Shown here: positions 1 through 64,000 of the stretch, piece by piece
Position numbering within the stretch: the stretch's first letter is position 1
Layout: every line of letters starts with the position of its first letter
IMG/VR virus record: IMGVR_UViG_3300014656_000018
Location: 34,119 to 98,118 of that record
Length of the DNA stretch: 64,000 nt
Reading direction: 5' to 3' (one strand)
Origin: a virus
Program-made: the position numbers and the translations under genes
Notes under the pieces: model-generated
Database searches by the model: none
What the model saw: only the letters and a program-made list of their open reading frames with translations
What the model was told of the DNA's origin: nothing

Positions 1-3000
1 TATGAATGTCATGATATGGAGCATTGAGTGTATATGTAATTACCTCTGCCCCATTCTCGATAAAAGCGAGACGTATGGTTGTAATACCGGGATCAATGGC
101 TGTAATTCTAAAGGGTGTATTTGCAATATTAGGATCTATAGCACACTCATCCCTTCCTACACCACCATTGAAATTGCTACCAACGATGCGCAGTGTGGCA
201 TCAGCATCGTCGGCAATACCTGTCAGGCCAGTGCATCCCTTATCTACCAGACCGGCAACAGATAGAATGGTGGGAAGAGGAGGAGCAGTGTCTACATAGT
301 TCAACGCAACAGCGTTAGACCACAGGGTGGCATTCTGGATACGGAAAGTGTATGCTTGATGTCTTGTAAGACCAGCAAAAGCGACATCATCACCATCCAG
401 CGTGAGCATAAGAGTGCCATCACTGGGGTATGTCATGGGGGACAGAGACTGATCTACAGGATAAACACCTGCAGCTGATTGCTCATGAATAAACAGTGCG
501 GCAGTAGTAATACCACCATACTCGAAGGAATAACCTGCAAACACAGCCGTACCGGCTGTTACAGTGCCTGTAGCTCCGGGAATATTGGCTCCAGTAAGAG
601 CATTCAAAGCAATATACGCCGATGTAGCAGGATTGTTTGTTGCCCCCAGAGTGTCAATCTCGTTGGCAGCAATTACACCGACCCCACTGGATGTATCTGC
701 ACCGGTGATGGCAATCAGGGATCGTGCTGTAGCTTCAGTAAGAAGTAAAGTTCTCAAAGAAGTCGGTGTGCTAACACCACCATTATAATTGATATGGATC
801 TGATGATCAGCTCCAGTCAGGGTATATGTAATTGCCTCTGCGGCATTATCGAAGAAGGCTACCTGAATTGTAGTGAGTCCGGGAGCCAGAGCAGCAACTC
901 TAAAGTCAGAGTTGGCAGCAGCACAGTCTACTACACAGGTATCTCTTCCCAAACCTGCATTGAAGTTGGTTCCACTAATGGAAAGCACAGTATCTACGTC
1001 ATTTGCAACACCTGGAAAGTCTGCCCCCATCTTGTCTATCTGATCTGTCTGCGCATCAGCAATAGTTGCAGCCGTTGCAGCAACGCTAGTAACCCTACAA
1101 ACAGACACAGGAGTCGACCACCTACTATTGCCAGCAACCAGGAAAGAGTAAGGATAGTAGCGAGTGAGGCTGGAGAAATCGGCGTGGTTACTGTCCATGG
1201 CAAGCATCAGGGTAGTATCACTAGGATATTCCTGAAGAGATCCGAACTGATTTGAGGGATACACTAACTCTGCTACATCCTGCTCATGTGTAAACCTGGC
1301 AGGGGTAAAGACACCAGCATAACTAAAGCCATAACCACTAAACGTTCCGGCCCCGGCAGTAACCACACCAACAGCGCCCGGAATGTTAGCTCCGGTAAGA
1401 GCGTTGAGAGCCACATAAGCAGAGGTAGCAGGAACTATAGTAGCTCCCAAAGTATCAATCTCACCTGCTCCTATAAGACCAGCTCCGGTACCACCATCCT
1501 CCCCGGTAATCGTGATAAGGGTACGGGCTGTAGCTTCCGCCAGAAGAGCAGTCCTGAGAGCCGCAGGACTAGTAGGAAGAGCGTTATCATACTCAAAATG
1601 GATAGAGTGGACTCCACCTATGAGGGTATAGGTGCAGGTGATCGCCCCAGCTGCTGGAGTATCAATCATGGCGATCTGAATATTTGATGTACCAGGATTG
1701 ATAGCATGAATTCTGAAATCAGCATTGGGAGTTAAAGCTGTAGTAATAACAGCTGTATCCCTACCCAGACCGGCATTGAAATTAGCTCCCTGAAGCTTCA
1801 ACACAGTGTCAGCAAAGGAGTCAATACCGAAGATTTGGGGGACGTTGGCATCGGCAGCAGCAGAATCTATACCGGTAAGAACCGGAGGAGTAGCAGCCGA
1901 GCTGTCTATACGAAGAAGATTGATAGTGTTTGACCAGAGGCTTGTAGCAGCAACTCGGAAGGTATGCTGAGCATAAAGGGTCAAGCCGGAAAAATCCGCA
2001 TGATTGCTATCTACCAGAACACGAAGCTTCGTGTTACTAGGCCTGTCCAGAGGATTGCCGACCTGACTGATAGGATACTGTGTAGCTTCATGCGTGAAGC
2101 GTGCAGCAGTAGAGATGGCAGCGTACTCGAAAGTATGGCTTCCACCAGTATCGGTAGCTGCAGTAACCGTACCTGTTCCGGCTCCGGGAAGATTTGCTCC
2201 AGTCATGGAGGCAAAAGCAATATATGCCGATGTGGCTGGAACAATGGTTGCCCCAAGAGTATCAATGGACCCAGCAGTAGTGATAAAGGCAGCTCCTGTT
2301 TCACCATCATCCGCTGTGATGGCAATCAGGGTAGTGGCTGTAGCCTCTACCAGAAGAGCTGTCCTGAGAGTAGCTGGGGAAGTAGTAGCAGCATTGCTAT
2401 CATACTGAAAATGAATAGAATGCACCCCTCCTATAAGAGTATATGTGCAGACGGGAGCACCCGCCGCAGGTACGTCAAAGAAGGCAAGCTGAATATTGGA
2501 AAGACCTGGATTCAGAGCTGTAATGTAAAAGGCGGTATTCGCATCCCCGGAATCCAGAAGAACTGCATCTCGTCCCACACCAACATCAAAGCCAGTGCCT
2601 CGCAGCTCCAGGGTAGTGTCTGCATCATCGGCGACACCCATCATGGTGCTGTCATTTGCATCAGTCTTGTCTGTCTCTACCCCCTGAAGATAAACAGCTG
2701 AGGACGTTCCCACAGTGTCAACATAACGAACAGCCATCTCATTGCTACGGTATCCGTCAAGAGACAGGGTAAATGGATACAGATACTGGGCAGTCAGAGT
2801 GGCAGTAAATGCAGCATGATCCCCATCTACCAGAACCCTGAGGTAGGTATCAGAAGGAAGCTGTACAGCGGCAACCTGGCTGATAGGATACTGTGCTGCG
2901 GAGTGAGTAAACCTAGCAGCGGTGGAAATACCGGCAAAGCTAAAGCTGGTAGTTTTGGCTGCTCTACTCAGCAAACCATAGGTAACAACAACGCTATCAG

Positions 3001-3530
3001 CGCCGGGAAGGGTGGTTGTGGTGAGCTGCCCAAGACGCACATAAGCGGAGGTAGCCGAGGAAGCAGTAGCCCCCAGGGTGGAAATCTCACCTGCAGTAAT
3101 TACCCCAGCACCAGTCCCTCCTGTGTAAGCCACTACAGCGATAAGACCCAAGGCTGTGGCCTCAGCAAGCACAGCAGCTCTTATGTCTGTCGGGCGGCTG
3201 CCTGCACCCAAACCACCTCCGGTAGAATCATAGACAATATGAATCTTGTGACGGCCATCAGATCCCAAAGTATAGGTACAGGTCTCTGCGCCGGCAGTGA
3301 CATCGTCAAAGAAGGCAACATCAATCTTCGGGTCTCCGGGAACTAAGGCTACGACCCGAATTCCGGAGTTGATGCCTGCTACATCTCCGATCAGGACACT
3401 ATCTCTACCAATACCGACGTTGAAATTTACCCCAACAAGAGCGAGAGTAGTATCTGCATCGTTGGCGATACCATAGTTGAATCCAGAATCCTTGTCCGCC
3501 ACCCCAGCCAGCTGGGTGATGAACGGTCTG
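1..3530 (-). repeat. Degenerate intragenic tandem repeats, ~800-820 nt (~270 aa) period, 4 complete + 1 partial
   Basis: The I-[SD]-T-L-G-A-T...A-T-S-A-Y motif recurs at ~3070, ~2250, ~1445 and ~645. The repeat-end motif (W/R)SN..+..VD recurs at ~2725, ~1905, ~1090 and ~295. Confidence 0.85.
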
Positions 3531-3670
3531 TTGGTACCGGCTTCAAGAGAAACAAAGGCCTCATCAACATCATCACGGAGATCTGCGATCTCTGCTCCGA
3601 TACCACCTGTACCACGCAGAATGTGCGGACGATCAGGGCGCTTCTGTCCAAAAAGTACGCTGTCACCCAT
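1..3670 (-). CDS. Large tandem-repeat virion-associated protein (>1220 aa, 3' end outside window)
   Basis: ATG at 3670 overlaps the upstream gene's stop (ATGGGTGA). Translation starts MGDSVLFGQKRPDRPHILRGTGGIGAEIADLRDDVDEAF. The same frame at position 2 reads ...RITAIDPGITTIRLAFIENGAEVITYTLNAPYHDIH, homologous to the first repeat. Probably missing from the ORF track because no stop lies inside the window. Confidence 0.85.
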   Translation of the reverse strand, partial: MGDSVLFGQKRPDRPHILRGTGGIGAEIADLRDDVDEAFVSLEAGTNRPFITQLAGVADKDSGFNYGIANDADTTLALVGVNFNVGIGRDSVLIGDVAGINSGIRVVALVPGDPKIDVAFFDDVTAGAETCTYTLGSDGRHKIHIVYDSTGGGLGAGSRPTDIRAAVLAEATALGLIAVVAYTGGTGAGVITAGEISTLGATASSATSAYVRLGQLTTTTLPGADSVVVTYGLLSRAAKTTSFSFAGISTAARFTHSAAQYPISQVAAVQLPSDTYLRVLVDGDHAAFTATLTAQYLYPFTLSLDGYRSNEMAVRYVDTVGTSSAVYLQGVETDKTDANDSTMMGVADDADTTLELRGTGFDVGVGRDAVLLDSGDANTAFYITALNPGLSNIQLAFFDVPAAGAPVCTYTLIGGVHSIHFQYDSNAATTSPATLRTALLVEATATTLIAITADDGETGAAFITTAGSIDTLGATIVPATSAYIAFASMTGANLPGAGTGTVTAATDTGGSHTFEYAAISTAARFTHEATQYPISQVGNPLDRPSNTKLRVLVDSNHADFSGLTLYAQHTFRVAATSLWSNTINLLRIDSSAATPPVLTGIDSAAADANVPQIFGIDSFADTVLKLQGANFNAGLGRDTAVITTALTPNADFRIHAINPGTSNIQIAMIDTPAAGAITCTYTLIGGVHSIHFEYDNALPTSPAALRTALLAEATARTLITITGEDGGTGAGLIGAGEIDTLGATIVPATSAYVALNALTGANIPGAVGVVTAGAGTFSGYGFSYAGVFTPARFTHEQDVAELVYPSNQFGSLQEYPSDTTLMLAMDSNHADFSSLTRYYPYSFLVAGNSRWSTPVSVCRVTSVAATAATIADAQTDQIDKMGADFPGVANDVDTVLSISGTNFNAGLGRDTCVVDCAAANSDFRVAALAPGLTTIQVAFFDNAAEAITYTLTGADHQIHINYNGGVSTPTSLRTLLLTEATARSLIAITGADTSSGVGVIAANEIDTLGATNNPATSAYIALNALTGANIPGATGTVTAGTAVFAGYSFEYGGITTAALFIHEQSAAGVYPVDQSLSPMTYPSDGTLMLTLDGDDVAFAGLTRHQAYTFRIQNATLWSNAVALNYVDTAPPLPTILSVAGLVDKGCTGLTGIADDADATLRIVGSNFNGGVGRDECAIDPNIANTPFRITAIDPGITTIRLAFIENGAEVITYTLNAPYHDIH

Positions 3671-4724
3671 GGTTTCCCTCTCCTGGAAAGTTATTGTCCT
3701 GAGCCATCCGCATCAGAATCTTTCTTTGTGGTTGAGGCAAAGACTGGAATATCGCCACCGGATTCCCGCAAAAACCCTTAGCGATATCCTCTCCAAACTG
3801 ACGCTGAAGAAGGTCTCTGCCATTTCGAGCCAATCTCTGGAGATCAGTACCTGTCACCTTATCCATGCCATCTGAGTACTCGTACTCTGTCAGACCCTCA
3901 GATGCTTTTTTACTGAGAGTAGTGGTGAAGGGATCCAAGATATAGCTATCCCAATATGCTGAGATACCAGACCTTGTATCCATCTCTGCCAAGACTTCTG
4001 CAAAAACATCCGGCTGCATCTGTGATGCCATCTTGAAGAGATCACCATAAGCGCCCTTCCAGGATTCATCTTCCAGAATGTCCACCCTACTCTTGATATG
4101 GCCCCAAAGAGAATTAGAGTAGGAGTCTCCAGTATATGCAGCCATCTCTGAAGGGATAGGAAGACCGAAGGCAGAGGCTCGCTTCTCTATGGATAGAGCC
4201 TCTGCTCTCCTATCCTGGGGATGCATTTGCAGAAAATCCTCCCTGAATTTTCTGATGGCGCTATGCGCCTCCTTAATGGTGTCGAGAGGGAGACCGGAAG
4301 CTGTTTTGAACACCACAGGTACCGTCTCTTCCGACTCCCTGATGTCTGTGACAAAGAGGTTCATTTTGTACAGGGCCCTCTCTCCGGATGTAAGACCCGC
4401 CTGCTTCTCCAGCACTGGTGGAACGTCAAGATTATGCCTTCTACAAGCAACAACCAGATTATGGGCAGCAGACTTTCTTATATCCTCCGGGAGGTCATCT
4501 TTCGTCTCCATGAAATATAGAACAGACAGCGCTGTATTTCCAGGATCGACGCAAGCAAACTTTCTCTTCTTCTCCCCTCCGGAAGAGAGGAGTAGGGCAA
4601 AGCTCTCATCCTCAGCATTGGCTACATCTGTTGAAGCCTGCTTGATAAATATAGGTATCCTACTCATATCAGGGAGAAGGCGTCTTAGGAGAGATCCAGA
4701 TAGATCGTCATAAAAGTCAAGCAT
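3663..4724 (-). CDS. Hypothetical protein with six K-x-A-[SG] motifs (putative head-assembly/internal protein)
   Basis: Start moved to ATG 4724 (MLDFYDD), which has an upstream GGAG RBS. Motifs KQAS, KQAG, KTAS, KRAS, KMAS, KKAS. Confidence 0.75.
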   Translation of the reverse strand: MLDFYDDLSGSLLRRLLPDMSRIPIFIKQASTDVANAEDESFALLLSSGGEKKRKFACVDPGNTALSVLYFMETKDDLPEDIRKSAAHNLVVACRRHNLDVPPVLEKQAGLTSGERALYKMNLFVTDIRESEETVPVVFKTASGLPLDTIKEAHSAIRKFREDFLQMHPQDRRAEALSIEKRASAFGLPIPSEMAAYTGDSYSNSLWGHIKSRVDILEDESWKGAYGDLFKMASQMQPDVFAEVLAEMDTRSGISAYWDSYILDPFTTTLSKKASEGLTEYEYSDGMDKVTGTDLQRLARNGRDLLQRQFGEDIAKGFCGNPVAIFQSLPQPQRKILMRMAQDNNFPGEGNHG

Positions 4725-4766
4725 AGGTTCCCACTCTCCGCAACCAATCAGTTGCCTTTGGTTTGG

Positions 4767-4796
4767 ATGATATGATGCCACACCAATCAATGTCAA
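4767..4796 (-). promoter_or_regulatory. Sigma70-like promoter TTGACA-18-TATCAT
   Basis: Consensus -35 and 5/6 -10, about 40 nt upstream of ATG 4724, in the divergent intergenic region. Confidence 0.5.
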
Positions 4797-4820
4797 CAAG
4801 TAGAAGAATTGCAGACAAAT

Positions 4821-4831
4821 TGGTATAAGAA
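4821..4831 (+). promoter_or_regulatory. TGGTATAAGAA promoter-like motif heading the replication operon
   Basis: The same motif precedes plus-strand units at 56785, 57086 and 60583; resembles an extended -10 element. Confidence 0.6.
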
Positions 4832-4868
4832 AGCTGTAGTGATATAACACCTATACAGGAGTTTTTTT

Positions 4869-5306
4869 GTGGGAAATTCATACACTGATAAGTTTCTGAG
4901 GAAGCCCAGGTGCTTTGGTGAAAAGTATGATTCAGAGGATGCTGAGTGTAGAAAGGAGTGTCCATTTAGGGAGGATTGCTACGAGGTGTGGGAAAAGGAG
5001 GTATTCCTGAAGGAGGCCAGAAGAGTACCCACTACGCCCTACTATTATGGAAGGCAGAAAGAGGAGAAAACATCTTCTTATGTTGCAGAAGATAAGCTAG
5101 CTCCTCTTCTGAAAATTGATGAGATCATACCATATGAGGGAGAAGCCTGGTACTCCAGGCTGTGGTGGAATTCTCTATCCTCTGCCCTCAGCGCCATGGG
5201 CCACGAGACTCATATGTTCTTTCGATACTATCGATTTCCGCCAGACAGAAAACTTCTTAGTGGCAGAAAGACTATAGATATAGATGCTGAGGTAAAGAAA
5301 AAATGA
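4869..5306 (+). CDS. Hypothetical protein with N-terminal 4-Cys motif
   Basis: CFG..x..CRKECPFREDC; AGGAG RBS; first gene of the operon. Confidence 0.7.
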   Translation: MGNSYTDKFLRKPRCFGEKYDSEDAECRKECPFREDCYEVWEKEVFLKEARRVPTTPYYYGRQKEEKTSSYVAEDKLAPLLKIDEIIPYEGEAWYSRLWWNSLSSALSAMGHETHMFFRYYRFPPDRKLLSGRKTIDIDAEVKKK

Positions 5307-5488
5307 AATGGATCAGAGCCAAAGTGGGAACCTTAGCTGCAAGCAAGATACTCCACATCAGGGGAAGAATTCAACTGGGTGAGTTTATCGAATGGCGAGA
5401 AATTGGAGAGACTAAGTGGACAAAGACCCACCGAGGATTGATTGATAAGATCAACTCTGATGGGCTTATTTTTGTTGAGAGAATGTGA
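5303..5488 (+). CDS. Small hypothetical protein
   Basis: ATGA/GTGA overlaps with both neighbours. Confidence 0.55.
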   Translation: MKWIRAKVGTLAASKILHIRGRIQLGEFIEWREIGETKWTKTHRGLIDKINSDGLIFVERM

Positions 5489-5907
5489 AAGTGCTACCTT
5501 GGGATATACTAAAAAGAGAGCGTGAAAAAAATAACCTTTCTGGAAGGGATACAGCAGCCAAGGTAGGTATATCCAGGGAGGCACTCAGAAAGATAGAAGA
5601 TGGAAGGCTCATACCTAAGAATATTGTCCTAAGAGGGCTGGTCCGGATATATGGTATAAGCCCCCCTGAAGCTCGGCACCTATACGGATTGGTGTGTAAA
5701 GAGAGAGTAAAAAGATCCTCGATAATAAGGGATTATAATGATCTCAAAAAAGACATAGGTGATATGAAACTGAATAAGCTGGTGTCGAAGATATCTGCGG
5801 ACATCATAGATGCTATACGTAATGGGGATCAGTTAAATAGCTTAGGTCTGTATAAACAGATAGACGAGATAGTAAAAAAATGTGTGGAAAGCTGGGACAG
5901 AAGTTGA
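5485..5907 (+). CDS. XRE-family helix-turn-helix regulator
   Basis: LKREREKNNLSGRDTAAKVGISREALRKIEDGRLIP matches the HTH_3 pattern. Confidence 0.8.
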   Translation: MKVLPWDILKREREKNNLSGRDTAAKVGISREALRKIEDGRLIPKNIVLRGLVRIYGISPPEARHLYGLVCKERVKRSSIIRDYNDLKKDIGDMKLNKLVSKISADIIDAIRNGDQLNSLGLYKQIDEIVKKCVESWDRS

Positions 5908-7238
5908 GGTTTGTAGAAAAGGACACAGGCGCTATTTACTGGGGAACTGAACTATGGCTCCCAAAAAGTAAGGTACCAGTAGAATCAATAAAAGCAAGCC
6001 TGACCTTTGATGTAGGTGATGACAGGATATGTGTCTGGAAGGAAACAGATAAGCATATAATCACCCCCAGAGAGCTGTTCAGTCCCGAAAACCTACAAAA
6101 TTTCCATTGTCCTATTTTTGATGTAAGGCAGAGAGAATATGATGTAGTACATTTTCAAGACCGTTTCTTACCTAGAAGCCAGGTACAGGAAGATGCCTGG
6201 AAAGTTTTATCAAAAGCAGGTTGTGGTGTAGTTAATATAGCTTGCGGGGGTGGTAAAACAGGATTGGCTCTAAAGAAGGCAGCACAGCAGAGAGGTCCCA
6301 CACTTGTCGTCATAAATAACACAGGAACGGGTAAGCAATGGATGGAAGAGGCAAACAAGTTCCTGGGATTGGGTAAGGATGAGATTGGCCTTGTAAAAGG
6401 ATCCATATTCGATTGGAAGAAGCCTCTGGTGATAGCTACCATACAAACACTCTCAAAGAGGGCAGAGCAGTGGCCCGATGAGTTCCTGAGGAGATGGAAA
6501 ACAATTATCTTCGATGAAGTTCATCATACCTCTGCCAGAGTTTTTTCTAAAGTGCTTCCTTTATTTCATGGAATAAGAATAGGACTGACTGCAACCCTAC
6601 ATAGGGAAGATGGCCTTGAGGATATTTTCCTCTATCATGTAGGTCCTGTCATTTTCTCTGATCTCAGCCAGGAACTACCGGCAAAGATATACTTCCAACA
6701 GACTCCATTCTATTGCTCCATGACAGACCCAAATATTTTAGACATCAGAGGAGAGTTCAATATAGGCAAATTCTATGCTTACCTGGGCAGAATGGAGGAT
6801 AGAAACAGTTTTCTGGTTGAACACATAAGTAGAGCCCTATTCAATGGGAGAAAGATCTTGGGGTTTACCCACAGCAGGGAACACACAGAGCTACTCCATA
6901 AGGTTATAGAAGAGAGTGGGGTAATTCACGGAGGCATCAAAGCGGGAGACAGGCTAAGGATACTGAGGGAGTGCAGAGCAGTATTTGCCACCCCCGGCTG
7001 TGCTGAAGAGGCAATGGATGATCCAGCTCTGGATACTATCATGTTCTTCACACCATACCAGGTATGGAGAACCTTCCAACAAGGAATAGGGAGATCACAA
7101 AGAAGGTTTGGCGATAAAAAGGAACCCATGGTTGTTTTATTTGAGGATATCCGTATACCACCATCCAGGGGACTATATAACCAGCTGAGAGGACATCTGA
7201 GGAAGTTTGGTTATGATTTCAGTACGGTAAAGATCTGA
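5880..7238 (+). CDS. Superfamily 2 DExH helicase (UvsW/XPB-like)
   Basis: Walker A CGGGKT, DEVHH, motif III LTAT, motif VI QGIGR. The true start may be slightly downstream. Confidence 0.9.
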   Translation: MCGKLGQKLRFVEKDTGAIYWGTELWLPKSKVPVESIKASLTFDVGDDRICVWKETDKHIITPRELFSPENLQNFHCPIFDVRQREYDVVHFQDRFLPRSQVQEDAWKVLSKAGCGVVNIACGGGKTGLALKKAAQQRGPTLVVINNTGTGKQWMEEANKFLGLGKDEIGLVKGSIFDWKKPLVIATIQTLSKRAEQWPDEFLRRWKTIIFDEVHHTSARVFSKVLPLFHGIRIGLTATLHREDGLEDIFLYHVGPVIFSDLSQELPAKIYFQQTPFYCSMTDPNILDIRGEFNIGKFYAYLGRMEDRNSFLVEHISRALFNGRKILGFTHSREHTELLHKVIEESGVIHGGIKAGDRLRILRECRAVFATPGCAEEAMDDPALDTIMFFTPYQVWRTFQQGIGRSQRRFGDKKEPMVVLFEDIRIPPSRGLYNQLRGHLRKFGYDFSTVKI

Positions 7239-7936
7239 TGTACAGGACACCTAAAGAGATAAGAAGTGCGTGGGGAGATTGTAGGCGTTGTGGTCTGCGT
7301 GCAGGGGCCAAGAATATGGTGTTTGGGGAAGGAAACTCCAATGCAGACATAATGATCATAGGTGAAGCCCCTGGAGAGTGGGAGGATTCTACCGAGGTTC
7401 CCTTTATTGGAGAGTCCGGAGACGTACTCACTCTGTTTCTCCACAACACCAAACTACTAAGAGAGGCCTTCACAGACAGGGAGCTTGACGCCCTACAGGC
7501 TGGGACGTTGCAGGGTGTAACCATAAGAGAGAAGAGAAACAACATATACATGACAAATCTGGTACAGTGCAGGCCACCAGACAACCGAAACCCCAGCGAT
7601 ATTGAGGTAAAAGCTTGCTGGCCCAGGTTAGCGGCCCAGATCTACTCTGTGGACCCCATGCTGATAATCGCCCTGGGGGGCGTTGCTGCAAGATTCCTGA
7701 TGGATAGGGATGTAACAATCACTACGGAGAGAGGGAGCGTGCTTGATATAACCTTTCCCGGACTGACGGGGAATTATCAGATTCCGGTCATGTTGTGTCT
7801 ACATCCAGCATATTTGATGAGAAATGCTGATAGGAGGCCTGGAGGGATCTGGGAGAAGATGCACAATGACCTGGAGATGGCAAAGACAATAGTGGAGACA
7901 GCCAAGGCTGCTTATAGGGGTGATAATGTCCACTAA
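7238..7936 (+). CDS. Family 4 uracil-DNA glycosylase (Fe-S)
   Basis: CRRC, VFGEG, GEAPG..E, PFIG.SG, TN.VQCRPP.NR.P, HPA motifs. Confidence 0.92.
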   Translation: MYRTPKEIRSAWGDCRRCGLRAGAKNMVFGEGNSNADIMIIGEAPGEWEDSTEVPFIGESGDVLTLFLHNTKLLREAFTDRELDALQAGTLQGVTIREKRNNIYMTNLVQCRPPDNRNPSDIEVKACWPRLAAQIYSVDPMLIIALGGVAARFLMDRDVTITTERGSVLDITFPGLTGNYQIPVMLCLHPAYLMRNADRRPGGIWEKMHNDLEMAKTIVETAKAAYRGDNVH

Positions 7937-8354
7937 AGAGATTGACGAACTTCAAAAAGAGTTGGGGAAGATCAATGATACAATGATCGAAGTAGAGGAA
8001 AGGGCCTCTCAGGAATTCATGGATTGGTACAAATTACATGAGAGAAGGAACCAGGTGATAGAAAAGCTCAGGGGGGTTATACGTCAGACCCCGTTTGAGG
8101 GTAAGAGCTTCAACTATGGGATGTTCAGAGTGACTAGAGCAGTGAGAAGGGAGGTAGATATCTCCGAGCTTAGGAAAAAAGTACCAGAAGCCTTCATACT
8201 TCCAGGTGTTGTAACCAAGGTTGATGTAAAGGCTTTAGAATCAGCTATTGCTTCCGGAGATATTGATAAAGAGAAGGCAGAGATGATTAGGGGCTGCTTC
8301 TCCGAGGAGGAGGATACTCCTCGCATTCATGGACCCAAGATAGTAGACCTATGA
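7926..8354 (+). CDS. Hypothetical protein
   Basis: Coupled ORF in the operon with a helical N-terminus. Confidence 0.7.
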   Translation: MSTKEIDELQKELGKINDTMIEVEERASQEFMDWYKLHERRNQVIEKLRGVIRQTPFEGKSFNYGMFRVTRAVRREVDISELRKKVPEAFILPGVVTKVDVKALESAIASGDIDKEKAEMIRGCFSEEEDTPRIHGPKIVDL

Positions 8355-8689
8355 AAAAGCAATCCTGGGCAGCTGTTAGAAAAAGGGGGGAGCTGCTGAT
8401 GAATACAGATACGGAGAGGGAAATGCCGAAAAAAGCTAAAGATGAATATACCAATCTAGTTGGGGATGGGAAAGCAAAGGTACACCGTATGGTAACACTG
8501 GGGATGTCCAAAGAGATAGGACGTAACTTCTGGGTAAAGGCAGATGTCGGAGCCATCTGTGAGCTGTCATGTAACCAAGATGAGGCTACCATATTGAAGG
8601 CAGGAAAGCTGGCGCAGGAGTTGGCCAGCAGCTGGGCTTCTGATGAGTTTGGTGAAGCTAATAGCTTCATTGACAGCTTCAAATCATGA
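8351..8689 (+). CDS. Hypothetical protein
   Basis: Coupled ORF; start uncertain. Confidence 0.6.
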   Translation: MKKQSWAAVRKRGELLMNTDTEREMPKKAKDEYTNLVGDGKAKVHRMVTLGMSKEIGRNFWVKADVGAICELSCNQDEATILKAGKLAQELASSWASDEFGEANSFIDSFKS

Positions 8690-9018
8690 AGAGTGCAAGG
8701 TGCAAAATCTCTGGGGCTATATTGATGGAGGGCAACTTCAGGGGGAAGGATCATCCCGAAGGGCCCATGCTTACTTCATCCTTTGCGTATATAATGGAAG
8801 GAAGAGAGGGATTTGAGACCTGCGGAAAGATAGATTTTATATCCCCAAAATACTATAACGCCTGGCCAGAGGACATCAAAAATAGGTTGAATGATCTGGT
8901 AGAAGCCTTGGAGAATCACTTTATCAACGACAGCGGACTATTTGAAGGTAATGAGGAAGTAATACATGCCACTATCCCTACAAGACCTACAGAGCAGCGG
9001 GAACCTGAAGAGTTTTGA
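8686..9018 (+). CDS. Hypothetical protein
   Basis: ATGA overlap with the upstream gene. Confidence 0.65.
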   Translation: MKSARCKISGAILMEGNFRGKDHPEGPMLTSSFAYIMEGREGFETCGKIDFISPKYYNAWPEDIKNRLNDLVEALENHFINDSGLFEGNEEVIHATIPTRPTEQREPEEF

Positions 9019-10039
9019 TGATATCCGTGAGATGGTACATGAGAGACATGATAGGAAATTTCCAGATAAGATAGTAGATCTCAATGAAACAACAATAACG
9101 GAAAACATGCATATACATGTTCCGGGTTTTGGTATCTTGGAACCTACAGACTGGGCTTTGAATCAAATTGGACAATCTCTCGGAATAAAGTGGAAGAAGT
9201 GGTTCGGCCTGTACCAGGAGAATCCCGTAGTAACTGCCAAGGAAGCACAGGAGGAGCTGAGTAGAAGATTCAATCGTATTCCCAATATGGGTAGAATGAT
9301 TCGAGCCAGCCATCATGAAACTGCCAGTGCCAAATCAGATGGTGTTCTGGAAGCCTTTCTCAGCCCAACATACGTACCCATCGATGATGTAAGGATCTTT
9401 GAAAGATTGGCCATCTCCTTCGGAACTCAGATGGATGAAATGATGGTTCTGGACTCTCCTATAAGATCTATCGGTGGGAGGTGGGGATGGGGGTGGGGAA
9501 ATGATAGAACATCCCATTACACATTCATAACCGGGGAGGAGAGGGATCTAGGACAAGACAATGAGACAGATAATCACCTAGCCGGATTTCATATGAGAAA
9601 TTCCGAGTTCGGTGCTGCATCTCTGACTCTGGATGATTTCTGGTTCCGGATCATCTGTATGAATGGTCTGATGGCCATGGTTGATAATGAGAGGCTTCTA
9701 TATAGGCAGCACAGAAACATTGAGAACTCTGATATAGACGACCTGATCAGAGAGGGATTTGGTAAGCTGAAGGGCAGACATGAGAGGGTACTGGGCGCTC
9801 TAATCCGGGGTAAGAATGAGCATATAGCCGATCCGCAGTTTGACCTGGAAGAGGTTCTGAGGAGGGGGAAGCAGAGTGGGAAGCTCATAGAGAAAGCCCA
9901 GCTGGCCTGGGAGGAGGAGGAGGAATTCAGCAGGTTCGGTATGGTACAGGCAATTACCAGAGCTGCCAGAGATATCACCGATCCTGACCACAGATATGAG
10001 CTGGAGCTTCTCGCCGGAAGATTTCTTCTTGTAAACTAG
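8966..10039 (+). CDS. DUF932-family protein
   Basis: FLSPTY..IDD, G..+RNSEFG..SL, FRIICMNG, RQHR and terminal ELE..AGR.L motifs are typical of DUF932. Confidence 0.8.
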   Translation: MPLSLQDLQSSGNLKSFDDIREMVHERHDRKFPDKIVDLNETTITENMHIHVPGFGILEPTDWALNQIGQSLGIKWKKWFGLYQENPVVTAKEAQEELSRRFNRIPNMGRMIRASHHETASAKSDGVLEAFLSPTYVPIDDVRIFERLAISFGTQMDEMMVLDSPIRSIGGRWGWGWGNDRTSHYTFITGEERDLGQDNETDNHLAGFHMRNSEFGAASLTLDDFWFRIICMNGLMAMVDNERLLYRQHRNIENSDIDDLIREGFGKLKGRHERVLGALIRGKNEHIADPQFDLEEVLRRGKQSGKLIEKAQLAWEEEEEFSRFGMVQAITRAARDITDPDHRYELELLAGRFLLVN

Positions 10040-10082
10040 ATAGTTAATACTAACTGGGTGATTCTGAACAGGAAATCATCTA

Positions 10083-10111
10083 TTGACTACCAATTTTCGA
10101 GAGGATAGCGT
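10083..10111 (+). promoter_or_regulatory. Possible sigma70 promoter TTGACT-17-TAGCGT
   Basis: Lies in the ~100-nt gap upstream of the helicase. Confidence 0.4.
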
Positions 10112-10141
10112 GTTGTATTAGAGACAGACGTGGAGAGATGA

Positions 10142-11515
10142 ATGGCCTCAAATTGGGAACTACAGCTTATCAGCGCCATTCTTTCAGAGGAAGATCTAGA
10201 TACCCCAGAAAGAATTTTCAGGATTGACTCCTCCAGTTTCATATCAGATGAAGCAGCAGCCATGTTCGACAGCATTAGTAAATACTGGCACAAGAAGAAG
10301 CATTGGGGAGAGGTTCCTCCTCTCCGCTGGATCGAGGAGAGATTCCCTACGATCCAGCTACCGGAGCAGGAAGCTACCATTGCTGAGCTTTGCGATCTTG
10401 TAAAACAAAACTATGTCAGGAGAAGGTTGTTTACGATATCGGACAGGCTGTATGATCTGGCGGAAAGGGAAGATGATCCAGAAAACGCTCTAAACTATCT
10501 ATTACAGGAGACCAAGGAGTTTACCCGGCTAGTGTCTCCGGAGGATGACATTGATTTTGGAAAGACTGCCTTCAGGGAGATAAAGAAGGAGGTGGAGGTA
10601 CTAGAGGAATCCAAAGGTCTTCTTGGTCTTCCGTGGCCTTGGCAGCTGATGAATGACGAAACGCAGGGACTGGAAAACGGTGGTTTATATATACTGTATG
10701 CAAGGCCAAAATCTATGAAAACCTGGCTAATGTTATATATAGCCACAAATCTATATGTAAACTTTGGTCTGCGTGTGATGGTCTGGTGCAGAGAGATGAC
10801 CCCGGAGCAGATGCGAAGACGTATCGCCATGATTGTTGGGGGAATAGATTACTCATCATTCAGACAGGGCACCCTGACTGCTAAAGAAAAAACCAGGCTG
10901 TTTGATTGCCTGGAGATGCTGCAGGATGAATATCTAATACAGGGTGGCCAAAAGCTGAAAATAACCAAAGGCTCATTCTCCGACAATGATAATGCACAGG
11001 GATCTATTGCAGAGCTGAGAGCAAAGGCTGAGGAATTTCAACCACAGCTGATAGTAGCAGATAGCCCCTACCACATGCAGGCATCATCCAAGTGGAGAGA
11101 CATTACAGATCTTGCAAGATCTTTGAAGGGCTTGGCGGCAGATCTGAATGTTCCACTAATCTGTACCTGGCAGGCAAACAGGGAAGGGGAAAAAACTATG
11201 GGCAAGAACCTCAGTGAGATAGCACTAGGTGATGCTCTTGCACAGGAAGCGGACATGCTTTGTAGGATACTGAAGAGGGGTACAAAGAAGGAGCCGAAGC
11301 TGAGTCTTGTTATTCCCGGAGCCAGGGAATTTGCCTTCGAAGGATTTACCATCAATGGTAAGCCGGGAGGTGATTTCACATTTCTGTCAGAGGAAATTCT
11401 CTGGGAGGATAAGGAAGAGGAAGTCAGGCTGGTATCTCCCGGATCTCGGTCTGGAGGTAGAAGCAGAAAGAGCGAGGCTTTAGCCAATATGCCAAGAGAT
11501 CTGGATCAGGAATGA
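10142..11515 (+). CDS. DnaB-like replicative helicase
   Basis: G+P.PW..+N..T.GL..G, Walker A variant ARPKSMKT, REM, LIVADS, LK.LA..LNVP+I...QANR, QEAD. Confidence 0.9.
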   Translation: MASNWELQLISAILSEEDLDTPERIFRIDSSSFISDEAAAMFDSISKYWHKKKHWGEVPPLRWIEERFPTIQLPEQEATIAELCDLVKQNYVRRRLFTISDRLYDLAEREDDPENALNYLLQETKEFTRLVSPEDDIDFGKTAFREIKKEVEVLEESKGLLGLPWPWQLMNDETQGLENGGLYILYARPKSMKTWLMLYIATNLYVNFGLRVMVWCREMTPEQMRRRIAMIVGGIDYSSFRQGTLTAKEKTRLFDCLEMLQDEYLIQGGQKLKITKGSFSDNDNAQGSIAELRAKAEEFQPQLIVADSPYHMQASSKWRDITDLARSLKGLAADLNVPLICTWQANREGEKTMGKNLSEIALGDALAQEADMLCRILKRGTKKEPKLSLVIPGAREFAFEGFTINGKPGGDFTFLSEEILWEDKEEEVRLVSPGSRSGGRSRKSEALANMPRDLDQE

Positions 11516-12477
11516 TTACCGGTCAGCTCATAGCTCTCCTCAAAACATATCTACCGAAGGGAAAACAGATAGGTGAAGAGTTTGTCTCTCCATGTCCATT
11601 TCACAAGGGAGGACAGGAGAGACGCCCCAGCTTCTCGTTGAATATGGAACAAGGAGTGTCCTTCTGCCACACCTGTCATAAGGGGTGGTCGTTGAAGACA
11701 CTGCTAAGAGAGCTGGGTGTACCGCAGCTGGAAGCAGACAGGGTAGTTGGAAGATTCCCCAAAAGAGTAACCCCAAAAAGCATATTCAGGGACACTGATC
11801 TATTTAAGGGTTTTGAAATACCAGAGCTTGTGTTAGTTGAGTTTGATAGGTGTCCATTGGAGCTTCTTATAAAAGGATTCAAAAAAGAGACACTGAAGTA
11901 TTTTGAGGTAGGGTATGATTTGGAGAGAGATAGAATCACCTACCCAATTAGAAACGTATGGGGGACTTTGGTAGGGATATACGGAAGGCTGTCTGATGAG
12001 GAAAAAGAAATATTAGGCCTGAAGTATAAGCCATATCAGGAGGAGTTTCAGGAGGCTGTTCCTGGCTATAAGATCGGTGGTCGTCAGCATCTATGGAATC
12101 TCCATCATCTTTACCCCATAGCATGGAAGGTCGGGCTGGGTGAGGTGATAGTTGTAGAAGGCTTCAAGCAGGCCATGTGGGTATGGCAAGCAGGATTCTA
12201 TAATGTACTTGCCCTATTCGGATCATATATGACAAGAACACAGCAGGCTTTGATACAGAGAATAGGAAGCAACATAATACTATTTTTGGATAATGATGGG
12301 GCGGGAAAGGAGGGAACACTGAGAACTGCTGGTATATTGAGAGGGTTACAGAAAGTAAAAATTTGTACGTACCCAGAAAAGTGTAATCAACCAGATGATA
12401 TGGACTCACAAATGGTGAGAAGCTGTATTGAGGGAGCTTCGGATCTGAGAACCTGGAGGAGAAATAATGTCCTATAA
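11512..12477 (+). CDS. DnaG-type primase (CHC2 zinc finger + TOPRIM)
   Basis: CPFH...CHTC, RITYPI, VVEG, FLDND.AG, QPDD. Confidence 0.92.
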   Translation: MITGQLIALLKTYLPKGKQIGEEFVSPCPFHKGGQERRPSFSLNMEQGVSFCHTCHKGWSLKTLLRELGVPQLEADRVVGRFPKRVTPKSIFRDTDLFKGFEIPELVLVEFDRCPLELLIKGFKKETLKYFEVGYDLERDRITYPIRNVWGTLVGIYGRLSDEEKEILGLKYKPYQEEFQEAVPGYKIGGRQHLWNLHHLYPIAWKVGLGEVIVVEGFKQAMWVWQAGFYNVLALFGSYMTRTQQALIQRIGSNIILFLDNDGAGKEGTLRTAGILRGLQKVKICTYPEKCNQPDDMDSQMVRSCIEGASDLRTWRRNNVL

Positions 12478-13510
12478 TCATAGTGCTTATCGTGCAACTG
12501 TCAGGAGAGATGTCAGCAGGAGAAGGAAGGATCAGAATAGGGGAAGGGGAAGGTATAACTACTTCAAGCTTCCTAAATCCCCAACCAACATCAGACTGAT
12601 CCCTGGAGAGTACAAGGCATGGGATGGTAGCACCAGACCTTACTTTGTAAAATTCACCCACTTCGATGTGGTGGATAATAGAGTACGTGATTGTCAGGGT
12701 GAAGAGTGCATAATGTGTCACCAGCTAGAGAACGCCAAAGGGAAGGGGAAAAGTAAAGACAGATTTACCCGGCCGTCCATGAGGTACGTGTATAATGCTG
12801 TTCACCTGGCCGACTACCATCTGGTGGAGGAAGTTAACAAGGATACGGGCGAGAAGTACAAGGTCAAGATAGAGTGCGAAGGTAGACGCTGTAAGTATTG
12901 TAAGGATGGTGTAGAGAAGGTGTTCGGTAAGAAGATTCACTGGACCCTCTCCGAAGAGGATCACACCATCCTGATGGCCTATGACCTGGAGCTGTCTCAG
13001 AAGTGCCAGTGTGGGATAGGAGACATTTTTGTACTTAGCTACGAGTGCAAGAAGTGTCTGGGGGAGATTTTGAATGCTTCCGAATGTCCTCTGAACAACC
13101 AGGAGGTTATCGAGTTTGGGGATCAGGAGCAGAGGTGTCCCAAGTGCGGACATACCGATCTCCCCCAGGCCATCCTGGAGTGTGTAGAGGAAGATGCCAA
13201 GGGTAACTGGATTGCCTGCTGTGATAACCCAAAACCTGTCAATATCTTCTGTGTAAACCTGGAGGTCAAGGGTGTAGAGAGACATAGGAGAGATGGAAGG
13301 ACCTTTATCTCTCTTCAGATCACCGGCTCTGAGGTAGCAGAAGCTGATGATAGAATCTCTGATCTATCTGAACCATATGATTTTGAGGCCATGTTCGATA
13401 TGCCTCTCGACAAGCAGTCTGAGATTCTGAACCTCCCCATCCCTGATGACATCGGGAAGCGTAGGGGAAGAGGTGGCAGAAGGGAGGAGAGGGCGGTTTC
13501 CTACGATTGA
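12467..13510 (+). CDS. Putative single-stranded DNA-binding protein (gp32-like) with Cys-rich insertions
   Basis: IRLIP, H..C..C..C N-terminal pattern, RYVYN; position after the primase; several extra CxxC pairs. Confidence 0.6.
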   Translation: MSYNHSAYRATVRRDVSRRRKDQNRGRGRYNYFKLPKSPTNIRLIPGEYKAWDGSTRPYFVKFTHFDVVDNRVRDCQGEECIMCHQLENAKGKGKSKDRFTRPSMRYVYNAVHLADYHLVEEVNKDTGEKYKVKIECEGRRCKYCKDGVEKVFGKKIHWTLSEEDHTILMAYDLELSQKCQCGIGDIFVLSYECKKCLGEILNASECPLNNQEVIEFGDQEQRCPKCGHTDLPQAILECVEEDAKGNWIACCDNPKPVNIFCVNLEVKGVERHRRDGRTFISLQITGSEVAEADDRISDLSEPYDFEAMFDMPLDKQSEILNLPIPDDIGKRRGRGGRREERAVSYD

Positions 13511-13520
13511 GGGAATTATA

Positions 13521-14558
13521 ATGAGGGATGATAGTCGTAACCTTCTTCAAAGCTCTCTCACCATTGCTTCAGGATATAATGGTAACCTGACGCTGAGACA
13601 GCTTTACTACCGCCTTGTGGCAGGCGGAGTACTACCGAACGATACCAAAGCGTATAACAAGCTGGGTAGGCTACTGGTTGATACTCGACTTGGGGGACAG
13701 TTTCCGCTGGAGTGGCTTATGGACCGCACCAGGGAATCGCGGAAAGGTGATATAACTGAAACCTATACTAGCATAAATGCGGCGATGCGTACAACCAAGA
13801 CATGGGTGAAATATATACCTATAAGCTGTATTAGGCAATCCCGATGGAACAATCAAGCCGAGTATGTGCTTGTTGCTGTTGAGAAAGAGGCTCTGGCTGG
13901 AGTCTTTGAGGGTCCTTGTAAGCAGCTTGGGGTTCCGTGGTTGGTCTGTCGGGGCTACCCATCAGTCTCGACGGTATATCAGATGGTAAAACAGTATAGA
14001 GAAGCGACAAGGCATCGAGATGCTTTCTTTGATCGCTTCATCATCATTTATTTCGGCGACCACGATCCGGATGGGCTGGAAATTCCTGAAGCGTTAGCGC
14101 GGCAGGCTGCGGCTATTCTTGATCGCATTGAGATTGATAGCGAAAATGAGGCTAATCCGGATTCCCGCAAAGGCAGCATTGATGATCAGGCTGAGGCCGA
14201 AGAGTTAATATGGATGAGTGGTGCTCCTCGACCAGAGATTGAGCGAGTGGCTCTCACTATAGAGCAGATAGAGGAGTTCAACCCACCTCCTTTTCCCGCC
14301 AAGGTTACTAGCAGTCGCTTTGCTAATTATCAGGAGAAGACCGGTCTCAGCGACGCCTGGGAGCTGGATGCTCTCGACCCTCACGTGCTGGAGGATCTGA
14401 TCTATAACTCGGTTAGCCCACATTTCAGTGAGGAAATATGGCAGGAGGGTCTTGAGAATGTTTTCTCTCTACGTAAAACATTCACCCAAGAGCTTATAAA
14501 CACTCCGTGGGTAGCCGAAGCACTCCAAGATGTTGATCTCAAGCCGGAAATGGAGTGA
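13521..14558 (+). CDS. TopoVI-A/Spo11-like TOPRIM protein (Mini-A/DUF2399-like)
   Basis: TLRQLYYRLV (catalytic Tyr region), VAVEKEA, RGYPS, YFGDHDPDG, ELDAL; start at ATG 13521. Confidence 0.8.
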   Translation: MRDDSRNLLQSSLTIASGYNGNLTLRQLYYRLVAGGVLPNDTKAYNKLGRLLVDTRLGGQFPLEWLMDRTRESRKGDITETYTSINAAMRTTKTWVKYIPISCIRQSRWNNQAEYVLVAVEKEALAGVFEGPCKQLGVPWLVCRGYPSVSTVYQMVKQYREATRHRDAFFDRFIIIYFGDHDPDGLEIPEALARQAAAILDRIEIDSENEANPDSRKGSIDDQAEAEELIWMSGAPRPEIERVALTIEQIEEFNPPPFPAKVTSSRFANYQEKTGLSDAWELDALDPHVLEDLIYNSVSPHFSEEIWQEGLENVFSLRKTFTQELINTPWVAEALQDVDLKPEME

Positions 14559-14573
14559 ATTAGTACTATAGAC

Positions 14574-14606
14574 AGTGGGGGGGAGGATTATCTCCCCCCC
14601 ACTTTT
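14574..14606 (+). terminator. Intrinsic terminator
   Basis: 12-bp perfect stem AGTGGGGGGGAG/CTCCCCCCCACT followed by TTT. Confidence 0.75.
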
Positions 14607-14614
14607 CCGGAGAT

Positions 14615-16552
14615 GTGATGGCATTCAAGCTTGGTATACCGAGGGCTGTATACATTGGTGATGAAGACCAAGCTATCCGACTGCTTCTTCGTTTACCCGG
14701 CTGGAAAGTAGTTGGTCTGGACACAGAAACGGATGGCTTGAATAGAATGCAGGCTCAGATTGCTTACTGGAGCCTGGCCAATGAGGAGGAGCGTTACTGT
14801 ATTCCCCGGAGTCTGTTACACCTATTCAAGGATTTCCTGGAGGACAGAAAGGTAGAGTTTGCGGATCACAATGCAAACTTCGATGCACATATGATGGCCA
14901 ACGCCGGTATCGCATACGCCAGTGATAGAATTGTGGCTAACCGCTATGACACCATGACCATGCATACCTTGATAGATGATACCAGTCCACACTCTCTGGA
15001 TTACATAACGGTTAACCTCCTGGAGATTCCAGGAGGTAAGTTGTTTTCCTTCAAGGAGAGGTTTGGGAAAGTACCAATACATGAGATCATCCCAGGACAT
15101 TCCCTATTTGAGGACATGGTGGACTATGCCAGCTTTGATGCCTGGCTACACCTGCAGGCATTTCTCCATATAAAAGATAGAATGCAGGAAGAGGAAACAT
15201 ACTTCGGTACCATGTGGGATTACTATAAAACACTGGAGTGTCCTCTTCACGATGTGATTTTCAACATGGAGAGACGGGGTGTCATGATAAATAAGGGCTA
15301 CCTGATTCCCCAAAGGAAGGTAGCTGAGAAGCTCATGAATGATGCCTTGGAGGGACTGGCCAAGGTAGCGGGCAGATATATAAATCCAGCCTCTGTCCCA
15401 CAGATGAGAGATCTTTTCTATGAGCAGTTTGGTATGCCCATCAAGAAAAAGACCAAAGGTGGGAAGAGTGGTAATCAGCAGGGAGCCACAGATGAAGAGG
15501 TACTGTCAGGGTGGGCTACAAGAAAGGATAAAGTAGGGGAAGCATCCAGGCTGGTGCTTGAGTACCGGCAACACAACAAGCTCCTCGGTACCTATATCAA
15601 CGGGATGATTGATAGAATAGATCCAAGAACTGGTAGGATACACAGTACCTTTACTCAACATGTTGCACGTACTGGGAGACTTTCCTCTAAAGATCCCAAC
15701 CTTCAGAATCTACCTAGACCGGAAAATGATCCATACGGATTGAGAAAGGCCTTCATTCCGGAGGTTGGCGAGCGGTTGGAAGACGATTGGGTATTACTTC
15801 TCGGGGACTATTCTCAGGTCGAGATGATGTTGGCAGCTTCTGACAGCGGAGACGCCAACATGCTCAAAGCCATACACAATGGCATGGATCTGCACTGTAA
15901 CAGCGTATCTCTCATGTTTGGTGTCCCATATGAGAAGGTAAAGGCTGCCAAGAAGAAAAAGGATCAGGGACTGGCTCTTACCGCAGATGAGAAAAGGTGC
16001 TGCTTGCTGAGGCAGCAATGCAAGACAATCGGCTTTGGTATACTCTATGGAGAGGGACCCAAGAAGCTCTCAGAGCAGCTGGAAATATCCTTTGAGGAAG
16101 CAAAGAGGCTGCAGAACCAATATTTCCGGGCCTTTCCAACGCTGAAGCAGCATATTGAAGATGTTGGAAGGATTGCAGAAGAATCAAATGTAGCCATTAC
16201 CACCATGGGCAGAAGAAGACGTCTGGAGAATGCCAGTAACTATAGTATTGGCGCAAAGCGTGAGAGATTTGAGGCATTGAGACAGGCGTTCAACTTCACT
16301 GTTCAGGGATTTGCTGCTGAGATTGTAAAGCTGGCAATGCTTGAATGTGCAAGGGATAGAGAGCTGAGAGAGCTGAACTGCCACCTACTTTTGCAGGTTC
16401 ATGATGAGCTGGTGTTCGAGTGTCCACCAACAAGCGTGAAAAGAGCGTCCAGCATAATCAAGGACTGTATGCTAGGGGTTTGTCCTGATTTACTGCAGGT
16501 GAACCTAAACACAGATATTGGTGGTGGAAGAAACTGGCAAGAGGCCAAGTAG
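14615..16552 (+). CDS. polA: Family A DNA polymerase with 3'-5' exonuclease, no 5'-3' nuclease domain
   Basis: Exo motifs LDTET, HNANFD, YASFDA; RTGRLSSKDPNLQN, DYSQVE, KTIGFGILYG (Phe at the E. coli 762-equivalent site), QVHDEL. Confidence 0.95.
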   Translation: MMAFKLGIPRAVYIGDEDQAIRLLLRLPGWKVVGLDTETDGLNRMQAQIAYWSLANEEERYCIPRSLLHLFKDFLEDRKVEFADHNANFDAHMMANAGIAYASDRIVANRYDTMTMHTLIDDTSPHSLDYITVNLLEIPGGKLFSFKERFGKVPIHEIIPGHSLFEDMVDYASFDAWLHLQAFLHIKDRMQEEETYFGTMWDYYKTLECPLHDVIFNMERRGVMINKGYLIPQRKVAEKLMNDALEGLAKVAGRYINPASVPQMRDLFYEQFGMPIKKKTKGGKSGNQQGATDEEVLSGWATRKDKVGEASRLVLEYRQHNKLLGTYINGMIDRIDPRTGRIHSTFTQHVARTGRLSSKDPNLQNLPRPENDPYGLRKAFIPEVGERLEDDWVLLLGDYSQVEMMLAASDSGDANMLKAIHNGMDLHCNSVSLMFGVPYEKVKAAKKKKDQGLALTADEKRCCLLRQQCKTIGFGILYGEGPKKLSEQLEISFEEAKRLQNQYFRAFPTLKQHIEDVGRIAEESNVAITTMGRRRRLENASNYSIGAKRERFEALRQAFNFTVQGFAAEIVKLAMLECARDRELRELNCHLLLQVHDELVFECPPTSVKRASSIIKDCMLGVCPDLLQVNLNTDIGGGRNWQEAK

Positions 16553-16560
16553 GAGATCTC

Positions 16561-16716
16561 ATGGCTGATAATGATGAAGGCATGACTAAATATGCTGTAG
16601 AAGTTGAGAAAGAGAAAAATAAGGAGGAGAAGAATAAGACTGCAGGTGAGAAAAATTCCAAAATAAACGTTCCTTGGACAGAGAAGGATGGCACAAAGCC
16701 CTTCGAGAAGAAGTAA
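16561..16716 (+). CDS. 51-aa charged protein (not in ORF track)
   Basis: AGGAG RBS; MADNDEGMTKYAVEVEKEKNKEEKNKTAGEKNSKINVPWTEKDGTKPFEKK; TAATG overlap with the next gene. Confidence 0.7.
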   Translation: MADNDEGMTKYAVEVEKEKNKEEKNKTAGEKNSKINVPWTEKDGTKPFEKK

Positions 16717-18029
16717 TGGCTCGGGGCAAGAAGAAAGCCGAGAAGGTAATAGAGCCTTCTCCTGAAGATGTTGGAGATGGTGTAGAGGAGCAGGCAGATG
16801 CGCCTGTCAGCGAGAAAAAGCTGGTAGATATAGAGCCGGAAGCTCAGAAGGGTACTTCTGTAGATACCCTCGTAGCCCGAGTCAATAAAGCTCTGAAGGG
16901 TAAAGCTATAGTAAGAAAAGCCAGTGATAGAACCTACCAGTACAATATACGCAGACCCTTTGGTATACTATCTCTGGATCTTGCTGTTGGTGGTGGTCTT
17001 CCTGCCGGATCTATCTGCCAGATATATGGTCCGGAAGGGGTAGGGAAAAACTACCTCATGAACTGCCTCATACGTGAATGTCAAAAGCACTATGGAGCAG
17101 CTGCAGCTATAGCCTACACCAGCTTCGAGTACGGGTATGACAAGGCCTTTGGTTGGCACTGTGGCGTGAGAGTAGCACTCAGTCAACCAGAACTTGATGA
17201 CTATATACAGGATCTGGGTAGAAAGCCAACCCCTGATGAGCTGAAAGAGGTTCAGGAACAGATAGGGGAGTTCTTCATCATAGATGTCGGGGAGCAAGGA
17301 TCAGATGTTCCCGCAGAAGCAAAGTTGGAAGCAGTACTTGAGCTTCTCAGCTCTGGAGTCTTTCAGCTTATTCTCATAGATGGGCTGGGGGCTTTCTCTG
17401 GAAAGGGTGCACGGCTCAAGGAGGAGGGAGAGAGGAGACATCTGGATGAGAATAAGAAGGTTGCCGCCAATGCCGGACTGATGACGGACTTCCTCTCCGA
17501 GGCATTTACCCAGCTGAGCATGCCTACCGAGGACGGCGGTATGAACCAGACAACTATGGTTCTAAATAATCAACAGAGAGCTAATATAACAACCGGTATG
17601 AATCCATTTCTGGCCAGGATGGCTCCCAAGACCAGGGTGGGTGGTGGCTATGCTTTGGGACACGCAAAAGCGATCGACATCCATCTGCGGAGCACAAAGA
17701 AGATAAATGTAAGTGGAAGGGCTGCAGGTAAGATTGTCGCCTGGAATATCCAGAAGGGTAAGCTAGGGACACATGAGGGGATAGAGGGGGAGTTTGAATA
17801 TCTTTTCTCCGATGGTGCCAACTGGAGAGCTGATGTTATAGCAACTGCTAAAACAATGAAACTCATTACCAGCAGAGGAAAGTTGATTTATGTTCCCGAT
17901 AAAGAAAATGGAATAAGTAAGGAGGATCTAGAGGCTTACTACGATGAGGGTCCTGAGCAAGAGGGTAGAATAAGCACTCTTATTGAGACCTGCATGAAGC
18001 AGGCAGGTCTCAGGGTTCGGTACCGATGA
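16716..18029 (+). CDS. RecA/UvsX-like recombinase
   Basis: LSLDLAVGGGLPAG, QIYGPEGVGK, LNNQQR, GGGYALGH; start set at ATG 16716. Confidence 0.88.
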   Translation: MARGKKKAEKVIEPSPEDVGDGVEEQADAPVSEKKLVDIEPEAQKGTSVDTLVARVNKALKGKAIVRKASDRTYQYNIRRPFGILSLDLAVGGGLPAGSICQIYGPEGVGKNYLMNCLIRECQKHYGAAAAIAYTSFEYGYDKAFGWHCGVRVALSQPELDDYIQDLGRKPTPDELKEVQEQIGEFFIIDVGEQGSDVPAEAKLEAVLELLSSGVFQLILIDGLGAFSGKGARLKEEGERRHLDENKKVAANAGLMTDFLSEAFTQLSMPTEDGGMNQTTMVLNNQQRANITTGMNPFLARMAPKTRVGGGYALGHAKAIDIHLRSTKKINVSGRAAGKIVAWNIQKGKLGTHEGIEGEFEYLFSDGANWRADVIATAKTMKLITSRGKLIYVPDKENGISKEDLEAYYDEGPEQEGRISTLIETCMKQAGLRVRYR

Positions 18030-18337
18030 AAAGGGGAAGTGAGATAAAGGTCGCCAAGGATATCGGAGCTGGAAAGCCTCAACCGGGATCCGGAGCACCT
18101 TGGGGATACAAAGGTGACGTCCGACTGCATGGGGTTGTCAGGGTGCAGGATAAAGAGACATCCAAGAAGTCCTACCCCATAAAGGTGGAAGATTGGTTGG
18201 AGATTGAGGAGCAGGCACTGAAGACCTCTGAGATTCCTTCATTCACCATTAACTTCAGTAAACACAAGATCAGGCTAGCTGTTATAAGCTATGAGGACTG
18301 GTTGGAGTTCGTGGAACACATCAAGAACAAGAAGTAA
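18026..18337 (+). CDS. PD-(D/E)xK Holliday junction resolvase-like nuclease
   Basis: PGSGA...KGDV...QDK.T.KKS pattern. Confidence 0.7.
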   Translation: MKRGSEIKVAKDIGAGKPQPGSGAPWGYKGDVRLHGVVRVQDKETSKKSYPIKVEDWLEIEEQALKTSEIPSFTINFSKHKIRLAVISYEDWLEFVEHIKNKK

Positions 18338-18343
18338 GATTAT

Positions 18344-18595
18344 ATGAACAAAGAAGCATACAAATGTATAGGTAAAAAAGACATGAAATGTCTTCTGGAA
18401 GATAAATTAAACGCTCTCTGCTCCGCCAAAGAAGTAGTTCGGGTACTGGAAAGGGACTACATACAAGCGCTTAGATGTGCTACAGAAAGCGGGTGTCACC
18501 CCGAAGCCGAGATTGCTTTCGGTATTTGGGAAAACAGTAAATATAACCAAATGGCTTCGACGAGTGGCTTCTCGGTTGATCCTCTAGATGAATAG
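18344..18595 (+). CDS. Hypothetical protein
   Basis: ORF fills the operon gap. Confidence 0.55.
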   Translation: MNKEAYKCIGKKDMKCLLEDKLNALCSAKEVVRVLERDYIQALRCATESGCHPEAEIAFGIWENSKYNQMASTSGFSVDPLDE

Positions 18596-18603
18596 GATTT
18601 GTA

Positions 18604-19329
18604 ATGGATAAAGACCTACCTCTCCGGAACATAGACAACCTGAAAGCTCTTACCAGATCCCAGGTACAAGAAGTAATTGAAGAAATACAGCTGGTAGAGG
18701 AAATAAACATATATTTGGATGCTATCAACAAGAAGGATGCTCGTAGAAGTACGGGATACTTCTCCCCCTCCTCTATACCATACTGCGGTAGAGCTATGTA
18801 CTATCAGAGATCCGGAGAGGTGCAGAACGAGTGCTTATTTCCCGGAACCAGAATCATCTTTGATATAGGAACTGCAATACACGGAGTACTACAGGATTAT
18901 ATCACCAAGGCTCTGGGAGATGATTGCTTCCGTACAGAGGTATTCTGCAGGGATGATGAGCTACACCTCATAGGAAGTGCTGATGGTCTTCTGGATCTTC
19001 CATACGATAGAAGATTGCTGGAGATAAAATCTATATCACCTAAAGGCTTCAAGGGCTTGGCAAAACCAAAGTCAGAGCACCTGATGCAAGCACATTGCTA
19101 TGCCTACATGCTTGATGCACCTATGCTGTGGTTCCTTTACTACGAGAAGAGTCTTGGGGAAATGCGTCTGTTCACAGAAACATTTGATAAAAGAATATGG
19201 GGGAAGGTGACAGACAAGCTGGAAAGAATTGAACGGTGCGTTGAGAAAGGAAATCCTCCTCCCAAAGAGCTGGGATACACCTGCAAGGAGTGTAGATACT
19301 CTTGGTGCTGCGATCCCAACGCAGGTTAA
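18604..19329 (+). CDS. Cas4-like PD-(D/E)xK exonuclease with Fe-S cysteines
   Basis: SPS...C.R, GTAIH, GSADG, LEIKS, Q...Y, C-terminal C..C.Y..C. Confidence 0.85.
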   Translation: MDKDLPLRNIDNLKALTRSQVQEVIEEIQLVEEINIYLDAINKKDARRSTGYFSPSSIPYCGRAMYYQRSGEVQNECLFPGTRIIFDIGTAIHGVLQDYITKALGDDCFRTEVFCRDDELHLIGSADGLLDLPYDRRLLEIKSISPKGFKGLAKPKSEHLMQAHCYAYMLDAPMLWFLYYEKSLGEMRLFTETFDKRIWGKVTDKLERIERCVEKGNPPPKELGYTCKECRYSWCCDPNAG

Positions 19330-19331
19330 GC

Positions 19332-19871
19332 ATGTCAAAAATAGATACTGAGGTAGATCTCGATAGAGAGCTGGCAAAATATGACAAGCTGCTAGACGAC
19401 TTATGGGACGATCTGGGGAAGGAGGGGGTGGCTCTCCCAGATCAACCAGCAATAATGCCACAATGGCCAGCCAGCATAATGCGGTTGAGTGACCGGGAGA
19501 TGTGGGAGATTCATGCTGACTTTCAAGAATTCTTCCGATATATCTCTGGCAGAGAGGCATATAGTAAAGCATATCTAGGCATATGTAAGGAGAAGACAGC
19601 CCTGGTTCGGGCCGCAATCAGAAAAAGATCAAATGGCCCCAATAAGGAAGTACGGGAAGATGTAACCACTCTTGATAGTCTCTATCAGCAGACAAGGCAG
19701 GAGGAGGTGTATTGGGATACTCTGCATGGACTCCATACGAGGCTCAGAGAAATTTTTGATGATGATGTAAAAGCTCTTTCCAGGCAACTGAACAGAGTGG
19801 ACACGGATAACAAAAACATTGGTAGGTCTGTAAATGTAGGGAATATGAGAGGTGGGAGATATCACAGATGA
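19332..19871 (+). CDS. Helical hypothetical protein (possible UvsY-like mediator)
   Basis: Coiled-coil character and recombination-cluster context; function inferred only. Confidence 0.55.
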   Translation: MSKIDTEVDLDRELAKYDKLLDDLWDDLGKEGVALPDQPAIMPQWPASIMRLSDREMWEIHADFQEFFRYISGREAYSKAYLGICKEKTALVRAAIRKRSNGPNKEVREDVTTLDSLYQQTRQEEVYWDTLHGLHTRLREIFDDDVKALSRQLNRVDTDNKNIGRSVNVGNMRGGRYHR

Positions 19872-20302
19872 TGATATTCTCTATAGCTCTTCCACTACCT
19901 CCAAGCAGTAACAAAACACACAGGCGAAGAGGTCTAGGGAAGCCTGGACTGTTTCTGACCCCTGCAGCAAAACGGTATAAGAGATCCGTAATAAAAGCTG
20001 TGCTGGCAAAATGTGTTCACACATTGAAATATGTTGATCCAGAGAGCGCCTACTTTCTGACCTTGGTGTTTCATCTTGATGCAATAACCAAAGGATATCC
20101 AGGTAAGGCAAAACATAGATTCAGAATTATTGACCTATCTAACAGAGTCATCCTGCTTGAGAATGCAATAAAGGAAGTTACAGGCATAGACGACAGCAAC
20201 ACATTTGAACTGAACCTGATTAAAGTTCAGCTTAGAGAAGGAGAAAGCCCTTATGTAGAAGCTCATTATGGGAAGTTGGAGGAAGTGGATTGGCGACTAT
20301 AA
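19868..20302 (+). CDS. RusA-like endodeoxyribonuclease
   Basis: LPLPPSSN, DLSN, GIDDS motifs. Confidence 0.8.
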   Translation: MMIFSIALPLPPSSNKTHRRRGLGKPGLFLTPAAKRYKRSVIKAVLAKCVHTLKYVDPESAYFLTLVFHLDAITKGYPGKAKHRFRIIDLSNRVILLENAIKEVTGIDDSNTFELNLIKVQLREGESPYVEAHYGKLEEVDWRL

Positions 20303-20676
20303 GAAAGAAAAGGACCAATAAGGCCGAAGAGAGATGTACTTTAGCATACTCATTCGTCCGCAAAGATGATATACAGCTGGAAGATTTGAATAAGGGAGAG
20401 CTTTTAGCTATATGCTCCCACATAGGTGAGCCTGCTTTTCGAGGCCTTAGCAAAACAGACCTGGTTCAGATAACTGAGGGGAGACGGATAAAGCCTGTTA
20501 TACCACCGCTGGACAGACTAAGAGACAAGCTGATAGCTTTCATACAGCTCTATTGGGATAGTATAAAGTATCAGCTACCAGCCGGTTGTACCGGAATGTG
20601 TTATCAATGCAGTGATATGAAGATGTTGGTGTGTTACACAGAGAACAGAGAGCATCTGTTCAAGAGCAGGAGGTAG
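20290..20676 (+). CDS. Hypothetical protein with C-terminal Cys cluster
   Basis: CTGMCYQC...C; coupled ORF. Confidence 0.65.
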   Translation: MATIRKKRTNKAEERCTLAYSFVRKDDIQLEDLNKGELLAICSHIGEPAFRGLSKTDLVQITEGRRIKPVIPPLDRLRDKLIAFIQLYWDSIKYQLPAGCTGMCYQCSDMKMLVCYTENREHLFKSRR

Positions 20677-20678
20677 CT

Positions 20679-21224
20679 TTGATTACTGAAGCCGAGCTTA
20701 TCGAGATGCCCCGTATTCAGCTACGTAAGCAAGCCATAGCAGCCGGTATGGAGGTCGTAGCTTCTGCTACAGCCCCAAAGGAAGAGTTGGTCAAGTTTGT
20801 TCTGGACTCTCAGGGAGATTCAGGGGAGAGCAGTGGTAGAGCAAAGAAAAGTGTGAGGGGAAAGAAAGCTGCTCCTCCCGAGCCTCTGTCCGATGAGGAA
20901 AAGGGGGCAGCTGATGGTGTAGCTGAAGAGAGGAGATCTCCGGGCAGACCAAAGAAGGCTACAGAGGAGGATTCAAAGGCCAGCGACGATAAGGGGCTTA
21001 TGAAAGATCTCCTGAATCGGGTGGATACCATCGGTACAGTTCTGGATAATATGAGGAAGAACCAGGAGGCAGACAGCGCGGAGATAGAGAAGATGGCAGC
21101 TGCTATTTCTGCCATGGAGCTTCAGCTGGCAGATATTCACAAGGCCACCTTCTGGGTATATAACGGTGCCTTTGATGTTGCCAAGAACTATGACGAGATT
21201 GAAGACGCCCCGGAGGCCGAGTAG
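20679..21224 (+). CDS. Hypothetical protein with AT-hook-like motif and coiled coil
   Basis: AGGAGGT RBS before TTG 20679; RRSPGRPKK. Confidence 0.7.
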   Translation: MITEAELIEMPRIQLRKQAIAAGMEVVASATAPKEELVKFVLDSQGDSGESSGRAKKSVRGKKAAPPEPLSDEEKGAADGVAEERRSPGRPKKATEEDSKASDDKGLMKDLLNRVDTIGTVLDNMRKNQEADSAEIEKMAAAISAMELQLADIHKATFWVYNGAFDVAKNYDEIEDAPEAE

Positions 21225-21272
21225 CTAACACTGCCTGTAAGAGATGGTGCGAGAGTGTTATGTGAAAGCCAA

Positions 21273-21413
21273 ATGCTATTCATCCCGGAGGACAAAGTAG
21301 CAGACCTACTGTGGCCAGATATAGCAAAGCTGGCCAAGAAGATCGGTGCTGAGGTAGAAAGAGATTTTTCCAAAGAGCAGATAGTAAGAGCATTTAGAAG
21401 AGCCTGCGTATAA
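21273..21413 (+). CDS. Small helical protein (46 aa, not in ORF track)
   Basis: MLFIPEDKVADLLWPDIAKLAKKIGAEVERDFSKEQIVRAFRRACV ends just before the terminator. Confidence 0.45.
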   Translation: MLFIPEDKVADLLWPDIAKLAKKIGAEVERDFSKEQIVRAFRRACV

Positions 21414-21420
21414 AGGTCAG

Positions 21421-21457
21421 AAGAAGGGGGACGAAGAGTCCCCCTTCTTTTTTACCT
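21421..21457. terminator. Terminator between convergent replication and late operons
   Basis: 12-bp stem AAGAAGGGGGAC/GTCCCCCTTCTT followed by TTTTACCT. Confidence 0.85.
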
Positions 21458-21899
21458 AATAAATGGAGACAAACAGAAGAGCTGTCATAAGTACTGAGAC
21501 ACCCACCCCTGCAACTCCCATAATTCTCCAGATATCTCTCCCACTCTCCAATGCATGAAGTTCCTCATCTCCGGACTCCCACTTCCTGGTAATCAGATGA
21601 AGCTCCTCTTCCAAAAGGGCTTTATCCTCCTTTAGCAGCTCACCTATCCTCTGAGATCTGTACAGAGCTTCCTGTGTTTGAACATCTCTCTTCTCCAGGA
21701 GATGAAGCTTCATCCTCTTTGTGTATAGCTCATAATCAAAATCCAGAAGGAGCTTATAATCCTCCAGCTGATAGCACTTATAGGTTCCACCATAGAGAAC
21801 TATCTTCTCCCCCAGTGGAATTATCTTGGGAGCTACCGGCTGAGAAATTGCTATTAAGGGATAGAGAGAAAGTACAATAAAGATGATATATCGTACCAC
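21456..21899 (-). CDS. Signal peptide + coiled coil + C-terminal TM protein (spanin-like)
   Basis: Hydrophobic N- and C-termini flanking a heptad-rich middle; lysis-like context. Confidence 0.6.
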   Translation of the reverse strand: MVRYIIFIVLSLYPLIAISQPVAPKIIPLGEKIVLYGGTYKCYQLEDYKLLLDFDYELYTKRMKLHLLEKRDVQTQEALYRSQRIGELLKEDKALLEEELHLITRKWESGDEELHALESGRDIWRIMGVAGVGVSVLMTALLFVSIY

Positions 21900-21900
21900 A

Positions 21901-22350
21901 TCAATCTCTTTTAGACCGGCACAGTATCACTGCTTCCTGTGCAGTCTTACCTAGATTCTGAAGCATATCCGTGTGTTTATCTTCATTCTGGACAATCTTT
22001 GCCAATAATTGATTAAGCCTCTCCTCCCTGCGCTCAGTTGAGCTATCACGCTTCTCATCTGCTGCAATCTGTGCTTCCTGTACGCTGGCGAGACGGCCCA
22101 GTATCTGACCGATATCCAAGAGGTTGAAGCTGCCTGCTTTACCATTGAGCGGGGATGGTGTTGGGTTTTTATTCTCTATGCGTATATTGGCTCCGCCTGC
22201 TGTGGAGGAACCATCAGTAGCTATCATTCCTCCATTGGAGGCCTTATTGCTTCTAATTTGAGACCAGCTGATAACTCTAAGACCAAGGGCAGCAAGACCG
22301 GGAAGGCTGGCAATAAACAGGAGAATATAGAGTTGGTCTGTTAAAAACAT
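21901..22350 (-). CDS. Membrane protein (holin/antiholin-like)
   Basis: Single N-terminal TM and C-terminal coiled coil. Confidence 0.5.
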   Translation of the reverse strand: MFLTDQLYILLFIASLPGLAALGLRVISWSQIRSNKASNGGMIATDGSSTAGGANIRIENKNPTPSPLNGKAGSFNLLDIGQILGRLASVQEAQIAADEKRDSSTERREERLNQLLAKIVQNEDKHTDMLQNLGKTAQEAVILCRSKRD

Positions 22351-22365
22351 GATAACATCTCCGGA

Positions 22366-22746
22366 CTAAAGAACATCATCCCAGCTATGGATGGAGGACA
22401 GCTTTTCTTTGAATCTTTGACACCCTGTGTCCAAATCCTTAATATGAGCATCTGTCCTCTCTCTTTCTTTCCGGAGAGTTTCTATCTCTCTCTCCAGGTC
22501 GAATCTATGCTTATCCGACACGTCAAGCTTATCGTAGACGTCCTTTCTCTGTCTAAGAGTATTCTCTAGCACATCCAGTTTGTGTGCTGCAGCTGTCCTA
22601 TTTCTGCGGTTTAGAAAGACAAAGAATGTAACCACACCAACAACAAAAACAGCAGCTATGGACAGAAAGACAGCAGTATGCCAAGAGGTGGGTTTCTCAA
22701 TAGTCCCACTGGCTCTTTCTATAAGGGTTTTCTGATCGTCCATCAA
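22366..22746 (-). CDS. TM + coiled-coil protein (i-spanin-like)
   Basis: AVFLSIAAVFVVGVVTFFVFL followed by a coiled coil. Confidence 0.55.
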   Translation of the reverse strand: MMDDQKTLIERASGTIEKPTSWHTAVFLSIAAVFVVGVVTFFVFLNRRNRTAAAHKLDVLENTLRQRKDVYDKLDVSDKHRFDLEREIETLRKERERTDAHIKDLDTGCQRFKEKLSSIHSWDDVL

Positions 22747-23231
22747 ACACTTATCTCTTTGGAGGCCCCAAAACCCTTCATGGAGCCAAGCTCTTCATGA
22801 ATCATCCGATCAAGCTCGGCCGGAAGCTTATCCGGAAACTGCTTTAACAGCTGCTCCATAGCAATCTTCAGCTTCTCGGTACCCTCCGGATTGGACTCAA
22901 TCTTCAGCTGCTTTGCTGCATACTCCTCCGCATAAGCAATAGCCTTCCTCACAGCCTCCCTGGTAACAGCATCTCTTTGAGTATTCAAAGAGAAGCCAAT
23001 CTTTTTAGCCAACAGACTGAGTACCCAACCTAGAAGAGCGGCAAGAAAGGCAGATATTACTGGAAGAAGAGCACCTAAGATTTGCCCGCCAACAGTTGAG
23101 AAGAAATCAGTTTGCGGAACAGCCGTAGGGATCATCTCAACCATAGCTGGAGATGCTGGAAGAGGAACTCCTTGAGCAAAAGCCAAAACTGAAAAAAGGA
23201 GTAGAGAGATAAAAAATAATAATCTACACAT
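22743..23231 (-). CDS. Holin-like protein (LL-H-like)
   Basis: TM segment, then AVRKAIAYAEE...G.EK...A pattern; start at ATG 23231 with AAGGAG RBS. Confidence 0.6.
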   Translation of the reverse strand: MCRLLFFISLLLFSVLAFAQGVPLPASPAMVEMIPTAVPQTDFFSTVGGQILGALLPVISAFLAALLGWVLSLLAKKIGFSLNTQRDAVTREAVRKAIAYAEEYAAKQLKIESNPEGTEKLKIAMEQLLKQFPDKLPAELDRMIHEELGSMKGFGASKEISV

Positions 23232-23241
23232 GAGGATCTCC

Positions 23242-23685
23242 TTATACTGTTTCAAAAATTTGAAAATAAGCTATAGCAGAGCCGGATGTCCACACATTAG
23301 CACCACCAGCCTGGTTACTTACTCTTATTGTAGTATCACCTGCCTTTGCGCTGTTGTAAGAATAATGAATAGGTGAGAAAGCAACCGCATCCCAAAGAAG
23401 AGGCCCTAAAGCGTCTACCTGTTCTGGCTGCATCCAATTAGTAACTGCAGTTGTCATATCAGCAACAACCAGCTGTAAAAATCCTGAAACACTACTTGTC
23501 ACACCAATATCTAAGGTTGGTACCGTAACAGTACCAAAAGCCGTAGTAACTTTTACCCAACAACGTTGTATTACCTGTCCTTGTGATAAGGTAAATAAAG
23601 AAGTATCTGCTTCAACTTGCGCAGAAGTAAAAGGTACGCCTATAATTCGAACCACACCTCTTAGAAGTTCCCCAGGTATCGACAT
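23242..23685 (-). CDS. Beta-rich virion protein
   Basis: VKVTTAF...LDIG...G pattern seen in small phage virion proteins; follows the tail fibre. Confidence 0.6.
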   Translation of the reverse strand: MSIPGELLRGVVRIIGVPFTSAQVEADTSLFTLSQGQVIQRCWVKVTTAFGTVTVPTLDIGVTSSVSGFLQLVVADMTTAVTNWMQPEQVDALGPLLWDAVAFSPIHYSYNSAKAGDTTIRVSNQAGGANVWTSGSAIAYFQIFETV

Positions 23686-23697
23686 GTGTACTCCTTC

Positions 23698-26600
23698 TTA
23701 CGCTGGAGCCATATGAAGTGCTAAATCAACATAAGTAAAAGCTGCATCAGAATCAGCCAAAGCTATACCAATCACCCAAGGGTTAACACCCGTAACTACA
23801 TTATGTACCTTTCCTACATCAACTCCTGTTTGTAGATAGCAGATATCCCCCCTACTTATAGCAACACCCGCTACCTTCTGTACCTGAGCAAACCCCGATG
23901 TCTGTACACTTGGGGCGCCCATAAGCACATCATGTGTCTCCAAATCTGGGCATTTGATTCCTATTGGACCTTTACCTACTATGGCCGAGTCTGCATAGTC
24001 CAGCTGATAGCCAAGAGGGCCATCAGCAGGGCTGGCCGTATTTAATGTTACAACATAGCCAACACTTATGGGAGCGGGATCATCAACAAACCAATTAGGA
24101 GAGGGCCCATAGAAAGTGTCTGTGGCGACCTGCCCAGCAATAGCTGGAGAGATATCTACAGTGTTGATGTCGATCCAGTTGGATATGATAGAACCTGTAT
24201 TCCTGGTTATGTTCCAAATAGCGTCCCCGTTTCTTGCATGCCTGAACGCTCCTGTAGCAGTTATTATCGTATCATTATCAGTTAAACCGACCATGGTGTT
24301 GATTCTGTTATTAGCACAAGCACCGGTTGTACCACTTAGACCACCACCCTGAATTTGTGACGCTGTGAAATAAGTAGGTCCAGGACCGATAGGATCTGTA
24401 ATAGGCCAAAAATCGAAAGCGGAGCTAATAGTACCGAGTGTGTCTTGGCAACATAGGAACCTTCTGTAACCCCCACCAAGCATGATATTTCCAGTCTCAC
24501 CCACAACAAGCGAAGTACAATCCCCAGGTGTATGGTTAGCTGTAGCATGACCAATACCTATAGCCCTATTATCCACACCAAAACCAAAACTTCTATACAT
24601 AGGTGTAAATGTCTGGGAGCTATAGGCACCAGCAACAAGAGAATCATATGTACAATTAACACGAGAATTGGTGCTACTACCTAAACCTATACTAACAATA
24701 TTTGGGAACACAGTTGGTACGGCGGCATCTAAATCCTTGTCATACCAACCAAAGCTGTACTTAACATTGTTAGCAGCCGTGTGATCCACCTGGAAAAAAG
24801 TTTTATCCGCCGCCCCAACCCAATCCCACTCCAGCTTATTGGAAACATTTGCTACATTTAACAGCTCCCAGGCTGTAGTACCAATCTGCTCATACCCAGT
24901 GGTAAGGGCTTGGACGGTAAGACGCATATCTCCAGCATTGGTGATATTATTTATCTTAAAAATGCTGTGTTTATTTGGTCCCCCAGCTTCTGTACCAGAT
25001 GATGCGACATCACACGTCACGTATCGTGCTTCACCAGCCCCTGAAGCTCCCGCATCAAGGGTAAGTGCTGTATATTCATTAATATTTCTAAAAGATAACC
25101 ACTTGGTTTGCTGGGCGCCAAAATGGAGATCCAGGGATCTAATTAGTCCCGTTAAGGTAGAATCAGTATCTATAATAGAGCCATTTAGCCTTAAATTTCC
25201 TGTATAATCTACCGAAAATACCTCATCTTCTGTATCAACCACATTTGGTAATCCGGTTTCTGCTGTGCTAATAGCATAGAAATGATAACCACCAGCTTTG
25301 CATTTTATCGATCTGTAATTAGTTGCACTAAGAGTACTCGTATATGTCTGATGGACGTGCTCAGCACCGCCTAAGACCATACCAGTAGCAGTTTGGGAAT
25401 TTGTCCATATAGAAATATCATAAATCTGGATAAATGCAGCCTCATTAGTAAAAGCGGCTACGGTACCATCAAGATTTTGCAGAGTTAGAGTATCATTTAC
25501 ATCGTCAACATCAATTACAAGGTAGAAACCTTGCTCAGCTACGAGACCCCCCGTAATGTGTGCTATAGTAGCCCAAGGAATGATATTACTAAGGTCTACA
25601 CCTATTGAATAAATGATTTCATCAGCTGGACCTGCAGGTTTTTTTGTTATAGCTATAGCTACAAGGGATAAATTATCTATGAAGCAACGCTCAAGAGTTA
25701 GCATACCAGCAAAAGGAAGACTGTTTCCTATACTGGATGTATTAGTTATACCTACATATCCATTTTTACTACTTACCAAGGAAGAGTCTATCTCTAAAAG
25801 GGTATTATAATCATTTACAGGAACTGAATTGGTGGCCTGTATTCGTACAGATCCTGTATCAGCTAGAATAGTCCTACCACCACCAGCTGTTGGCAACAGA
25901 GGAAAAGCAAAGTTCAGATCATAAGCATCATCAAGACCACAGGTAGCCAGGTGTGTTAGTAGAGCAGCAAATGCTCCTCCTTCCTCTTCCGCCGCTCTGA
26001 TCTTAATCTTGGTCAGGCTGTCTGCTTCCAGAGGAAAGCACATGGAGGTAGGCAGACCCACACCGGTAACGGCAGAACATATAGGCTGCTTGGATATACC
26101 GAAAACTAGGTAAACTGTAGTAACACCAGCAATCAAAGAAGGGTCATAGTTGAGTTGAACTACAGGGCTAACCCAGAAACGTCCATTGGAGTTTATTGTT
26201 ACAGTACCGGCTGTTCCAACTGTAACATCCAAAGATCTGGATGGATCCTGTAGACACCTAAGCTCTATCTCTGTAGTACTGAGAACTTTGTGTACTTCCC
26301 AATCCAGTGTACCGGCATTGGTATCATTGGCTACATCATTACCAGCAATGACAGCTATGTCACCGGGACATACAGGTCTGATAATAGGGGCAATACCAGG
26401 CTCCTGATTCCATGTAGCTGTAGCACAGGTAACCGTATGTCTCGTTAATGCTGTTATATTAGCAGCCGCATGTATCTGGCGGTTTTCATAGGCACCAAGT
26501 GTCTGACCACCGTTAGCAATAGTATCAGTCTTCACACCATTAGGAACAACAACACATGTAGTGCCAGCAGAGTCTATCTCGTTAAAGTCCTGGTCCAGTA

Positions 26601-26967
26601 CACTGAAACCCGTGGCTAAAACGGCTGCGGTATTTCCACCAAGACCAACAAGTGCCCTGATAGCCTGATTCGTTCCCGGGGTGTCAACATAGATCTCGAA
26701 TGTAGCAGGATCTATATCAGTAGTTACATTGACTATAGTAGGAATAGCTATCTCAGATAGTACACTTCTGGAGAGCCAATCCGTGTTCTCCTGCACTGAA
26801 CCTAAAGCCCTATTGAAGGCTTCACTGGTGGCATTCTCCCCGAATGCCATAAAGCGGGTACCGGTAGGCTGAGTAGTTAATGGGTCTGTGCTGTTGGGTG
26901 GGCTATCAGCAGCACCTACTACGGTTGCCCCACGAAGAACAGAGTGAAGGGAATACTCAGTTGCCAT
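23698..26967 (-). CDS. Putative tail fibre / receptor-binding protein (1089 aa)
   Basis: N-terminal FGE.ATS.AFNRAL..+.ENTD.L anchor; G/T/V-rich beta modules; downstream of the baseplate genes. Confidence 0.65.
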   Translation of the reverse strand: MATEYSLHSVLRGATVVGAADSPPNSTDPLTTQPTGTRFMAFGENATSEAFNRALGSVQENTDWLSRSVLSEIAIPTIVNVTTDIDPATFEIYVDTPGTNQAIRALVGLGGNTAAVLATGFSVLDQDFNEIDSAGTTCVVVPNGVKTDTIANGGQTLGAYENRQIHAAANITALTRHTVTCATATWNQEPGIAPIIRPVCPGDIAVIAGNDVANDTNAGTLDWEVHKVLSTTEIELRCLQDPSRSLDVTVGTAGTVTINSNGRFWVSPVVQLNYDPSLIAGVTTVYLVFGISKQPICSAVTGVGLPTSMCFPLEADSLTKIKIRAAEEEGGAFAALLTHLATCGLDDAYDLNFAFPLLPTAGGGRTILADTGSVRIQATNSVPVNDYNTLLEIDSSLVSSKNGYVGITNTSSIGNSLPFAGMLTLERCFIDNLSLVAIAITKKPAGPADEIIYSIGVDLSNIIPWATIAHITGGLVAEQGFYLVIDVDDVNDTLTLQNLDGTVAAFTNEAAFIQIYDISIWTNSQTATGMVLGGAEHVHQTYTSTLSATNYRSIKCKAGGYHFYAISTAETGLPNVVDTEDEVFSVDYTGNLRLNGSIIDTDSTLTGLIRSLDLHFGAQQTKWLSFRNINEYTALTLDAGASGAGEARYVTCDVASSGTEAGGPNKHSIFKINNITNAGDMRLTVQALTTGYEQIGTTAWELLNVANVSNKLEWDWVGAADKTFFQVDHTAANNVKYSFGWYDKDLDAAVPTVFPNIVSIGLGSSTNSRVNCTYDSLVAGAYSSQTFTPMYRSFGFGVDNRAIGIGHATANHTPGDCTSLVVGETGNIMLGGGYRRFLCCQDTLGTISSAFDFWPITDPIGPGPTYFTASQIQGGGLSGTTGACANNRINTMVGLTDNDTIITATGAFRHARNGDAIWNITRNTGSIISNWIDINTVDISPAIAGQVATDTFYGPSPNWFVDDPAPISVGYVVTLNTASPADGPLGYQLDYADSAIVGKGPIGIKCPDLETHDVLMGAPSVQTSGFAQVQKVAGVAISRGDICYLQTGVDVGKVHNVVTGVNPWVIGIALADSDAAFTYVDLALHMAPA

Positions 26968-26970
26968 ATC

Positions 26971-27708
26971 TTAAAACCTCCACTCCCAGACTACTTCCAG
27001 CTGGAAGAGCGGTGTCTTCGTAATCGTTGCAAAGGTATTATACGCTACCATTCCTATCGCACCAGCGCCTTCTACCGGAGATGTATGAATAATACTATTT
27101 GCCGCCGATGTAAAAAGACCGATCTCAGATAGTGGTACACTTGTTCCATAGGTGGGCTGAAGCGCATAGCTAATATCTGTCTCTACAGCTACTCTCCGAA
27201 AACGGATAGTGAAATTGTTTGGGGCATAGGCTGTGTCTGTAAGATCCTGCCCAACAACCTGGGCCAGATAGAATATTGTAGCTCCGTTTCTTACATATTC
27301 CACAGGGCTTTCCAGACCGTATCTGGTTACTACCTCTGTGAAGGTACCCACTCCCGGAGGTGTAACCCCCTGCATAGTTCCACCAACACCATACGCTATA
27401 TAACGCACCCTGTACTTGCTATCCTCCTGTACATTTGTTGCAGCATCAAAAGCATTCACGTTCAGGTTAGATGCTGGTGTGTCTACAGGAATCATATCCG
27501 GGTACGATAAGGCTGAACAAAGGCCTCGTAACCATTGCCTACCCGTATTGGTTACGACATTGTGACTCTCTCTCCTACCAACGATCTTCCCCCGCTCCCG
27601 CATGGTCAGAAAGACATTATTCTGAACCTGTAGATGCTCGGGGATATCCAGAGAGCCGTTTGATCTCCGAAATCTATTTATGAGCTTCTTTAGAACGCTG
27701 AATCCCAT
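26971..27708 (-). CDS. Tail-collar/fibre-attachment protein (DUF3751-like)
   Basis: HNVVTNTGR, YIAYGVG, LSEIGLF, ITKT....+.W.W.F. Confidence 0.7.
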   Translation of the reverse strand: MGFSVLKKLINRFRRSNGSLDIPEHLQVQNNVFLTMRERGKIVGRRESHNVVTNTGRQWLRGLCSALSYPDMIPVDTPASNLNVNAFDAATNVQEDSKYRVRYIAYGVGGTMQGVTPPGVGTFTEVVTRYGLESPVEYVRNGATIFYLAQVVGQDLTDTAYAPNNFTIRFRRVAVETDISYALQPTYGTSVPLSEIGLFTSAANSIIHTSPVEGAGAIGMVAYNTFATITKTPLFQLEVVWEWRF

Positions 27709-27716
27709 CTTGTTCC

Positions 27717-30700
27717 TCAGCTGGTGATGAGGTGATCTATTATCATGTCTGGATCAGACGGTGGTTTTGATAGACCCTTATGTCCGACAACACGAAGTAT
27801 GTATCCGCTGGATACCGAGGCTCCGGCTGGCCTGATATTACTCATGGCATCTATCTGAAAATCCTCATAGAACACTTCTTCTGGAACCCCCAGCACAGCT
27901 GCTGCACCACCATCCAACCACCAGTGTAAACCATTTCCCGGTATAGTGGTACTATGCATATTCGGTTGGCGAATACCACCTGCCTCAACGGGGGTTAGAT
28001 TTATTTCCATGGTCAAGAAATCGTCCAGTATCAAACCCTGATCTACTCTCGGCCCAAGCTGGGGAGCACCAAATCCGATGTCATAATCCATGTTGATACG
28101 TATACGCTGATTCACTGTATGAGTATAGGGAACAATCCCACCATCTATGGTATACTTTGGCTGCCTTACACCATCATCCAAATACTTGAAGGATTTATTT
28201 ACACCATCTCCACCCTCAAAAACAACGTGAGGTCCCTGAAGTGTGAAACATTTCCCGGTATCCCCTATCGTCAGTGCTACCGGAGCACCAAGACCATCAA
28301 GCAGTGAAATATTTATCTGTGTGTTGACAGAGGTCATGAGGTCATAAACACCATCATCATTCAGGGTTCCCTCAATAACCACATAGGAGTAGACCGAAGT
28401 ATCTATGTAGTTGGAGTCGATCCAAGCAACTGTGAGGTTATCTGCCAGAGGACCAATGACAAAATCTATTTTTGGGCTGGTTCTGTCCAGAGAGAACTCC
28501 AGATCTACAGCCGTTCCAGTCCAGCTGCCATTTCCATCATAGGCGTCCAGCATACAAGCGGTCGGATGGCCAACCTGATCAAGCGGAGCACCACCAGAAG
28601 GCTGATCCGGAGCACCTCTAGGATTGTCATAAAGGAAGAGGGTACCATCCTTGTAATCATCATCTCCCACCTGGATGTAGTCATCATCTAAAGTAAGAAG
28701 TGCAGATAGAATCGGACTGGTGTAGACAGGCTTCAGCCTATTAACAAAGGTAGCAACGAAGGAGAAATTCGTTGTATCCACAGCCGCAGCTGTATCAACC
28801 TGAACTCTGAAGAGGAAGAACTTCTCCACCTCCGTCATCAAGCCTTGATCTACATGAATGAGGAACCATCTAGGTGTATTGACATAATCCTCTACGGTTA
28901 CCCCATTAGAAAGCGGGGCAAACTGCTCCACCACATCTCCGGCCACATAAGCAGATGACGTAGCTGGATTGGTGGCAACACCTACCGCAAGAGGATATCT
29001 ATAAGATCTGAGGATAGCTGTGTTCTCGTTATCCTGAATTAGAATTCTTCCGTGTGTCAGGCTATACTGATTGTTTATCTCCGTGATCACCCCAGCCTTC
29101 TCCGAAAAGGGAAGACCAAAAAATATCTGTGCACCCAATCTGATGTTACTTATCTTTGGGCCACCGAAGAAAGCAAACCATAGAGCCTGAACAGCAGACA
29201 GATAATCAACCCCCGATGTAGAGTCTGATAGGGTGTCTCTAGTAAGACCAGCCAACCTGCCAAAGTTGCCCTCAATTCTTTCCTCATTATTGAAGTAGCT
29301 AACCTCTCCCCACAGATTATCTGGAGGTAGGCTTGAGGAGGAGAAAGTTCCGGAGGCAAAGGATATCGCCCCAGACCCGACAGTATAGTGCTGGTTCTCG
29401 TATAGCTTGCTGGTTGGGGCAGCTATGGGAAACTTCAGCTTGGGGACGCTATCCAAATCATCATCAGTGGGTATCTGGTGAATTCGCACGATACCGGAGT
29501 AGGTGTACGTATATTCGGTAGAAGTAAGACTACTTAGCACAGCCAGAAGATTTGTACTGTCAAAAGCAGCTCTGTAATCTATAACCCCCAGAACCTCGCA
29601 ATGGACATCCTGACTGGTACCTGTGCTGGTGCTCCTGACACTAAAGCGTACAAGATCACCGGCCTGCACCAGCTCATCATCTTCCAGGTTGAGTAAGGAG
29701 GTTATGTACGGTGCATTTCTCCAGGAAAATGATGCTGAGGGCCTGATAACCTGCCAGGATTTATCCACAACAGGAAGAGCAATCTCCAAGACAGGACCAC
29801 CAGGGATTGCAGAGTCCAACGTCAGAACCTTGGTGGTAATTCCCCCAGAGCTGATGTTGGATATGCCACACAGAGCTGTCTTCGAAAAAGCATCCTCAGC
29901 TCTGCAGGATACAGCCCCTCCTCCTATACCTCTGCCAGCAGTCACCAACAGAAGAGCTTTGGGATGGCTATTAACTGCTGTAACAATATCATCCATCAAA
30001 GTAACATCTGGAATGTATGTAATCTTGATGCTTCTATTCAGGACAGAGACAGAGAGAGCTGAGCCCACAACTAGCTCAACAGTTATCTGGTGACCATACA
30101 GGCCAGGCTTCTTGGCCCTGAATACAAGCTGGTAGAAGCTATCATTCTTTATAAGGGCTGCGTGGGTTGTGCTCTCCGTGGTTATACGAAGTATATCTCC
30201 GGCCACGATAGGGTCTGTATCATATATTCCAGCAGAGAGAGCCCATAGATCTGTAGTGACCTCCGGTATGGTCTTGGTCTTTGCGTAGCCGGAGTTGTAG
30301 TTGTCAGAATCTATAACGTCATATATAGGTACAGTATCAGTAGTAACAACTAGCCTATTGTTGGACTCCTTCCTGGAGACCTCATATGCAGTACCATTCG
30401 TGGTGTCCAGAAGTAGATCACCAACATTGAATGGGTAGAGATCATTTACTCCGGAAGATCTGATCATTGATGTGGTCAGATCCCCATCACCGTCCTCTTC
30501 ACCTACTGCACTACCGGATATATCAAATGCAGGAAAGGTGACCGTACCTATGTCTTCAAGGTAGGGAGAGTATTTGAGCCACTTCCTTATGAAGAATCTC
30601 TGAATGTCATTCAAGGATTTAGCATAATCGGTCTGCCAGGCTTTCAATACCTCCCCGGAGATCACCTGAATGGCTGAAGACCAGAAGGTGCTAAATACTG

Positions 30701-32111
30701 ATTTATCCGGAACCAGCTTCCAAAAATCCGGTAGCCCATCCCAAATATAGTCAGCGTTGGGGATATAATCCAAAGGCTGAAGTGCATTCTGAATTAGTAC
30801 CAGCACACTTGCTGGTAGGCTATCTAAAAATCCATCATTCACTATTAGCTGAAACTGATAAGACCCAGGAACTGTAGGGTTGAATGTTGGAGAGCTTTCT
30901 ATTGAATCCAGACCGCCGGACAGATATGTTTGTACCTGGGCCTGTACTACATCTCCCCCAGCTCCACTATTTGCCAAGGCTGCAGTTAACAAAGCAGCTG
31001 CATTCTCATTATAGCCCGCTGCAGAGGGCAGGGTAATTGCATCTACTAATTGCTTATATGTGGTGATTAGAGCGGATGCTGCATCCGTTTGAAGATTCAC
31101 AGTGATATCATAAGAGGATACAGATAGAGAAAGTGCTGATGCAGGAACCCCAGGATCAACAAGAGTGATAGTGATGCTATTTCCTGTATTTCCGGTCCTC
31201 CTGGCGGAGATGGTTATACCATCATTGGGAGGTACTACCAGATTATCCTGAGTCATGGAAGCACTTACACCCCCACTCAGGTTGATATCATCCACAGTAA
31301 CTCCGGAAGGAGTACCTGTAACTGTCCATTCATACGTCAGATAGGAGCCATCAGGATCATATGATTCTGTACCATCCAGACGAACAGTGCCTCCCATCGG
31401 CTGAACCTGATCATATCCAGCATCTGCTATTGGTCTTCTACTGGGTTCAACTATACCAGAACCAAGCCTGAAGGAGCGTACAACAAGGCTGGAAGGATGA
31501 GCTGCTGTCCCCAGGACTTCCAGCGTAGCTCTATCTATTCCGGTAGTACTTGCAGGAGCCTGGAGAACATATCTGAGTACATGCCCGGTATCGGAGAGAG
31601 ATGAGGTGTAAGTGATATAGATAGATACTGTATCCTGTCTGCCATCCACAGACAGGCGTACAGTTATGAGGTTTACGCCATCCTTGGGGATCAGCTCTGC
31701 CGACTGGGAGAATGGAATAACTGTATTTCCCGGCTGTGAGACGACAGCGATACCCTCAGCGGAAAGAAGAACCCCGGCAGAGTTGCCTTGATCATCCGAT
31801 ACAGATATGTATGATCTATATGTAGACGGGCTGCTCAAATTAGCCGGAAGCTGTCCTGGCTGGAAACGGAAGTCAGCCTCCAGGGTGAAGCTGTCTCCAA
31901 TGCTTTGGTCAACGTTCAGATCCGTGGCTATACCATCGTTACTGAAGAGAACAATATTCCCAGAACCATCTGTGAAGAGATAGCCGGGACTTGGTATGGT
32001 GCGGAAAGTAGAGAAGGCATAGGTGAATATACCATCCACACCATCGCTGATAGCCGTGCCATCAGGGTTCCAGTCAAAGATGGAGAAATCTGCTGAGGTA
32101 GGAAGGGGCAT
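27717..32111 (-). CDS. Large baseplate wedge-like protein with interrupted PKD domain
   Basis: PIADAGYDQ..VRLDGTESYDPDG..LTYEW and PTF.P..PG.YQFQLIVNDG halves; YLSAVQALW.AF..GP...NI..G..+F.GLP wedge-like region; follows the BpJ-like gene. Confidence 0.7.
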   Translation of the reverse strand: MPLPTSADFSIFDWNPDGTAISDGVDGIFTYAFSTFRTIPSPGYLFTDGSGNIVLFSNDGIATDLNVDQSIGDSFTLEADFRFQPGQLPANLSSPSTYRSYISVSDDQGNSAGVLLSAEGIAVVSQPGNTVIPFSQSAELIPKDGVNLITVRLSVDGRQDTVSIYITYTSSLSDTGHVLRYVLQAPASTTGIDRATLEVLGTAAHPSSLVVRSFRLGSGIVEPSRRPIADAGYDQVQPMGGTVRLDGTESYDPDGSYLTYEWTVTGTPSGVTVDDINLSGGVSASMTQDNLVVPPNDGITISARRTGNTGNSITITLVDPGVPASALSLSVSSYDITVNLQTDAASALITTYKQLVDAITLPSAAGYNENAAALLTAALANSGAGGDVVQAQVQTYLSGGLDSIESSPTFNPTVPGSYQFQLIVNDGFLDSLPASVLVLIQNALQPLDYIPNADYIWDGLPDFWKLVPDKSVFSTFWSSAIQVISGEVLKAWQTDYAKSLNDIQRFFIRKWLKYSPYLEDIGTVTFPAFDISGSAVGEEDGDGDLTTSMIRSSGVNDLYPFNVGDLLLDTTNGTAYEVSRKESNNRLVVTTDTVPIYDVIDSDNYNSGYAKTKTIPEVTTDLWALSAGIYDTDPIVAGDILRITTESTTHAALIKNDSFYQLVFRAKKPGLYGHQITVELVVGSALSVSVLNRSIKITYIPDVTLMDDIVTAVNSHPKALLLVTAGRGIGGGAVSCRAEDAFSKTALCGISNISSGGITTKVLTLDSAIPGGPVLEIALPVVDKSWQVIRPSASFSWRNAPYITSLLNLEDDELVQAGDLVRFSVRSTSTGTSQDVHCEVLGVIDYRAAFDSTNLLAVLSSLTSTEYTYTYSGIVRIHQIPTDDDLDSVPKLKFPIAAPTSKLYENQHYTVGSGAISFASGTFSSSSLPPDNLWGEVSYFNNEERIEGNFGRLAGLTRDTLSDSTSGVDYLSAVQALWFAFFGGPKISNIRLGAQIFFGLPFSEKAGVITEINNQYSLTHGRILIQDNENTAILRSYRYPLAVGVATNPATSSAYVAGDVVEQFAPLSNGVTVEDYVNTPRWFLIHVDQGLMTEVEKFFLFRVQVDTAAAVDTTNFSFVATFVNRLKPVYTSPILSALLTLDDDYIQVGDDDYKDGTLFLYDNPRGAPDQPSGGAPLDQVGHPTACMLDAYDGNGSWTGTAVDLEFSLDRTSPKIDFVIGPLADNLTVAWIDSNYIDTSVYSYVVIEGTLNDDGVYDLMTSVNTQINISLLDGLGAPVALTIGDTGKCFTLQGPHVVFEGGDGVNKSFKYLDDGVRQPKYTIDGGIVPYTHTVNQRIRINMDYDIGFGAPQLGPRVDQGLILDDFLTMEINLTPVEAGGIRQPNMHSTTIPGNGLHWWLDGGAAAVLGVPEEVFYEDFQIDAMSNIRPAGASVSSGYILRVVGHKGLSKPPSDPDMIIDHLITS

Positions 32112-32168
32112 TAACCATTACCTCTATTCAGCATCAATCTCCCCCCATTTAGGAGAAAAAGCAAGCTT

Positions 32169-32459
32169 ATGTCACACCTAAAGACCATGAGTGCTTCTCT
32201 TGTTATAGAACTTATATCCGGCCAGGAAGATCTCCTTACTCCGGAAGCCAACAAAATGGCTGACTTCTTTTCCAACCTTCTCTGTCCCGAGTGTGGTGAC
32301 AGTGTACGCCCTGTGCTTGATACCCATAGACCTTTTCGTCCTGGCTCTGTCTTACCCAACTACCTTGCCGAATGTATTAACTGCTCCTGTCTTTTCACCC
32401 CCCACACCATGATCATCGTCCGTCAAGGAGATAGGACGAAACAGGGGGACTATGAGTAA
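32169..32459 (+). CDS. Zinc-ribbon protein on the opposite strand
   Basis: CPECG...CINC; AGGAG RBS; fills the gap between two minus-strand genes without overlap. Confidence 0.7.
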   Translation: MSHLKTMSASLVIELISGQEDLLTPEANKMADFFSNLLCPECGDSVRPVLDTHRPFRPGSVLPNYLAECINCSCLFTPHTMIIVRQGDRTKQGDYE

Positions 32460-35400
32460 TCAAGATCTTGTAACCTCAATAAAATCCTCATCAGCAATAA
32501 ATCTCTCATTCCTTTCCAACTCTATCTTGTCCTGAGACTTGTATCCTCTGATAGTCCTATCCTTCTGATGCGTGATAGCTATCAGAGTTGTTGGCTCCTG
32601 CACGTAGGTAGCACCCCTATTCTTTGCCAGATTCTGAACATCAAAAGCCTCCAGGTCGGTGTCGGCCTGGAGAGAGTTGATGTGCTGAACAATATCTCCC
32701 TTCACCACAGAAGCTAAGGATCCTGCAGTATACCGCATACTCATACGGACATATGAGGGAAAGTATGTACGAGCCAGAGGATTGTCATTTATGACCCTCT
32801 CAGAGTCAGACAGCATTGTATCCTGACAGCTACTTACAGTAGGAATATGCTCATAGGTGATCTGCACCTGCTGGCCTGGGAGTAGCATCTTGTTTATCAG
32901 CTTATCATCCTCTCCTGACCGAAGGATGGTTGGGTACACCACCAAATCAAGCTCCTCAGCTGTGCTGAAGGTATGAACATCATGGGTGGGTGATAGAAGA
33001 TATCCATCAGAGATATGGCCATCTATCAGCATACGGGTGTCATCGCTGATATTGTACTGATTTCCCGGAGCACTGGAGATCAGCTGAACGTCAAAGTAAT
33101 ATAGGCCATACTCTGTATTCTCAACCATATCGGTAGAGGTGATTCTCTGAGTGGCCGGATGATAAAACTTTAGTTGAAAAGTATCATAGGTCAGAACATT
33201 GCCGAAGGTAGCTGCAGTTCCATCCAGGTTGGTTACTGTTACACCAACTGCTGGTCCGGAATCATCAATCACGGATACCAGATAGTAACCTGTCCCCTTA
33301 TTTGTTCCTCCATTATGGTAGTTGGTGGTGCCAGAGCTGAAGCCTAAAAGGGCATTAGCTGTACCAGCTCCGATAGTAATCCTGTTCGTACAGGAGATAG
33401 CCATAGTATCTACTGCTATACTCTCTACCTTGAATGTACCAGGCAAACCAACTTGCAGCTGCTCTAAAACACCCCCATAACCCAAGCTGGAGGAAGGAAG
33501 TATGGGATTGGTTCCTATAAAAGTAACAGTATGAGTTCCTACGCCGTGCTCAGTTACTATGAATGTCAGACCATTGACGTTGACCCCACCGGTTAAGACA
33601 GCTCCCTGAAGTCTCCTGTAACCTAGCCAAACGATATCCCCTATTTCGATACCCAACTGCAGTGGGTTCTTGTAGCTTCCAGTGTCCAACCAGGTGATTG
33701 TATTTCCCAGATGTGTGGCTGTTGCAGATCCAGGAAGATCGGGATCATAGTAAAGATCGTTATTGGAAGGATCAGGTGTGTAGGGCAAACCAGACTCAGT
33801 TGTAAATGTAGTCCCACTATTTACTTCAAACGTTGTAGGATCTAGGAAGTAGCATCTAGCTGTACCAATAGAAGGTGCTCCCAGAGTATAGCTTCCCATA
33901 TCAGGTTGAACGCTGGTACCTAATCCATGGTCTGTATAGGTTACCATGGTTGTCAGTGTTATCTGTGTTGCGCTATCTACAGTCAGAACCATACGAGATA
34001 AACTGGCATTCGGCCCATCCGACCAGCTTATAATGTCTCCAGCAGCTATCCCTGCTGTATAGAAGTTACCTGTAGAGTTTGCAGCAATCGTAATGATGGC
34101 ATTACCGGCATTTGTAATGATATCATTGCCCGACATTGTCTCGTTGGGCATCTTGATACCATCGCCTCTGTTACCGAAATCGCTGGAGCGTATATCTACG
34201 GGATCTGCGTAGGGGATAACCACATTGGTTGGCTCTCCGTTGGATCCTAGAAGCTCTATCTTCTTTATTCGAAGCATAGGTAGAGTTATTCCGCCATTCT
34301 CCGAAAGTGTGTAGATGCTATACTCAATCCCTGTCTGGCCCCCATTGAGCATAGAATCCAAATTCAGAGTGTCATTACCAGCTCCAGATACACCTAGTAT
34401 GGTATACACCCCCTCATCCAGTCCAGAATGAATCTCCAATATATCTCCGGCCACTACACCAGACGCCAGGAAATCTTTTGTAGAAGCGGTAGTGACCGTG
34501 CTCAATCCCAGATTAGTGATCATATCTACAGGATTTGTTCTTGGGCTGCTAAAGGTATCTGGCACCTTTGTCTCTTTTGGCTCCACAATATCCACAGTGA
34601 TAGAACGTACAATCTCATAACGAAGGCCAGCACCGCCCAGGGTAAATGCGGCACTATCCGGATCGGATAGATTTATAACAGTAAGGAAAGCCCCTGTAAT
34701 CTTGGCAATATAGTAGGACCCTATATCACCATCCTTCAGCACCAATAAATCACCTACTTGTGCTAGATTTATCCATGTAGACACTGTTGGGCTGTAAAAG
34801 GTCGATGTAGCAATCGTAGCTATTCCATTAGTACCCATATAAATGGGATTATCATCCTCCAAAGTAACTGCAACGGTCCCTTCAGTTATATCTGTAGCTC
34901 TAATATGAGCGTCTGTCATTCCACCAATATGAACCTCATCATTGTCTATATCTATGTTTCCATTGGCTGTATTTGGAAAGGCAATACCACCGGGAATACC
35001 AGATATAGTAAGCTGGCTAGTGTTATTTACCGTAGTGACAGACATATAGGGCTGCTCTACATATATAACTGCTCCAGGACCTGCAGGATCCATTAAAGTA
35101 ACACCAGTGGCTGTCCTTCTGAAGGCCCAGGCAATATTTGTCTCTGGTGCATGCCAGAGAGGAGCATTTGCTACATTAGGAAGTGGCGTAAGGTCTGCAG
35201 ATACTATAGACCAAGCAACATTACTGATAAGTGCACCTGGGTTTATAACACTCTCTGCCAAGGTTATTTTTTTGAAACCAGCCACAAGTGAATCAGCAGT
35301 ATTATCATAAGAGACAACTGTGAACCAATCCTCTGAAGGAGGTCCTGCTGCATTCTGATAAAAGGCAGTTCCTGGACCTGGATCAGCCCTTAAAATCATA

Positions 35401-36938
35401 ATATAACCAGCCTGAACAGCTGGGTTATCCAGATCTACAGCATTAGCAACCCCAACATCAAACCCACCACCAGCTGGGATATAACCAGGTCTGGCCGTGG
35501 CGTCATTACCAACCTGGTAAATGATAATAGGTGAATCACTCTGAATTCTGGAACTTGTAAGAACGCTGGAGACATTGCTTGCCCCGGACTGAGCGATAGA
35601 AGCGCTCTCAAAGAAGATAGTATCCCCAGACATGACGGGAGAACCTGACGGTAGAAAATCTCCCGCAGCAGTACTCATTATATTGGTGAAGGGAAGATCA
35701 GCTCCATCTGTTCCGGCCTGCGGGGTGTTGGAAGAGACATCAAGCTCGGTGGTGGCCCCGTCTACTCCAGTAAGATAGGAAGGCTGGTCACCCACCCAGG
35801 TATAATCTGTAAAGTAAACCAAAGCACCTGTAGGGTTAGGGGCTGTAGGAGATCCATCAACAACATGCTGAGATATTGTTGGGGTCAGACCGGCATGATA
35901 GATGGTTATTACACTTCCTTCTGTAGGAATGACCAGGAAGGTGTCTGCCAGGGTCCTCAGCTTCCCGTCTGCAGTTCCAAGGGTATAAGCACCAACCACC
36001 AGGGTATGGGCTGCCAACGTTCCGGTGGCCCCTAATTGTACTGCAGTAGCCAAACCCAATGATCCAGCCGACAGCTCATATGTCCCGGTCAGGATATCTC
36101 TCTCCATCTCCGGATCACGATATCCAATAGGCTGTAAGGCTCGTATGGTTGGATACAGCTCCATCAGGCGGGCTGTAAGACCCCTGGATGTGTTGAGAGA
36201 TCTTTCCGACAGAGCTGTCTCAGCTCTGTTCATATAATCAATATTGGTCTCCTTGGCTACCCCTAATGTACTCATGGCAGCTGGATTGGTTACATACTTG
36301 GTGGTATATATACCATCTACTCTGGTGATCTCTCCAGCTGCTACGTTGTACTCTATACCCTCCTGCTCTGCCTGAATGTTTACATCGAAGTAGTAGAGGG
36401 TTCCTTCCTGATTCAGCAGCATTGCCGCTGCTGAGATAGCCTGCGTGGTTGTTGGGTAGTAGTAAAGACCAGAGACGGTAGAGAATTTAGTCAGAGGTGT
36501 AGCAGTCACAGTAGCTGGAGCAGAGAAATAGAGACGAACTACACCTTGAGCTTTCTGACCAGCAGATCTGGAGAAAAATAAATTAGCCAGATGTGCATCC
36601 AGCTCTGCCTCACCAAGCAGGGAAGGGTCCGATATCGATTGAGAGATTCTTATAGCATTGATCTCTCTCTTGAATGGTTCAAGAAGGGTTGTCAGTGGAC
36701 TTACGAGAACATCAGTGAGAACATCTTCCTCCCTGACATCCAGCGTGGGGTGAGCTTCTCGAAGACGTGCCCGAATAAAATCTCCTATATCCGTCTCCAA
36801 GGGGTCTGTACCCAGCTTTGTTATCAGTGGGGTTACAACATAGCCCCATATAGGAGAGCCCTCACTTATATCCATAGAGGGATCATAGGCCTGCAGCCTT
36901 TCTATAATATAGCTCTGTAGCTCTTCCTGAGTTGGCAT
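32460..36938 (-). CDS. Baseplate J-like protein with ~1000-aa modular insertion
   Basis: LD..LAN.F.SR..G.KA.GVVR, V.IQA.Q.G..YNV.AG.I, G...ET...Y..R N-terminal BpJ motifs. Confidence 0.8.
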   Translation of the reverse strand: MPTQEELQSYIIERLQAYDPSMDISEGSPIWGYVVTPLITKLGTDPLETDIGDFIRARLREAHPTLDVREEDVLTDVLVSPLTTLLEPFKREINAIRISQSISDPSLLGEAELDAHLANLFFSRSAGQKAQGVVRLYFSAPATVTATPLTKFSTVSGLYYYPTTTQAISAAAMLLNQEGTLYYFDVNIQAEQEGIEYNVAAGEITRVDGIYTTKYVTNPAAMSTLGVAKETNIDYMNRAETALSERSLNTSRGLTARLMELYPTIRALQPIGYRDPEMERDILTGTYELSAGSLGLATAVQLGATGTLAAHTLVVGAYTLGTADGKLRTLADTFLVIPTEGSVITIYHAGLTPTISQHVVDGSPTAPNPTGALVYFTDYTWVGDQPSYLTGVDGATTELDVSSNTPQAGTDGADLPFTNIMSTAAGDFLPSGSPVMSGDTIFFESASIAQSGASNVSSVLTSSRIQSDSPIIIYQVGNDATARPGYIPAGGGFDVGVANAVDLDNPAVQAGYIMILRADPGPGTAFYQNAAGPPSEDWFTVVSYDNTADSLVAGFKKITLAESVINPGALISNVAWSIVSADLTPLPNVANAPLWHAPETNIAWAFRRTATGVTLMDPAGPGAVIYVEQPYMSVTTVNNTSQLTISGIPGGIAFPNTANGNIDIDNDEVHIGGMTDAHIRATDITEGTVAVTLEDDNPIYMGTNGIATIATSTFYSPTVSTWINLAQVGDLLVLKDGDIGSYYIAKITGAFLTVINLSDPDSAAFTLGGAGLRYEIVRSITVDIVEPKETKVPDTFSSPRTNPVDMITNLGLSTVTTASTKDFLASGVVAGDILEIHSGLDEGVYTILGVSGAGNDTLNLDSMLNGGQTGIEYSIYTLSENGGITLPMLRIKKIELLGSNGEPTNVVIPYADPVDIRSSDFGNRGDGIKMPNETMSGNDIITNAGNAIITIAANSTGNFYTAGIAAGDIISWSDGPNASLSRMVLTVDSATQITLTTMVTYTDHGLGTSVQPDMGSYTLGAPSIGTARCYFLDPTTFEVNSGTTFTTESGLPYTPDPSNNDLYYDPDLPGSATATHLGNTITWLDTGSYKNPLQLGIEIGDIVWLGYRRLQGAVLTGGVNVNGLTFIVTEHGVGTHTVTFIGTNPILPSSSLGYGGVLEQLQVGLPGTFKVESIAVDTMAISCTNRITIGAGTANALLGFSSGTTNYHNGGTNKGTGYYLVSVIDDSGPAVGVTVTNLDGTAATFGNVLTYDTFQLKFYHPATQRITSTDMVENTEYGLYYFDVQLISSAPGNQYNISDDTRMLIDGHISDGYLLSPTHDVHTFSTAEELDLVVYPTILRSGEDDKLINKMLLPGQQVQITYEHIPTVSSCQDTMLSDSERVINDNPLARTYFPSYVRMSMRYTAGSLASVVKGDIVQHINSLQADTDLEAFDVQNLAKNRGATYVQEPTTLIAITHQKDRTIRGYKSQDKIELERNERFIADEDFIEVTRS

Positions 36939-36947
36939 TATCTCATC

Positions 36948-37592
36948 CTAGAGAGTCATGGAGGCAATCGCCTCCTCTCTTGCATAGCTGATCAGGAGAA
37001 TTGTTGCTATTAGAGCACCCTTTTTGCTATCAAATGCCGAGCTGATGAGAGACGCATCTAGTAGACGCTCAGTGGACGGAACAGCATTCCGTGTCTGAGA
37101 GGACATAATCTGTTTCTTCGTTCTATCTACTGCAACACTGAATGCTCCAGTAACTTTGGTAGCTTCCTCTCCGTCAACCATCCCGATGATTTGAAGTGCA
37201 CCACCGCCTTGATTCTTACAGAAAATATTGGTCTGTGGTGTGGTAAACAGAATCTTCAAGAAGCTTTGTACCAGCCGTTGAATACCGGATACCACTCTTG
37301 GGCTGGAGCCTAAAAGCATATCCAGCTTGGAGTTCTGAGTATCCTCAGCCGGCTCTGAAGTAAACACCTCTACTGTCTCAATTGAGGCAACTGACATACT
37401 ATCTGGAACACCAGCAAGAATGGCTCTTTCATGAAGAAGAAAGAATTCTACCTGGTAGCCGTTTATTCGGACCTCACTGGTAAGGTCGAAACTCTGTCCT
37501 TCTATAGCAACAATTGGAGGATCAAGAGATACCAGATTAACTCTTGTGATGGGGAGAATCTTCCGGACAAACACTATCTGAATATCAGCCAC
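36948..37592 (-). CDS. gp25-like baseplate wedge protein with N-terminal Ig-like domain
   Basis: VSGIQRLVQSFLKILFTTP, ERL motifs; directly upstream of BpJ; GTG start 37592 with GGAGG RBS. Confidence 0.65.
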   Translation of the reverse strand: MADIQIVFVRKILPITRVNLVSLDPPIVAIEGQSFDLTSEVRINGYQVEFFLLHERAILAGVPDSMSVASIETVEVFTSEPAEDTQNSKLDMLLGSSPRVVSGIQRLVQSFLKILFTTPQTNIFCKNQGGGALQIIGMVDGEEATKVTGAFSVAVDRTKKQIMSSQTRNAVPSTERLLDASLISSAFDSKKGALIATILLISYAREEAIASMTL

Positions 37593-37986
37593 CGGCTTTC
37601 TCCTCCATGGGTCTGGAGGCTTTTCCCTCAAAGCTGGCCAGAAGAGCAGCGTCAAAGGCGCTGTCAGATATATCCGGAAGGCTTTTCAGCTGCTCTATCT
37701 GCTGCTTACCAAACCTGCCTTGAAGCAGAAGAATACTCGCTCTACGAGACATACTCCCGACTGGAGGATCTGTCACCGGATCCATATTCCCACTGAGCTT
37801 CACCTCCGGAGGTGCACCCAGCTGGTTGATTGCCTGAGCAATCAGCTGATCCATGGGTATCTGTGCAAGATAGCTTGTTTCCTCGATGCTCCTGATAAAT
37901 GAGTACACATCTGCCAGAAGCAAATTTACATTCAATCTGGCTTCCAGAGCAGCTCGTACCTTCTCCTTGGGAAGCTTATCTACCAT
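37585..37986 (-). CDS. Hypothetical protein
   Basis: Coupled ORF. Confidence 0.65.
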   Translation of the reverse strand: MVDKLPKEKVRAALEARLNVNLLLADVYSFIRSIEETSYLAQIPMDQLIAQAINQLGAPPEVKLSGNMDPVTDPPVGSMSRRASILLLQGRFGKQQIEQLKSLPDISDSAFDAALLASFEGKASRPMEEKAGG

Positions 37987-40900
37987 CAGTAAGTCTCCTC
38001 AGCATCCGGTACTTCATAACCAGATGCCTTCTGAAGAGGCTCAATCTCTGAGGTGTAGTCTGCATCAGCATCTGGGCTGGGGGAGCTGCTGGATATGCTA
38101 AGGAGATCAACTATGGCTGGGTTGCTTGGCAAAGAGAAATCCGTATTCTGAAGCACAGCCAGATCTCTAGCCACATCTCCGGCATCTGTAACGTTTGATG
38201 CTGTCATGGAGAAGAAGTCTGAAAATCTTGCTTCCGTTAACAACCTGTAACCCCTCTGCAAACCCCAATCAGAAAGAGTATCCAGTATTTCAAGAGCTTC
38301 TTCAAGGATTGGTGCAGAATAGGTAGGAGTGCTCAATATAGCCTGTAGAGCTGCCCACACAGACCGAAGACGGGTAGCAATGGATATAGCTGCCCTCCTA
38401 TCCTGATCCTTATAACTCAGTGCACCTGCTATAGCATTGGTCAGCTTGTCGAGATTGGCCTCAAAGCCATCATCCCCGGTAAGAGTCCCTGATATCCAAG
38501 AAGGCACCGGAGAAGATGAGGATTCACAGAGCCTTTTATACTCCTCCAGCCCAAGGCTGGTAATACGATAATCCCCATAAGAATTATTCTGTATCTCAGT
38601 AGTAAGAATCAGCTCGTGGGCTGAGCTTACTTCCTTTACCGTGGCAGTAAATGAAAATGGCACCAAACCAGAGCCTGTAGATGGGACTGTGAGCACATCT
38701 GGAGAGGTGACTCGGGCACGTACAAAATCCAGAGCAGGGTCTGACCAACCACTGACGCTACCCCTTGTTTCTCCCAAAGAGAAACCAAGCTCTACGTTTG
38801 CAGATCCAGGATCTACCTCTATAGCTGACGTTACTGTATTATCCGTAGATCTGATTACCAGAGGATCAAAATAGAACCTTCCGGTAAGAGTATATGTATT
38901 GCCTGTAGGAGGCTTTTGGTCATCTCTAAAGGCAGGTGCCAGTACTATATCACCAGCAGCTGGAGTATCAATGGTGACTACATGAAAAGTACCACCAGTA
39001 GGACCACTAAGCTGTACTGTATCTCCCGGAGTAACCACCCCGGTAAATGGATCACCGGAAAGTAGAACCCCAGCATCGTCCATTACTATGTCATACCTGG
39101 TCTCCCGATCCACCACCTCGGATATGACCTCAGCTCCGGAAAAGCCAGCTATGCTATCCAGATAGACTTTGAGATCCTTATTCGAGACATCTGCACCTGA
39201 AACCAGGAGATCCGAAGGTATGCTGAGGGTGGTGGCAGAGGTATTGGTAATACATGTGCTTATCAGGTCTGGGTATATTCTGAAAGCCGTATATATACCA
39301 TCTGGGACTCTATCTGCTCCTTCCCCGGGATACACATTGGCATTGAACAGGCCGGTTATCCGTGATATCCGCATAGGGTTATTGGTACCGGGGGCCATAA
39401 AGCGGATATAGTAGCCATCCATATAGTCATACATATCTATGAATGGACAAAAGAACACAGATACATTTCCGGCAGTTGTCAGGCTGCAAGCCAGGGCAAA
39501 ATCCTGATAATACTGTGGCTCCATTATGGAAGAGATAGCTGTTATGTAGGCTGATGGCCCTTCCAACTTTGTTGATAGAGCAAGAGCACCAGAGGGCTCT
39601 GCTGTTGCAGTAGCATAGGTTTGGAATAGAGCATTGTCAGCATGTGTATTCAAAGCGATAGATATATCATTCATTGACACAGGGCCAGCTGCTCCAAGAT
39701 AGAGAGGGGTACAGACTGTACCCAGACCCGTGTCCTTTCTTAAAAGATTTCCATTTACATTGAGTACCAGATGATTGTTGCCTTCTGTACCATAGACAGA
39801 TATTGGATAAACCGTAAAGAGGAGGGATGCAGCCTCTGGATAGCTACCTATGATAATACTTGTTTCTCCAGGCCTTCTCCCACTTCTGGACCTGATTCTT
39901 ACAGTGGCAAAAACTACAGCCACATCAACTACTGGGACATAGGTAGCTATATCCGCAACTACATCTGCAGGCGTCAAGGGATTCAGCCCCAGAGTAAATT
40001 GTACGGTGTGAGGAACACCATCTACAGATAAGGAAAGCCTGTTGTCCCTACATATTACATATGGAGACGGTCCTGCTGGTAAGGAGTGACCAGATTCAAT
40101 CAAAACATTATTAGCATCAATTATGGTCTCAATTCTTCCGGTCAGCACAAGTGCCGGAGTTATAGCTATTACTTCCCCAGGTTGGGCTACGAGAAAGTTA
40201 CCTGCAGGATCATTAACAATATCACCAACAACAGTGATATTTCCTCCAGGAGCAAACATAATGAAATCCCAGGGAGAGGCAGCGTTGGTATACAACTCAG
40301 CCACTGTATCCTCTACCAGATCAATATTTGCCGAGAACTCCTTGGTTCTGATGGTTCCATACTGAGAAAGTGGGAGATTAAAGGTGATAGGTGCGGCTTC
40401 ATTGATCTCCAGAACTAGGAGATTGCCTCCTCCAACAATGGTGTGGGGAGCGGAGGTAGTACCTACTATCTTTGCCGGAGTTCCAGTACCGGATGCTACC
40501 CCGGAAGCTGTGCCCAGTATCTCTGGCATCCTGTTATCAAAGGGGTCTACGGGATCAACAGCAGACTCCATTCTAGCTATGGATGCCAACAGCTCCAGGG
40601 TGACAGCTCTAGGTCTACTATTTGGATTCTTCTTTATCCCTTCCAGACGAGTGATGATCCTACCTATTGGGCCCTTTCCTGCTATTGAGTTAATAGGAAC
40701 ATCAGACCATATTGTCTCTAGCTCCTCTATATGAAGAGCTAGAGACAATATGGTGGGGTATATGCTGAGCACATCAAGAAGAGTTTCCTTCACCTTCTCG
40801 GAAGCCTCATCTCTTGGTGTCCTGATAGCATCTCCCAGCTTCACAGACCTGGATAGCTCATTACCGATATAGCTATTTATATGATCCGTCAGCCTGGTCA

Positions 40901-41270
40901 AGGCAGAGCTATTGGTACCACCAGCGTGTATAGATCTTCGAAGATCTGTTGCTGCAGTAACAGCATTGCTTAATGCTTTCGTACTGTTGACTAAATATGG
41001 TTTATTGGCCATATCAGTGAGATGGTCAATTAGGTGGCTAGTAGAGGTGTCAAACAGATCTATTTGCTGGAGAAGAGTTCTTACTAGCAGACGACTATAT
41101 GTAAAGACAATATCCGGCTTTTGGAGAAATAGCCAAGCTACAAGCTCATGCATCTCCTCCAATGATAAGAGCCTATCCTGTGAGCCAAAAGGTGTTTCAG
41201 CTAGGGTCGGACCTGTCGGTCCAAATGCAGCTACAGCAAGATCAAGCTCATCATCGGAGTAGTTACTCAT
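37986..41270 (-). CDS. Large structural protein (helical termini, beta-rich modular core)
   Basis: 1094 aa; repeated L.+.VDG/ING and IRS...G..S.I modules. Confidence 0.65.
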   Translation of the reverse strand: MSNYSDDELDLAVAAFGPTGPTLAETPFGSQDRLLSLEEMHELVAWLFLQKPDIVFTYSRLLVRTLLQQIDLFDTSTSHLIDHLTDMANKPYLVNSTKALSNAVTAATDLRRSIHAGGTNSSALTRLTDHINSYIGNELSRSVKLGDAIRTPRDEASEKVKETLLDVLSIYPTILSLALHIEELETIWSDVPINSIAGKGPIGRIITRLEGIKKNPNSRPRAVTLELLASIARMESAVDPVDPFDNRMPEILGTASGVASGTGTPAKIVGTTSAPHTIVGGGNLLVLEINEAAPITFNLPLSQYGTIRTKEFSANIDLVEDTVAELYTNAASPWDFIMFAPGGNITVVGDIVNDPAGNFLVAQPGEVIAITPALVLTGRIETIIDANNVLIESGHSLPAGPSPYVICRDNRLSLSVDGVPHTVQFTLGLNPLTPADVVADIATYVPVVDVAVVFATVRIRSRSGRRPGETSIIIGSYPEAASLLFTVYPISVYGTEGNNHLVLNVNGNLLRKDTGLGTVCTPLYLGAAGPVSMNDISIALNTHADNALFQTYATATAEPSGALALSTKLEGPSAYITAISSIMEPQYYQDFALACSLTTAGNVSVFFCPFIDMYDYMDGYYIRFMAPGTNNPMRISRITGLFNANVYPGEGADRVPDGIYTAFRIYPDLISTCITNTSATTLSIPSDLLVSGADVSNKDLKVYLDSIAGFSGAEVISEVVDRETRYDIVMDDAGVLLSGDPFTGVVTPGDTVQLSGPTGGTFHVVTIDTPAAGDIVLAPAFRDDQKPPTGNTYTLTGRFYFDPLVIRSTDNTVTSAIEVDPGSANVELGFSLGETRGSVSGWSDPALDFVRARVTSPDVLTVPSTGSGLVPFSFTATVKEVSSAHELILTTEIQNNSYGDYRITSLGLEEYKRLCESSSSPVPSWISGTLTGDDGFEANLDKLTNAIAGALSYKDQDRRAAISIATRLRSVWAALQAILSTPTYSAPILEEALEILDTLSDWGLQRGYRLLTEARFSDFFSMTASNVTDAGDVARDLAVLQNTDFSLPSNPAIVDLLSISSSSPSPDADADYTSEIEPLQKASGYEVPDAEETY

Positions 41271-41890
41271 TAAACCAGGCCAAGAGCTTTACGGTTAATT
41301 CCTGGTAGGAAGTGAGGGCCAGTTACCCTACTGCCTCTAGGCATAGAGACAAATGGCTTACCTTCCCTATTGACTATCTTTTTCCCCCCAGGCCTTGCAA
41401 ACTGTGCCCTCAAGTTTATAGGACTAAGTCTAGATTCTACACTGACTCCAGGGATAATAGCCCCCTTGGTTCTCTCAACTGTTGTAGGAGCTTTTCCTAT
41501 AGCTCCCGGAGCCTTCTCTATCAAGCTAGGAGCTTTCTTTCCAAATCTCTTTATGAAATCCAGAATACCGCCTGTTTTTATTGTCCCTATAGAGGGGGCT
41601 GTAGCGGGGGTCAACAGATTAGGACGGGGGGTGATACCCAACCTGTTAAGAGTTTTAGGGGGAGCGCCTGCACGAATGGATCCTGCTAAACCTTTTCTGG
41701 CAAGGCGCTGCTGAGCCTTACCGGCAGCGGACTCTGTTGCTTTTTGCAAACCAGACTTACTAACCTCCTCAACCCATTTGGTTGTGGTATTGACAGCTGA
41801 TGGGCTGATCAACCTTTTGGCTAACATAGGATTAAATGCGGCTATTTTACCCATCTCATCAATATAGGCATCAAACATAAAGTTATCCAT
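41270..41890 (-). CDS. Basic low-complexity protein with D-E-M-x-K-I-A leader (putative internal virion protein)
   Basis: Start MDNFMFDAYIDEMGKIAA (GAGGTG RBS); K/R/G/P-rich body. Confidence 0.65.
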   Translation of the reverse strand: MDNFMFDAYIDEMGKIAAFNPMLAKRLISPSAVNTTTKWVEEVSKSGLQKATESAAGKAQQRLARKGLAGSIRAGAPPKTLNRLGITPRPNLLTPATAPSIGTIKTGGILDFIKRFGKKAPSLIEKAPGAIGKAPTTVERTKGAIIPGVSVESRLSPINLRAQFARPGGKKIVNREGKPFVSMPRGSRVTGPHFLPGINRKALGLV

Positions 41891-41900
41891 AACCATCACC

Positions 41901-42254
41901 TCAAGGAAGATTCCTACCAATCATGTTTATCTCGGAAGCCGTCAAATTCATCACCCAGCTTCTTATTCTAGCTGGGGATAGATTGAACTCCTCACAGAAT
42001 CCCTCAAAGGACATGCTGGATTCCTCACACTCCGAAGGGCAACTCTCGTGACAATCTAGACCAAACAACCATCCAGCTGCATCATCCGCCAATCTTCTGG
42101 ATTTGGAATCCGTCCTTCCTCTGTATAAGACATAGTCACAGACAGCCCTCCACCACACCCTTAGCCAGAGCCTACGATGTGGCTCCAGCTCACTCTCCGG
42201 ATATGGTCCGGGTCCAACAGCATGGAAGCCATACCATTGAACATCAGGTGACAT
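41901..42254 (-). CDS. Conserved phage hypothetical protein
   Basis: RRLW..V...A..D...A..WLF...SF...C...L.P..IR pattern. Confidence 0.65.
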   Translation of the reverse strand: MSPDVQWYGFHAVGPGPYPESELEPHRRLWLRVWWRAVCDYVLYRGRTDSKSRRLADDAAGWLFGLDCHESCPSECEESSMSFEGFCEEFNLSPARIRSWVMNLTASEINMIGRNLP

Positions 42255-43188
42255 TTACCACCAATGCCGGTAAGGAGGATAGAGATGGCTGGTATACTAC
42301 CTCCTGCTCATCAGATCCAAAAGATCTGACAGGGGTGAGTGTACATGAGCCAGTACCCACTGCCATTACTGTCAAGGTAGCGTCTGTATCATCCGTTCCT
42401 GAAACAGTACCTGTAGCTATGGCACTATCACTGGAGGAGATTGTCAAGGGCGCCTCTCCAGTATAGTGGGTAACACCGCTGGAGAAAGTAATCGTAAGGG
42501 AGATGGTCTCTATACTTCCAACAGTCGTAGCCAAAGGACTTACCGGGCTGTAAACAACGTTGGCTACAACAGGATAAAGTACATGAACCAGATTGGCCGA
42601 TGAAGCATCCGGTATTACACAGAGGCCTACATAATCCTCCTGAGTAGATATAATGACATCATACTCAGCATTCCTATATAGATCCACTACAGCGTAGCCA
42701 TCGGAGTCTGTTTGTACATCTCTCTTGTACAGGACAGCCATAGCTGCATTTCCTGACCCAACAATCTGAGGAGTGGGAGGATCCATACGACTGATAAAGA
42801 TTATATGCAGCCCCTCCAGGGGTTGGCCCGCAACATCTACAAAATAACCGGAGCAGCGACACATATTGACATCAGTTGCCACAGGAAGGGTGTGTGTCTC
42901 TCCGGACATGTCAAACGTGTTGCTGGGGTTAGCAGGAGATGTAACCAGTATGGAGCAAGGATTGGTGAAAGATACTCCGGTCTTATAGAATCTGAGCTTA
43001 TATGTAGTTCCCACTACAACACCATCCAGAAGAAACTCTACCTCCCCGGGAGTTCCTCCTGCTCCGGTAACTCCGGAGGTTTGTAGAACCACACCTGTGG
43101 CATCATATACCTGGACAGTTACATCATCGATCGGCTGAGGTATTACCCGCTGATCGGAAACTACAACAGTAACAACCTCAATGGCCAT
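42244..43188 (-). CDS. Ig/prealbumin-fold virion protein
   Basis: V.V.VYD..G......T...G.+.F.L; YFVDVAGQPL; C-terminal Big-like SSSD..IAT. Confidence 0.65.
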   Translation of the reverse strand: MAIEVVTVVVSDQRVIPQPIDDVTVQVYDATGVVLQTSGVTGAGGTPGEVEFLLDGVVVGTTYKLRFYKTGVSFTNPCSILVTSPANPSNTFDMSGETHTLPVATDVNMCRCSGYFVDVAGQPLEGLHIIFISRMDPPTPQIVGSGNAAMAVLYKRDVQTDSDGYAVVDLYRNAEYDVIISTQEDYVGLCVIPDASSANLVHVLYPVVANVVYSPVSPLATTVGSIETISLTITFSSGVTHYTGEAPLTISSSDSAIATGTVSGTDDTDATLTVMAVGTGSCTLTPVRSFGSDEQEVVYQPSLSSLPALVVNVT

Positions 43189-43471
43189 TTTCTTTTTTCC
43201 GTCCGGCTGGGTTTATTCCTTCATGTATCAATGTAGTATTTAATTTATAAGAAAAACCAGAGGGGGGAGCTAATTTTACCCTCAAATTACCTACAGAAAA
43301 ACTTTCGTCAGGAAGAAGATCGAAAGATTTATTCTGAACCCTCTCTAGATTTTTATATTTGTACACATCCAGTTGGGCAGCACCCCTACCTCTTCTAATT
43401 ATCTGTTTACGTATGCCCTTAATTGGTCTTACAACCTGTAACACATAAGCATGTAAAGAAATATTTATCAT
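43178..43471 (-). CDS. Small basic hypothetical protein
   Basis: AT-richer ORF filling the gap between two paralogous genes. Confidence 0.5.
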   Translation of the reverse strand: MINISLHAYVLQVVRPIKGIRKQIIRRGRGAAQLDVYKYKNLERVQNKSFDLLPDESFSVGNLRVKLAPPSGFSYKLNTTLIHEGINPAGRKKENGH

Positions 43472-43483
43472 CAGCTAACCCTA

Positions 43484-44518
43484 TCAAGGCCTTGGTGAAA
43501 GTACCAAGGTATTGTCCTGAACTATGGTAAATAAATCCTGCTCTGATCCCATGAGGGTCAGGAGATTTGCTGTGCTGGAATCTGGAATCGTTATATCTCT
43601 CACTATTCCAGTCCCCTCTATAGACACTGTTACTTCTGCTTCCCGTACCAGCACCATGGAAATCAAACCAGTATTGTCTGTTGTAAAGGTTGAGTTGTCC
43701 CCAAGTACACCTTTACTGGATCTGATAGATGGGGAAAATTTATTCCGTACAAATACCTTCAATCCCCTTAAAGGCTGGCCAGCAAGATCAACAAAATAGG
43801 TAGTAACAGTGCAGAGATCCGTACCATCTAGTGGAGTCCCAGGACTCCACTCCGGCTCAAAGGATGCTCCCTCAAATACAACTATATTAGGATCGGCTGC
43901 AGCAGTAGATAGATCAGGATCTACTACTGAGTGGTCTTTGTTATTCTGATCAAACAAACGATAGGAGTTGGAAGCGTCGCGAATGCTGAATGTATAATCA
44001 CCTACCCCTAAATTGAAGTAGACTCTACCTTGACCATTGGTGTAATCAGTCTGCAGCCTCTGGCCAGTATCCGCATCGGAGACAAGCACCTGGATGTCTT
44101 TGAGGGCAGCTACTATCTCAGATGGTGTCTCAAAACCATAAACTACAGGAACAGTCTCTATGACATCTACTCGAACAGAATAGACTCCGGTACCTGGTAC
44201 AGGCACAGCTGGGGGATCCGATACTGTGATAGTCTGAGTCCTGGTGGTGACAGGATCCCCAAGCTCCTCTACTACGTACCACTTGTCATAGTAGGTTCCT
44301 GCTGTATCTATCTCACTGCACAGGACACGATATATTCCAGTGCTGACGTGTATTACTGATATTCCGGAAATAGTCTCAACAACGGCTAAAGCAGCATTCA
44401 AGATCTCTACCTGATAAACGCTCTCCAGATCTTCCAGAGCGCAGGTCAAAGGATCCCGTATCTCAATATCCAGAATTACCTGATCACCAGTTACAGCATT
44501 GGCCCTGAATACAGCCAT
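43484..44518 (-). CDS. Ig/prealbumin-fold virion protein, paralogue of 42244-43188
   Basis: Shares C...YFVD.AGQPL.GL and TD..G.....L.R.AE..V.I...G....IPD.S.ANL. Confidence 0.7.
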   Translation of the reverse strand: MAVFRANAVTGDQVILDIEIRDPLTCALEDLESVYQVEILNAALAVVETISGISVIHVSTGIYRVLCSEIDTAGTYYDKWYVVEELGDPVTTRTQTITVSDPPAVPVPGTGVYSVRVDVIETVPVVYGFETPSEIVAALKDIQVLVSDADTGQRLQTDYTNGQGRVYFNLGVGDYTFSIRDASNSYRLFDQNNKDHSVVDPDLSTAAADPNIVVFEGASFEPEWSPGTPLDGTDLCTVTTYFVDLAGQPLRGLKVFVRNKFSPSIRSSKGVLGDNSTFTTDNTGLISMVLVREAEVTVSIEGTGIVRDITIPDSSTANLLTLMGSEQDLFTIVQDNTLVLSPRP

Positions 44519-45183
44519 TACATGCTCTCCCGAAGGCGCTTCTGAAATTTCTTCTCCACGTTCCGTCCTCTTTGATATTGAATGAGAGCACCTCCCCCAC
44601 CCATTGCACCACCGGCTGCCAAGGACAGCAAACCATTCTTGTAACCATCAGCCACTATTGGTATGGCATTCTTAGCCCACGCTGGATGCATAACCTCCGG
44701 AACAGTGGTCTTGAATGCTCCCTTCAGTGGGGCTGCAGCATCGTCAATCATGAACTGGATAGCTTTGATCTCCTGCCCACTCAGCTTCTTGGCCTCTTTT
44801 GAAGCTGCTGCATCAATTAAAGCATTCAAAGCCCTCTTTCCATTTACCAGCTGCTGTATTGGCTTCTTTGCTCCAGCCAGAAATCCCCTGGCTATGCTAC
44901 TGACCAGCTGGCCTCTGGTTGCTCCAGTAGCGGCTCCGGCTACACCACTTACCAGAGTAGGAAGAACTACCGCTCCACCAAGAATACCGCCAAGAACACC
45001 CAGGCCTGCCTTAGCTCCGTGAGTAGCTGGAGAGACCTTGGCCCTCTCTGCTTCCTGACCATACTCTGCGGTCCACAGGCCAACAGGATCTGCTCCGGCC
45101 AGAAAATCTTGGGGATAAGAAGATACCTTGGATATCTTTTCCATCTCAACACAATAGGCTTCCCAAGAGATTCCATTAAGCAT
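44518..45183 (-). CDS. Glycine-zipper membrane-like protein with E-M-E-K-I-S leader
   Basis: MLNGISWEAYCVEMEKISK; GVLGGILGGAVV and AAGGAMGGGGA segments. Confidence 0.7.
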   Translation of the reverse strand: MLNGISWEAYCVEMEKISKVSSYPQDFLAGADPVGLWTAEYGQEAERAKVSPATHGAKAGLGVLGGILGGAVVLPTLVSGVAGAATGATRGQLVSSIARGFLAGAKKPIQQLVNGKRALNALIDAAASKEAKKLSGQEIKAIQFMIDDAAAPLKGAFKTTVPEVMHPAWAKNAIPIVADGYKNGLLSLAAGGAMGGGGALIQYQRGRNVEKKFQKRLRESM

Positions 45184-45192
45184 AAGTTACCT

Positions 45193-45420
45193 CTACGAAA
45201 GAAAATCCTCTATCTTCTCCGCCACAATTACCCTCATACCCAGGTCGGCTCTAGACTTCAGCTTTCCAGCACCCCTACCTTTCTGTACCAGGCGGAGGAA
45301 AGCTACTTGCTTATCTATTCTATCCAACTCTCTCCGGGTAAGCTCCTCAAACTTCTGAGCAAGAGCATCTATCCTGGTATTTCTTTCCTGAACCTTTCTG
45401 GATATAGCCGTAGTGCTCAT
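45193..45420 (-). CDS. Small coiled-coil hypothetical protein
   Basis: ATGA overlap with the sigma gene stop. Confidence 0.6.
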   Translation of the reverse strand: MSTTAISRKVQERNTRIDALAQKFEELTRRELDRIDKQVAFLRLVQKGRGAGKLKSRADLGMRVIVAEKIEDFLS

Positions 45421-46250
45421 CTCATGTACCTCTCAACTTTATCCGAAATCTTCTTCCGGATACGTGAGATCTTGGAGGGGCTCATATGAAGCTTGGAAGA
45501 TATCTGTCCCGGAGACAGAGCAGGTGCTCCACTGAGGCCGAAGGTATGTCTGTATACCTGCAGCTCCTCCGGAGTTAACTCATACTGAATGAGCTTCATT
45601 ACCTCCTCCGCACGGGATGGCTCAAGCTTATTGGGATCCTCCTCAAAAGCAGAAGTACCTATATCTTTCCGGATCTCGGAAGACATCCTGGCTATCTCTG
45701 CAGGCTTCCAGCTGAGATGCTTAGACAGCTCATCGATGGTGGGAGGTCTACCGAGCTGCTCATCCAGATAGGACTGAGCTGTTTCAAACTCCCGGATCTT
45801 ATATATCCTGTTCTCGGGAATTCTGGCTATGTTCTGATAGTTGGCAATGAAACGCTTCGTTTTATCCAGATACTTATAGACATAAGTACCAAGAGAGCCT
45901 TTGCTGGGGTCATAGTGATCAAGGGCCGCCAAAAGCTGCCTCTTATACTCCATGTCTATAGCAGCTGGAGGAATACGCACCAGCCCCTTATACATCGCCG
46001 CTTTCTTCTGAAGCATCCTCTCAAATGACTTCAGAAGGGGTCTCATATCTTCCGGCTTCTTACCTCCCTGCTTCCATATTAACCAAAGCTCCTTCTCCTT
46101 CTTCTGCTGCACTGCAAGAGGGGTATCCTCATCCTCCTCTGTCCGGACATAGCCGGAAACAGGCTTTCCTTTTCTCAGATGGGGGCGTACACGCTCCTGC
46201 CTGGTGGCAGCCGTCTTGTACTGAAGTAGCCTGTTAACAGCTCTACTCAT
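45417..46250 (-). CDS. Sigma-70 family RNA polymerase sigma factor
   Basis: Region 2 ALDHYDPSKGSLGTY, RIP, region 3 LGRPPTIDELSKHL, region 4 LTPEE..V....FGL...ISSKLHMSPSKISRIR; start ATG 46250. Confidence 0.9.
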   Translation of the reverse strand: MSRAVNRLLQYKTAATRQERVRPHLRKGKPVSGYVRTEEDEDTPLAVQQKKEKELWLIWKQGGKKPEDMRPLLKSFERMLQKKAAMYKGLVRIPPAAIDMEYKRQLLAALDHYDPSKGSLGTYVYKYLDKTKRFIANYQNIARIPENRIYKIREFETAQSYLDEQLGRPPTIDELSKHLSWKPAEIARMSSEIRKDIGTSAFEEDPNKLEPSRAEEVMKLIQYELTPEELQVYRHTFGLSGAPALSPGQISSKLHMSPSKISRIRKKISDKVERYMR

Positions 46251-48444
46251 GACCAACCGGTGCCAGCTTGCTAAAATCAACTGGTTTGGGGACCTTCTCC
46301 GGATTAAACATTCCCTGAAACTTTCCCACACCCTGATCCCTATGAAGCTTACCTATAATCTTTTGTTTCAGTCCTCCAATATCAGTTACGGCCAGCTGCT
46401 TAACCTGCGGAGAAAACTTATCCGTCTTCTTGGTCAGCCCAGAAGTCTTCTCCTTATCAGAGGTGTCTTCCAATTTTCCGGCCTCCAGAAAGCTTTTACC
46501 TATCTTATCCGCTAATGTTTTTCTTTGCCCAGCATCCAACTTGAAAACCTTTTTATTGTTGGCTGCAGCAGCTCCTTTCTCCACAACCATTCCATGCTCC
46601 GTAGAGGTACTATCATACGATCTTTGAGCTGTATGGGGCTCAAGGTTGGGTTGAGTTTCCGGTATGTCTGCTCTTGCCTTATAAAGCAGGGCCATCCTCT
46701 CAATTTTCTTACGCCGCTTTTTACTACTCTTGTTCGTGGGAAGCTGATCCCCCAAGGCTTCCTGATAGTCTTTCTCATTTAGCCCAAACTCTTTTGCTTC
46801 AACATTTGCCCTCTTACGCTTGTCTGTATTTTTCCTTTTAAGGAGGATATTCAATATAGCCATTCCTATACCTGCCTGCTTACCTTTCTCCAGATGCCAA
46901 TCCGAGAATGATGGAGCACGCAGTGCACCCTTTCCTCGCATCTTCTCCAGGGATAGAACCTTGGCAACCCTACCTTTATATCTATCCGGATATGCCTTCA
47001 TATCTCTGAGAAGCTCATGGCTGAAGCCTGTTCCAACCCGACCGATAGCCGGAGAGTCCGGATGCCATGAGTAGGTAAACCCACCAGCCCTATCCAACTC
47101 TTTACCATCTTTACCGTAGGCAGGAAATACATCCTGAACATATACGTCAAAGTCCGGACGATGCTTGGCCTTGGTAGGAAATGGCTTATCCTTGTCCCAG
47201 ACAATCACACCCTCCTTCGTCTGGGGATTCCTTCCCTCCTTGATGGCATCAAAAAGCTTTCTCTTCTCTATAGGATTCTCTGCGGTATCTGGAAGGTGAA
47301 ATACTTTCTCCCGGCCTGCTATCTCTCTCAAGATACGAAGCTTCTCTGTGTAACCTAGCTGCTCTGCAGGCTTGCCCTTGTGTTTCACAACGTCGAACAG
47401 AGCTGTGGTCAGGTGACCTTTCTCCTCCTGCAGCTCTCTGGATTTCCACACCCCGGCATTCAACATTCCCCCTATATCTTGAGCCGGAATAGCCTGACCC
47501 TTACGATCTACAGCATAGACCTCACCACGAAGAATCGTATCTCCGGTTTCCTTGGAGGCCCTGTGTCCTATAATTCCCGGTACCTTGTGTGTGTACTCTA
47601 TGATTCCGGTATCTCTCTCGGTGGGACGATAGGAGAAGATGCGTGTCTGCTTACCAGGCTTCAGGGATAGTAAAACATGTGCTCCATCTACCTTGGCCTG
47701 TACAATCTCATTGTCCCTATTAAAATCTACCTTCTCTGGCTTCATCTCCTTATATGGAGGCTTACTTGATGGGAGATCGGGCCTTCTCTCCCTGGTAGCA
47801 GTTACATTCTGAAGAAGCCATTTCGTAGGACCACCAGTTCTTCGGAGAATGTACTCAGAGGAATCCTTACCTCTGTAGATATTGAATTTGATAAGATCCG
47901 GATCAGAGTAGGTTATCTCTGTCCTTCCCCGTTCCTGCAATTTTACGGTCCCCTTACCATACCCCTCTGCAAGTACACCCTTATAATCCATGTATGGGAT
48001 AGTATGATCACCCTGTCTGATAGCTAGAAGATGTTCACCGGGAGCAGGCAATATAGCTTTTGGAATTGCCCAGGAGTGGGCTACACCTGTTCTAGGATCC
48101 CCCAACCTCAGATCTAGATGTCTTCCAGCCTTTACTGCAGTATGATCCTGTACAGCCAGCTCCCATATTCTTCCAGAGCCCTCCTCTATCTTGGGTAGGG
48201 AGGTTATATTACCTTTGACCGGAAGTCCGGGAGCAAACTCTTTGCTCTTGTTCTCCGACTGCCTTCTATAGCTGGAGACGAACTTACCCTCTCTGAAGTG
48301 GCCCTTCACCCACTCCACCCCAGCTACCTTGGACATCTCTGCCCTGGCCAGGACTCCGCCCAGCTTGCTCTCCATGTGGGTGTAGCAAAGATGATTGATC
48401 AGAGAGCTATCTCTGCTGAAAAAGTTGTCCAGAGGATTGGTCAT
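46243..48444 (-). CDS. LigD-type 3'-phosphoesterase fused to ATP-dependent DNA ligase
   Basis: PE domain VQDH.A...H.DLRL, SWAIPK, LAI...DH...Y..Y.G....GYG.G.V; ligase motifs KVDG, RGEV, FDV, EGVI, KAK; OB-fold VGTGFS, LRAPSF. Confidence 0.9.
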   Translation of the reverse strand: MTNPLDNFFSRDSSLINHLCYTHMESKLGGVLARAEMSKVAGVEWVKGHFREGKFVSSYRRQSENKSKEFAPGLPVKGNITSLPKIEEGSGRIWELAVQDHTAVKAGRHLDLRLGDPRTGVAHSWAIPKAILPAPGEHLLAIRQGDHTIPYMDYKGVLAEGYGKGTVKLQERGRTEITYSDPDLIKFNIYRGKDSSEYILRRTGGPTKWLLQNVTATRERRPDLPSSKPPYKEMKPEKVDFNRDNEIVQAKVDGAHVLLSLKPGKQTRIFSYRPTERDTGIIEYTHKVPGIIGHRASKETGDTILRGEVYAVDRKGQAIPAQDIGGMLNAGVWKSRELQEEKGHLTTALFDVVKHKGKPAEQLGYTEKLRILREIAGREKVFHLPDTAENPIEKRKLFDAIKEGRNPQTKEGVIVWDKDKPFPTKAKHRPDFDVYVQDVFPAYGKDGKELDRAGGFTYSWHPDSPAIGRVGTGFSHELLRDMKAYPDRYKGRVAKVLSLEKMRGKGALRAPSFSDWHLEKGKQAGIGMAILNILLKRKNTDKRKRANVEAKEFGLNEKDYQEALGDQLPTNKSSKKRRKKIERMALLYKARADIPETQPNLEPHTAQRSYDSTSTEHGMVVEKGAAAANNKKVFKLDAGQRKTLADKIGKSFLEAGKLEDTSDKEKTSGLTKKTDKFSPQVKQLAVTDIGGLKQKIIGKLHRDQGVGKFQGMFNPEKVPKPVDFSKLAPVGHE

Positions 48445-51400
48445 TATCCCCTCAGTGCCCGGCTCTGTCTAAGCTCCGAGATGTACTCCTCTACCAGCTT
48501 GTATCTGGATCTTCTAGGATCCACATTGGCATCAATGGAGCGCATTGGACCACTTTTTCCTATAGGAGGTAGGGGACGGTTGGACAGGCCCTCCATGGAA
48601 TCCACATCCCCAAAAGCATCAGAGTGAAATCCCCATCCTGTAACAGCTATGGTCAACCCCAGCTCTCCCGGGCTGGTCTCGGTAATACCGGAATCCAGCA
48701 GGTCAATCATAGTAGCAATCGGTCTCCTATGATACTCTTTGATGAATGAGCTGACGGAGACATTATCCCCCTGCATCTTCAAATAGGCATATACCCGAAC
48801 AAGATGATCTATAGCCTGCTCTATGGACGCTCCTTCCTGTAAATCCGGAGCTATCTGAGCGGAGGTAAGAGGATCAATCCTGGAAGATATAGCTTCTGTT
48901 GTACCCTCTTTTGTTACCTTCTCTTTCCTAAGAAGCTCCTGCTTGTCGGATTCCTTATCCACAGCCTGCTCCTCCAGAGATTTTACCTCCAGAGAATCAG
49001 TCATGCTACCTATCCCGAGGAGAGGTCTGTATACCTTCTCCCCTATCTGAGAATTCTGGAAGATAGGTGCAAACCAGGGAGGCATTATAGCCTCCTCCGG
49101 AGGTACCTCCTGCTTTTCTGTATTATAGGTAGCAGATGTTCTAATGCCGGAAGCAGCCCTAACATCGGCAATCAACTTTCCTATTGTGGTACTGACTGCC
49201 TCTAGCTGACGAGTTCTAGCTAACACCAGAACTTTTCCACAATCAAGAATAACTGGATCTAATTCTTTTTTTACTTCAGAAAGTTTTGATGCCGACCTGG
49301 CCTGTTTTAAGTACCCGTCAGCTTTATCCATATCTGCTATTACTGTTTCAGGACGCATTCCAAGCTCTTCAGCTGTTGGGGATAGGCCCTGAAGCTTCGC
49401 CATACTTTCCCTAAAGTTACCCCAGGCCTCCTCATTATGCTCTCCTGCTCCTTCTGTTTTGTTGGCCAGGAGATAGTAGGTTACACTGCTGACAGATACC
49501 AGGTGTATCAGAGCTTTACTCATATAACCTGTTGGTGAAACATCCCTTACCATACTAGCTAGTTTTTTTACATCCTGACTATCTACATCCAGAAACTCCA
49601 CCTTCTCATTGTGTGTTCTACTTCTGGAGAGGAAGAAGCTTGTATCTCCGCCCTGCTGATTTACTGAATGGCTAACACTTTGAAGATACCCGAAGTACTG
49701 TACCGGAGGTCTGATACCAGCTTTGTTGAGGGCTGCTTCTGCTTTTACTATGCCCTCCGATGAGTAGATCTGGGCCATCTCATTGGTCAAAAATCTATCC
49801 ACCACTACGGAGGTAAATCCAGGAACCAGGAATGGATTAAATTTCCCCGCACCCGATATACTTCGTGGTGCAAATCTTCTACGGAAGAACAGGTAGTTGG
49901 CTATTCTCTGTACAACGTCTATCTTTGTCTCCGCACTGACGTTGTTATCGTGAAGATGAAGGCCAGCCAAATCTGCCATTGACTCGAAAGCAGGAATTAT
50001 CCCTGTATATATCTCATGAGGAAGAATGACTCTCACAGATCTGGCGACGCTGCCTGCTGAGGTATCTGATTTCACTGCTGCTATCTTGGGGGCATAGTAG
50101 GTTTTCTTATCTGAGCCAAGATGGCGCATCCTTTTTTCACCATCCTGCCACTCTCCAGGTCTGGCTAGAAACTCAGTAGATGTACTTATCTGCAGCCTGG
50201 TGATCTCCTGAAGGTAGGACCTGTTGTAGCTAAATTGACCATAGAAGTCTGGGAAGATTACATTGCTTCGGGGAGGAGAGGTAAACCAGCATTCTGGAAT
50301 GATGAAAGTGTTGAATAGGCGGGAGGGTCTGATAAGAGTTCTCCGAATCTTCTTATGTATTCCCGTGCCCATCAATCCTGTTTTGGCATCCAGATCATCG
50401 AACAGCTCTATCAGCTTCATACTCTCCGCCAATGTTGTTGATGCGTTGACAGGAGGAGCAGGTAGAAGCTGGGATATGATATTGACTGTACGGCCCTTTA
50501 TGCTGATGCAGAGAGCTATTGTCTTTGCTATATATTTCTTATCCTTCTCTACCACACTATTCATGAAACCAAGAGCCTTATCAAGAAGATCTCTTGTTTG
50601 CTTCATATAGGACATAAAATCAGCGTCACCAGCCACTGAAGCGAAGGAAAGCATTCCTGCCTCAAGGGGAACACCTCCTGCAGCAAGGCCAACAGCCCCT
50701 GCAGGGGCAGCAAATCCTGCCATAAGAGGAGCTTCTCTCGCTACCTCAGCTCTATTTGCTGCCTCAATGGCATCTAAAACGGCTCCCCTGGCCTTGACCA
50801 ACTTATCTTTGGATTCCGGAGAGAAATCTACATTTATATCCCTATGATCCTTTTTCGAAGATTTGCTCACGTAGTAAGCGCAAGGACATGGGACAGTCAC
50901 ATAGAATATCTTTCCCAGAAGCTCGCTCAGGATATCCTGGAAGGATGCTATATTACCCAGGCTCTGTATCTTTCTATTCAACCACGTACCAAACTTTCCA
51001 TGATTGATGAGCTTGGCGCTGGTCGTATCATCCTCCAGAGCACCTATCATTCTGGTAATATGTAGACGCAGCTCTGCCAGTGAATAGAAGTCGTTTATTC
51101 CCCGGAACTGAGTAGAGCCACTATAGACCCCTCCTACTGACTCCAGCATGTGGATGAGCCCACCAAGCATTCCCTTCATTCCGGGAAAGGTAGCTGGAGC
51201 TGTGCTCAGAAGCTTGATTATCAGACCTCCCGGACTTGTCTGATCCTTGTCATAGGAGGACGATCCTGCTCCTACAAAAGAAGCTGTCTGAGATTGAGAC
51301 CCACCCTTCTCCTCATCGAAGAAGCACTGCTTTGCATGCTCCCAATAAGAAGTAAAATCCACGCACTGAAGCGTAGCCTGTCTTGAGCTTGTAGTCCGCA

Positions 51401-51716
51401 GAAAAGATATTCCTACCATCTCTCCAGTAAAGAGAAGCTTATATTTATCCGAAAGCTCCTCACTGGATAGATTGACCTCGTCGGAAGGTCTATCTGAATT
51501 AGGATCATCCTGAGAGGAATGCTCCGTCTCATAGTAGTCATAGAAGAACAAGTGAACCAGCGTACGGGGCTTCAGATCCATCAACCTGTCTGTAGGGATA
51601 ACCTGTATCGATGCTGTTGCCGGGCTACCAACACTGGCACTGACCTGGGCAGCAATAACAGGAACCTCCTGACCCTCCAAAAACAGGCGAAGGCGTAGCT
51701 GCTGACCTATGGACAT
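48444..51716 (-). CDS. Putative baseplate hub protein (gp27/VgrG-like N-terminus)
   Basis: LRLFLEG.EVP...ATASIQV, LLF.GE..G, LQC.D; FNP..VPGF..+V; position after the tape measure. Confidence 0.55.
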   Translation of the reverse strand: MSIGQQLRLRLFLEGQEVPVIAAQVSASVGSPATASIQVIPTDRLMDLKPRTLVHLFFYDYYETEHSSQDDPNSDRPSDEVNLSSEELSDKYKLLFTGEMVGISFLRTTSSRQATLQCVDFTSYWEHAKQCFFDEEKGGSQSQTASFVGAGSSSYDKDQTSPGGLIIKLLSTAPATFPGMKGMLGGLIHMLESVGGVYSGSTQFRGINDFYSLAELRLHITRMIGALEDDTTSAKLINHGKFGTWLNRKIQSLGNIASFQDILSELLGKIFYVTVPCPCAYYVSKSSKKDHRDINVDFSPESKDKLVKARGAVLDAIEAANRAEVAREAPLMAGFAAPAGAVGLAAGGVPLEAGMLSFASVAGDADFMSYMKQTRDLLDKALGFMNSVVEKDKKYIAKTIALCISIKGRTVNIISQLLPAPPVNASTTLAESMKLIELFDDLDAKTGLMGTGIHKKIRRTLIRPSRLFNTFIIPECWFTSPPRSNVIFPDFYGQFSYNRSYLQEITRLQISTSTEFLARPGEWQDGEKRMRHLGSDKKTYYAPKIAAVKSDTSAGSVARSVRVILPHEIYTGIIPAFESMADLAGLHLHDNNVSAETKIDVVQRIANYLFFRRRFAPRSISGAGKFNPFLVPGFTSVVVDRFLTNEMAQIYSSEGIVKAEAALNKAGIRPPVQYFGYLQSVSHSVNQQGGDTSFFLSRSRTHNEKVEFLDVDSQDVKKLASMVRDVSPTGYMSKALIHLVSVSSVTYYLLANKTEGAGEHNEEAWGNFRESMAKLQGLSPTAEELGMRPETVIADMDKADGYLKQARSASKLSEVKKELDPVILDCGKVLVLARTRQLEAVSTTIGKLIADVRAASGIRTSATYNTEKQEVPPEEAIMPPWFAPIFQNSQIGEKVYRPLLGIGSMTDSLEVKSLEEQAVDKESDKQELLRKEKVTKEGTTEAISSRIDPLTSAQIAPDLQEGASIEQAIDHLVRVYAYLKMQGDNVSVSSFIKEYHRRPIATMIDLLDSGITETSPGELGLTIAVTGWGFHSDAFGDVDSMEGLSNRPLPPIGKSGPMRSIDANVDPRRSRYKLVEEYISELRQSRALRG

Positions 51717-52963
51717 CAGGGCTCCAAGCTTCCAGGGATGTCTACGGTATTGCTGTCACCATACACATGCCCTATGCTTACCGCTGATACAGTAAATGCA
51801 CTTGGGCTAAAAATATCTCTGGCACTCCTCCCCAACTCTGCATCGCTGGCACCCATATCTGATAGCCTGGCTAACCCTACTGTACCCACTGCCAGGGGAT
51901 CCAGTGCCCCAGCTACTCCTTTTTGGCCTGGAGTCAGGGCATTGCTGTTCTGAGCTGCGTTAAATACACCATAACCCAGGCCTGCAGCCACACCTGCTAC
52001 ATTTCCACTGGCAACATTCTGGGCCAGATTGAACATCTTGGTGGGATTCAGGAAGTATTCTTTGAGAGCATCCATGAAAGACATTCCGGATTCCGACTGA
52101 AGGTTCTTCAGTCTTGTGTTGAGAGCATTGAAAGAATCAGCTTCCAGTATCTTATCGGCCTGCTCCGCTGCACCTGCTCCATATCTTGGTGTCAGCAGCT
52201 GGATGAGGGATGTTCTTGCTATAGTACGCTGACCCTTGGTGAACTCAGCTATGCTTGTGGTATCTCCTATCATGAACTGCTGCTTGTCACCAAGAAGTGC
52301 CATACCAAATAGAAGAGAGTTGAGAACCAGATCCTTTCCGTCTGTAGCGGATACTACCGGTCCAATATTCTCATACCTGTGCACCAGCATATTGAAGGCA
52401 AAGGGAATCTGATAAGGGTCTGTGGCCGATTCTCTAGCATTTGCTCCGATAATATATCCCTGTACGATGATGTCATCCCACATGAGATAGGCTATGGCAT
52501 TCTTCTCTACCAGCTTTGATCCCCGGAAATTCTGGTCGTAGTTTCTCCAGAACTCTGCTCTCCAATTGTGATCTCTGGAGTTTACCAGCATCCCGGAGCA
52601 GGCTATCACTCTTGGCTGCTCCCCATAGAAGAAGACATATGACTCTCCAAACGTCTCCACCAGCTGCATCTTCTCGGCTCTGCTCTCTGTAACTGACTGT
52701 AGGGTAAAGTTGGTCCATAGGTTGGAGCTTTTACCATCCTGGTTGGAAGCAAGCTGGATAACCTTTCCTCCGGCATCCATTATGATGAGCTGAGCTACCG
52801 TATCCTCTTTCAGGTCAAGCCCGGAATAAGGCCGTCTCACCTGATTTCCTGTGTTTCTCCACCAGGAACCATAAGGCCAGCCAGACCTTGTTTGAGCTAC
52901 ACTCATGCTTGCAGCTTTGAACTTCTCGGCAAAAGCATTGGTTTCAAGAAGTATTACTGCCAT
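51716..52963 (-). CDS. Putative tail tube initiator-like protein
   Basis: LQSV.E.R.EK.Q.VETFG..YVFFYG..P......G.L; context. Confidence 0.5.
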   Translation of the reverse strand: MAVILLETNAFAEKFKAASMSVAQTRSGWPYGSWWRNTGNQVRRPYSGLDLKEDTVAQLIIMDAGGKVIQLASNQDGKSSNLWTNFTLQSVTESRAEKMQLVETFGESYVFFYGEQPRVIACSGMLVNSRDHNWRAEFWRNYDQNFRGSKLVEKNAIAYLMWDDIIVQGYIIGANARESATDPYQIPFAFNMLVHRYENIGPVVSATDGKDLVLNSLLFGMALLGDKQQFMIGDTTSIAEFTKGQRTIARTSLIQLLTPRYGAGAAEQADKILEADSFNALNTRLKNLQSESGMSFMDALKEYFLNPTKMFNLAQNVASGNVAGVAAGLGYGVFNAAQNSNALTPGQKGVAGALDPLAVGTVGLARLSDMGASDAELGRSARDIFSPSAFTVSAVSIGHVYGDSNTVDIPGSLEP

Positions 52964-53169
52964 TATCTACTCACGTTGGTCTTGATGAGCTGGTCTTTTA
53001 TGTCCCGGGAAAGTGGCTGCATCATACTCTCCTCTTCAGTGAGAATATAGTACATCTCGGCTTTGGACATCCACTCCAGCAGCTCTTCCGGAGTAACAGA
53101 TTGGAGAACCTTTACAGTATAGCTACGAGAACCGTTTTGAAGAGTGAACTGACCACCTCTGGAGGACAT
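52963..53169 (-). CDS. Small hypothetical protein
   Basis: AGGAG RBS, coupled to the next gene. Confidence 0.6.
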   Translation of the reverse strand: MSSRGGQFTLQNGSRSYTVKVLQSVTPEELLEWMSKAEMYYILTEEESMMQPLSRDIKDQLIKTNVSR

Positions 53170-53179
53170 TGATGGCTCC

Positions 53180-56100
53180 TTAACCTTCTTCCTTGGTTGG
53201 TCCCTTCTCCCCCTTCAGCTCCATGACATAGCCTTGAACCAACCTGGTGTGCTCTATCAAAGTCTTTGACCACTCATCAGCCTGCTTGAACACATCACCT
53301 ATGCCCCCTGTCTTACCACTACCTGTAGCAGGTCCTTTATACCCCGCCATAGCAAGCTCGGTAGCCACAGCCCTCCTCTCCTCCTTGGTATATCCACCGG
53401 ATGCTGCACCGGCTATCTTTGCTGCAGCTGCAGCTGCCTCCGGACCTTCTCCCAATCTCCTGGTGAGAGCCTCCTGAAGATCTCCTGTATCCCCAGTATA
53501 GGCTTTCTTTAGCATCTCATCACTGGCACCTGGGAGGATATCTCTCATCTGAAGTGCAAAACCCTTTGCACTTACCTTCCCTTTCCCGCCAGCCTTGGCC
53601 AGCCTCTCCTCCATACTGAGAACAGCATAGCCCATTTGACCCAGACCCATACTCGAAGCAAATCCGGAGAGCTTCATGAAGCTTTCTTTGGATGCTCCAC
53701 TTGCAGATAGCAGCTTCTCCAGAATTTCTCTCTGGCTGGTTATTGTCCCTACAAAGGCTTCCTCATCCCCTGCAGCTCTACTTATAAGCTGCTCGGCTGT
53801 CTTTCCGAACTCTCCGGTAGCAAATTCAGAGATAAAACGTCTCTTCTCAGAGCCCCACATAGCTGCATGTTGAGCAAATCCCTCTTTGGACATAGCAATG
53901 CTGGTAAGACCTGGAAGGTCTCTGGTCATACTTCTAATAGAATCCATACCCTCTCTTTTTGCTCTTTCTGCCATAACCCTTAGAGTTGCAGCTTCTCCCT
54001 CATTGACCTCTGTCCCAAAGTATTTCGACATCTGAGCAGGAGTCATGGTAGCCAGATTTTTTATAGCGTTTTCATCTTCTGAGGCAAGCATGCCTAATAT
54101 CTTCTTCCCAATATCACCCTTCTGTAAAACAGCTAAAGTCTGCTGGTTTTCATTACTGACAGATAATTCTCTACCAGAAACACCAAGTACCTTTTTACTT
54201 GATAATCTTTCAACAAAGGTAGCAAGGTCCTTCTGTCTCCTCTCCTCAGTCATCTTGCCAGTGAAGCCACCATAGCCAGCTACCTTAGCAGCAGCACCGA
54301 TATCAGGAGTATAAGCAGTACTTGCCCCAGTCCGTCTCATCAGCTCTACTACATTTTGGGCTGCACCGGGACCGGTCATGAGAGATCCAAGAGGACCACC
54401 CTTGCCAGCAAGAGCTGATGCCATTGCCCCCAATCTTTTCCCCACATCACCAGTCTCTCCTTCCCGAGCAATACCCATACCTAGCTCAGCTTCACCCAGC
54501 TGAGAAACGTCACGGCTAAATTGTTTATCAATCTCAGAACGGCCTTCTACAGACATGCTTCTCAGTGCTTCAGTAGGACCACCAAATACAGCACGAGCCC
54601 TCTCTAAACCACCGAACTGGGAAGCCAATGCTTGCTGCTCACTTCCACCTATTGTCTCATTGAGCCACTCACCGGCAGCAAAGCCCATCCTTGCACCACC
54701 ATATGTACCCAAACCCATACTGACTACAGTTCCTGCAGCCCCTCCGACCAAACCTCCTCCTAAAGCGAGTAAGCCACCACCTCTTCCTGGTGTTACCCCT
54801 CCTGTTGCCCCTCTGAAGTCACCTGAAAGAACCCCGAGATTTCCCCGTCTGCCTGCTGCACCCATATTGGCAACATCTGTACCTGTCACTCTATAGGACT
54901 CAGTACCGGTCACTCTGGAAAGTACATCTTCCGATACTTCGGCAGTCCAACGTCCGATATCCGATCCGGCTTCTTGGAGAGCTTTCCCTATACGTCCAGT
55001 TGTTGAATCTACAATTCGCCTCTTTACTGCATCCCATGAGGCGTGCTCTTTTATGAATGACTCTCTCTCAAGAGCTATTGCAGCCTGAGCACCCTTCTGC
55101 TTCAACTGGGTATGTATCTCCCCTCCCTTCCGGGCCAGATCCATGATCAGCTTTGACTGCCTGCGGGAAAGACCGGAGTACTGCTCTTCTATCATCTCCA
55201 GAATATTTTCATCGGGCTCCTTATCCAGCCTATCCCCAACCTTCATACGTACCTGTCCGGCAAGGGCAGCTAGAGGTCCTGCCTGCTCTACAAACTCTCC
55301 CCGGAGATCCTCTATATTTGCCCGCAGCGCATGCTTACCCCTTCTGGTTTTAGTTCTGGATTTGAACCTCTTGAGCATATCTGCTTTGGACATCGATCCG
55401 GATAGATAAGACTGCATTGCTTCCGGATCCAATCCAGTGCCCTGCTCATTCATCAAGGCACCCATGGTCTTGTACCCAAGACGACTACTGACAGATCTAT
55501 AAGCAGCTCCCATCACACTTTGAGAGAGGGCAGCTACAGCTTCCTCCCCAAGTAACCCACCCGTGGCCTCAGAGATCTGCTCCTCGGAGAATAGACCCAT
55601 CTGTTGGCCTGCACCTATCATTCCTACAGCACCGCGCATTGCTCCAACACCACGAGCACCGGTAGCACCAAAGGCCCTTCCTATCTGGGCACCTCCCTGC
55701 ATCATGCTCATCATTCCCTGAGAGCTGATACCAGCGGACATGGCGGTCAGTCTATTGGATTGAATTCCAGACCGGATAGCTCCGGAGGTGTACATACCCA
55801 TCTGCTTGTGCTGTTCAAGCAGGGGGACAGCTTCCTGGAGAGAAGTATGGAATATCTGAGAGATCTCTTTCAGCGTCTCCACTGTCTCCTTGAACTTGTT
55901 ACGGAAATCTTTAACACTCTGGGTCATGCGAAAATGACCACCACCAATCAGGCTGCCCATCGTTCCCTGTAGATCATTGAAATCTACCCCACCCCCTCCC
56001 ATACCCCGCATCATATTAGTGATACCGCCAATATCACCCTGGTTGAACCCCATTGCTCCGGGACCTACCATTCCTGGCATCATTGATCGCTGAACACCAC

Positions 56101-56725
56101 CGAACATGGCCTGGGTAGATGAGAACTGCTGGGCACCGGTCATCATTTGATTTCCGGCGTAATCTACAGCTGCTCCTATAGCTGCATATGGGGCTGCAGC
56201 TAAAAGACCTGCTCCTATTCCCCCCGCAAGACCTCCAGCTATAGCTCTTCCACCTAAAGAAGGGACAGCTCCAATAGTTGATAGGAGACCCCCTCCTCCT
56301 CCCCCAAGAGTTGCTATTTGAGCACCTGTTACTCCGGCACCTCTCCAAAATCCTTGAGTGATTGATTTCCCTACCGTTGTTATAGGATCCAGCAAGCTGT
56401 GACCCATTATGGGAGTACCCCAATTCATACCTGTCTTACCAGCCATGCCCAAGAAGCCGAGACCCATGCCAGCTACGCCCAGACCAGCCTGGCCTGCTCC
56501 GATAAGGTGTTGACCAGCCTCAGCTCCAAATGCTCCGGGCGCTACCTGACCGGTAAATACAGATCTGGGGTCTGTCATGCTTACCGATGGAAATGTCGGT
56601 GGAGTAGCAGAACCATCTGCTATCCCGGCCTGCACCCCTATCTGTTGAGAGTAAGCAGCAGCATTACCGAACATTGCCTGCTGGTTCTGCATGAGCTGGG
56701 CGGTGTCGTTAGAAGATATAGGCAT
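53180..56725 (-). CDS. Tape-measure-like protein
   Basis: 1181 aa, G/A/M-rich helical sequence with glycine-rich hydrophobic segments; first gene of the tail cluster. Confidence 0.7.
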   Translation of the reverse strand: MPISSNDTAQLMQNQQAMFGNAAAYSQQIGVQAGIADGSATPPTFPSVSMTDPRSVFTGQVAPGAFGAEAGQHLIGAGQAGLGVAGMGLGFLGMAGKTGMNWGTPIMGHSLLDPITTVGKSITQGFWRGAGVTGAQIATLGGGGGGLLSTIGAVPSLGGRAIAGGLAGGIGAGLLAAAPYAAIGAAVDYAGNQMMTGAQQFSSTQAMFGGVQRSMMPGMVGPGAMGFNQGDIGGITNMMRGMGGGGVDFNDLQGTMGSLIGGGHFRMTQSVKDFRNKFKETVETLKEISQIFHTSLQEAVPLLEQHKQMGMYTSGAIRSGIQSNRLTAMSAGISSQGMMSMMQGGAQIGRAFGATGARGVGAMRGAVGMIGAGQQMGLFSEEQISEATGGLLGEEAVAALSQSVMGAAYRSVSSRLGYKTMGALMNEQGTGLDPEAMQSYLSGSMSKADMLKRFKSRTKTRRGKHALRANIEDLRGEFVEQAGPLAALAGQVRMKVGDRLDKEPDENILEMIEEQYSGLSRRQSKLIMDLARKGGEIHTQLKQKGAQAAIALERESFIKEHASWDAVKRRIVDSTTGRIGKALQEAGSDIGRWTAEVSEDVLSRVTGTESYRVTGTDVANMGAAGRRGNLGVLSGDFRGATGGVTPGRGGGLLALGGGLVGGAAGTVVSMGLGTYGGARMGFAAGEWLNETIGGSEQQALASQFGGLERARAVFGGPTEALRSMSVEGRSEIDKQFSRDVSQLGEAELGMGIAREGETGDVGKRLGAMASALAGKGGPLGSLMTGPGAAQNVVELMRRTGASTAYTPDIGAAAKVAGYGGFTGKMTEERRQKDLATFVERLSSKKVLGVSGRELSVSNENQQTLAVLQKGDIGKKILGMLASEDENAIKNLATMTPAQMSKYFGTEVNEGEAATLRVMAERAKREGMDSIRSMTRDLPGLTSIAMSKEGFAQHAAMWGSEKRRFISEFATGEFGKTAEQLISRAAGDEEAFVGTITSQREILEKLLSASGASKESFMKLSGFASSMGLGQMGYAVLSMEERLAKAGGKGKVSAKGFALQMRDILPGASDEMLKKAYTGDTGDLQEALTRRLGEGPEAAAAAAKIAGAASGGYTKEERRAVATELAMAGYKGPATGSGKTGGIGDVFKQADEWSKTLIEHTRLVQGYVMELKGEKGPTKEEG

Positions 56726-56751
56726 GTACTCTCCCTACTTTACCAGCTCTC

Positions 56752-56796
56752 AGCTTATACCAGTGAAAGAGAGACCTCAAGCTTTGGTATAAGAAT
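56752..56796. promoter_or_regulatory. Back-to-back TGGTATAAG motifs (divergent promoters)
   Basis: CTTATACCA at 56754-56762 (minus copy) and TGGTATAAG at 56785-56793 (plus copy). Confidence 0.6.
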
Positions 56797-56821
56797 AATA
56801 GAGAGGCAACATAGGAGGAAC

Positions 56822-57010
56822 ATGATGATGATATGGGAAGATAGAATACTGCGAGGTTCCTTCTGCACCCGTTGTGGTGCGGAAGGAGGCCGGGTCGTGA
56901 ACGACCCGGCCTGTGAAGAGAACATCTGCCCCGTATGCGGGGCAGAGGAGCGGCGACGACTCGTCCAGCCCGACACCGAGCATCTCCCCGACGAACATCT
57001 CCCCAAGTAG
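56822..57010 (+). CDS. Small zinc-ribbon protein
   Basis: AGGAGG RBS; CTRCG...CPVCG. Confidence 0.7.
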   Translation: MMMIWEDRILRGSFCTRCGAEGGRVVNDPACEENICPVCGAEERRRLVQPDTEHLPDEHLPK

Positions 57011-57037
57011 CCATCAAGTCTCCCATCCCGGGAGCAC

Positions 57038-57061
57038 AGCCCGTAAGGGCTTTCTTTACCT
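57038..57061 (+). terminator. Hairpin terminator
   Basis: AGCCC-GTAA-GGGCT then TTCTTTACCT. Confidence 0.65.
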
Positions 57062-57085
57062 GGTAAAAATATACTTATTGGATTG

Positions 57086-57101
57086 GGTATAAGAATATTG
57101 A
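57086..57101 (+). promoter_or_regulatory. GGTATAAGAATATTGA promoter-like motif
   Basis: 16-nt identity with 60583-60598. Confidence 0.65.
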
Positions 57102-57199
57102 GGAGGAAATCTAGGAGGACCAAACGCCGGTAGGGCATCATCTCACAGCGACGTGGGGGATGTGTGTCCTGCCCAAGTGAAAAAAACAAGGAGGGTACG

Positions 57200-58312
57200 G
57201 TGTTACCCGTAAGTATAAATAATTATTATGGGGATCCGCTCCACCCGGAGCAGGTCCCCAACACAATAGGAAAGCTCGTCCGCCTACAGGCGGACGGGCA
57301 CAAGGGCCCCGTGGCCCTCATCACCAAGGGGTGGGCCAGTCCCGTGCTGGCCCACAAGTTGAAAGAGGAAAGCCCCGAGGGCCTGGTGGCCCTCATTAGC
57401 ATCTCCAACTGTGTAGGGCAGCTGGAGCCGGTCCCCATCAATAGGCGAATGGAGACCATGAGAAACCTGGTCGGGGCTGGCATCCCGACCATCGCCTACA
57501 TCCGTCCACTGATCGGAGTGGACGGATTGGAGAGACTGTTCACCCTGGTGGCCGGCACCGGGGTGAGGACGGTGATCATTTCGGGGTTTCGTGCCCCGGA
57601 ATCGATTGCTGAGAAGATGGGGGTCGGCGGTGCCTCCGTCAGAGTGAAGCAGATGCCGCCGAGTGCTCGGAGGATCTGCCAGGAGCAGTGCAGCCTTCAC
57701 GGGCTGCAACTGTTCGAGCGCACGGCCTGTGGGGCGGCCTACGCTCTGGGGATTCCACGCCCGTGGAATCCCTACTGGATCTCGCCCCACACGGCAGGTT
57801 GCCTGAGCTGCCCACTGCGGGCGACCTGCTACGACGCCAAAGAACCGCAACCCTCCCGAGAGGGGATGGATCTGGTAACCCGTCTGGGCTACCAACCCAT
57901 CCTCCAGCCGGGCGGAGCCTCCCGGTGCAGCGTCCAGCCGGACAGACGGCTGGAGTGTCTCAGCTGCTGCACAAGCTGCTTCCTGATCGACCGGCCAAGG
58001 GTCGATCTTCGAGCACCGGGAATGACTCTGGGGGATGTGGCCTTCTGCCGCTTCCTTCTCGGAGGCGTCCTGGTGTCCTCACAGGGGGTGGTGGACGGAG
58101 GAGACCCGAAGGTGGGTCATGTCAACCCACCTAACCTGCGATGGCCAGAAGGTGTTGAGGTTCACGCCATCAACACCTGGCTGCCCCTGGCAAAACAAAC
58201 CTCAAAGTGCTTTGGGTGCAGGTACTGCATCACTCCGCACTTTGAGAACGTAAATAGGGAGTACGGCATGTTCCCAAAGGACATGCTCGAATGGGTGTAC
58301 TCCCATGTTTGA
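57200..58312 (+). CDS. SPL-like radical-SAM-related protein, Cys-rich, cluster motif at C-terminus
   Basis: GTG start after AAGGAGG; GDP, ITKG, ISIS...LEP....R, IRPLI, SGFR core; terminal CFGCRYC. Confidence 0.7.
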   Translation: MLPVSINNYYGDPLHPEQVPNTIGKLVRLQADGHKGPVALITKGWASPVLAHKLKEESPEGLVALISISNCVGQLEPVPINRRMETMRNLVGAGIPTIAYIRPLIGVDGLERLFTLVAGTGVRTVIISGFRAPESIAEKMGVGGASVRVKQMPPSARRICQEQCSLHGLQLFERTACGAAYALGIPRPWNPYWISPHTAGCLSCPLRATCYDAKEPQPSREGMDLVTRLGYQPILQPGGASRCSVQPDRRLECLSCCTSCFLIDRPRVDLRAPGMTLGDVAFCRFLLGGVLVSSQGVVDGGDPKVGHVNPPNLRWPEGVEVHAINTWLPLAKQTSKCFGCRYCITPHFENVNREYGMFPKDMLEWVYSHV

Positions 58313-59192
58313 GACGGGATGTCCCATTGGGTGCAAGTACTGCATGGCGACCATGGTCAGGTCCCGTGCAGCCCAATGGGCTGCTGGGAACAGGATTGGT
58401 GTGAATCGGTCCTGTTCATTCATCAATCGACTTCCCGGAGAAACTGCCCTCCGGGATTGGGTGAATCCTGGGATGTTTGCAGGGGACGTCCTTGGGTTCC
58501 AAGGGATCACTGATCCCCTGCTGCCCATATTCCAGGAGGATCTCTCCTGGCTGATCTCGACTGTGGCCAGCAGTCGGATCAGGAAGCTGATGCTGGCTAC
58601 CAAATTTCCACGCCACAATGCGTTAGCAGGACTGGCATCTCTCAAAGAGAAGGCGCTGCTGGTGGTTTCGATCACCGGGCTGGACAGCCTGGAGAAAATC
58701 ACCAGCAGGAAGAGGATCGAGCTGGCGGCAGCTGCTCAGGGGATGGGGATACCCACGATAGCTGCGGCACACCCCTGGATTGAGGGGGTATCTGACCCGG
58801 AGATATTCCAGCAAATCTCTGAAGCCGGGGTTCGGCAGGTCGTAGTAAAAGGGTTCCGCTACGACCCATGCTTTGAAACATGGGCCCCTTCTAACATTCC
58901 CGCCGCTGCACTCTCGGTCTACAGGGAGGCGGGAAATAATGAGACGCTGCTCGGCTCTCCCAAGCAGCTGGCAATAGAGGCGGGCCTGGAGCTGGTAGAT
59001 TTGAAATCTATCGCCCAGGCCCCAAACGGGATACGAGGAGTAACTACTGAGGAAGCTGCTGAATCTGTTAGACAGATGAGGCAGCTGGGGGTGGTTGTCT
59101 CCTCCTCTTCCCCAGAAAAAGTATGGAAGGAAGTACAGACCCGCCGCATTCAGGGTGGTCTATACTTCCGAGGAGGAAGAGATGTTCTTTGA
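58305..59192 (+). CDS. SPL-like radical SAM protein
   Basis: CPIGCKYC (CxxxCxxC), TDP, ATK, VSITG...LE....RI, HPWI.GV, KGFR. Confidence 0.8.
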   Translation: MFETGCPIGCKYCMATMVRSRAAQWAAGNRIGVNRSCSFINRLPGETALRDWVNPGMFAGDVLGFQGITDPLLPIFQEDLSWLISTVASSRIRKLMLATKFPRHNALAGLASLKEKALLVVSITGLDSLEKITSRKRIELAAAAQGMGIPTIAAAHPWIEGVSDPEIFQQISEAGVRQVVVKGFRYDPCFETWAPSNIPAAALSVYREAGNNETLLGSPKQLAIEAGLELVDLKSIAQAPNGIRGVTTEEAAESVRQMRQLGVVVSSSSPEKVWKEVQTRRIQGGLYFRGGRDVL

Positions 59193-60339
59193 TGCGGCTG
59201 CGTCAGCACAGCCCCGGCCCACGGTAATGGAAGCCGTCATGGCCTTCATGGTCATGTACGGCTCCATCCATCGTGGAGCCGGAGAAAGGTCCAAGGAATC
59301 TTCCCGGGCGTATGAAGAAGCCCGGGAAGAGGTAAAACAGTTCCTCAAGGCCACCGACGAAGATGCCGTCGTGCAGGTGGCCAACACAACAGACGGCATC
59401 AACAGGTTGGCCCAGATATTGGCCCCCCAGCTGGGGGGTGGCTCGGTGTTGGTTAGTGACATCGAGCATTCAGCGAATGACCTCCCCTGGCGCCGGGTGG
59501 CCAGGGTAAGAAGATTTGAAACACCCAACTTCAAAATAACAGCGGAGAGTGTTGATCTGGCACTCTCCGCCAACAGTGACATTCGCCTTGTGGCCGTAGC
59601 TGGGGCGAGTAACATCACGGGACAGATCGTGGATGCAGGGGCAATCCATGAGGTCTGTCAAAGGCACAACGTGCCCCTATTCTTCGACTGCTCCCAGCGG
59701 GCGGCTCATGCCGAGTGCTCGCTGAGGGACTGCGAGATGCTGGCCTTCTCCGGACACAAGATCGGAGCACCTTTCGGTGCAGGAATTTTGGCGGGAAGAA
59801 GGTCCCTTCTGGAGACCTCCCACCCGTACGTGGGTGGAGGATCGGTGGTGTATACCACCGATGACAAGGAGTACCACAAACCTGCCCCGGAAGGGATGGA
59901 GGTGGGTACTCCAAATGGTGGCGGGATGGTAGCGGTAGCTGCCGCATGTAGAGAGATCATGCGGCAGGGTTACTCTGCCATCCGGGAGCACGACCGTGCA
60001 GTGGAGGGGTGGTACAGGCAGTACATGCCCCTCCATGAGCTGGACGTGTGGTTCCTGGAGGGAACCACACTGGTGTTCAGGCCCAGGGAGGGGTCTGCGA
60101 AGCAGCTCTCCGAGCGCCTGGGTAGGCTCGGAGTCGAGCACCGCTTTGGGGCCTTCTGCGTGTATGGCGCAGTAGCCCGGAAGATGGGTGTTGACAGGGA
60201 GTCAGTGGAACAGGAAGTTCTGCTGACAGGAAAGTTACCAAAGGAGTTCGGTGCTCTCAGATTGAGCGCCGAGCATTTTGTGGGTCAGGACACGGTAGCG
60301 GAAGCTGCCCTGTGCCTGAGTATGGCTGTGAAAGAGTGA
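59182..60339 (+). CDS. Cysteine desulfurase-like class V PLP enzyme (SufS-like)
   Basis: FDAAAS, HRG, NTT..IN, EH.AN..PW, ASNITG, D.SQ, SGHK (PLP Lys), GTPN, RFGAFC (catalytic Cys position); ATG 59182 after GGAGG. Confidence 0.9.
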   Translation: MFFDAAASAQPRPTVMEAVMAFMVMYGSIHRGAGERSKESSRAYEEAREEVKQFLKATDEDAVVQVANTTDGINRLAQILAPQLGGGSVLVSDIEHSANDLPWRRVARVRRFETPNFKITAESVDLALSANSDIRLVAVAGASNITGQIVDAGAIHEVCQRHNVPLFFDCSQRAAHAECSLRDCEMLAFSGHKIGAPFGAGILAGRRSLLETSHPYVGGGSVVYTTDDKEYHKPAPEGMEVGTPNGGGMVAVAAACREIMRQGYSAIREHDRAVEGWYRQYMPLHELDVWFLEGTTLVFRPREGSAKQLSERLGRLGVEHRFGAFCVYGAVARKMGVDRESVEQEVLLTGKLPKEFGALRLSAEHFVGQDTVAEAALCLSMAVKE

Positions 60340-60367
60340 GCACAGTGTGATCACATGGCACGGAATA

Positions 60368-60530
60368 CAACCATGTCAGAGTTTGAGGTAATCCAGGCCT
60401 TGTGGCCGTGCTGCACGCAGTGGTGGAAACGACCACAGCATCTGGGAAGCTCGTAATTGAGCAACGGCCCGAAAGGGACGGAATGCTGCGTAAAGATGCA
60501 CGGAAGTGGTTTGAGGGGAGGACATGGTTG
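60368..60530 (+). ncRNA. Candidate multi-stem structured RNA (family unknown)
   Basis: Nested complementarity: CAACCATGTC/GACATGGTTG, CCGTGC/GCACGG, ACGCA/TGCGT, GTGGT/ACCAC, GCAT/ATGC, GCTC/GAGC, CCC-GAAA-GGG. Confidence 0.55.
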
Positions 60531-60560
60531 GGAGAAGAGGATTTCCTCTTCTCTTTAGCT
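60531..60560 (+). terminator. Hairpin terminator
   Basis: GAGAAGAGG-ATTT-CCTCTTCTC then TTTAGCT. Confidence 0.75.
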
Positions 60561-60582
60561 AGCAAAATACATCTCAGAATTA

Positions 60583-60598
60583 GGTATAAGAATATTGA
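60583..60598 (+). promoter_or_regulatory. GGTATAAGAATATTGA promoter-like motif
   Basis: Copy of the 57086 motif, upstream of the 60631 gene. Confidence 0.65.
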
Positions 60599-60630
60599 AG
60601 GAGAAACCTATTCACTGAAAAGGAGGTGAT

Positions 60631-60897
60631 ATGTTCTCCCTACTACTTGGTGTCTTCATGCCAGCCCTGACATCAGGGCTAGCGCTGGTCGCCTCTTCCC
60701 GGCTGATACCAAAGCCGGAGGAGGTGATTCGGGCTCTCTCCCCGTTTGGGGACGAGGAGGTACCGATCTTTTTGAATGAATCAGACGCTGCCAAGTGTTT
60801 CATGTACCTGGCAGCGGGGAGGGGGCCCGAGTGGGGCCCCGAGGCGGAGGAAATAAGAAAAAGGTCAGAGGCCCGAAAAAAGAAGCTGGGCCTCTGA
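60631..60897 (+). CDS. Hypothetical protein with hydrophobic N-terminus
   Basis: AGGAGGTG RBS. Confidence 0.7.
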   Translation: MFSLLLGVFMPALTSGLALVASSRLIPKPEEVIRALSPFGDEEVPIFLNESDAAKCFMYLAAGRGPEWGPEAEEIRKRSEARKKKLGL

Positions 60898-60902
60898 TGA
60901 CA

Positions 60903-60933
60903 GGAGAAGAGGAAAGCACTCTTCTCTTTAGCT
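60903..60933 (+). terminator. Hairpin terminator, near-copy of 60531-60560
   Basis: GGAGAAGAG-GAAAGCA-CTCTTCTC-TTTAGCT. Confidence 0.7.
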
Positions 60934-60951
60934 TTAATTAGGAGACGAATA

Positions 60952-61215
60952 ATGGAGCCAAAAAAGACAGTCGCCAGATGGTTCCGGTCGGAAGATGAAG
61001 ATCTTCCGACCATGACCGAGGAACAGTGGGCGTGGGAGGAGTATGAAATCCGGGGGGAGGTGTGGAGGACCCCGGATGCGTGGGGAGACTGGTGGGGTAC
61101 AGACCCATCTCCCTTAAATACTATGCCGGGAAGGAAATTCTCCAAAATCTCGGCAGAAGAGCTTGCCGAGATGGAGAAGGTCATTGAAATCCCCCCCAAA
61201 GATTGGTGGGATTGA
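60952..61215 (+). CDS. Acidic Trp-rich hypothetical protein
   Basis: AGGAG RBS. Confidence 0.65.
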   Translation: MEPKKTVARWFRSEDEDLPTMTEEQWAWEEYEIRGEVWRTPDAWGDWWGTDPSPLNTMPGRKFSKISAEELAEMEKVIEIPPKDWWD

Positions 61216-61216
61216 A

Positions 61217-61471
61217 ATGCTGGCAAAAATAAAGCTGGAGCTGGAAAGGGTTTCAGACCCCAACCAGCCACCTATCTTTGCAGACGGGGCCGGATATGTC
61301 CATGAGGCAATTGATATATCCGGAGGCGACGCAGGATGGGGTGATCCGGAGTGGATCATCACAGTCCATCCGGAGAAATTCTTAATAATACTGCAGTCCC
61401 TACCGGATAAGTCCGGTGAGGACTGTATAACAGTGGCCGCAGTGGCCGCAGGGGTAGAAGGTTTTCAATGA
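61217..61471 (+). CDS. Hypothetical protein
   Basis: Start moved to ATG 61217, immediately after the previous stop. Confidence 0.55.
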   Translation: MLAKIKLELERVSDPNQPPIFADGAGYVHEAIDISGGDAGWGDPEWIITVHPEKFLIILQSLPDKSGEDCITVAAVAAGVEGFQ

Positions 61472-61473
61472 TC

Positions 61474-61644
61474 TCAGAATCGTCCCTTTGCCTGAAAGAC
61501 CAAGAAGGTCTTCAGGATGGCTCGCTCATAGCGGGTCAGGGACGATTCTTTTAGCTCAGAGGTAAAGAAGTGTTCAAACTTCTTTATCCGCTCCTCTACT
61601 TGATCCAATATATCTTTGTCACTGAGTGATGTTTCATTCTCCAT
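61474..61644 (-). CDS. 56-aa hypothetical protein (not in ORF track)
   Basis: MENETSLSDKDILDQVEERIKKFEHFFTSELKESSLTRYERAILKTFLVFQAKGRF fills the gap exactly; no clear RBS. Confidence 0.5.
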   Translation of the reverse strand: MENETSLSDKDILDQVEERIKKFEHFFTSELKESSLTRYERAILKTFLVFQAKGRF

Positions 61645-61672
61645 GTGGTGAATATATAAAGAGAGGAAAGAT

Positions 61673-62359
61673 GTGTCAAGCTACATAATAGGAGAGCTGG
61701 AAGAACTATATTCCGAAGAGTTGATTATAGGAGTAGATGAGGCAGGAGTCGGATCTTTAGCCGGACCTATGACAGCGGCTGCAGTCATAATGGATCCCAT
61801 GAACCTGGGGAATGGTATCAAGGACTCAAAAAAGGTAAGTGGACATAAGAGAGTCAGGCTGGGGGAAATGATAAAAGAGAAAGCATTATATATTGGGACA
61901 TGTCTGATAAGTCACCTAGAGGTAGATTCCCTTGGGATGAGGAGGGCCAGCGACAGAGTAAAAAGCAGAGCAGCTCAGCAAGTGCTGGACCAGCTCGCCA
62001 TAGATGGTGTCACCATGAGACCTATAGTTCTGGTTGATGGTGAGCTTTTTATCTCCGGGCTCAGAAAGGTAAGGCAGTATCCATATCCCAAGGGGGAGAG
62101 CAGAAGCTGGAACATCGCTGCTGCATCGATCATAGCCACAAACACATATGAGGAATGGATACATGAGGTAGCAGAGGAAAGATGGCCAAGGTATGGGTTC
62201 AGCTACCACAAAGGGTATGGTACCAGAGAGCATATGGAAAAGCTGTTGATGTATGGTCCTTGTCCTATCCACAGAAGGTGTCTTTCACCTATCAGGGAAC
62301 TTCTGGGTGAGGATAAAAAAATACCACACAGCAGAGTAGACAGACTATCTTCCAGGTAA
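61673..62359 (+). CDS. rnhB: Ribonuclease HII
   Basis: GVDEAG.GSLAGP, DSKK, VDG, IAAASII, HKGYGT..H, GP.PIHR. Confidence 0.93.
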   Translation: MSSYIIGELEELYSEELIIGVDEAGVGSLAGPMTAAAVIMDPMNLGNGIKDSKKVSGHKRVRLGEMIKEKALYIGTCLISHLEVDSLGMRRASDRVKSRAAQQVLDQLAIDGVTMRPIVLVDGELFISGLRKVRQYPYPKGESRSWNIAAASIIATNTYEEWIHEVAEERWPRYGFSYHKGYGTREHMEKLLMYGPCPIHRRCLSPIRELLGEDKKIPHSRVDRLSSR

Positions 62360-62454
62360 ACACTGTATAATGCAGGGAAATCGATGCCAATGTGGAGGCT
62401 GCATATTCATAACAGTCCTAGCTACTCGACCAACCAGTCTGTAGGGACAGAACT

Positions 62455-63243
62455 GTGAAACATCTGATTGTTAAGAGTGAGGGACCAATAAAGCTAGTTG
62501 ATTATTTCTTTGAGCACGAGTGTTTTGTCTGGATGAGGATGGAAGGACATGGAATTGAAGAGTGTGGAGAAGATTCGTTCGGTGAAGACCCAAAGTGGTT
62601 GGCAATAGAAAGAAGTGAGAATCCGCTAAGTGCTATGTTGGAGAAAGAGTGGTGTTTTGGCTGCAAAGAAGATGAGGATGGGTGGATGCAAAGCCATGGA
62701 GATGTAATATGGCTTTTGCATAGAGGAATTGCTCCGTATCAGCCGTTTCTGGTTAGAATTCGACCGCCAGAGTATTCGAAGACATGGACCGACTGCGGGT
62801 ATGAGTACGATGTGGAGTACGATACAGAGATTGTCTTCGTCAAAAGATGGAAGGAACATACAATTCTTCGAGCATGGAACCGACTGTATAGTATGGAAGT
62901 TGAGGCGGATGTACAGCTCAGAAAGGTAATTGAAGAATTTAGAAGAAAGCAGAGAACAGACATAGATGCTCTGTATCTTCAAAGAAGCGTTTACTTCTCA
63001 CGTCATATAAGCCTCTATGATGATATGGCTATGCCAGATGGAGTAAGAATTACGCTCTGTTCTGAGTGGTGTTATCATTTCCAAGAAAAGCGAAAAAGGA
63101 ATGTTGGTGCTTTTCTTATAAGTGGAGATGATGATAATGGGGACTGGAAGGTAGCAATGGAGCGTCTTATAAAGAAGGCGTTGAACCTTCCAGATCTTAC
63201 TGAAGAGATAATCCGAAATATAAGAACCTGCAACAGTATGTAG
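62455..63243 (+). CDS. Hypothetical protein
   Basis: 262-aa ORF with no recognised motif. Confidence 0.65.
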   Translation: MKHLIVKSEGPIKLVDYFFEHECFVWMRMEGHGIEECGEDSFGEDPKWLAIERSENPLSAMLEKEWCFGCKEDEDGWMQSHGDVIWLLHRGIAPYQPFLVRIRPPEYSKTWTDCGYEYDVEYDTEIVFVKRWKEHTILRAWNRLYSMEVEADVQLRKVIEEFRRKQRTDIDALYLQRSVYFSRHISLYDDMAMPDGVRITLCSEWCYHFQEKRKRNVGAFLISGDDDNGDWKVAMERLIKKALNLPDLTEEIIRNIRTCNSM

Positions 63244-63307
63244 GAGGTGTAATGTTCAATCGACGCAATCCGAGGCTAACCTGTGATCTCCTGCCGGGAG
63301 GTGCCTG

Positions 63308-64000
63308 ATGCGCTCGCCATGCTCCCTCTGCCTGCCCGACCCATCGTCCCCCGACTGCCAGGGGTGCCCGGACCTCCCGATGGCGGTCTCGCCCGCCGAC
63401 CTGCTCCGCTTCGAGGCGGCCGTCGGTCGGCTCCGCTCGCTGCCGAGCCGGGAGCAGGAGCTACGGGCGCGGGCTGAGCGGGCAGAGGCTGAGGTGGCCA
63501 AGATGCAAAAGGCAGCAGTAGGGGATGCATCCAGTACACCAGAAGAATCCATGGTTGCCCGGATGGCTGAAATGCATAATGCGGTCGAGTCCGAGCAGAC
63601 ACGTTGGCAGTGTGTTATTTATGAGCATCTTTGCAACAGTCTTCCGGATGGCTGCCTAGATACCTGTATCGATGGTGGTGGCTGTGATAGCAGCGACCCG
63701 TTAGAATTTACGACATCAGAAATAAGCTGTGCAATTACCGCTTGGGCTTCCCAAGCCGAGCGGGCGGAGAGGCAGTTGGCGGAGGCACACTACGAGATCG
63801 ACCGGCTCAAGCCCCGATGGGGTCTGCTGGATCTGTTAGCCGAGGCCCGTCGTATGGCCGGGGAGCAATGGCAGCGGGCATGGATAGCCGAGGAGAAATA
63901 CCGCTGGATGGTCGAGCATGCAGCCGACCAGCGGTTGGATGGCTACCGAGAACTCGGGGACCGGGCAGCCTGCGCTGAAAATGCGCGCGACGCAGCCATC
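63308..64000 (+). CDS. Mosaic Ead/Ea22-like coiled-coil protein (runs off window; not in ORF track)
   Basis: GGGAGGT RBS; MRSPCSLCLPDPSSPDCQGCP...RAERAEAE...AERAERQL...; open to 64000. Confidence 0.65.
   Translation, partial: MRSPCSLCLPDPSSPDCQGCPDLPMAVSPADLLRFEAAVGRLRSLPSREQELRARAERAEAEVAKMQKAAVGDASSTPEESMVARMAEMHNAVESEQTRWQCVIYEHLCNSLPDGCLDTCIDGGGCDSSDPLEFTTSEISCAITAWASQAERAERQLAEAHYEIDRLKPRWGLLDLLAEARRMAGEQWQRAWIAEEKYRWMVEHAADQRLDGYRELGDRAACAENARDAAI

Follow-up and report, generated by a model that had tools for sequence, protein, structure and literature searches.

Leader-bearing genes of the tail operon

The window analyzed here, 64,000 nucleotides from an uncultivated phage of about 185 kb, holds a tail/baseplate operon, with Baseplate_J nearby, in which four minus-strand genes begin with a short leader. 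All four leader strings quoted in the initial annotation were found in place on that strand, and three of them do share E-M-x-K-[IV]-[AS]. The proposed similarity of their ends is real insofar as each leader ends in K-x-[AS], but only two of them, those of the 216-aa and 221-aa ORFs, carry the longer strict tag described below.

The 216-aa protein (41270–41920, minus strand; likely start ATG at 41890) is basic, with 34 K+R against 13 D+E residues, and appears to be an orphan, having no match in Pfam, PHROG or Atlas and no homologue among 65 related loci. Its tag, Y-I-D-E-M-G-K-I-A (41840–41866, minus strand; regular expression and PSSM, 38.7 bits), starts with Tyr at residue 9 counted from that ATG and has a hydrophobic moment of 1.05 as a helix versus 0.65 as a strand. 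The 221-aa protein (44518–45183, minus strand) consists of a leader with the tag Y-C-V-E-M-E-K-I-S (45130–45156, minus strand; PSSM 39.0 bits), followed by a module starting D-F-x-A-G-x-D-P-x-G that includes a TM-like, Gly-zipper hydrophobic helix at residues 56–85. This family has 180 representatives, and in other phages the module lies inside ligase polyproteins: in L004, for example, it spans residues 473–696 (E 1e-12) and is preceded by K-T-A-G, while here the same module is a separate gene with a leader of its own. K-x-[AS] occurs within 18 aa upstream of the module in 76 of 94 standalone and 29 of 36 internal copies (81%).

The third gene encodes a sigma-70-family factor of 277 aa (45417–46250, minus strand; phrog_351 E 8e-13, Sigma70_r3); 46250 is the gene caller's start, and the open frame extends to 46331. 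Its AF2 model (pLDDT 88.5) matches sigmaA and sigmaS chains with a Foldseek probability of 1.0 and aligns over some 250 columns to those chains in holoenzyme complexes, placing the helical domains 2, 3 and 4. Ahead of this core, the model shows residues 3–14 as a separate helix, within a leader (residues 1–15, 46206–46250) that ends in K12-T-A14 (K-T-A at 46217–46209). The leader shared by the family reads [ND]-P-[VIL]-x-[DE]-F-L-(xx)-K-x-[AS], of which this one is a degenerate version; across 89 homologues, K is kept in 83, A/S in 88, F in 78 and L in 77. Next comes a basic beta-module (46140–46199, minus strand; core H-x-R-x-G-K-x-V-x-x-Y-x-R), modeled as four short strands at residues 18–37 with pLDDT up to 93; it is present in about 57 of the 89 homologues and has no Pfam family match.

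The fourth gene encodes a LigD-like protein of 733 aa (46243–48444, minus strand; LigD_N E 8e-11, DNA_ligase_A_M E 2e-7, phrog_114 E 9e-15), comprising, in order, the leader, a basic beta-module, a 3′-phosphoesterase (PE) domain, an ATP-dependent ligase domain, a K-Q-A junction and a basic, variable tail of 209 aa. The family profile matches the LigD PE structures 3P4H and 3N9B as well as DNA ligases, and K251-x-D253-G254, H101, H109, D111, R113, H147 and Y151 are invariant or nearly so, as in LigD-type PE and ligase domains; their catalytic roles we take to be those of the P. aeruginosa LigD residues. Searches with Pfam and PHROGs found no primase-polymerase domain such as that of full bacterial LigD. 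The leader (residues 1–41, 48322–48444) starts with a sigma-type N-P-L-D-x-F-F and ends in A-E-M-S-K-V-A (E-M-S-K-V-A at 48339–48322), and the closest homologue, P0002, retains a leader segment ending S-K-M-A-G. In 44 of 56 ligase leaders (79%), K-x-[AS] lies no more than 16 aa ahead of the PE domain, compared with a frequency of 6.4% in control windows. Both the sigma and the ligase leader are degenerate and fail the strict tag, their validation coming from their families only.

The KQAG said to close the ligase core (residues 522–525, 46881–46870) is indeed there, and its K-Q-A (residues 522–524, 46873–46881) is a conserved junction. In each of the ligase homologues that run on for at least 60 aa beyond the core (49 of 49), the 28-aa window at the junction contains K-x-[AS], versus 12.7% inside the core, and many standalone forms stop just ahead of this position. 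The multidomain fusions (L004, L006, L029, L037 and many from the P series), which are encoded among virion genes, join the ligase to InPase, SNF2, NUDIX, GNAT, 2H-SAK or peptidase domains. In this phage the ligase is limited to PE-ligase plus a non-domain tail, and the partner modules are separate genes.

A strict tag in late operons

The motif noted initially is present, although the full form is longer: Y-[ILVC]-[DV]-E-[MFY]-x-K-I-[AS]. A regular expression search of the whole 98-kb contig, translated in six frames, returned six matches, all in minus-strand ORFs and 10–37 aa from the upstream stop, whereas residue shuffles gave a mean of 0.000. The strict tag is non-random, chance predicting none, and a chance origin was rejected. 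A pattern made from the tags of the 216-aa and 221-aa ORFs alone found a third copy elsewhere, and a PSSM scored the six tags at 35–40 bits, the next best match reaching 12.5. Every copy lies in a late minus-strand operon, none falls in the 21 replication genes, and the bearers include small head-module ORFs adjoining the scaffold-like genes and the major capsid protein (MCP). Because the flanks of the tags are unrelated and third codon positions vary, selection appears to act on the peptide rather than on the DNA. Several tagged proteins are basic and have Gly-zipper hydrophobic segments.

Contrary to the expectation that the motif would be commoner here than in replication proteins, bare K-x-A occurs at 5.33 per 1000 aa in late proteins versus 5.64 in replication proteins; as literally worded, that claim fails, and K-x-A by itself is too weak a descriptor. 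The proposed enrichment at N-termini does hold for position, in that the strict tags all lie near ORF starts, but not for overall frequency, and the signal is the position and context of K-x-A. In the sigma, ligase and Gly-zipper families, K-x-[AS] is the best-conserved stretch of the leaders. On the alignments, it closes a portable N-terminal leader that is carried by unrelated late proteins and conserved across families. In these three families the leader ends have no conserved Glu of the kind required by the L/I-x-E cleavage motif of T4, which bears out the suggestion that this signal is distinct from the Glu-P1 motifs known in T4 and phiKZ. Helices rich in Lys, Glu and Ala naturally contain E-K-h-A strings, and part of the K-x-A enrichment may be compositional or structural.

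Head-module proteins and a candidate protease

In head-module proteins K-x-[AS] is dense and positionally conserved; it is absent from the MCP body, the polymerases and the tail proteins. For the 395-aa protein at 3663–4850 (minus strand), six motifs had been reported, but our count is 10 K-x-A and 11 K-x-[AS], the latter versus 3.1 in shuffles (p = 4e-4). Compared with its 29%-identical orthologue in G001, seven of the 11 sites fall in the same alignment column, where 0.26 would be expected by chance. The scaffold-like protein and its orthologues also contain an internal copy of the leader-like helix, and the N-arm of the MCP has E-K-I-A, aligned with E-K-L-A in G001.

The prohead protease that the initial annotation proposed to look for has a candidate in this module, the ORF at genome positions 7673–9430. 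Its residues 1–266 were compared by structure (VIA) with T4 gp21 (5JBL; Z 9.9, rmsd 3.2, 148 of 165 residues), the second-best match being varicella-zoster virus (VZV) protease (Z 6.0), and the top three Foldseek matches were all gp21 (probability 0.99–1.0, E 2.6e-3); the model itself is moderate, with a mean pLDDT of 63.6 from a 7-sequence alignment. The fold was not detected by sequence profiles, either with the S77, S78 and ClpP Pfam models or in a profile search of PDB sequences. H117, S173 and D260 are invariant, inteins are inserted beside S173 in relatives, and the domain is fused to a C-terminal region of about 300 aa. On this model, a prohead protease of gp21/assemblin fold is predicted to be encoded among the head genes. 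Each of the related records (20 of 20) has one copy, a co-occurrence that is not independent evidence because all the phages compared are relatives. The protein's own N-terminus has K-T-A-S in seven of eight orthologues. K-x-A is enriched inside the protease-bearing ORF as well, and since cutting at every such site would be destructive, the motif alone cannot suffice.

A putative head-loading and trimming signal

The leader ending in K-x-A is most likely a putative signal for head loading and trimming. Two features of T4-type capsid-targeting sequences (CTS) are found here: a leader shared among unrelated proteins, namely the six strict tags plus the family-conserved sigma, ligase and Gly-zipper leaders, and a leader-end site that recurs both among scaffold or core proteins and within the MCP. 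T4 gp21 degrades gp22, gp67 and gp68, trims IPI–III, Alt and gp23, and trims itself (PMC9958956). The layout here parallels these targets. We favor a T4-like reading and give about an even chance to a CTS-like code for head targeting and processing in which Ala is P1. What the sequence data show is the motif with its positions and conservation, together with the protease fold; targeting, cleavage, the P1 residue and ejection are what we infer.

Under this reading, the four leaders would belong to an addressing and processing code for head morphogenesis in a clade of uncultivated phages of about 130–215 kb. The address would be a short amphipathic N-terminal helix, here hydrophobic-x-x-Y-hydrophobic-D-E-M-x-K-I-A, which resembles the internal helix of the scaffold-like protein and could recruit otherwise unconnected proteins to the prohead's scaffold core. 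The K-x-[AS] at its end would be what the divergent gp21/assemblin-fold protease recognizes, with the cut probably after Ala as at herpesvirus x-A|S sites. The protease would then trim the leaders, split polyvalent fusions into modules, degrade the scaffold-like proteins with their many sites, and trim the MCP N-arm and its own N-terminus. The cargo left in the head would comprise the basic protein, the Gly-zipper protein with its membrane helix, the sigma factor serving the fused beta-beta′ RNA polymerase (RNAP) of the phage, whose gene lies in the virion operon, the LigD-like end-healing ligase and probably an SNF2 helicase, all of which would enter the host together with the DNA.

Virion preparations of the nearest cultured relative, the distant Salmonella phage Arash, contained RNAP beta and beta′ and also sigma, the latter at 100% peptide coverage in a proteome of 116 proteins that may be unspecific (PMC10585845). 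The Arash sigma has no leader, and synteny with Arash gp8–gp10 is based on N-terminal sequence resemblance only.

Among other explanations, the one that survives best, though we consider it unlikely, is that leader and K-x-A stay uncut and serve for docking or as a linker: one partner common to the proteins (scaffold, portal, RNAP or chaperone) would be bound by the helix, K-x-A would be its conserved C-cap or contact, and the leaders would be kept. The amphipathic helix, predicted to stand apart from the sigma core, and its internal copy in the scaffold-like protein and orthologues would suit such a role, and the N4 virion RNAP enters the virion unprocessed (PMC5512222). This reading leaves unexplained, however, the K-x-[AS] wherever modules of the fusions meet (49/49), the standalone genes ending just ahead of the motif, and the many positionally conserved copies in scaffold-like proteins alongside a gp21-fold protease.

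Rather less probable is that a phage protease cuts at K-x-A for polyprotein-style maturation or activation of late enzymes, with no head targeting, the products acting inside the cell that makes them or sitting in tail or baseplate. The leader genes do sit in a tail/baseplate operon, which leaves room for a tail location, and the junction motif of the multidomain fusions is polyprotein-like; yet proteases of the gp21 family act inside proheads (PMC9958956), strict tags also mark the small ORFs beside the scaffold-like and MCP genes, and the MCP itself bears the motif. We regard as improbable a role of the leaders in membrane association or as host-directed signals, in pore or conduit formation or lysis timing, unrelated to capsid assembly: basic proteins with Gly-zipper segments would fit it, but sigma, ligase and helicase work on nucleic acids as soluble enzymes, no hydrophobic core of signal-peptide type is present in the leader, and the motif is common to scaffold-like proteins and the MCP. 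That four unrelated leaders resemble each other by chance or composition, K-x-A being a common tripeptide, is hardly credible even granting its equal frequency in replication proteins and the failure of the sigma and ligase leaders to match the strict tag, given six such tags versus 0.000 expected, K and A conserved in leaders at family level and the motif at 49 of 49 junctions.

Comparison with known systems

The favored head-targeting reading comes closest to the T4 CTS and gp21. In T4, as proposed here, a short N-terminal leader with a protease site at its end marks non-essential head proteins that are otherwise unrelated. In both, scaffold core proteins have this site many times over and the MCP has it once, and a gp21-fold protease bears its own N-terminal site; the injected transcription-modifying enzyme is Alt in T4, and sigma is its proposed counterpart here. 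The differences are the site (L/I-x-E in T4, K-x-A/S here), an unrelated leader sequence, a protease that escapes the S77 profile, carries its C-terminal fusion and often hosts inteins, and a proposed cargo of sigma, LigD-like ligase and SNF2 helicase, here known from sequence alone.

Phages phiKZ, 201phi2-1 and SPN3US (gp175/gp245; A/S/G-x-E) are similar in their large heads, in the many ejection or internal proteins loaded there, a virion RNAP among them, and in their N-terminal propeptides, some of only 20–24 aa and the long ones with multiple sites. They differ in having Glu at P1 and a split, multisubunit RNAP without sigma, and no shared short portable tag has been described for them. 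Herpesvirus assemblins, the fold family of the VZV protease, cut at (V/L/I)-x-A|S; their P1 is Ala and their P1′ frequently Ser. Here, many K-x-A-S sites resemble these, but P3 is Lys, host and virus lineage differ, and the cut position here is putative. Encapsulin cargo-loading peptides are likewise short and portable and bring unrelated cargo into an HK97-fold shell, but they are usually C-terminal, uncleaved, and work without scaffold or protease.

The polyvalent phage proteins of Iyer et al. (2017), predicted there to be packaged in the virion and injected (PMC5512222), resemble the fused ligase homologues in partner domains and in their place among virion genes. That paper describes neither the PE-ligase module nor the sigma fusions, and the parts of it that were searched mention no K-x-A junction code. 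In our phage, moreover, every module is a gene by itself and has a leader of its own.

If the code is real, the head cargo of these phages could be read from sequence, a Lys/Ala-based head-protease code would join the Glu-based ones of T4 and phiKZ, phage and herpesvirus protease specificities would be linked, the splitting of polyvalent proteins into modules would be explained, and the phage would be seen to send in a DNA end-repair ligase and a sigma factor of its own along with the genome; the portable tag, of 10–18 residues, could moreover serve in laboratory strains as a practical means of getting foreign proteins into phage heads. A broader version, in which we have somewhat less than even confidence, holds that K-x-[AS] is a herpesvirus-like Ala-P1 code of the divergent gp21-fold protease which, with clade-specific leader helices, specifies, in a form readable straight from sequence, every protein injected by a large group of uncultivated phages of about 180 kb. 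That ready-made kit for the early stage would consist of the fused beta-beta′ RNAP, sigma, SNF2 helicase, LigD-like ligase and membrane-conduit proteins, the code would account for the cutting of polyvalent proteins, and the basic beta-module would add a second docking signal that works independently.

This module is the second element common to sigma and ligase, and may engage a further partner. In G001 and G002 both proteins start straight at it, so the helical leader, missing there, is perhaps not the sole or main determinant for these two. The ligase copy (48262–48318, minus strand) has the same short form as that of sigma, and across genomes the length form co-varies between the two proteins, short in both in this phage and long in both in L027 and L032.

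Leaders with a shared N-terminal tag

The K-x-[AS]-ending code that marks leaders and domain junctions in this phage is real, conserved and portable, and it is coupled to a protease of the T4 gp21 fold. All four leader strings of the initial annotation were found in place, on a 216-aa basic ORF (41270-41920), a 221-aa ORF (44518-45183), the sigma factor (45417-46250) and a 733-aa ligase (46243-48444), all on the minus strand, and the identities proposed for the latter two, a sigma factor and a LigD-like ligase with a 3'-phosphoesterase (PE) domain, were confirmed. The motif E-M-x-K-[IV]-[AS] is indeed present in both small proteins, but the motif that they have in common is longer, Y-[ILVC]-[DV]-E-[MFY]-x-K-I-[AS] (hereafter the strict tag). 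A pattern derived from these two tags alone recovered a third copy, and six-frame translation of the whole contig yielded six matches to the strict tag, as compared with 0.000 matches in residue shuffles; each of the six belongs to an ORF of the minus strand and lies 10-37 residues past the upstream stop. Four of them lie outside the window, two on 108-aa and 271-aa ORFs flanking scaffold-like genes and the capsid protein (MCP), and the other two on 48-aa and 122-aa ORFs flanking an SNF2 helicase beside TerL. When scored with a PSSM, the six tags reached 35-40 bits and everything else 12.5 bits or less, the best of the remainder being an internal copy in an acidic, scaffold-like 274-aa protein. 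That the conserved unit is the peptide follows from the variation at third codon positions and from the unrelated DNA on either side of the tags. The tagged segment scores as an amphipathic helix, and the proteins carrying it are mostly basic.

Neither the 216-aa nor the tagged 271-aa protein had a usable match in the Atlas, and a full-text literature search for the tag strings returned no paper. IMG/VR contained 16 exact DNA-level matches to Y-x-D-E-M-x-K-I-[AS], none of them an N-terminal tag; two were the scaffold-like orthologue's internal motif, and most were what we take to be a motif of the ClpX-like ATPase type. Among 65 ligase loci, a relaxed regular expression for the tag (type A) showed no N-terminal enrichment, and the clades of these loci use leaders of other kinds. 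A generic BLOSUM 10-mer comparison within loci matched 0.72% of N-terminal pairs versus 0.41% of internal pairs, a difference too noisy for statistical use.

Sigma and ligase leaders

The sigma and ligase leaders do not fit the strict tag; despite this, conservation within their families rescues them. The N-terminus of the sigma homologues (n = 89, 28-71% identity) follows [ND]-P-[VIL]-x-[DE]-F-L-(xx)-K-x-[AS], with the Lys present in 83 and the Ala or Ser in 88, a conservation equal to that of the sigma core, and AF2 models residues 3-14 as a separate helix. For the ligase, 44 of the 56 homologues with a 12-90-aa leader have K-x-[AS] in the 16 residues preceding the PE domain, as against 6.4% of control windows. 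Leader helices vary by clade and the ending is constant; at locus L009, a leader of the type G-x-x-L-A-A-L-A-D-L-G-L-x-K-x-A is found on four or five proteins encoded in a 20-kb stretch.

Two sigma homologues, P0183 (442 aa) and P0210 (482 aa), are much longer than the others. P0183 has a precomputed InPase match, and no hit is recorded for P0210; at least one phage therefore has its sigma fused to a domain of polyvalent proteins. A third recurrent N-terminal motif, M-P-[FY]-[KS]-S-x-A-Q-R-[RA]-x-x-x-A, occurs on several unrelated proteins of related phages (locus L014, 8849-9967; L037, 5507-11311; L040-L045, ~9230), including a 1934-aa polyvalent protein.

Directly after their leaders, sigma (window 46140-46199) and ligase (48262-48318) share H-x-R-x-G-K-x-V-x-x-Y-x-R, or more loosely H-x-R...G-K-x-V...[HY]-x-R, part of a basic beta-module that AF2 models as four short strands (pLDDT up to 93), that is present in ~57 of the 89 sigma homologues, and that matched no Pfam family. 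In the related phages G001 (locus L027) and G002 (L032), a longer form constitutes the very N-terminus of sigma and ligase, without the helix, and the short form in both proteins is confined to the clade of this phage. Since sigma and ligase agree in the length form in each of three genomes, their sequences suggest that the module has a partner common to the two proteins.

K-x-[AS] at domain junctions

The expectation that the motif would be commoner than in replication proteins fails literally for bare K-x-A, which occurs 5.33 times per 1000 residues in late proteins versus 5.64 in replication proteins. Its positions are far from random. For ligase homologues running at least 60 residues past the core, a 28-residue window at the junction of core and extension contains K-x-[AS] in 49 of 49, versus 12.7% of control windows inside the core; the KQAG previously singled out at the end of the core (46881-46870) coincides with this conserved junction, and many standalone ligase homologues end just short of the same point. 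Past it, the 209-aa C-terminal tail (window 46246-46872) is highly Lys/Arg-rich and lacks conservation even in P0002, a homologue with 70% identity; enzyme domains occupy its position in other phages. Searches with the ligase by tblastn against cultured phages, and as a single protein against viral contigs, gave no match.

A word-index homologue search with the 221-aa protein returned only itself, and an exhaustive search defined it as a module starting with D-F-x-A-G-x-D-P-x-G, with 180 representatives. K-x-[AS] lies no more than 18 residues upstream of the module in 76 of 94 standalone and 29 of 36 internal copies, and many leaders of the standalone copies contain F-x-D-E-[LM]-x-K-I-[AS]. 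At locus L004, one 1329-aa polypeptide runs from a ligase core through K-T-A-G to a 221-like module and then to InPase and an SNF2 helicase. The separate genes with individual leaders here correspond to one polyvalent protein in other phages. Packaging has been predicted for InPase-type fusions in a study of polyvalent proteins that does not mention the present ligase (PMC5512222).

A protease of the gp21 fold

No head-module ORF was identified as a protease by Pfam or PHROG, the sole match being a weak one to phrog_80 (E = 0.019) in a scaffold-like 248-aa ORF. S77 and S78 profiles had no match on this contig, S77 (three records) and S78/ClpP (four records) profiles had none in relatives at least 93% complete, and profile searches of PDB sequences did not detect gp21. 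The first gene of the scaffold-like cluster, upstream of the window, is a 585-aa ORF (locus L001 of this genome, genome coordinates 7673-9430). With an AF2 model of its residues 1-345 (pLDDT 63.6, core 75-90; pTM 0.60), Foldseek placed three T4 gp21 chains on top (probability 0.99-1.0, E = 2.6e-3), the next match having an E of 0.18 and HCMV protease standing lower in the list. A structure search independent of Foldseek gave 5JBL_A at Z 9.9 (rmsd 3.2 Å, 148/165 residues), with VZV protease second at Z 6.0 and the HCMV and KSHV proteases also listed. H117, S173 (in S-M-G) and D260 are invariant across seven orthologues. The family is present in one copy in 20 of 20 related records, including all 14 that are at least 90% complete, and its own N-terminus bears K-x-A, mostly K-T-A-S, in 7 of 8 orthologues.

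Inteins lie beside the putative Ser nucleophile of the protease gene in G001, L026 and G020, in the first two directly after S-M-[GA]-C. The genes listed with this observation are, besides that of L001, those of L076 (14277-17003) and L026 (8881-11772). In G003, the gene is in four pieces inside a 1679-aa open frame.

A portal identity for the 585-aa ORF was rejected on fold search, and T4-portal profiles had no match in this genome or four near-complete relatives. A 642-aa ORF at genome 29982-31910 (L002 12982-14910), strongly conserved at 37% identity to G001 (E = 1e-164), may be the true portal.

Within the 395-aa protein (3663-4850, minus strand), in which six such motifs had been noted, there are 11 K-x-[AS] versus 3.1 in shuffles (p = 4e-4), and seven of these occupy the same column when aligned to the G001 orthologue (29% identity), K and A being fixed and the middle residue free. 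K-x-[AS] also exceeds shuffles in a 647-aa protein, the 585-aa ORF and several small head-module proteins, and is not enriched in MCP, ligase, PolA, DnaB, RNAP or large tail proteins. The MCP N-arm reads E-K-I-A here and E-K-L-A at the equivalent place in G001.

Comparison with T4 and Arash

In T4, gp21 degrades gp22, gp67 and gp68, cuts short N-terminal peptides off IPI-III and Alt and 65 residues off gp23, and removes its own N-terminus (PMC9958956). The layout here corresponds point for point to this system, with another motif. We infer that the code most likely works like the T4 capsid targeting sequence system, with Ala instead of Glu at the cut. Virion preparations of Salmonella phage Arash contained RNAP beta and beta' and the sigma factor gp10 (467 spectra, 100% coverage) among 116 proteins in all (PMC10585845). 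Arash is the closest cultured phage (30% identity for TerL, 31% for sigma), and its sigma is without a leader.

Genome setting

The record comprises 98,118 bp with an estimated completeness of 53% (CheckV), and its final 64 kb make up the window. A replication module on the plus strand (window 5.5-21 kb) encodes a helicase, UDG, DnaB, primase, PolA, a RecA-like protein and a Cas4-like nuclease, and a long late operon on the minus strand (21.4-56.7 kb) includes a Baseplate_J protein. TerL and MCP are encoded upstream of the window, the latter with a weak phrog_2522 match (E = 4e-7) and 43% tblastn identity to its counterpart in G001, a 180,825-bp genome (99% complete) that is syntenic with this phage at 25-45% identity. 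Also upstream, a 2063-aa ORF (genome 22619-28810; L002 5619-11810) carries the RNA-polymerase domains of beta (Rpb2_6, E = 2e-58) and of beta' (Rpb1_2, E = 9e-22) in a single frame; its N-terminus (L-N-P...K) is similar to the sigma-type leader here and in G001. At window 56000-60000, a radical-SAM/desulfurase cassette shows a rise in G+C from ~0.48 to ~0.57.

Follow-up and report, generated by a model that had tools for sequence, protein, structure and literature searches.

A three-gene cassette of an uncultivated phage encodes two paralogous radical SAM proteins, one of which is circularly permuted, together with a cysteine desulfurase-like enzyme that is found elsewhere fused to the permuted protein. 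The window, i.e., the whole 64,000-nucleotide stretch of DNA that was analysed, comes from a 98-kb record that is 53% complete. We consider it an even call that the trio is a mobile, self-sufficient enzyme module whose proteins form a complex, in which sulfur would pass to ORF1 and ORF2 would perform a coupled step. In line with the original prediction of a possibly undescribed pathway, the cassette matches no characterised pathway in Pfam, NCBIfam, PHROGs, a PDB sequence search, or the searched literature. ORF1 has no family match above threshold in Pfam, PHROGs, and NCBIfam, and ORF2 has sub-threshold matches only. Searches with blastn and tblastn against 50,697 GenBank phage records returned no relative of the cassette, and a full-text literature search brought up no account of the trio and none of a permuted radical SAM core. 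The radical SAM mobile pair (TIGR04470/TIGR04471) was rejected, as ORF1 scores far under the TIGR04470 cut-off (10.6 bits against 410, E 0.27) and ORF2 matches neither model.

Layout and surroundings of the cassette

The cassette (57200–60339) and its flanking features are as follows.

56786–56805, plus strand: promoter-like motif, copy 1, ahead of the zinc-ribbon ORF
56822–57010, plus strand: 62-residue CxxC...CPxC zinc-ribbon ORF with weak zinc-ribbon Pfam matches, GC 59.8%
57086–57105, plus strand: promoter-like motif, copy 2, preceding the cassette
57200–58312 (alternative start 57164), plus strand: ORF1, permuted radical-SAM-fold protein
58305–59192, plus strand: ORF2, putative canonical single-cluster radical SAM paralogue of ORF1
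59182–60339, plus strand: ORF3, SufS/CsdA-type (type II) cysteine desulfurase-like PLP enzyme
60340–60529, plus strand: 3' untranslated or intergenic stretch, putative structured RNA with weak fold support
60530–60556, plus strand: 10-bp hairpin (60530–60553) followed by TTT, possible weak terminator by folding
60583–60602, plus strand: promoter-like motif, copy 3, which opens the transcription unit that follows (gene at 60631)

The stop and start codons of the three plus-strand genes overlap, by 8 nt between ORF1 and ORF2 and by 11 nt between ORF2 and ORF3, which suggests that the genes are translationally coupled. The GC content is 58.8% in the cassette versus 47.2% in the remainder of the window, and the GC3 of its genes is 0.61–0.73. 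Hence, three overlapped, GC-richer genes are present as predicted, and the view of an acquired, self-contained cassette agrees with a base composition that is foreign to the rest of the phage. ORF1 has two candidate start codons, GTG 57200 behind AAGGAGGG and GTG 57164 (382 residues), of which the former is favoured and is the likely start.

The predicted promoter motif, the exact 12-mer GGTATAAGAATA, occurs exactly three times in the 98-kb record (56786, 57086, and 60583) and nowhere else in it, while 0.31 matches with up to one mismatch are expected by chance. The cassette thus lies between copies of a phage-specific promoter-like motif. The motif is not sigma-70-like, and a sigma-70 scan of the region found no promoter. 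The zinc-ribbon ORF may have arrived together with the cassette, but conservation does not extend to it: a homologue is absent from all related loci compared.

Downstream of ORF3, the predicted multi-stem RNA fared poorly. The minimum free energy of the 60340–60530 region is only moderately better than that of shuffled sequences (z -2.67; 2 of 200 shuffles as good), and an Rfam search of the region gave chance-level matches with nothing at E ≤ 1. The 60340–60529 stretch has no second copy in the window and no counterpart in related loci, and neither do the small ORFs of the 3' region have counterparts there. The predicted terminator was likewise not upheld. Its hairpin is followed by TTT only, and a consensus terminator scan did not call it.

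ORF1 is a circularly permuted paralogue of ORF2

ORF2 carries the cluster motif CX3CX2C (CPIGCKYC) at residues 6–13. Cys6, Cys10, and Cys13 are invariant in alignments of 8 and of 32 sequences, and are its only invariant cysteines. The AlphaFold model of ORF2 has a pLDDT of 91.6, its best VIA matches are all radical SAM enzymes (Z 9–12), and its residues 1–5 align at the cysteine motif of solved radical SAM enzymes. The model thus predicts a partial (β/α)6 TIM-barrel radical SAM fold. The match to PF04055 (14.7 bits) is under the Pfam gathering cut-off of 29.5, and ORF2 is best regarded, judging from its sequence, as a divergent radical SAM superfamily member.

The paralogy of ORF1 and ORF2, which had been predicted from shared motifs, is borne out. 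BLASTP aligns the two proteins with an E-value of 5e-8 over 73 residues covering those motifs, and hhalign aligns the two families with 97.7% probability (E 1.5e-12, 138 columns). The original prediction missed the permutation of ORF1, its CX2CX2C motif, and its nine additional cysteines. ORF1 lacks an N-terminal cysteine motif, and has instead an invariant non-canonical CX2CX2C at the C-terminus (residues 349–355 of 382; Cys349, Cys352, and Cys355). The domain order in natural relatives demonstrates that ORF1 is a circularly permuted member of the radical SAM fold. Its profile positions ~330–376, which include CX2CX2C, match the N-termini of non-permuted relatives, where this segment stands upstream of the part matching profile positions 2–312; the ORF1 profile also picks up relatives in which a canonical motif stands at the N-terminus. 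The AlphaFold model of ORF1 (pLDDT 92.2, pTM 0.92) aligns with radical SAM enzymes including PFL-AE, NifB, LIAS, LipA, SPL, and viperin (VIA Z 9.6–11.8), and its residue 1 aligns 35–40 residues past their cysteine motif (at residue 66 of PFL-AE, 133 of SPL, and 118 of viperin). The permutation would have moved strand β1, the cluster loop, and helix α1 to the C-terminus. When ORF1 was artificially un-permuted, its hhalign match to ORF2 grew from 138 to 153 columns, with the cysteine motif still outside the match.

Aside from CX2CX2C, ORF1 has nine invariant or near-invariant cysteines (Cys189, Cys213, Cys216, Cys222, Cys255, Cys265, Cys268, Cys269, and Cys272), which brings the conserved cysteines to 12. 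The Cys-rich insert of ORF1 includes a CX2CX5C element. These cysteines suggest two extra clusters in ORF1, and the insert probably holds two further [4Fe-4S] clusters plus a CC dyad; the sequence and the ranges of the alignments are the basis for assigning the clusters and for the presumed packing of the C-terminal motif. In the desulfurase-linked ORF1 family the CC dyad is near-invariant, and stand-alone relatives lack it. The stand-alone non-permuted relatives have most of the same cysteines and no adjoining desulfurase, which means that sulfur donation is not a necessary role of the auxiliary clusters.

To our knowledge, the small uncharacterised family DUF1848 (PF08902) is the only catalogued one with a radical-SAM-like motif at the C-terminus, as in ORF1. 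The DUF1848 member inspected (L100:2830–3594; PF08902 E 6.7e-82) has a motif of canonical CX3CX2C spacing at residue 245 of 255 and, unlike ORF1, no Cys-rich insert. Kinship found no support: a search of the record with PF08902 stayed empty at E ≤ 10, and hhalign of the ORF1 family with a DUF1848 member gives a probability of 1.9%.

The label of SPL-like enzymes proposed for the pair is backed by weak matches and by similarity at the level of fold only. The best structural match of ORF2 is SPL (4fhc; Foldseek E 7e-5, VIA Z 12.0 over 208 residues), and this VIA score is tied with those of NifB, PFL-AE, and SkfB; viperin (5vsl) matches the ORF1 and ORF2 models with Z 9.6 and 10.4, respectively. 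The COG1533 "SplB-like" families PA0069 (NF033668) and Rv2578c (NF038135) share the partial TIM-barrel radical SAM fold and give faint HMM matches to ORF2 and to ORF1 relatives, one homologue being labelled "DNA repair photolyase" in one source. The scores are far under the family cut-offs (17.7 bits against 360 for NF033668). Unlike these families, ORF1 is permuted and has CX2CX2C and the Cys-rich insert, and ORF1 and ORF2 are obligately paired with a desulfurase. As no ORF2 cysteine is conserved beyond the cluster motif, ORF2 lacks an SPL-type H-donor cysteine. A PDB-sequence profile search with both radical SAM families found nothing meaningful and no SPL match at E ≤ 10. SPL membership was rejected on these grounds.

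The desulfurase and its linkage to the radical SAM pair

ORF3 matches the class-V aminotransferase fold (PF00266, 181 bits), NCBIfam SufS (E 2.2e-51), and the PDB sequences of CsdA and SufS (up to E 1e-35), in agreement with the SufS/IscS-type enzyme that had been predicted. Its score against TIGR01979 (SufS/CsdA), 175 bits, is below the curated cut-off of 475.1. The PLP lysine is Lys193 in GHK, and the catalytic cysteine is Cys326 in RxGxFC. Both are invariant together with His96 and Arg360, fused forms included; four sequences, fusions among them, show no variation in the RxGxFC loop, which aligns with the RAGTHCA loop of SufS in 4w91. No SufE/SufU/CsdE-type acceptor gene is conserved near the trio in 36 lineages. 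ORF3 represents a separate desulfurase subfamily, for which ORF1 is probably the acceptor. Long desulfurases have an N-terminal extension of ~160 residues with no PDB sequence match. Its identification as DHHA1 (Atlas score 0.80) gained no support when two genomes were scanned with PF02272.

That the trio would recur elsewhere as a unit proved correct. With lineages defined as clusters at 80% identity (n = 36), the three genes are contiguous in 30 lineages from phage contigs, Patescibacteria (CPR), and other MAGs. Contig ends cut the trio in another three to four, and only L005 and L007 have no desulfurase. The desulfurase is fused to ORF1 in P0024, P0031, and L029, and ORF1-like and ORF2-like domains are fused in five proteins of 795–821 residues; viral contigs queried with an 820-residue fusion contained none. 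The strict gene order, the fusions in both directions, and the putative translational coupling indicate that the three genes belong together. The hosts are phages, CPR, Proteobacteria, and one archaeal MAG, and the occurrence is sporadic, with the cassette in ~5 genomes of a sample of 401 from Patescibacteria. Housekeeping genes adjoin the cassette in MAG contigs of CPR type and in others; hence, it is not phage-specific. Among 120 neighbours in 36 lineages, the only conserved one is a divergent ADK-family NMP kinase, which four lineages have adjacent to the cassette or within it. Neither a sulfur carrier nor a scaffold or substrate-binding domain could be identified with the trio.

Candidate chemistry and alternatives

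In the mechanism we favour, ORF3 would form a persulfide on its catalytic cysteine and pass the sulfur to ORF1, and ORF2 would carry out a second, coupled radical step. The NMP kinase of four lineages, the stand-alone ORF1 relatives standing among nucleotide-metabolism genes of large phages, and the RNase HII and DNA ligase genes near the cassette in the window hint at a nucleotide. The module probably alters a nucleotide or nucleic acid, and the favoured change is a radical, possibly thiolating one. The product that we favour, speculatively, would be a nucleotide or nucleic-acid base that contains sulfur or has been altered by radical chemistry in some other way. In its fullest form, which we put forward tentatively and regard as rather unlikely, the trio would be a previously unknown route to a thio-modified or radically rebuilt nucleotide or DNA/RNA base, in which a docked or fused desulfurase hands its sulfur straight to a permuted radical SAM enzyme with three clusters, and which phages and CPR bacteria would have spread for defence or counter-defence.

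Known systems resemble parts of this scheme. LipA/LIAS, BioB, MiaB/RimO, and LipS1/LipS2 are radical SAM enzymes that insert sulfur and have sacrificial or auxiliary clusters, and LipS1 and LipS2 are two paralogous radical SAM proteins acting together. The radical SAM core, extra Fe-S clusters, and cysteine-derived sulfur are shared with the cassette, for which they are predicted. ORF1 has some of its best structural matches in LIAS, LipA, and BioB (VIA Z 9.4–11.0), tied with radical SAM enzymes that do not handle sulfur. These enzymes have no sequence-level kinship to the cassette, differ from it in cluster motifs and topology, and lack a dedicated or fused desulfurase. Viperin and prokaryotic viperins are genomically linked to a CMPK2-type nucleotide kinase, in keeping with their nucleotide substrate. 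The cassette likewise has an NMP kinase linked to a radical SAM enzyme, in four lineages only; it differs from viperin in having two radical SAM proteins and a desulfurase, a facultative kinase, and no sequence similarity. In Dnd/Ssp phosphorothioation of DNA, a mobile DNA-modification module, the dedicated cysteine desulfurase DndA/SspA supplies sulfur to an Fe-S protein with a cysteine dyad (PMC10853773). The cassette would be similar in these respects, but its desulfurase partners are radical SAM enzymes, and ORF3 scores 52 bits against the DndA cut-off of 480. Dnd/Ssp was rejected, as PF01507 (the DndC-type PAPS-reductase fold) is absent from the record, and DndC-type, DndD, and DndE proteins are absent among the 120 neighbours in the 36 lineages.

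It is possible, though somewhat unlikely, that the desulfurase is a private builder or repairer of Fe-S clusters for a four-cluster ORF1/ORF2 pair whose chemistry is sulfur-free, e.g., C-H, C-C, or isomerisation chemistry on a nucleotide or DNA. The 12 conserved cysteines of ORF1 fit such a role, as do the stand-alone relatives that work with similar cysteines and no desulfurase; self-sufficiency would also pay for a sporadic cassette moving among very different hosts. However, no IscU/SufU/NifU-type scaffold is found in or near the cassette across lineages, a desulfurase fused directly with its client is unusual for mere cluster assembly, and the CC dyad is restricted to the desulfurase-linked family. 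Peptide or protein modification of RiPP or SPASM type, with the two auxiliary clusters of ORF1 acting as in anSME, SkfB, and SuiB on a peptide or on a protein of host or phage, is improbable. The ORF1 model does align with SkfB, SuiB, PqqE, and anSME (VIA Z 8.3–9.8), and its Cys-rich insert contains CX2CX5C, but these scores are tied with those of numerous further radical SAM enzymes, the 36 lineages show neither a small ORF nor a client gene conserved next to the cassette, and a RiPP recognition or PqqD-like domain was looked for and not seen. A thymidine hypermodification as in phage M6, whose gp52/gp53 include an SPL-like radical SAM isomerase and a PLP decarboxylase that trims an amino-acid adduct, acting on DNA with a P-loop kinase (PMC8989533), is highly improbable in spite of SPL being the best structural match of ORF2, because ORF3, SufS-like and of fold-type I, has an invariant catalytic cysteine while the M6 decarboxylase is tryptophan-synthase-beta-like (fold-type II), no thymidylate-synthase-like hydroxymethylase was found in the 53%-complete 98-kb record, no aGPT-Pplase or DNA kinase is conserved beside the trio, and the cassette also occurs in cellular MAGs.

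Radical SAM enzymes and cysteine desulfurases are each well known, and their present combination is uncatalogued. ORF1 is an enzymological oddity, and how its permutation arose can be seen from relatives that carry the same motif and are not permuted. The cassette is small and self-contained, with no partner genes. If the reading in its fullest form is true, the desulfurase-loaded, permuted enzyme would represent a new class of sulfur-inserting radical SAM chemistry. If the product is a modified nucleotide or base, the cassette would bring new chemistry to phage–host conflict and to CPR biology.

Genomic setting and layout of the cassette

The parent record is linear with 98,118 bp, of which bases 34119-98118 make up the window, and its completeness is estimated by CheckV at 53%. 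Most large ORFs of the window have no Pfam or PHROG match. A series of very large ORFs (1089, 1464, 1492, 1094, 1090, and 1181 aa) lies on the minus strand at 23698-56725, and none of the three tested matches Pfam or PHROGs. The stretch 57164-60339 on the plus strand is taken up by three ORFs, hereafter the cassette.

Features in and around the cassette (window coordinates)
46243-48444, minus strand: fusion of LigD 3'-phosphoesterase and ATP-dependent DNA ligase, 733 aa, flanking the cassette region
56822-57010: 62-aa zinc-ribbon ORF with two CxxC pairs, 59.8% GC, with its own copy of the GGTATAAGAATA motif
57164 or 57200 to 58312, plus strand: ORF1, permuted radical SAM paralogue; the GTG at 57200 is 5 nt after AAGGAGGG
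58305-59192, plus strand: ORF2, canonical radical SAM protein; ATG start, 8-nt overlap with the ORF1 stop
59182-60339, plus strand: ORF3, cysteine desulfurase; ATG preceded by GAGGAGGAAGAG, 11-nt overlap with the ORF2 stop
61673-62359, plus strand: RNase HII gene, flanking the cassette region

The original prediction of an overlapping, GC-richer three-gene unit is borne out by overlaps of 8 nt (ORF1/ORF2) and 11 nt (ORF2/ORF3) and by a GC content of 58.8%, compared with 47.2% in the remaining window. The 12-mer GGTATAAGAATA has exactly three copies in the whole record, at 56786, 57086, and 60583, which bracket the zinc-ribbon ORF and the cassette as well as the next unit. Its extended form, GGTATAAGAATA(A/T)T(A/G)..., likewise has exactly three copies, all inside 4 kb, and every copy precedes a transcription unit. 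The motif has no sigma-70 likeness, and may represent a phage-specific promoter class serving only the GC-rich patch around the cassette. The zinc-ribbon ORF has a homologue in no related locus. The 3' untranslated stretch of the cassette ends with a 10-bp hairpin followed by TTT. A structured RNA had also been proposed here; the folding is modestly better than that of shuffles (z -2.67), but no Rfam entry matches the segment, and the relatives lack a counterpart.

ORF1 is a circularly permuted paralogue of ORF2

Residues 6-13 of ORF2 form an invariant CPxGCxYC, and comparison of family sequences found no conserved cysteine outside this motif. In structure comparison its AlphaFold model (pLDDT 91.6) aligns with radical SAM enzymes beginning at the cysteine motif. 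ORF1 has no family match in Pfam or PHROGs. The two proteins are nonetheless paralogues, as had been claimed, with a BLASTP E value of 5e-8 and an hhalign probability of 97.7% over 138 columns.

ORF1 has twelve conserved cysteines (382-aa numbering, from the GTG at 57164). Three of them form a CX2CX2C motif at residues 349-355, and the others are C189, C213, C216, C222, C255, C265, C268, C269, and C272. When 1.84 billion representative proteins were searched with a profile, 512 relatives reached E<=1e-3, and their architectures are of four kinds: the ORF1 type with C-terminal CX2CX2C, proteins that have this motif N-terminally, ~310-aa proteins with a C-terminal canonical CX3CX2C, and forms whose canonical motif is N-terminal. 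Where CX2CX2C is N-terminal, the match to profile positions ~330-376 comes before the match to positions 2-312, opposite to the ORF1 order. With a pLDDT of 92.2 and a pTM of 0.92, the model of ORF1 is confident; it begins at the equivalent of strand β2. Its residue 1 aligns to residue 66 of PFL-AE, 133 of spore photoproduct lyase (SPL), 118 of viperin, and 153 of SkfB, all being 35-40 residues past the cysteine motifs of these solved radical SAM enzymes. The chain is closed by the motif-bearing strand-loop-helix (residues 327-369 in 370-aa numbering), the packing of which is predicted from sequence and alignment ranges. ORF1 is hence a circularly permuted radical SAM protein.

The pairing of a permuted and a canonical domain recurs outside the ORF1 family, as the more distant relatives P0116 (727 aa) and P0094 (493 aa) have a short permuted radical SAM domain with C-terminal CX3CX2C fused to a canonical PF04055 domain.

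Non-permuted relatives with N-terminal CX2CX2C stand alone, without desulfurase or ORF2, in viral contigs of up to 545 kb (L091-L100 and L103). Their neighbours include genes for dUTPase, an adenylosuccinate-synthetase-like protein, nucleoside deoxyribosyltransferase, OMP decarboxylase, RNR, and RNase HII. These stand-alone proteins of very large phages are an uncharacterised family in their own right. About 2.4 kb from one of them, L100 encodes a DUF1848 protein (2830-3594, minus strand; PF08902 E 6.7e-82) with a CX3CX2C at residue 245 of 255, ten residues before the C-terminus. DUF1848 is thus a second radical-SAM-like kind with its motif at the C-terminus; its homology to ORF1 was not demonstrable by a PF08902 scan of the record or by hhalign.

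Desulfurase, ORF1, and ORF2 form one module

ORF3 is a class-V aminotransferase (PF00266, 181 bits; NCBIfam SufS, 2.2e-51), and its closest PDB relatives are SufS/CsdA enzymes (E ~1e-35). The predicted SufS/IscS-type desulfurase can thereby be specified as SufS-like. In the four compared sequences, the GHK lysine for PLP is invariant, and so is the RxGxFC loop of the catalytic cysteine, a loop that aligns with RAGTHCA of 4w91.

Scans for related loci found four in viruses, to which L090 was later added to make five, 15 in MAGs, and 54 in metagenomes. Most of the MAGs are Patescibacteria; the others comprise some Alphaproteobacteria, a single Succinivibrionaceae, and a single Micrarchaeota bin. 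By HMM mapping, desulfurase, ORF1, and ORF2 lie next to each other in nearly all loci. Clustering at 80% identity gave 36 lineages, 30 of which have the complete trio; the order is desulfurase-ORF1-ORF2 in 25, and ORF1-ORF2-desulfurase in two including the window. Contig ends cut the trio in three to four lineages, and the desulfurase is absent only from L005 and L007, whose records are 69-72% complete. Fusions join desulfurase to ORF1 (P0024, P0031, and L029), and ORF1-like to ORF2-like domains in five proteins of 795-821 aa. The three genes therefore constitute one module.

Aside from the trio, no neighbour is conserved across the lineages' flanks, where genes of housekeeping type (RRF, topoisomerase, RuvC) as well as mobile-element genes (Fic, TrwB) occur. 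Only one further gene recurs, in four lineages with L005 and L027 among them: a divergent NMP kinase of the ADK family, which is located between ORF1 and ORF2 in two cases. The ORF1 family occurs in about five of 401 sampled Patescibacteria genomes, a sporadic distribution that fits an accessory mobile unit. Patescibacterial and viral sequences are intermingled in the ORF1 tree.

Desulfurases of several Patescibacteria-type lineages have a conserved N-terminal extension of ~160 aa (L021:6040-7833, L027:6182-7930, L041, L060, L039, and L044). The desulfurase gene is two adjacent ORFs in L057 (about 6088-7846), L058, and L061, possibly owing to a frameshift or an assembly error, and is whole in the close relatives L044 and L048.

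Proposed sulfur transfer and candidate targets

No cassette relative is present in GenBank phage records, no curated family fits the cassette, and no description of the trio or of a permuted radical SAM core was found in the searchable literature, in agreement with the proposal of an undescribed pathway. Two known routes fit poorly. The thymidine hypermodification of phage M6 (PMC8989533) is at odds with the SufS-like nature of the PLP enzyme and the absence of a hydroxymethylase from the 53%-complete record; DNA phosphorothioation of the Dnd type, with the absence of a DndC-like gene from this record.

The analysis establishes the module, the paralogy of ORF1 and ORF2, the permutation, and the intactness of the catalytic residues. 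ORF1 would carry three clusters and ORF2 one. ORF3 would pass sulfur to ORF1, as suggested by the fusions, by the lack of any gene for a scaffold or acceptor, and by the CC dyad (C268/C269), which is restricted to the desulfurase-linked family. The stand-alone relatives retain most of the cysteines, which weakens the reading of the predicted extra ORF1 clusters as sulfur donors. The sulfur may serve only to build or repair clusters, or may be incorporated into the product.

The SPL likeness put forward for the radical SAM proteins holds as a distant COG1533/SPL-like kinship, but not as a structural preference: SPL is the best match of the ORF2 model (Z 12.0), with NifB, PFL-AE, and SkfB tied. 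In analogy to viperin-kinase pairs and to phage dNMP kinases, the facultative kinase hints at a nucleotide. Together with the neighbours of the stand-alone relatives and the COG1533/SPL-like kinship, it hints indirectly that the target of the module may be a nucleotide or nucleic acid.
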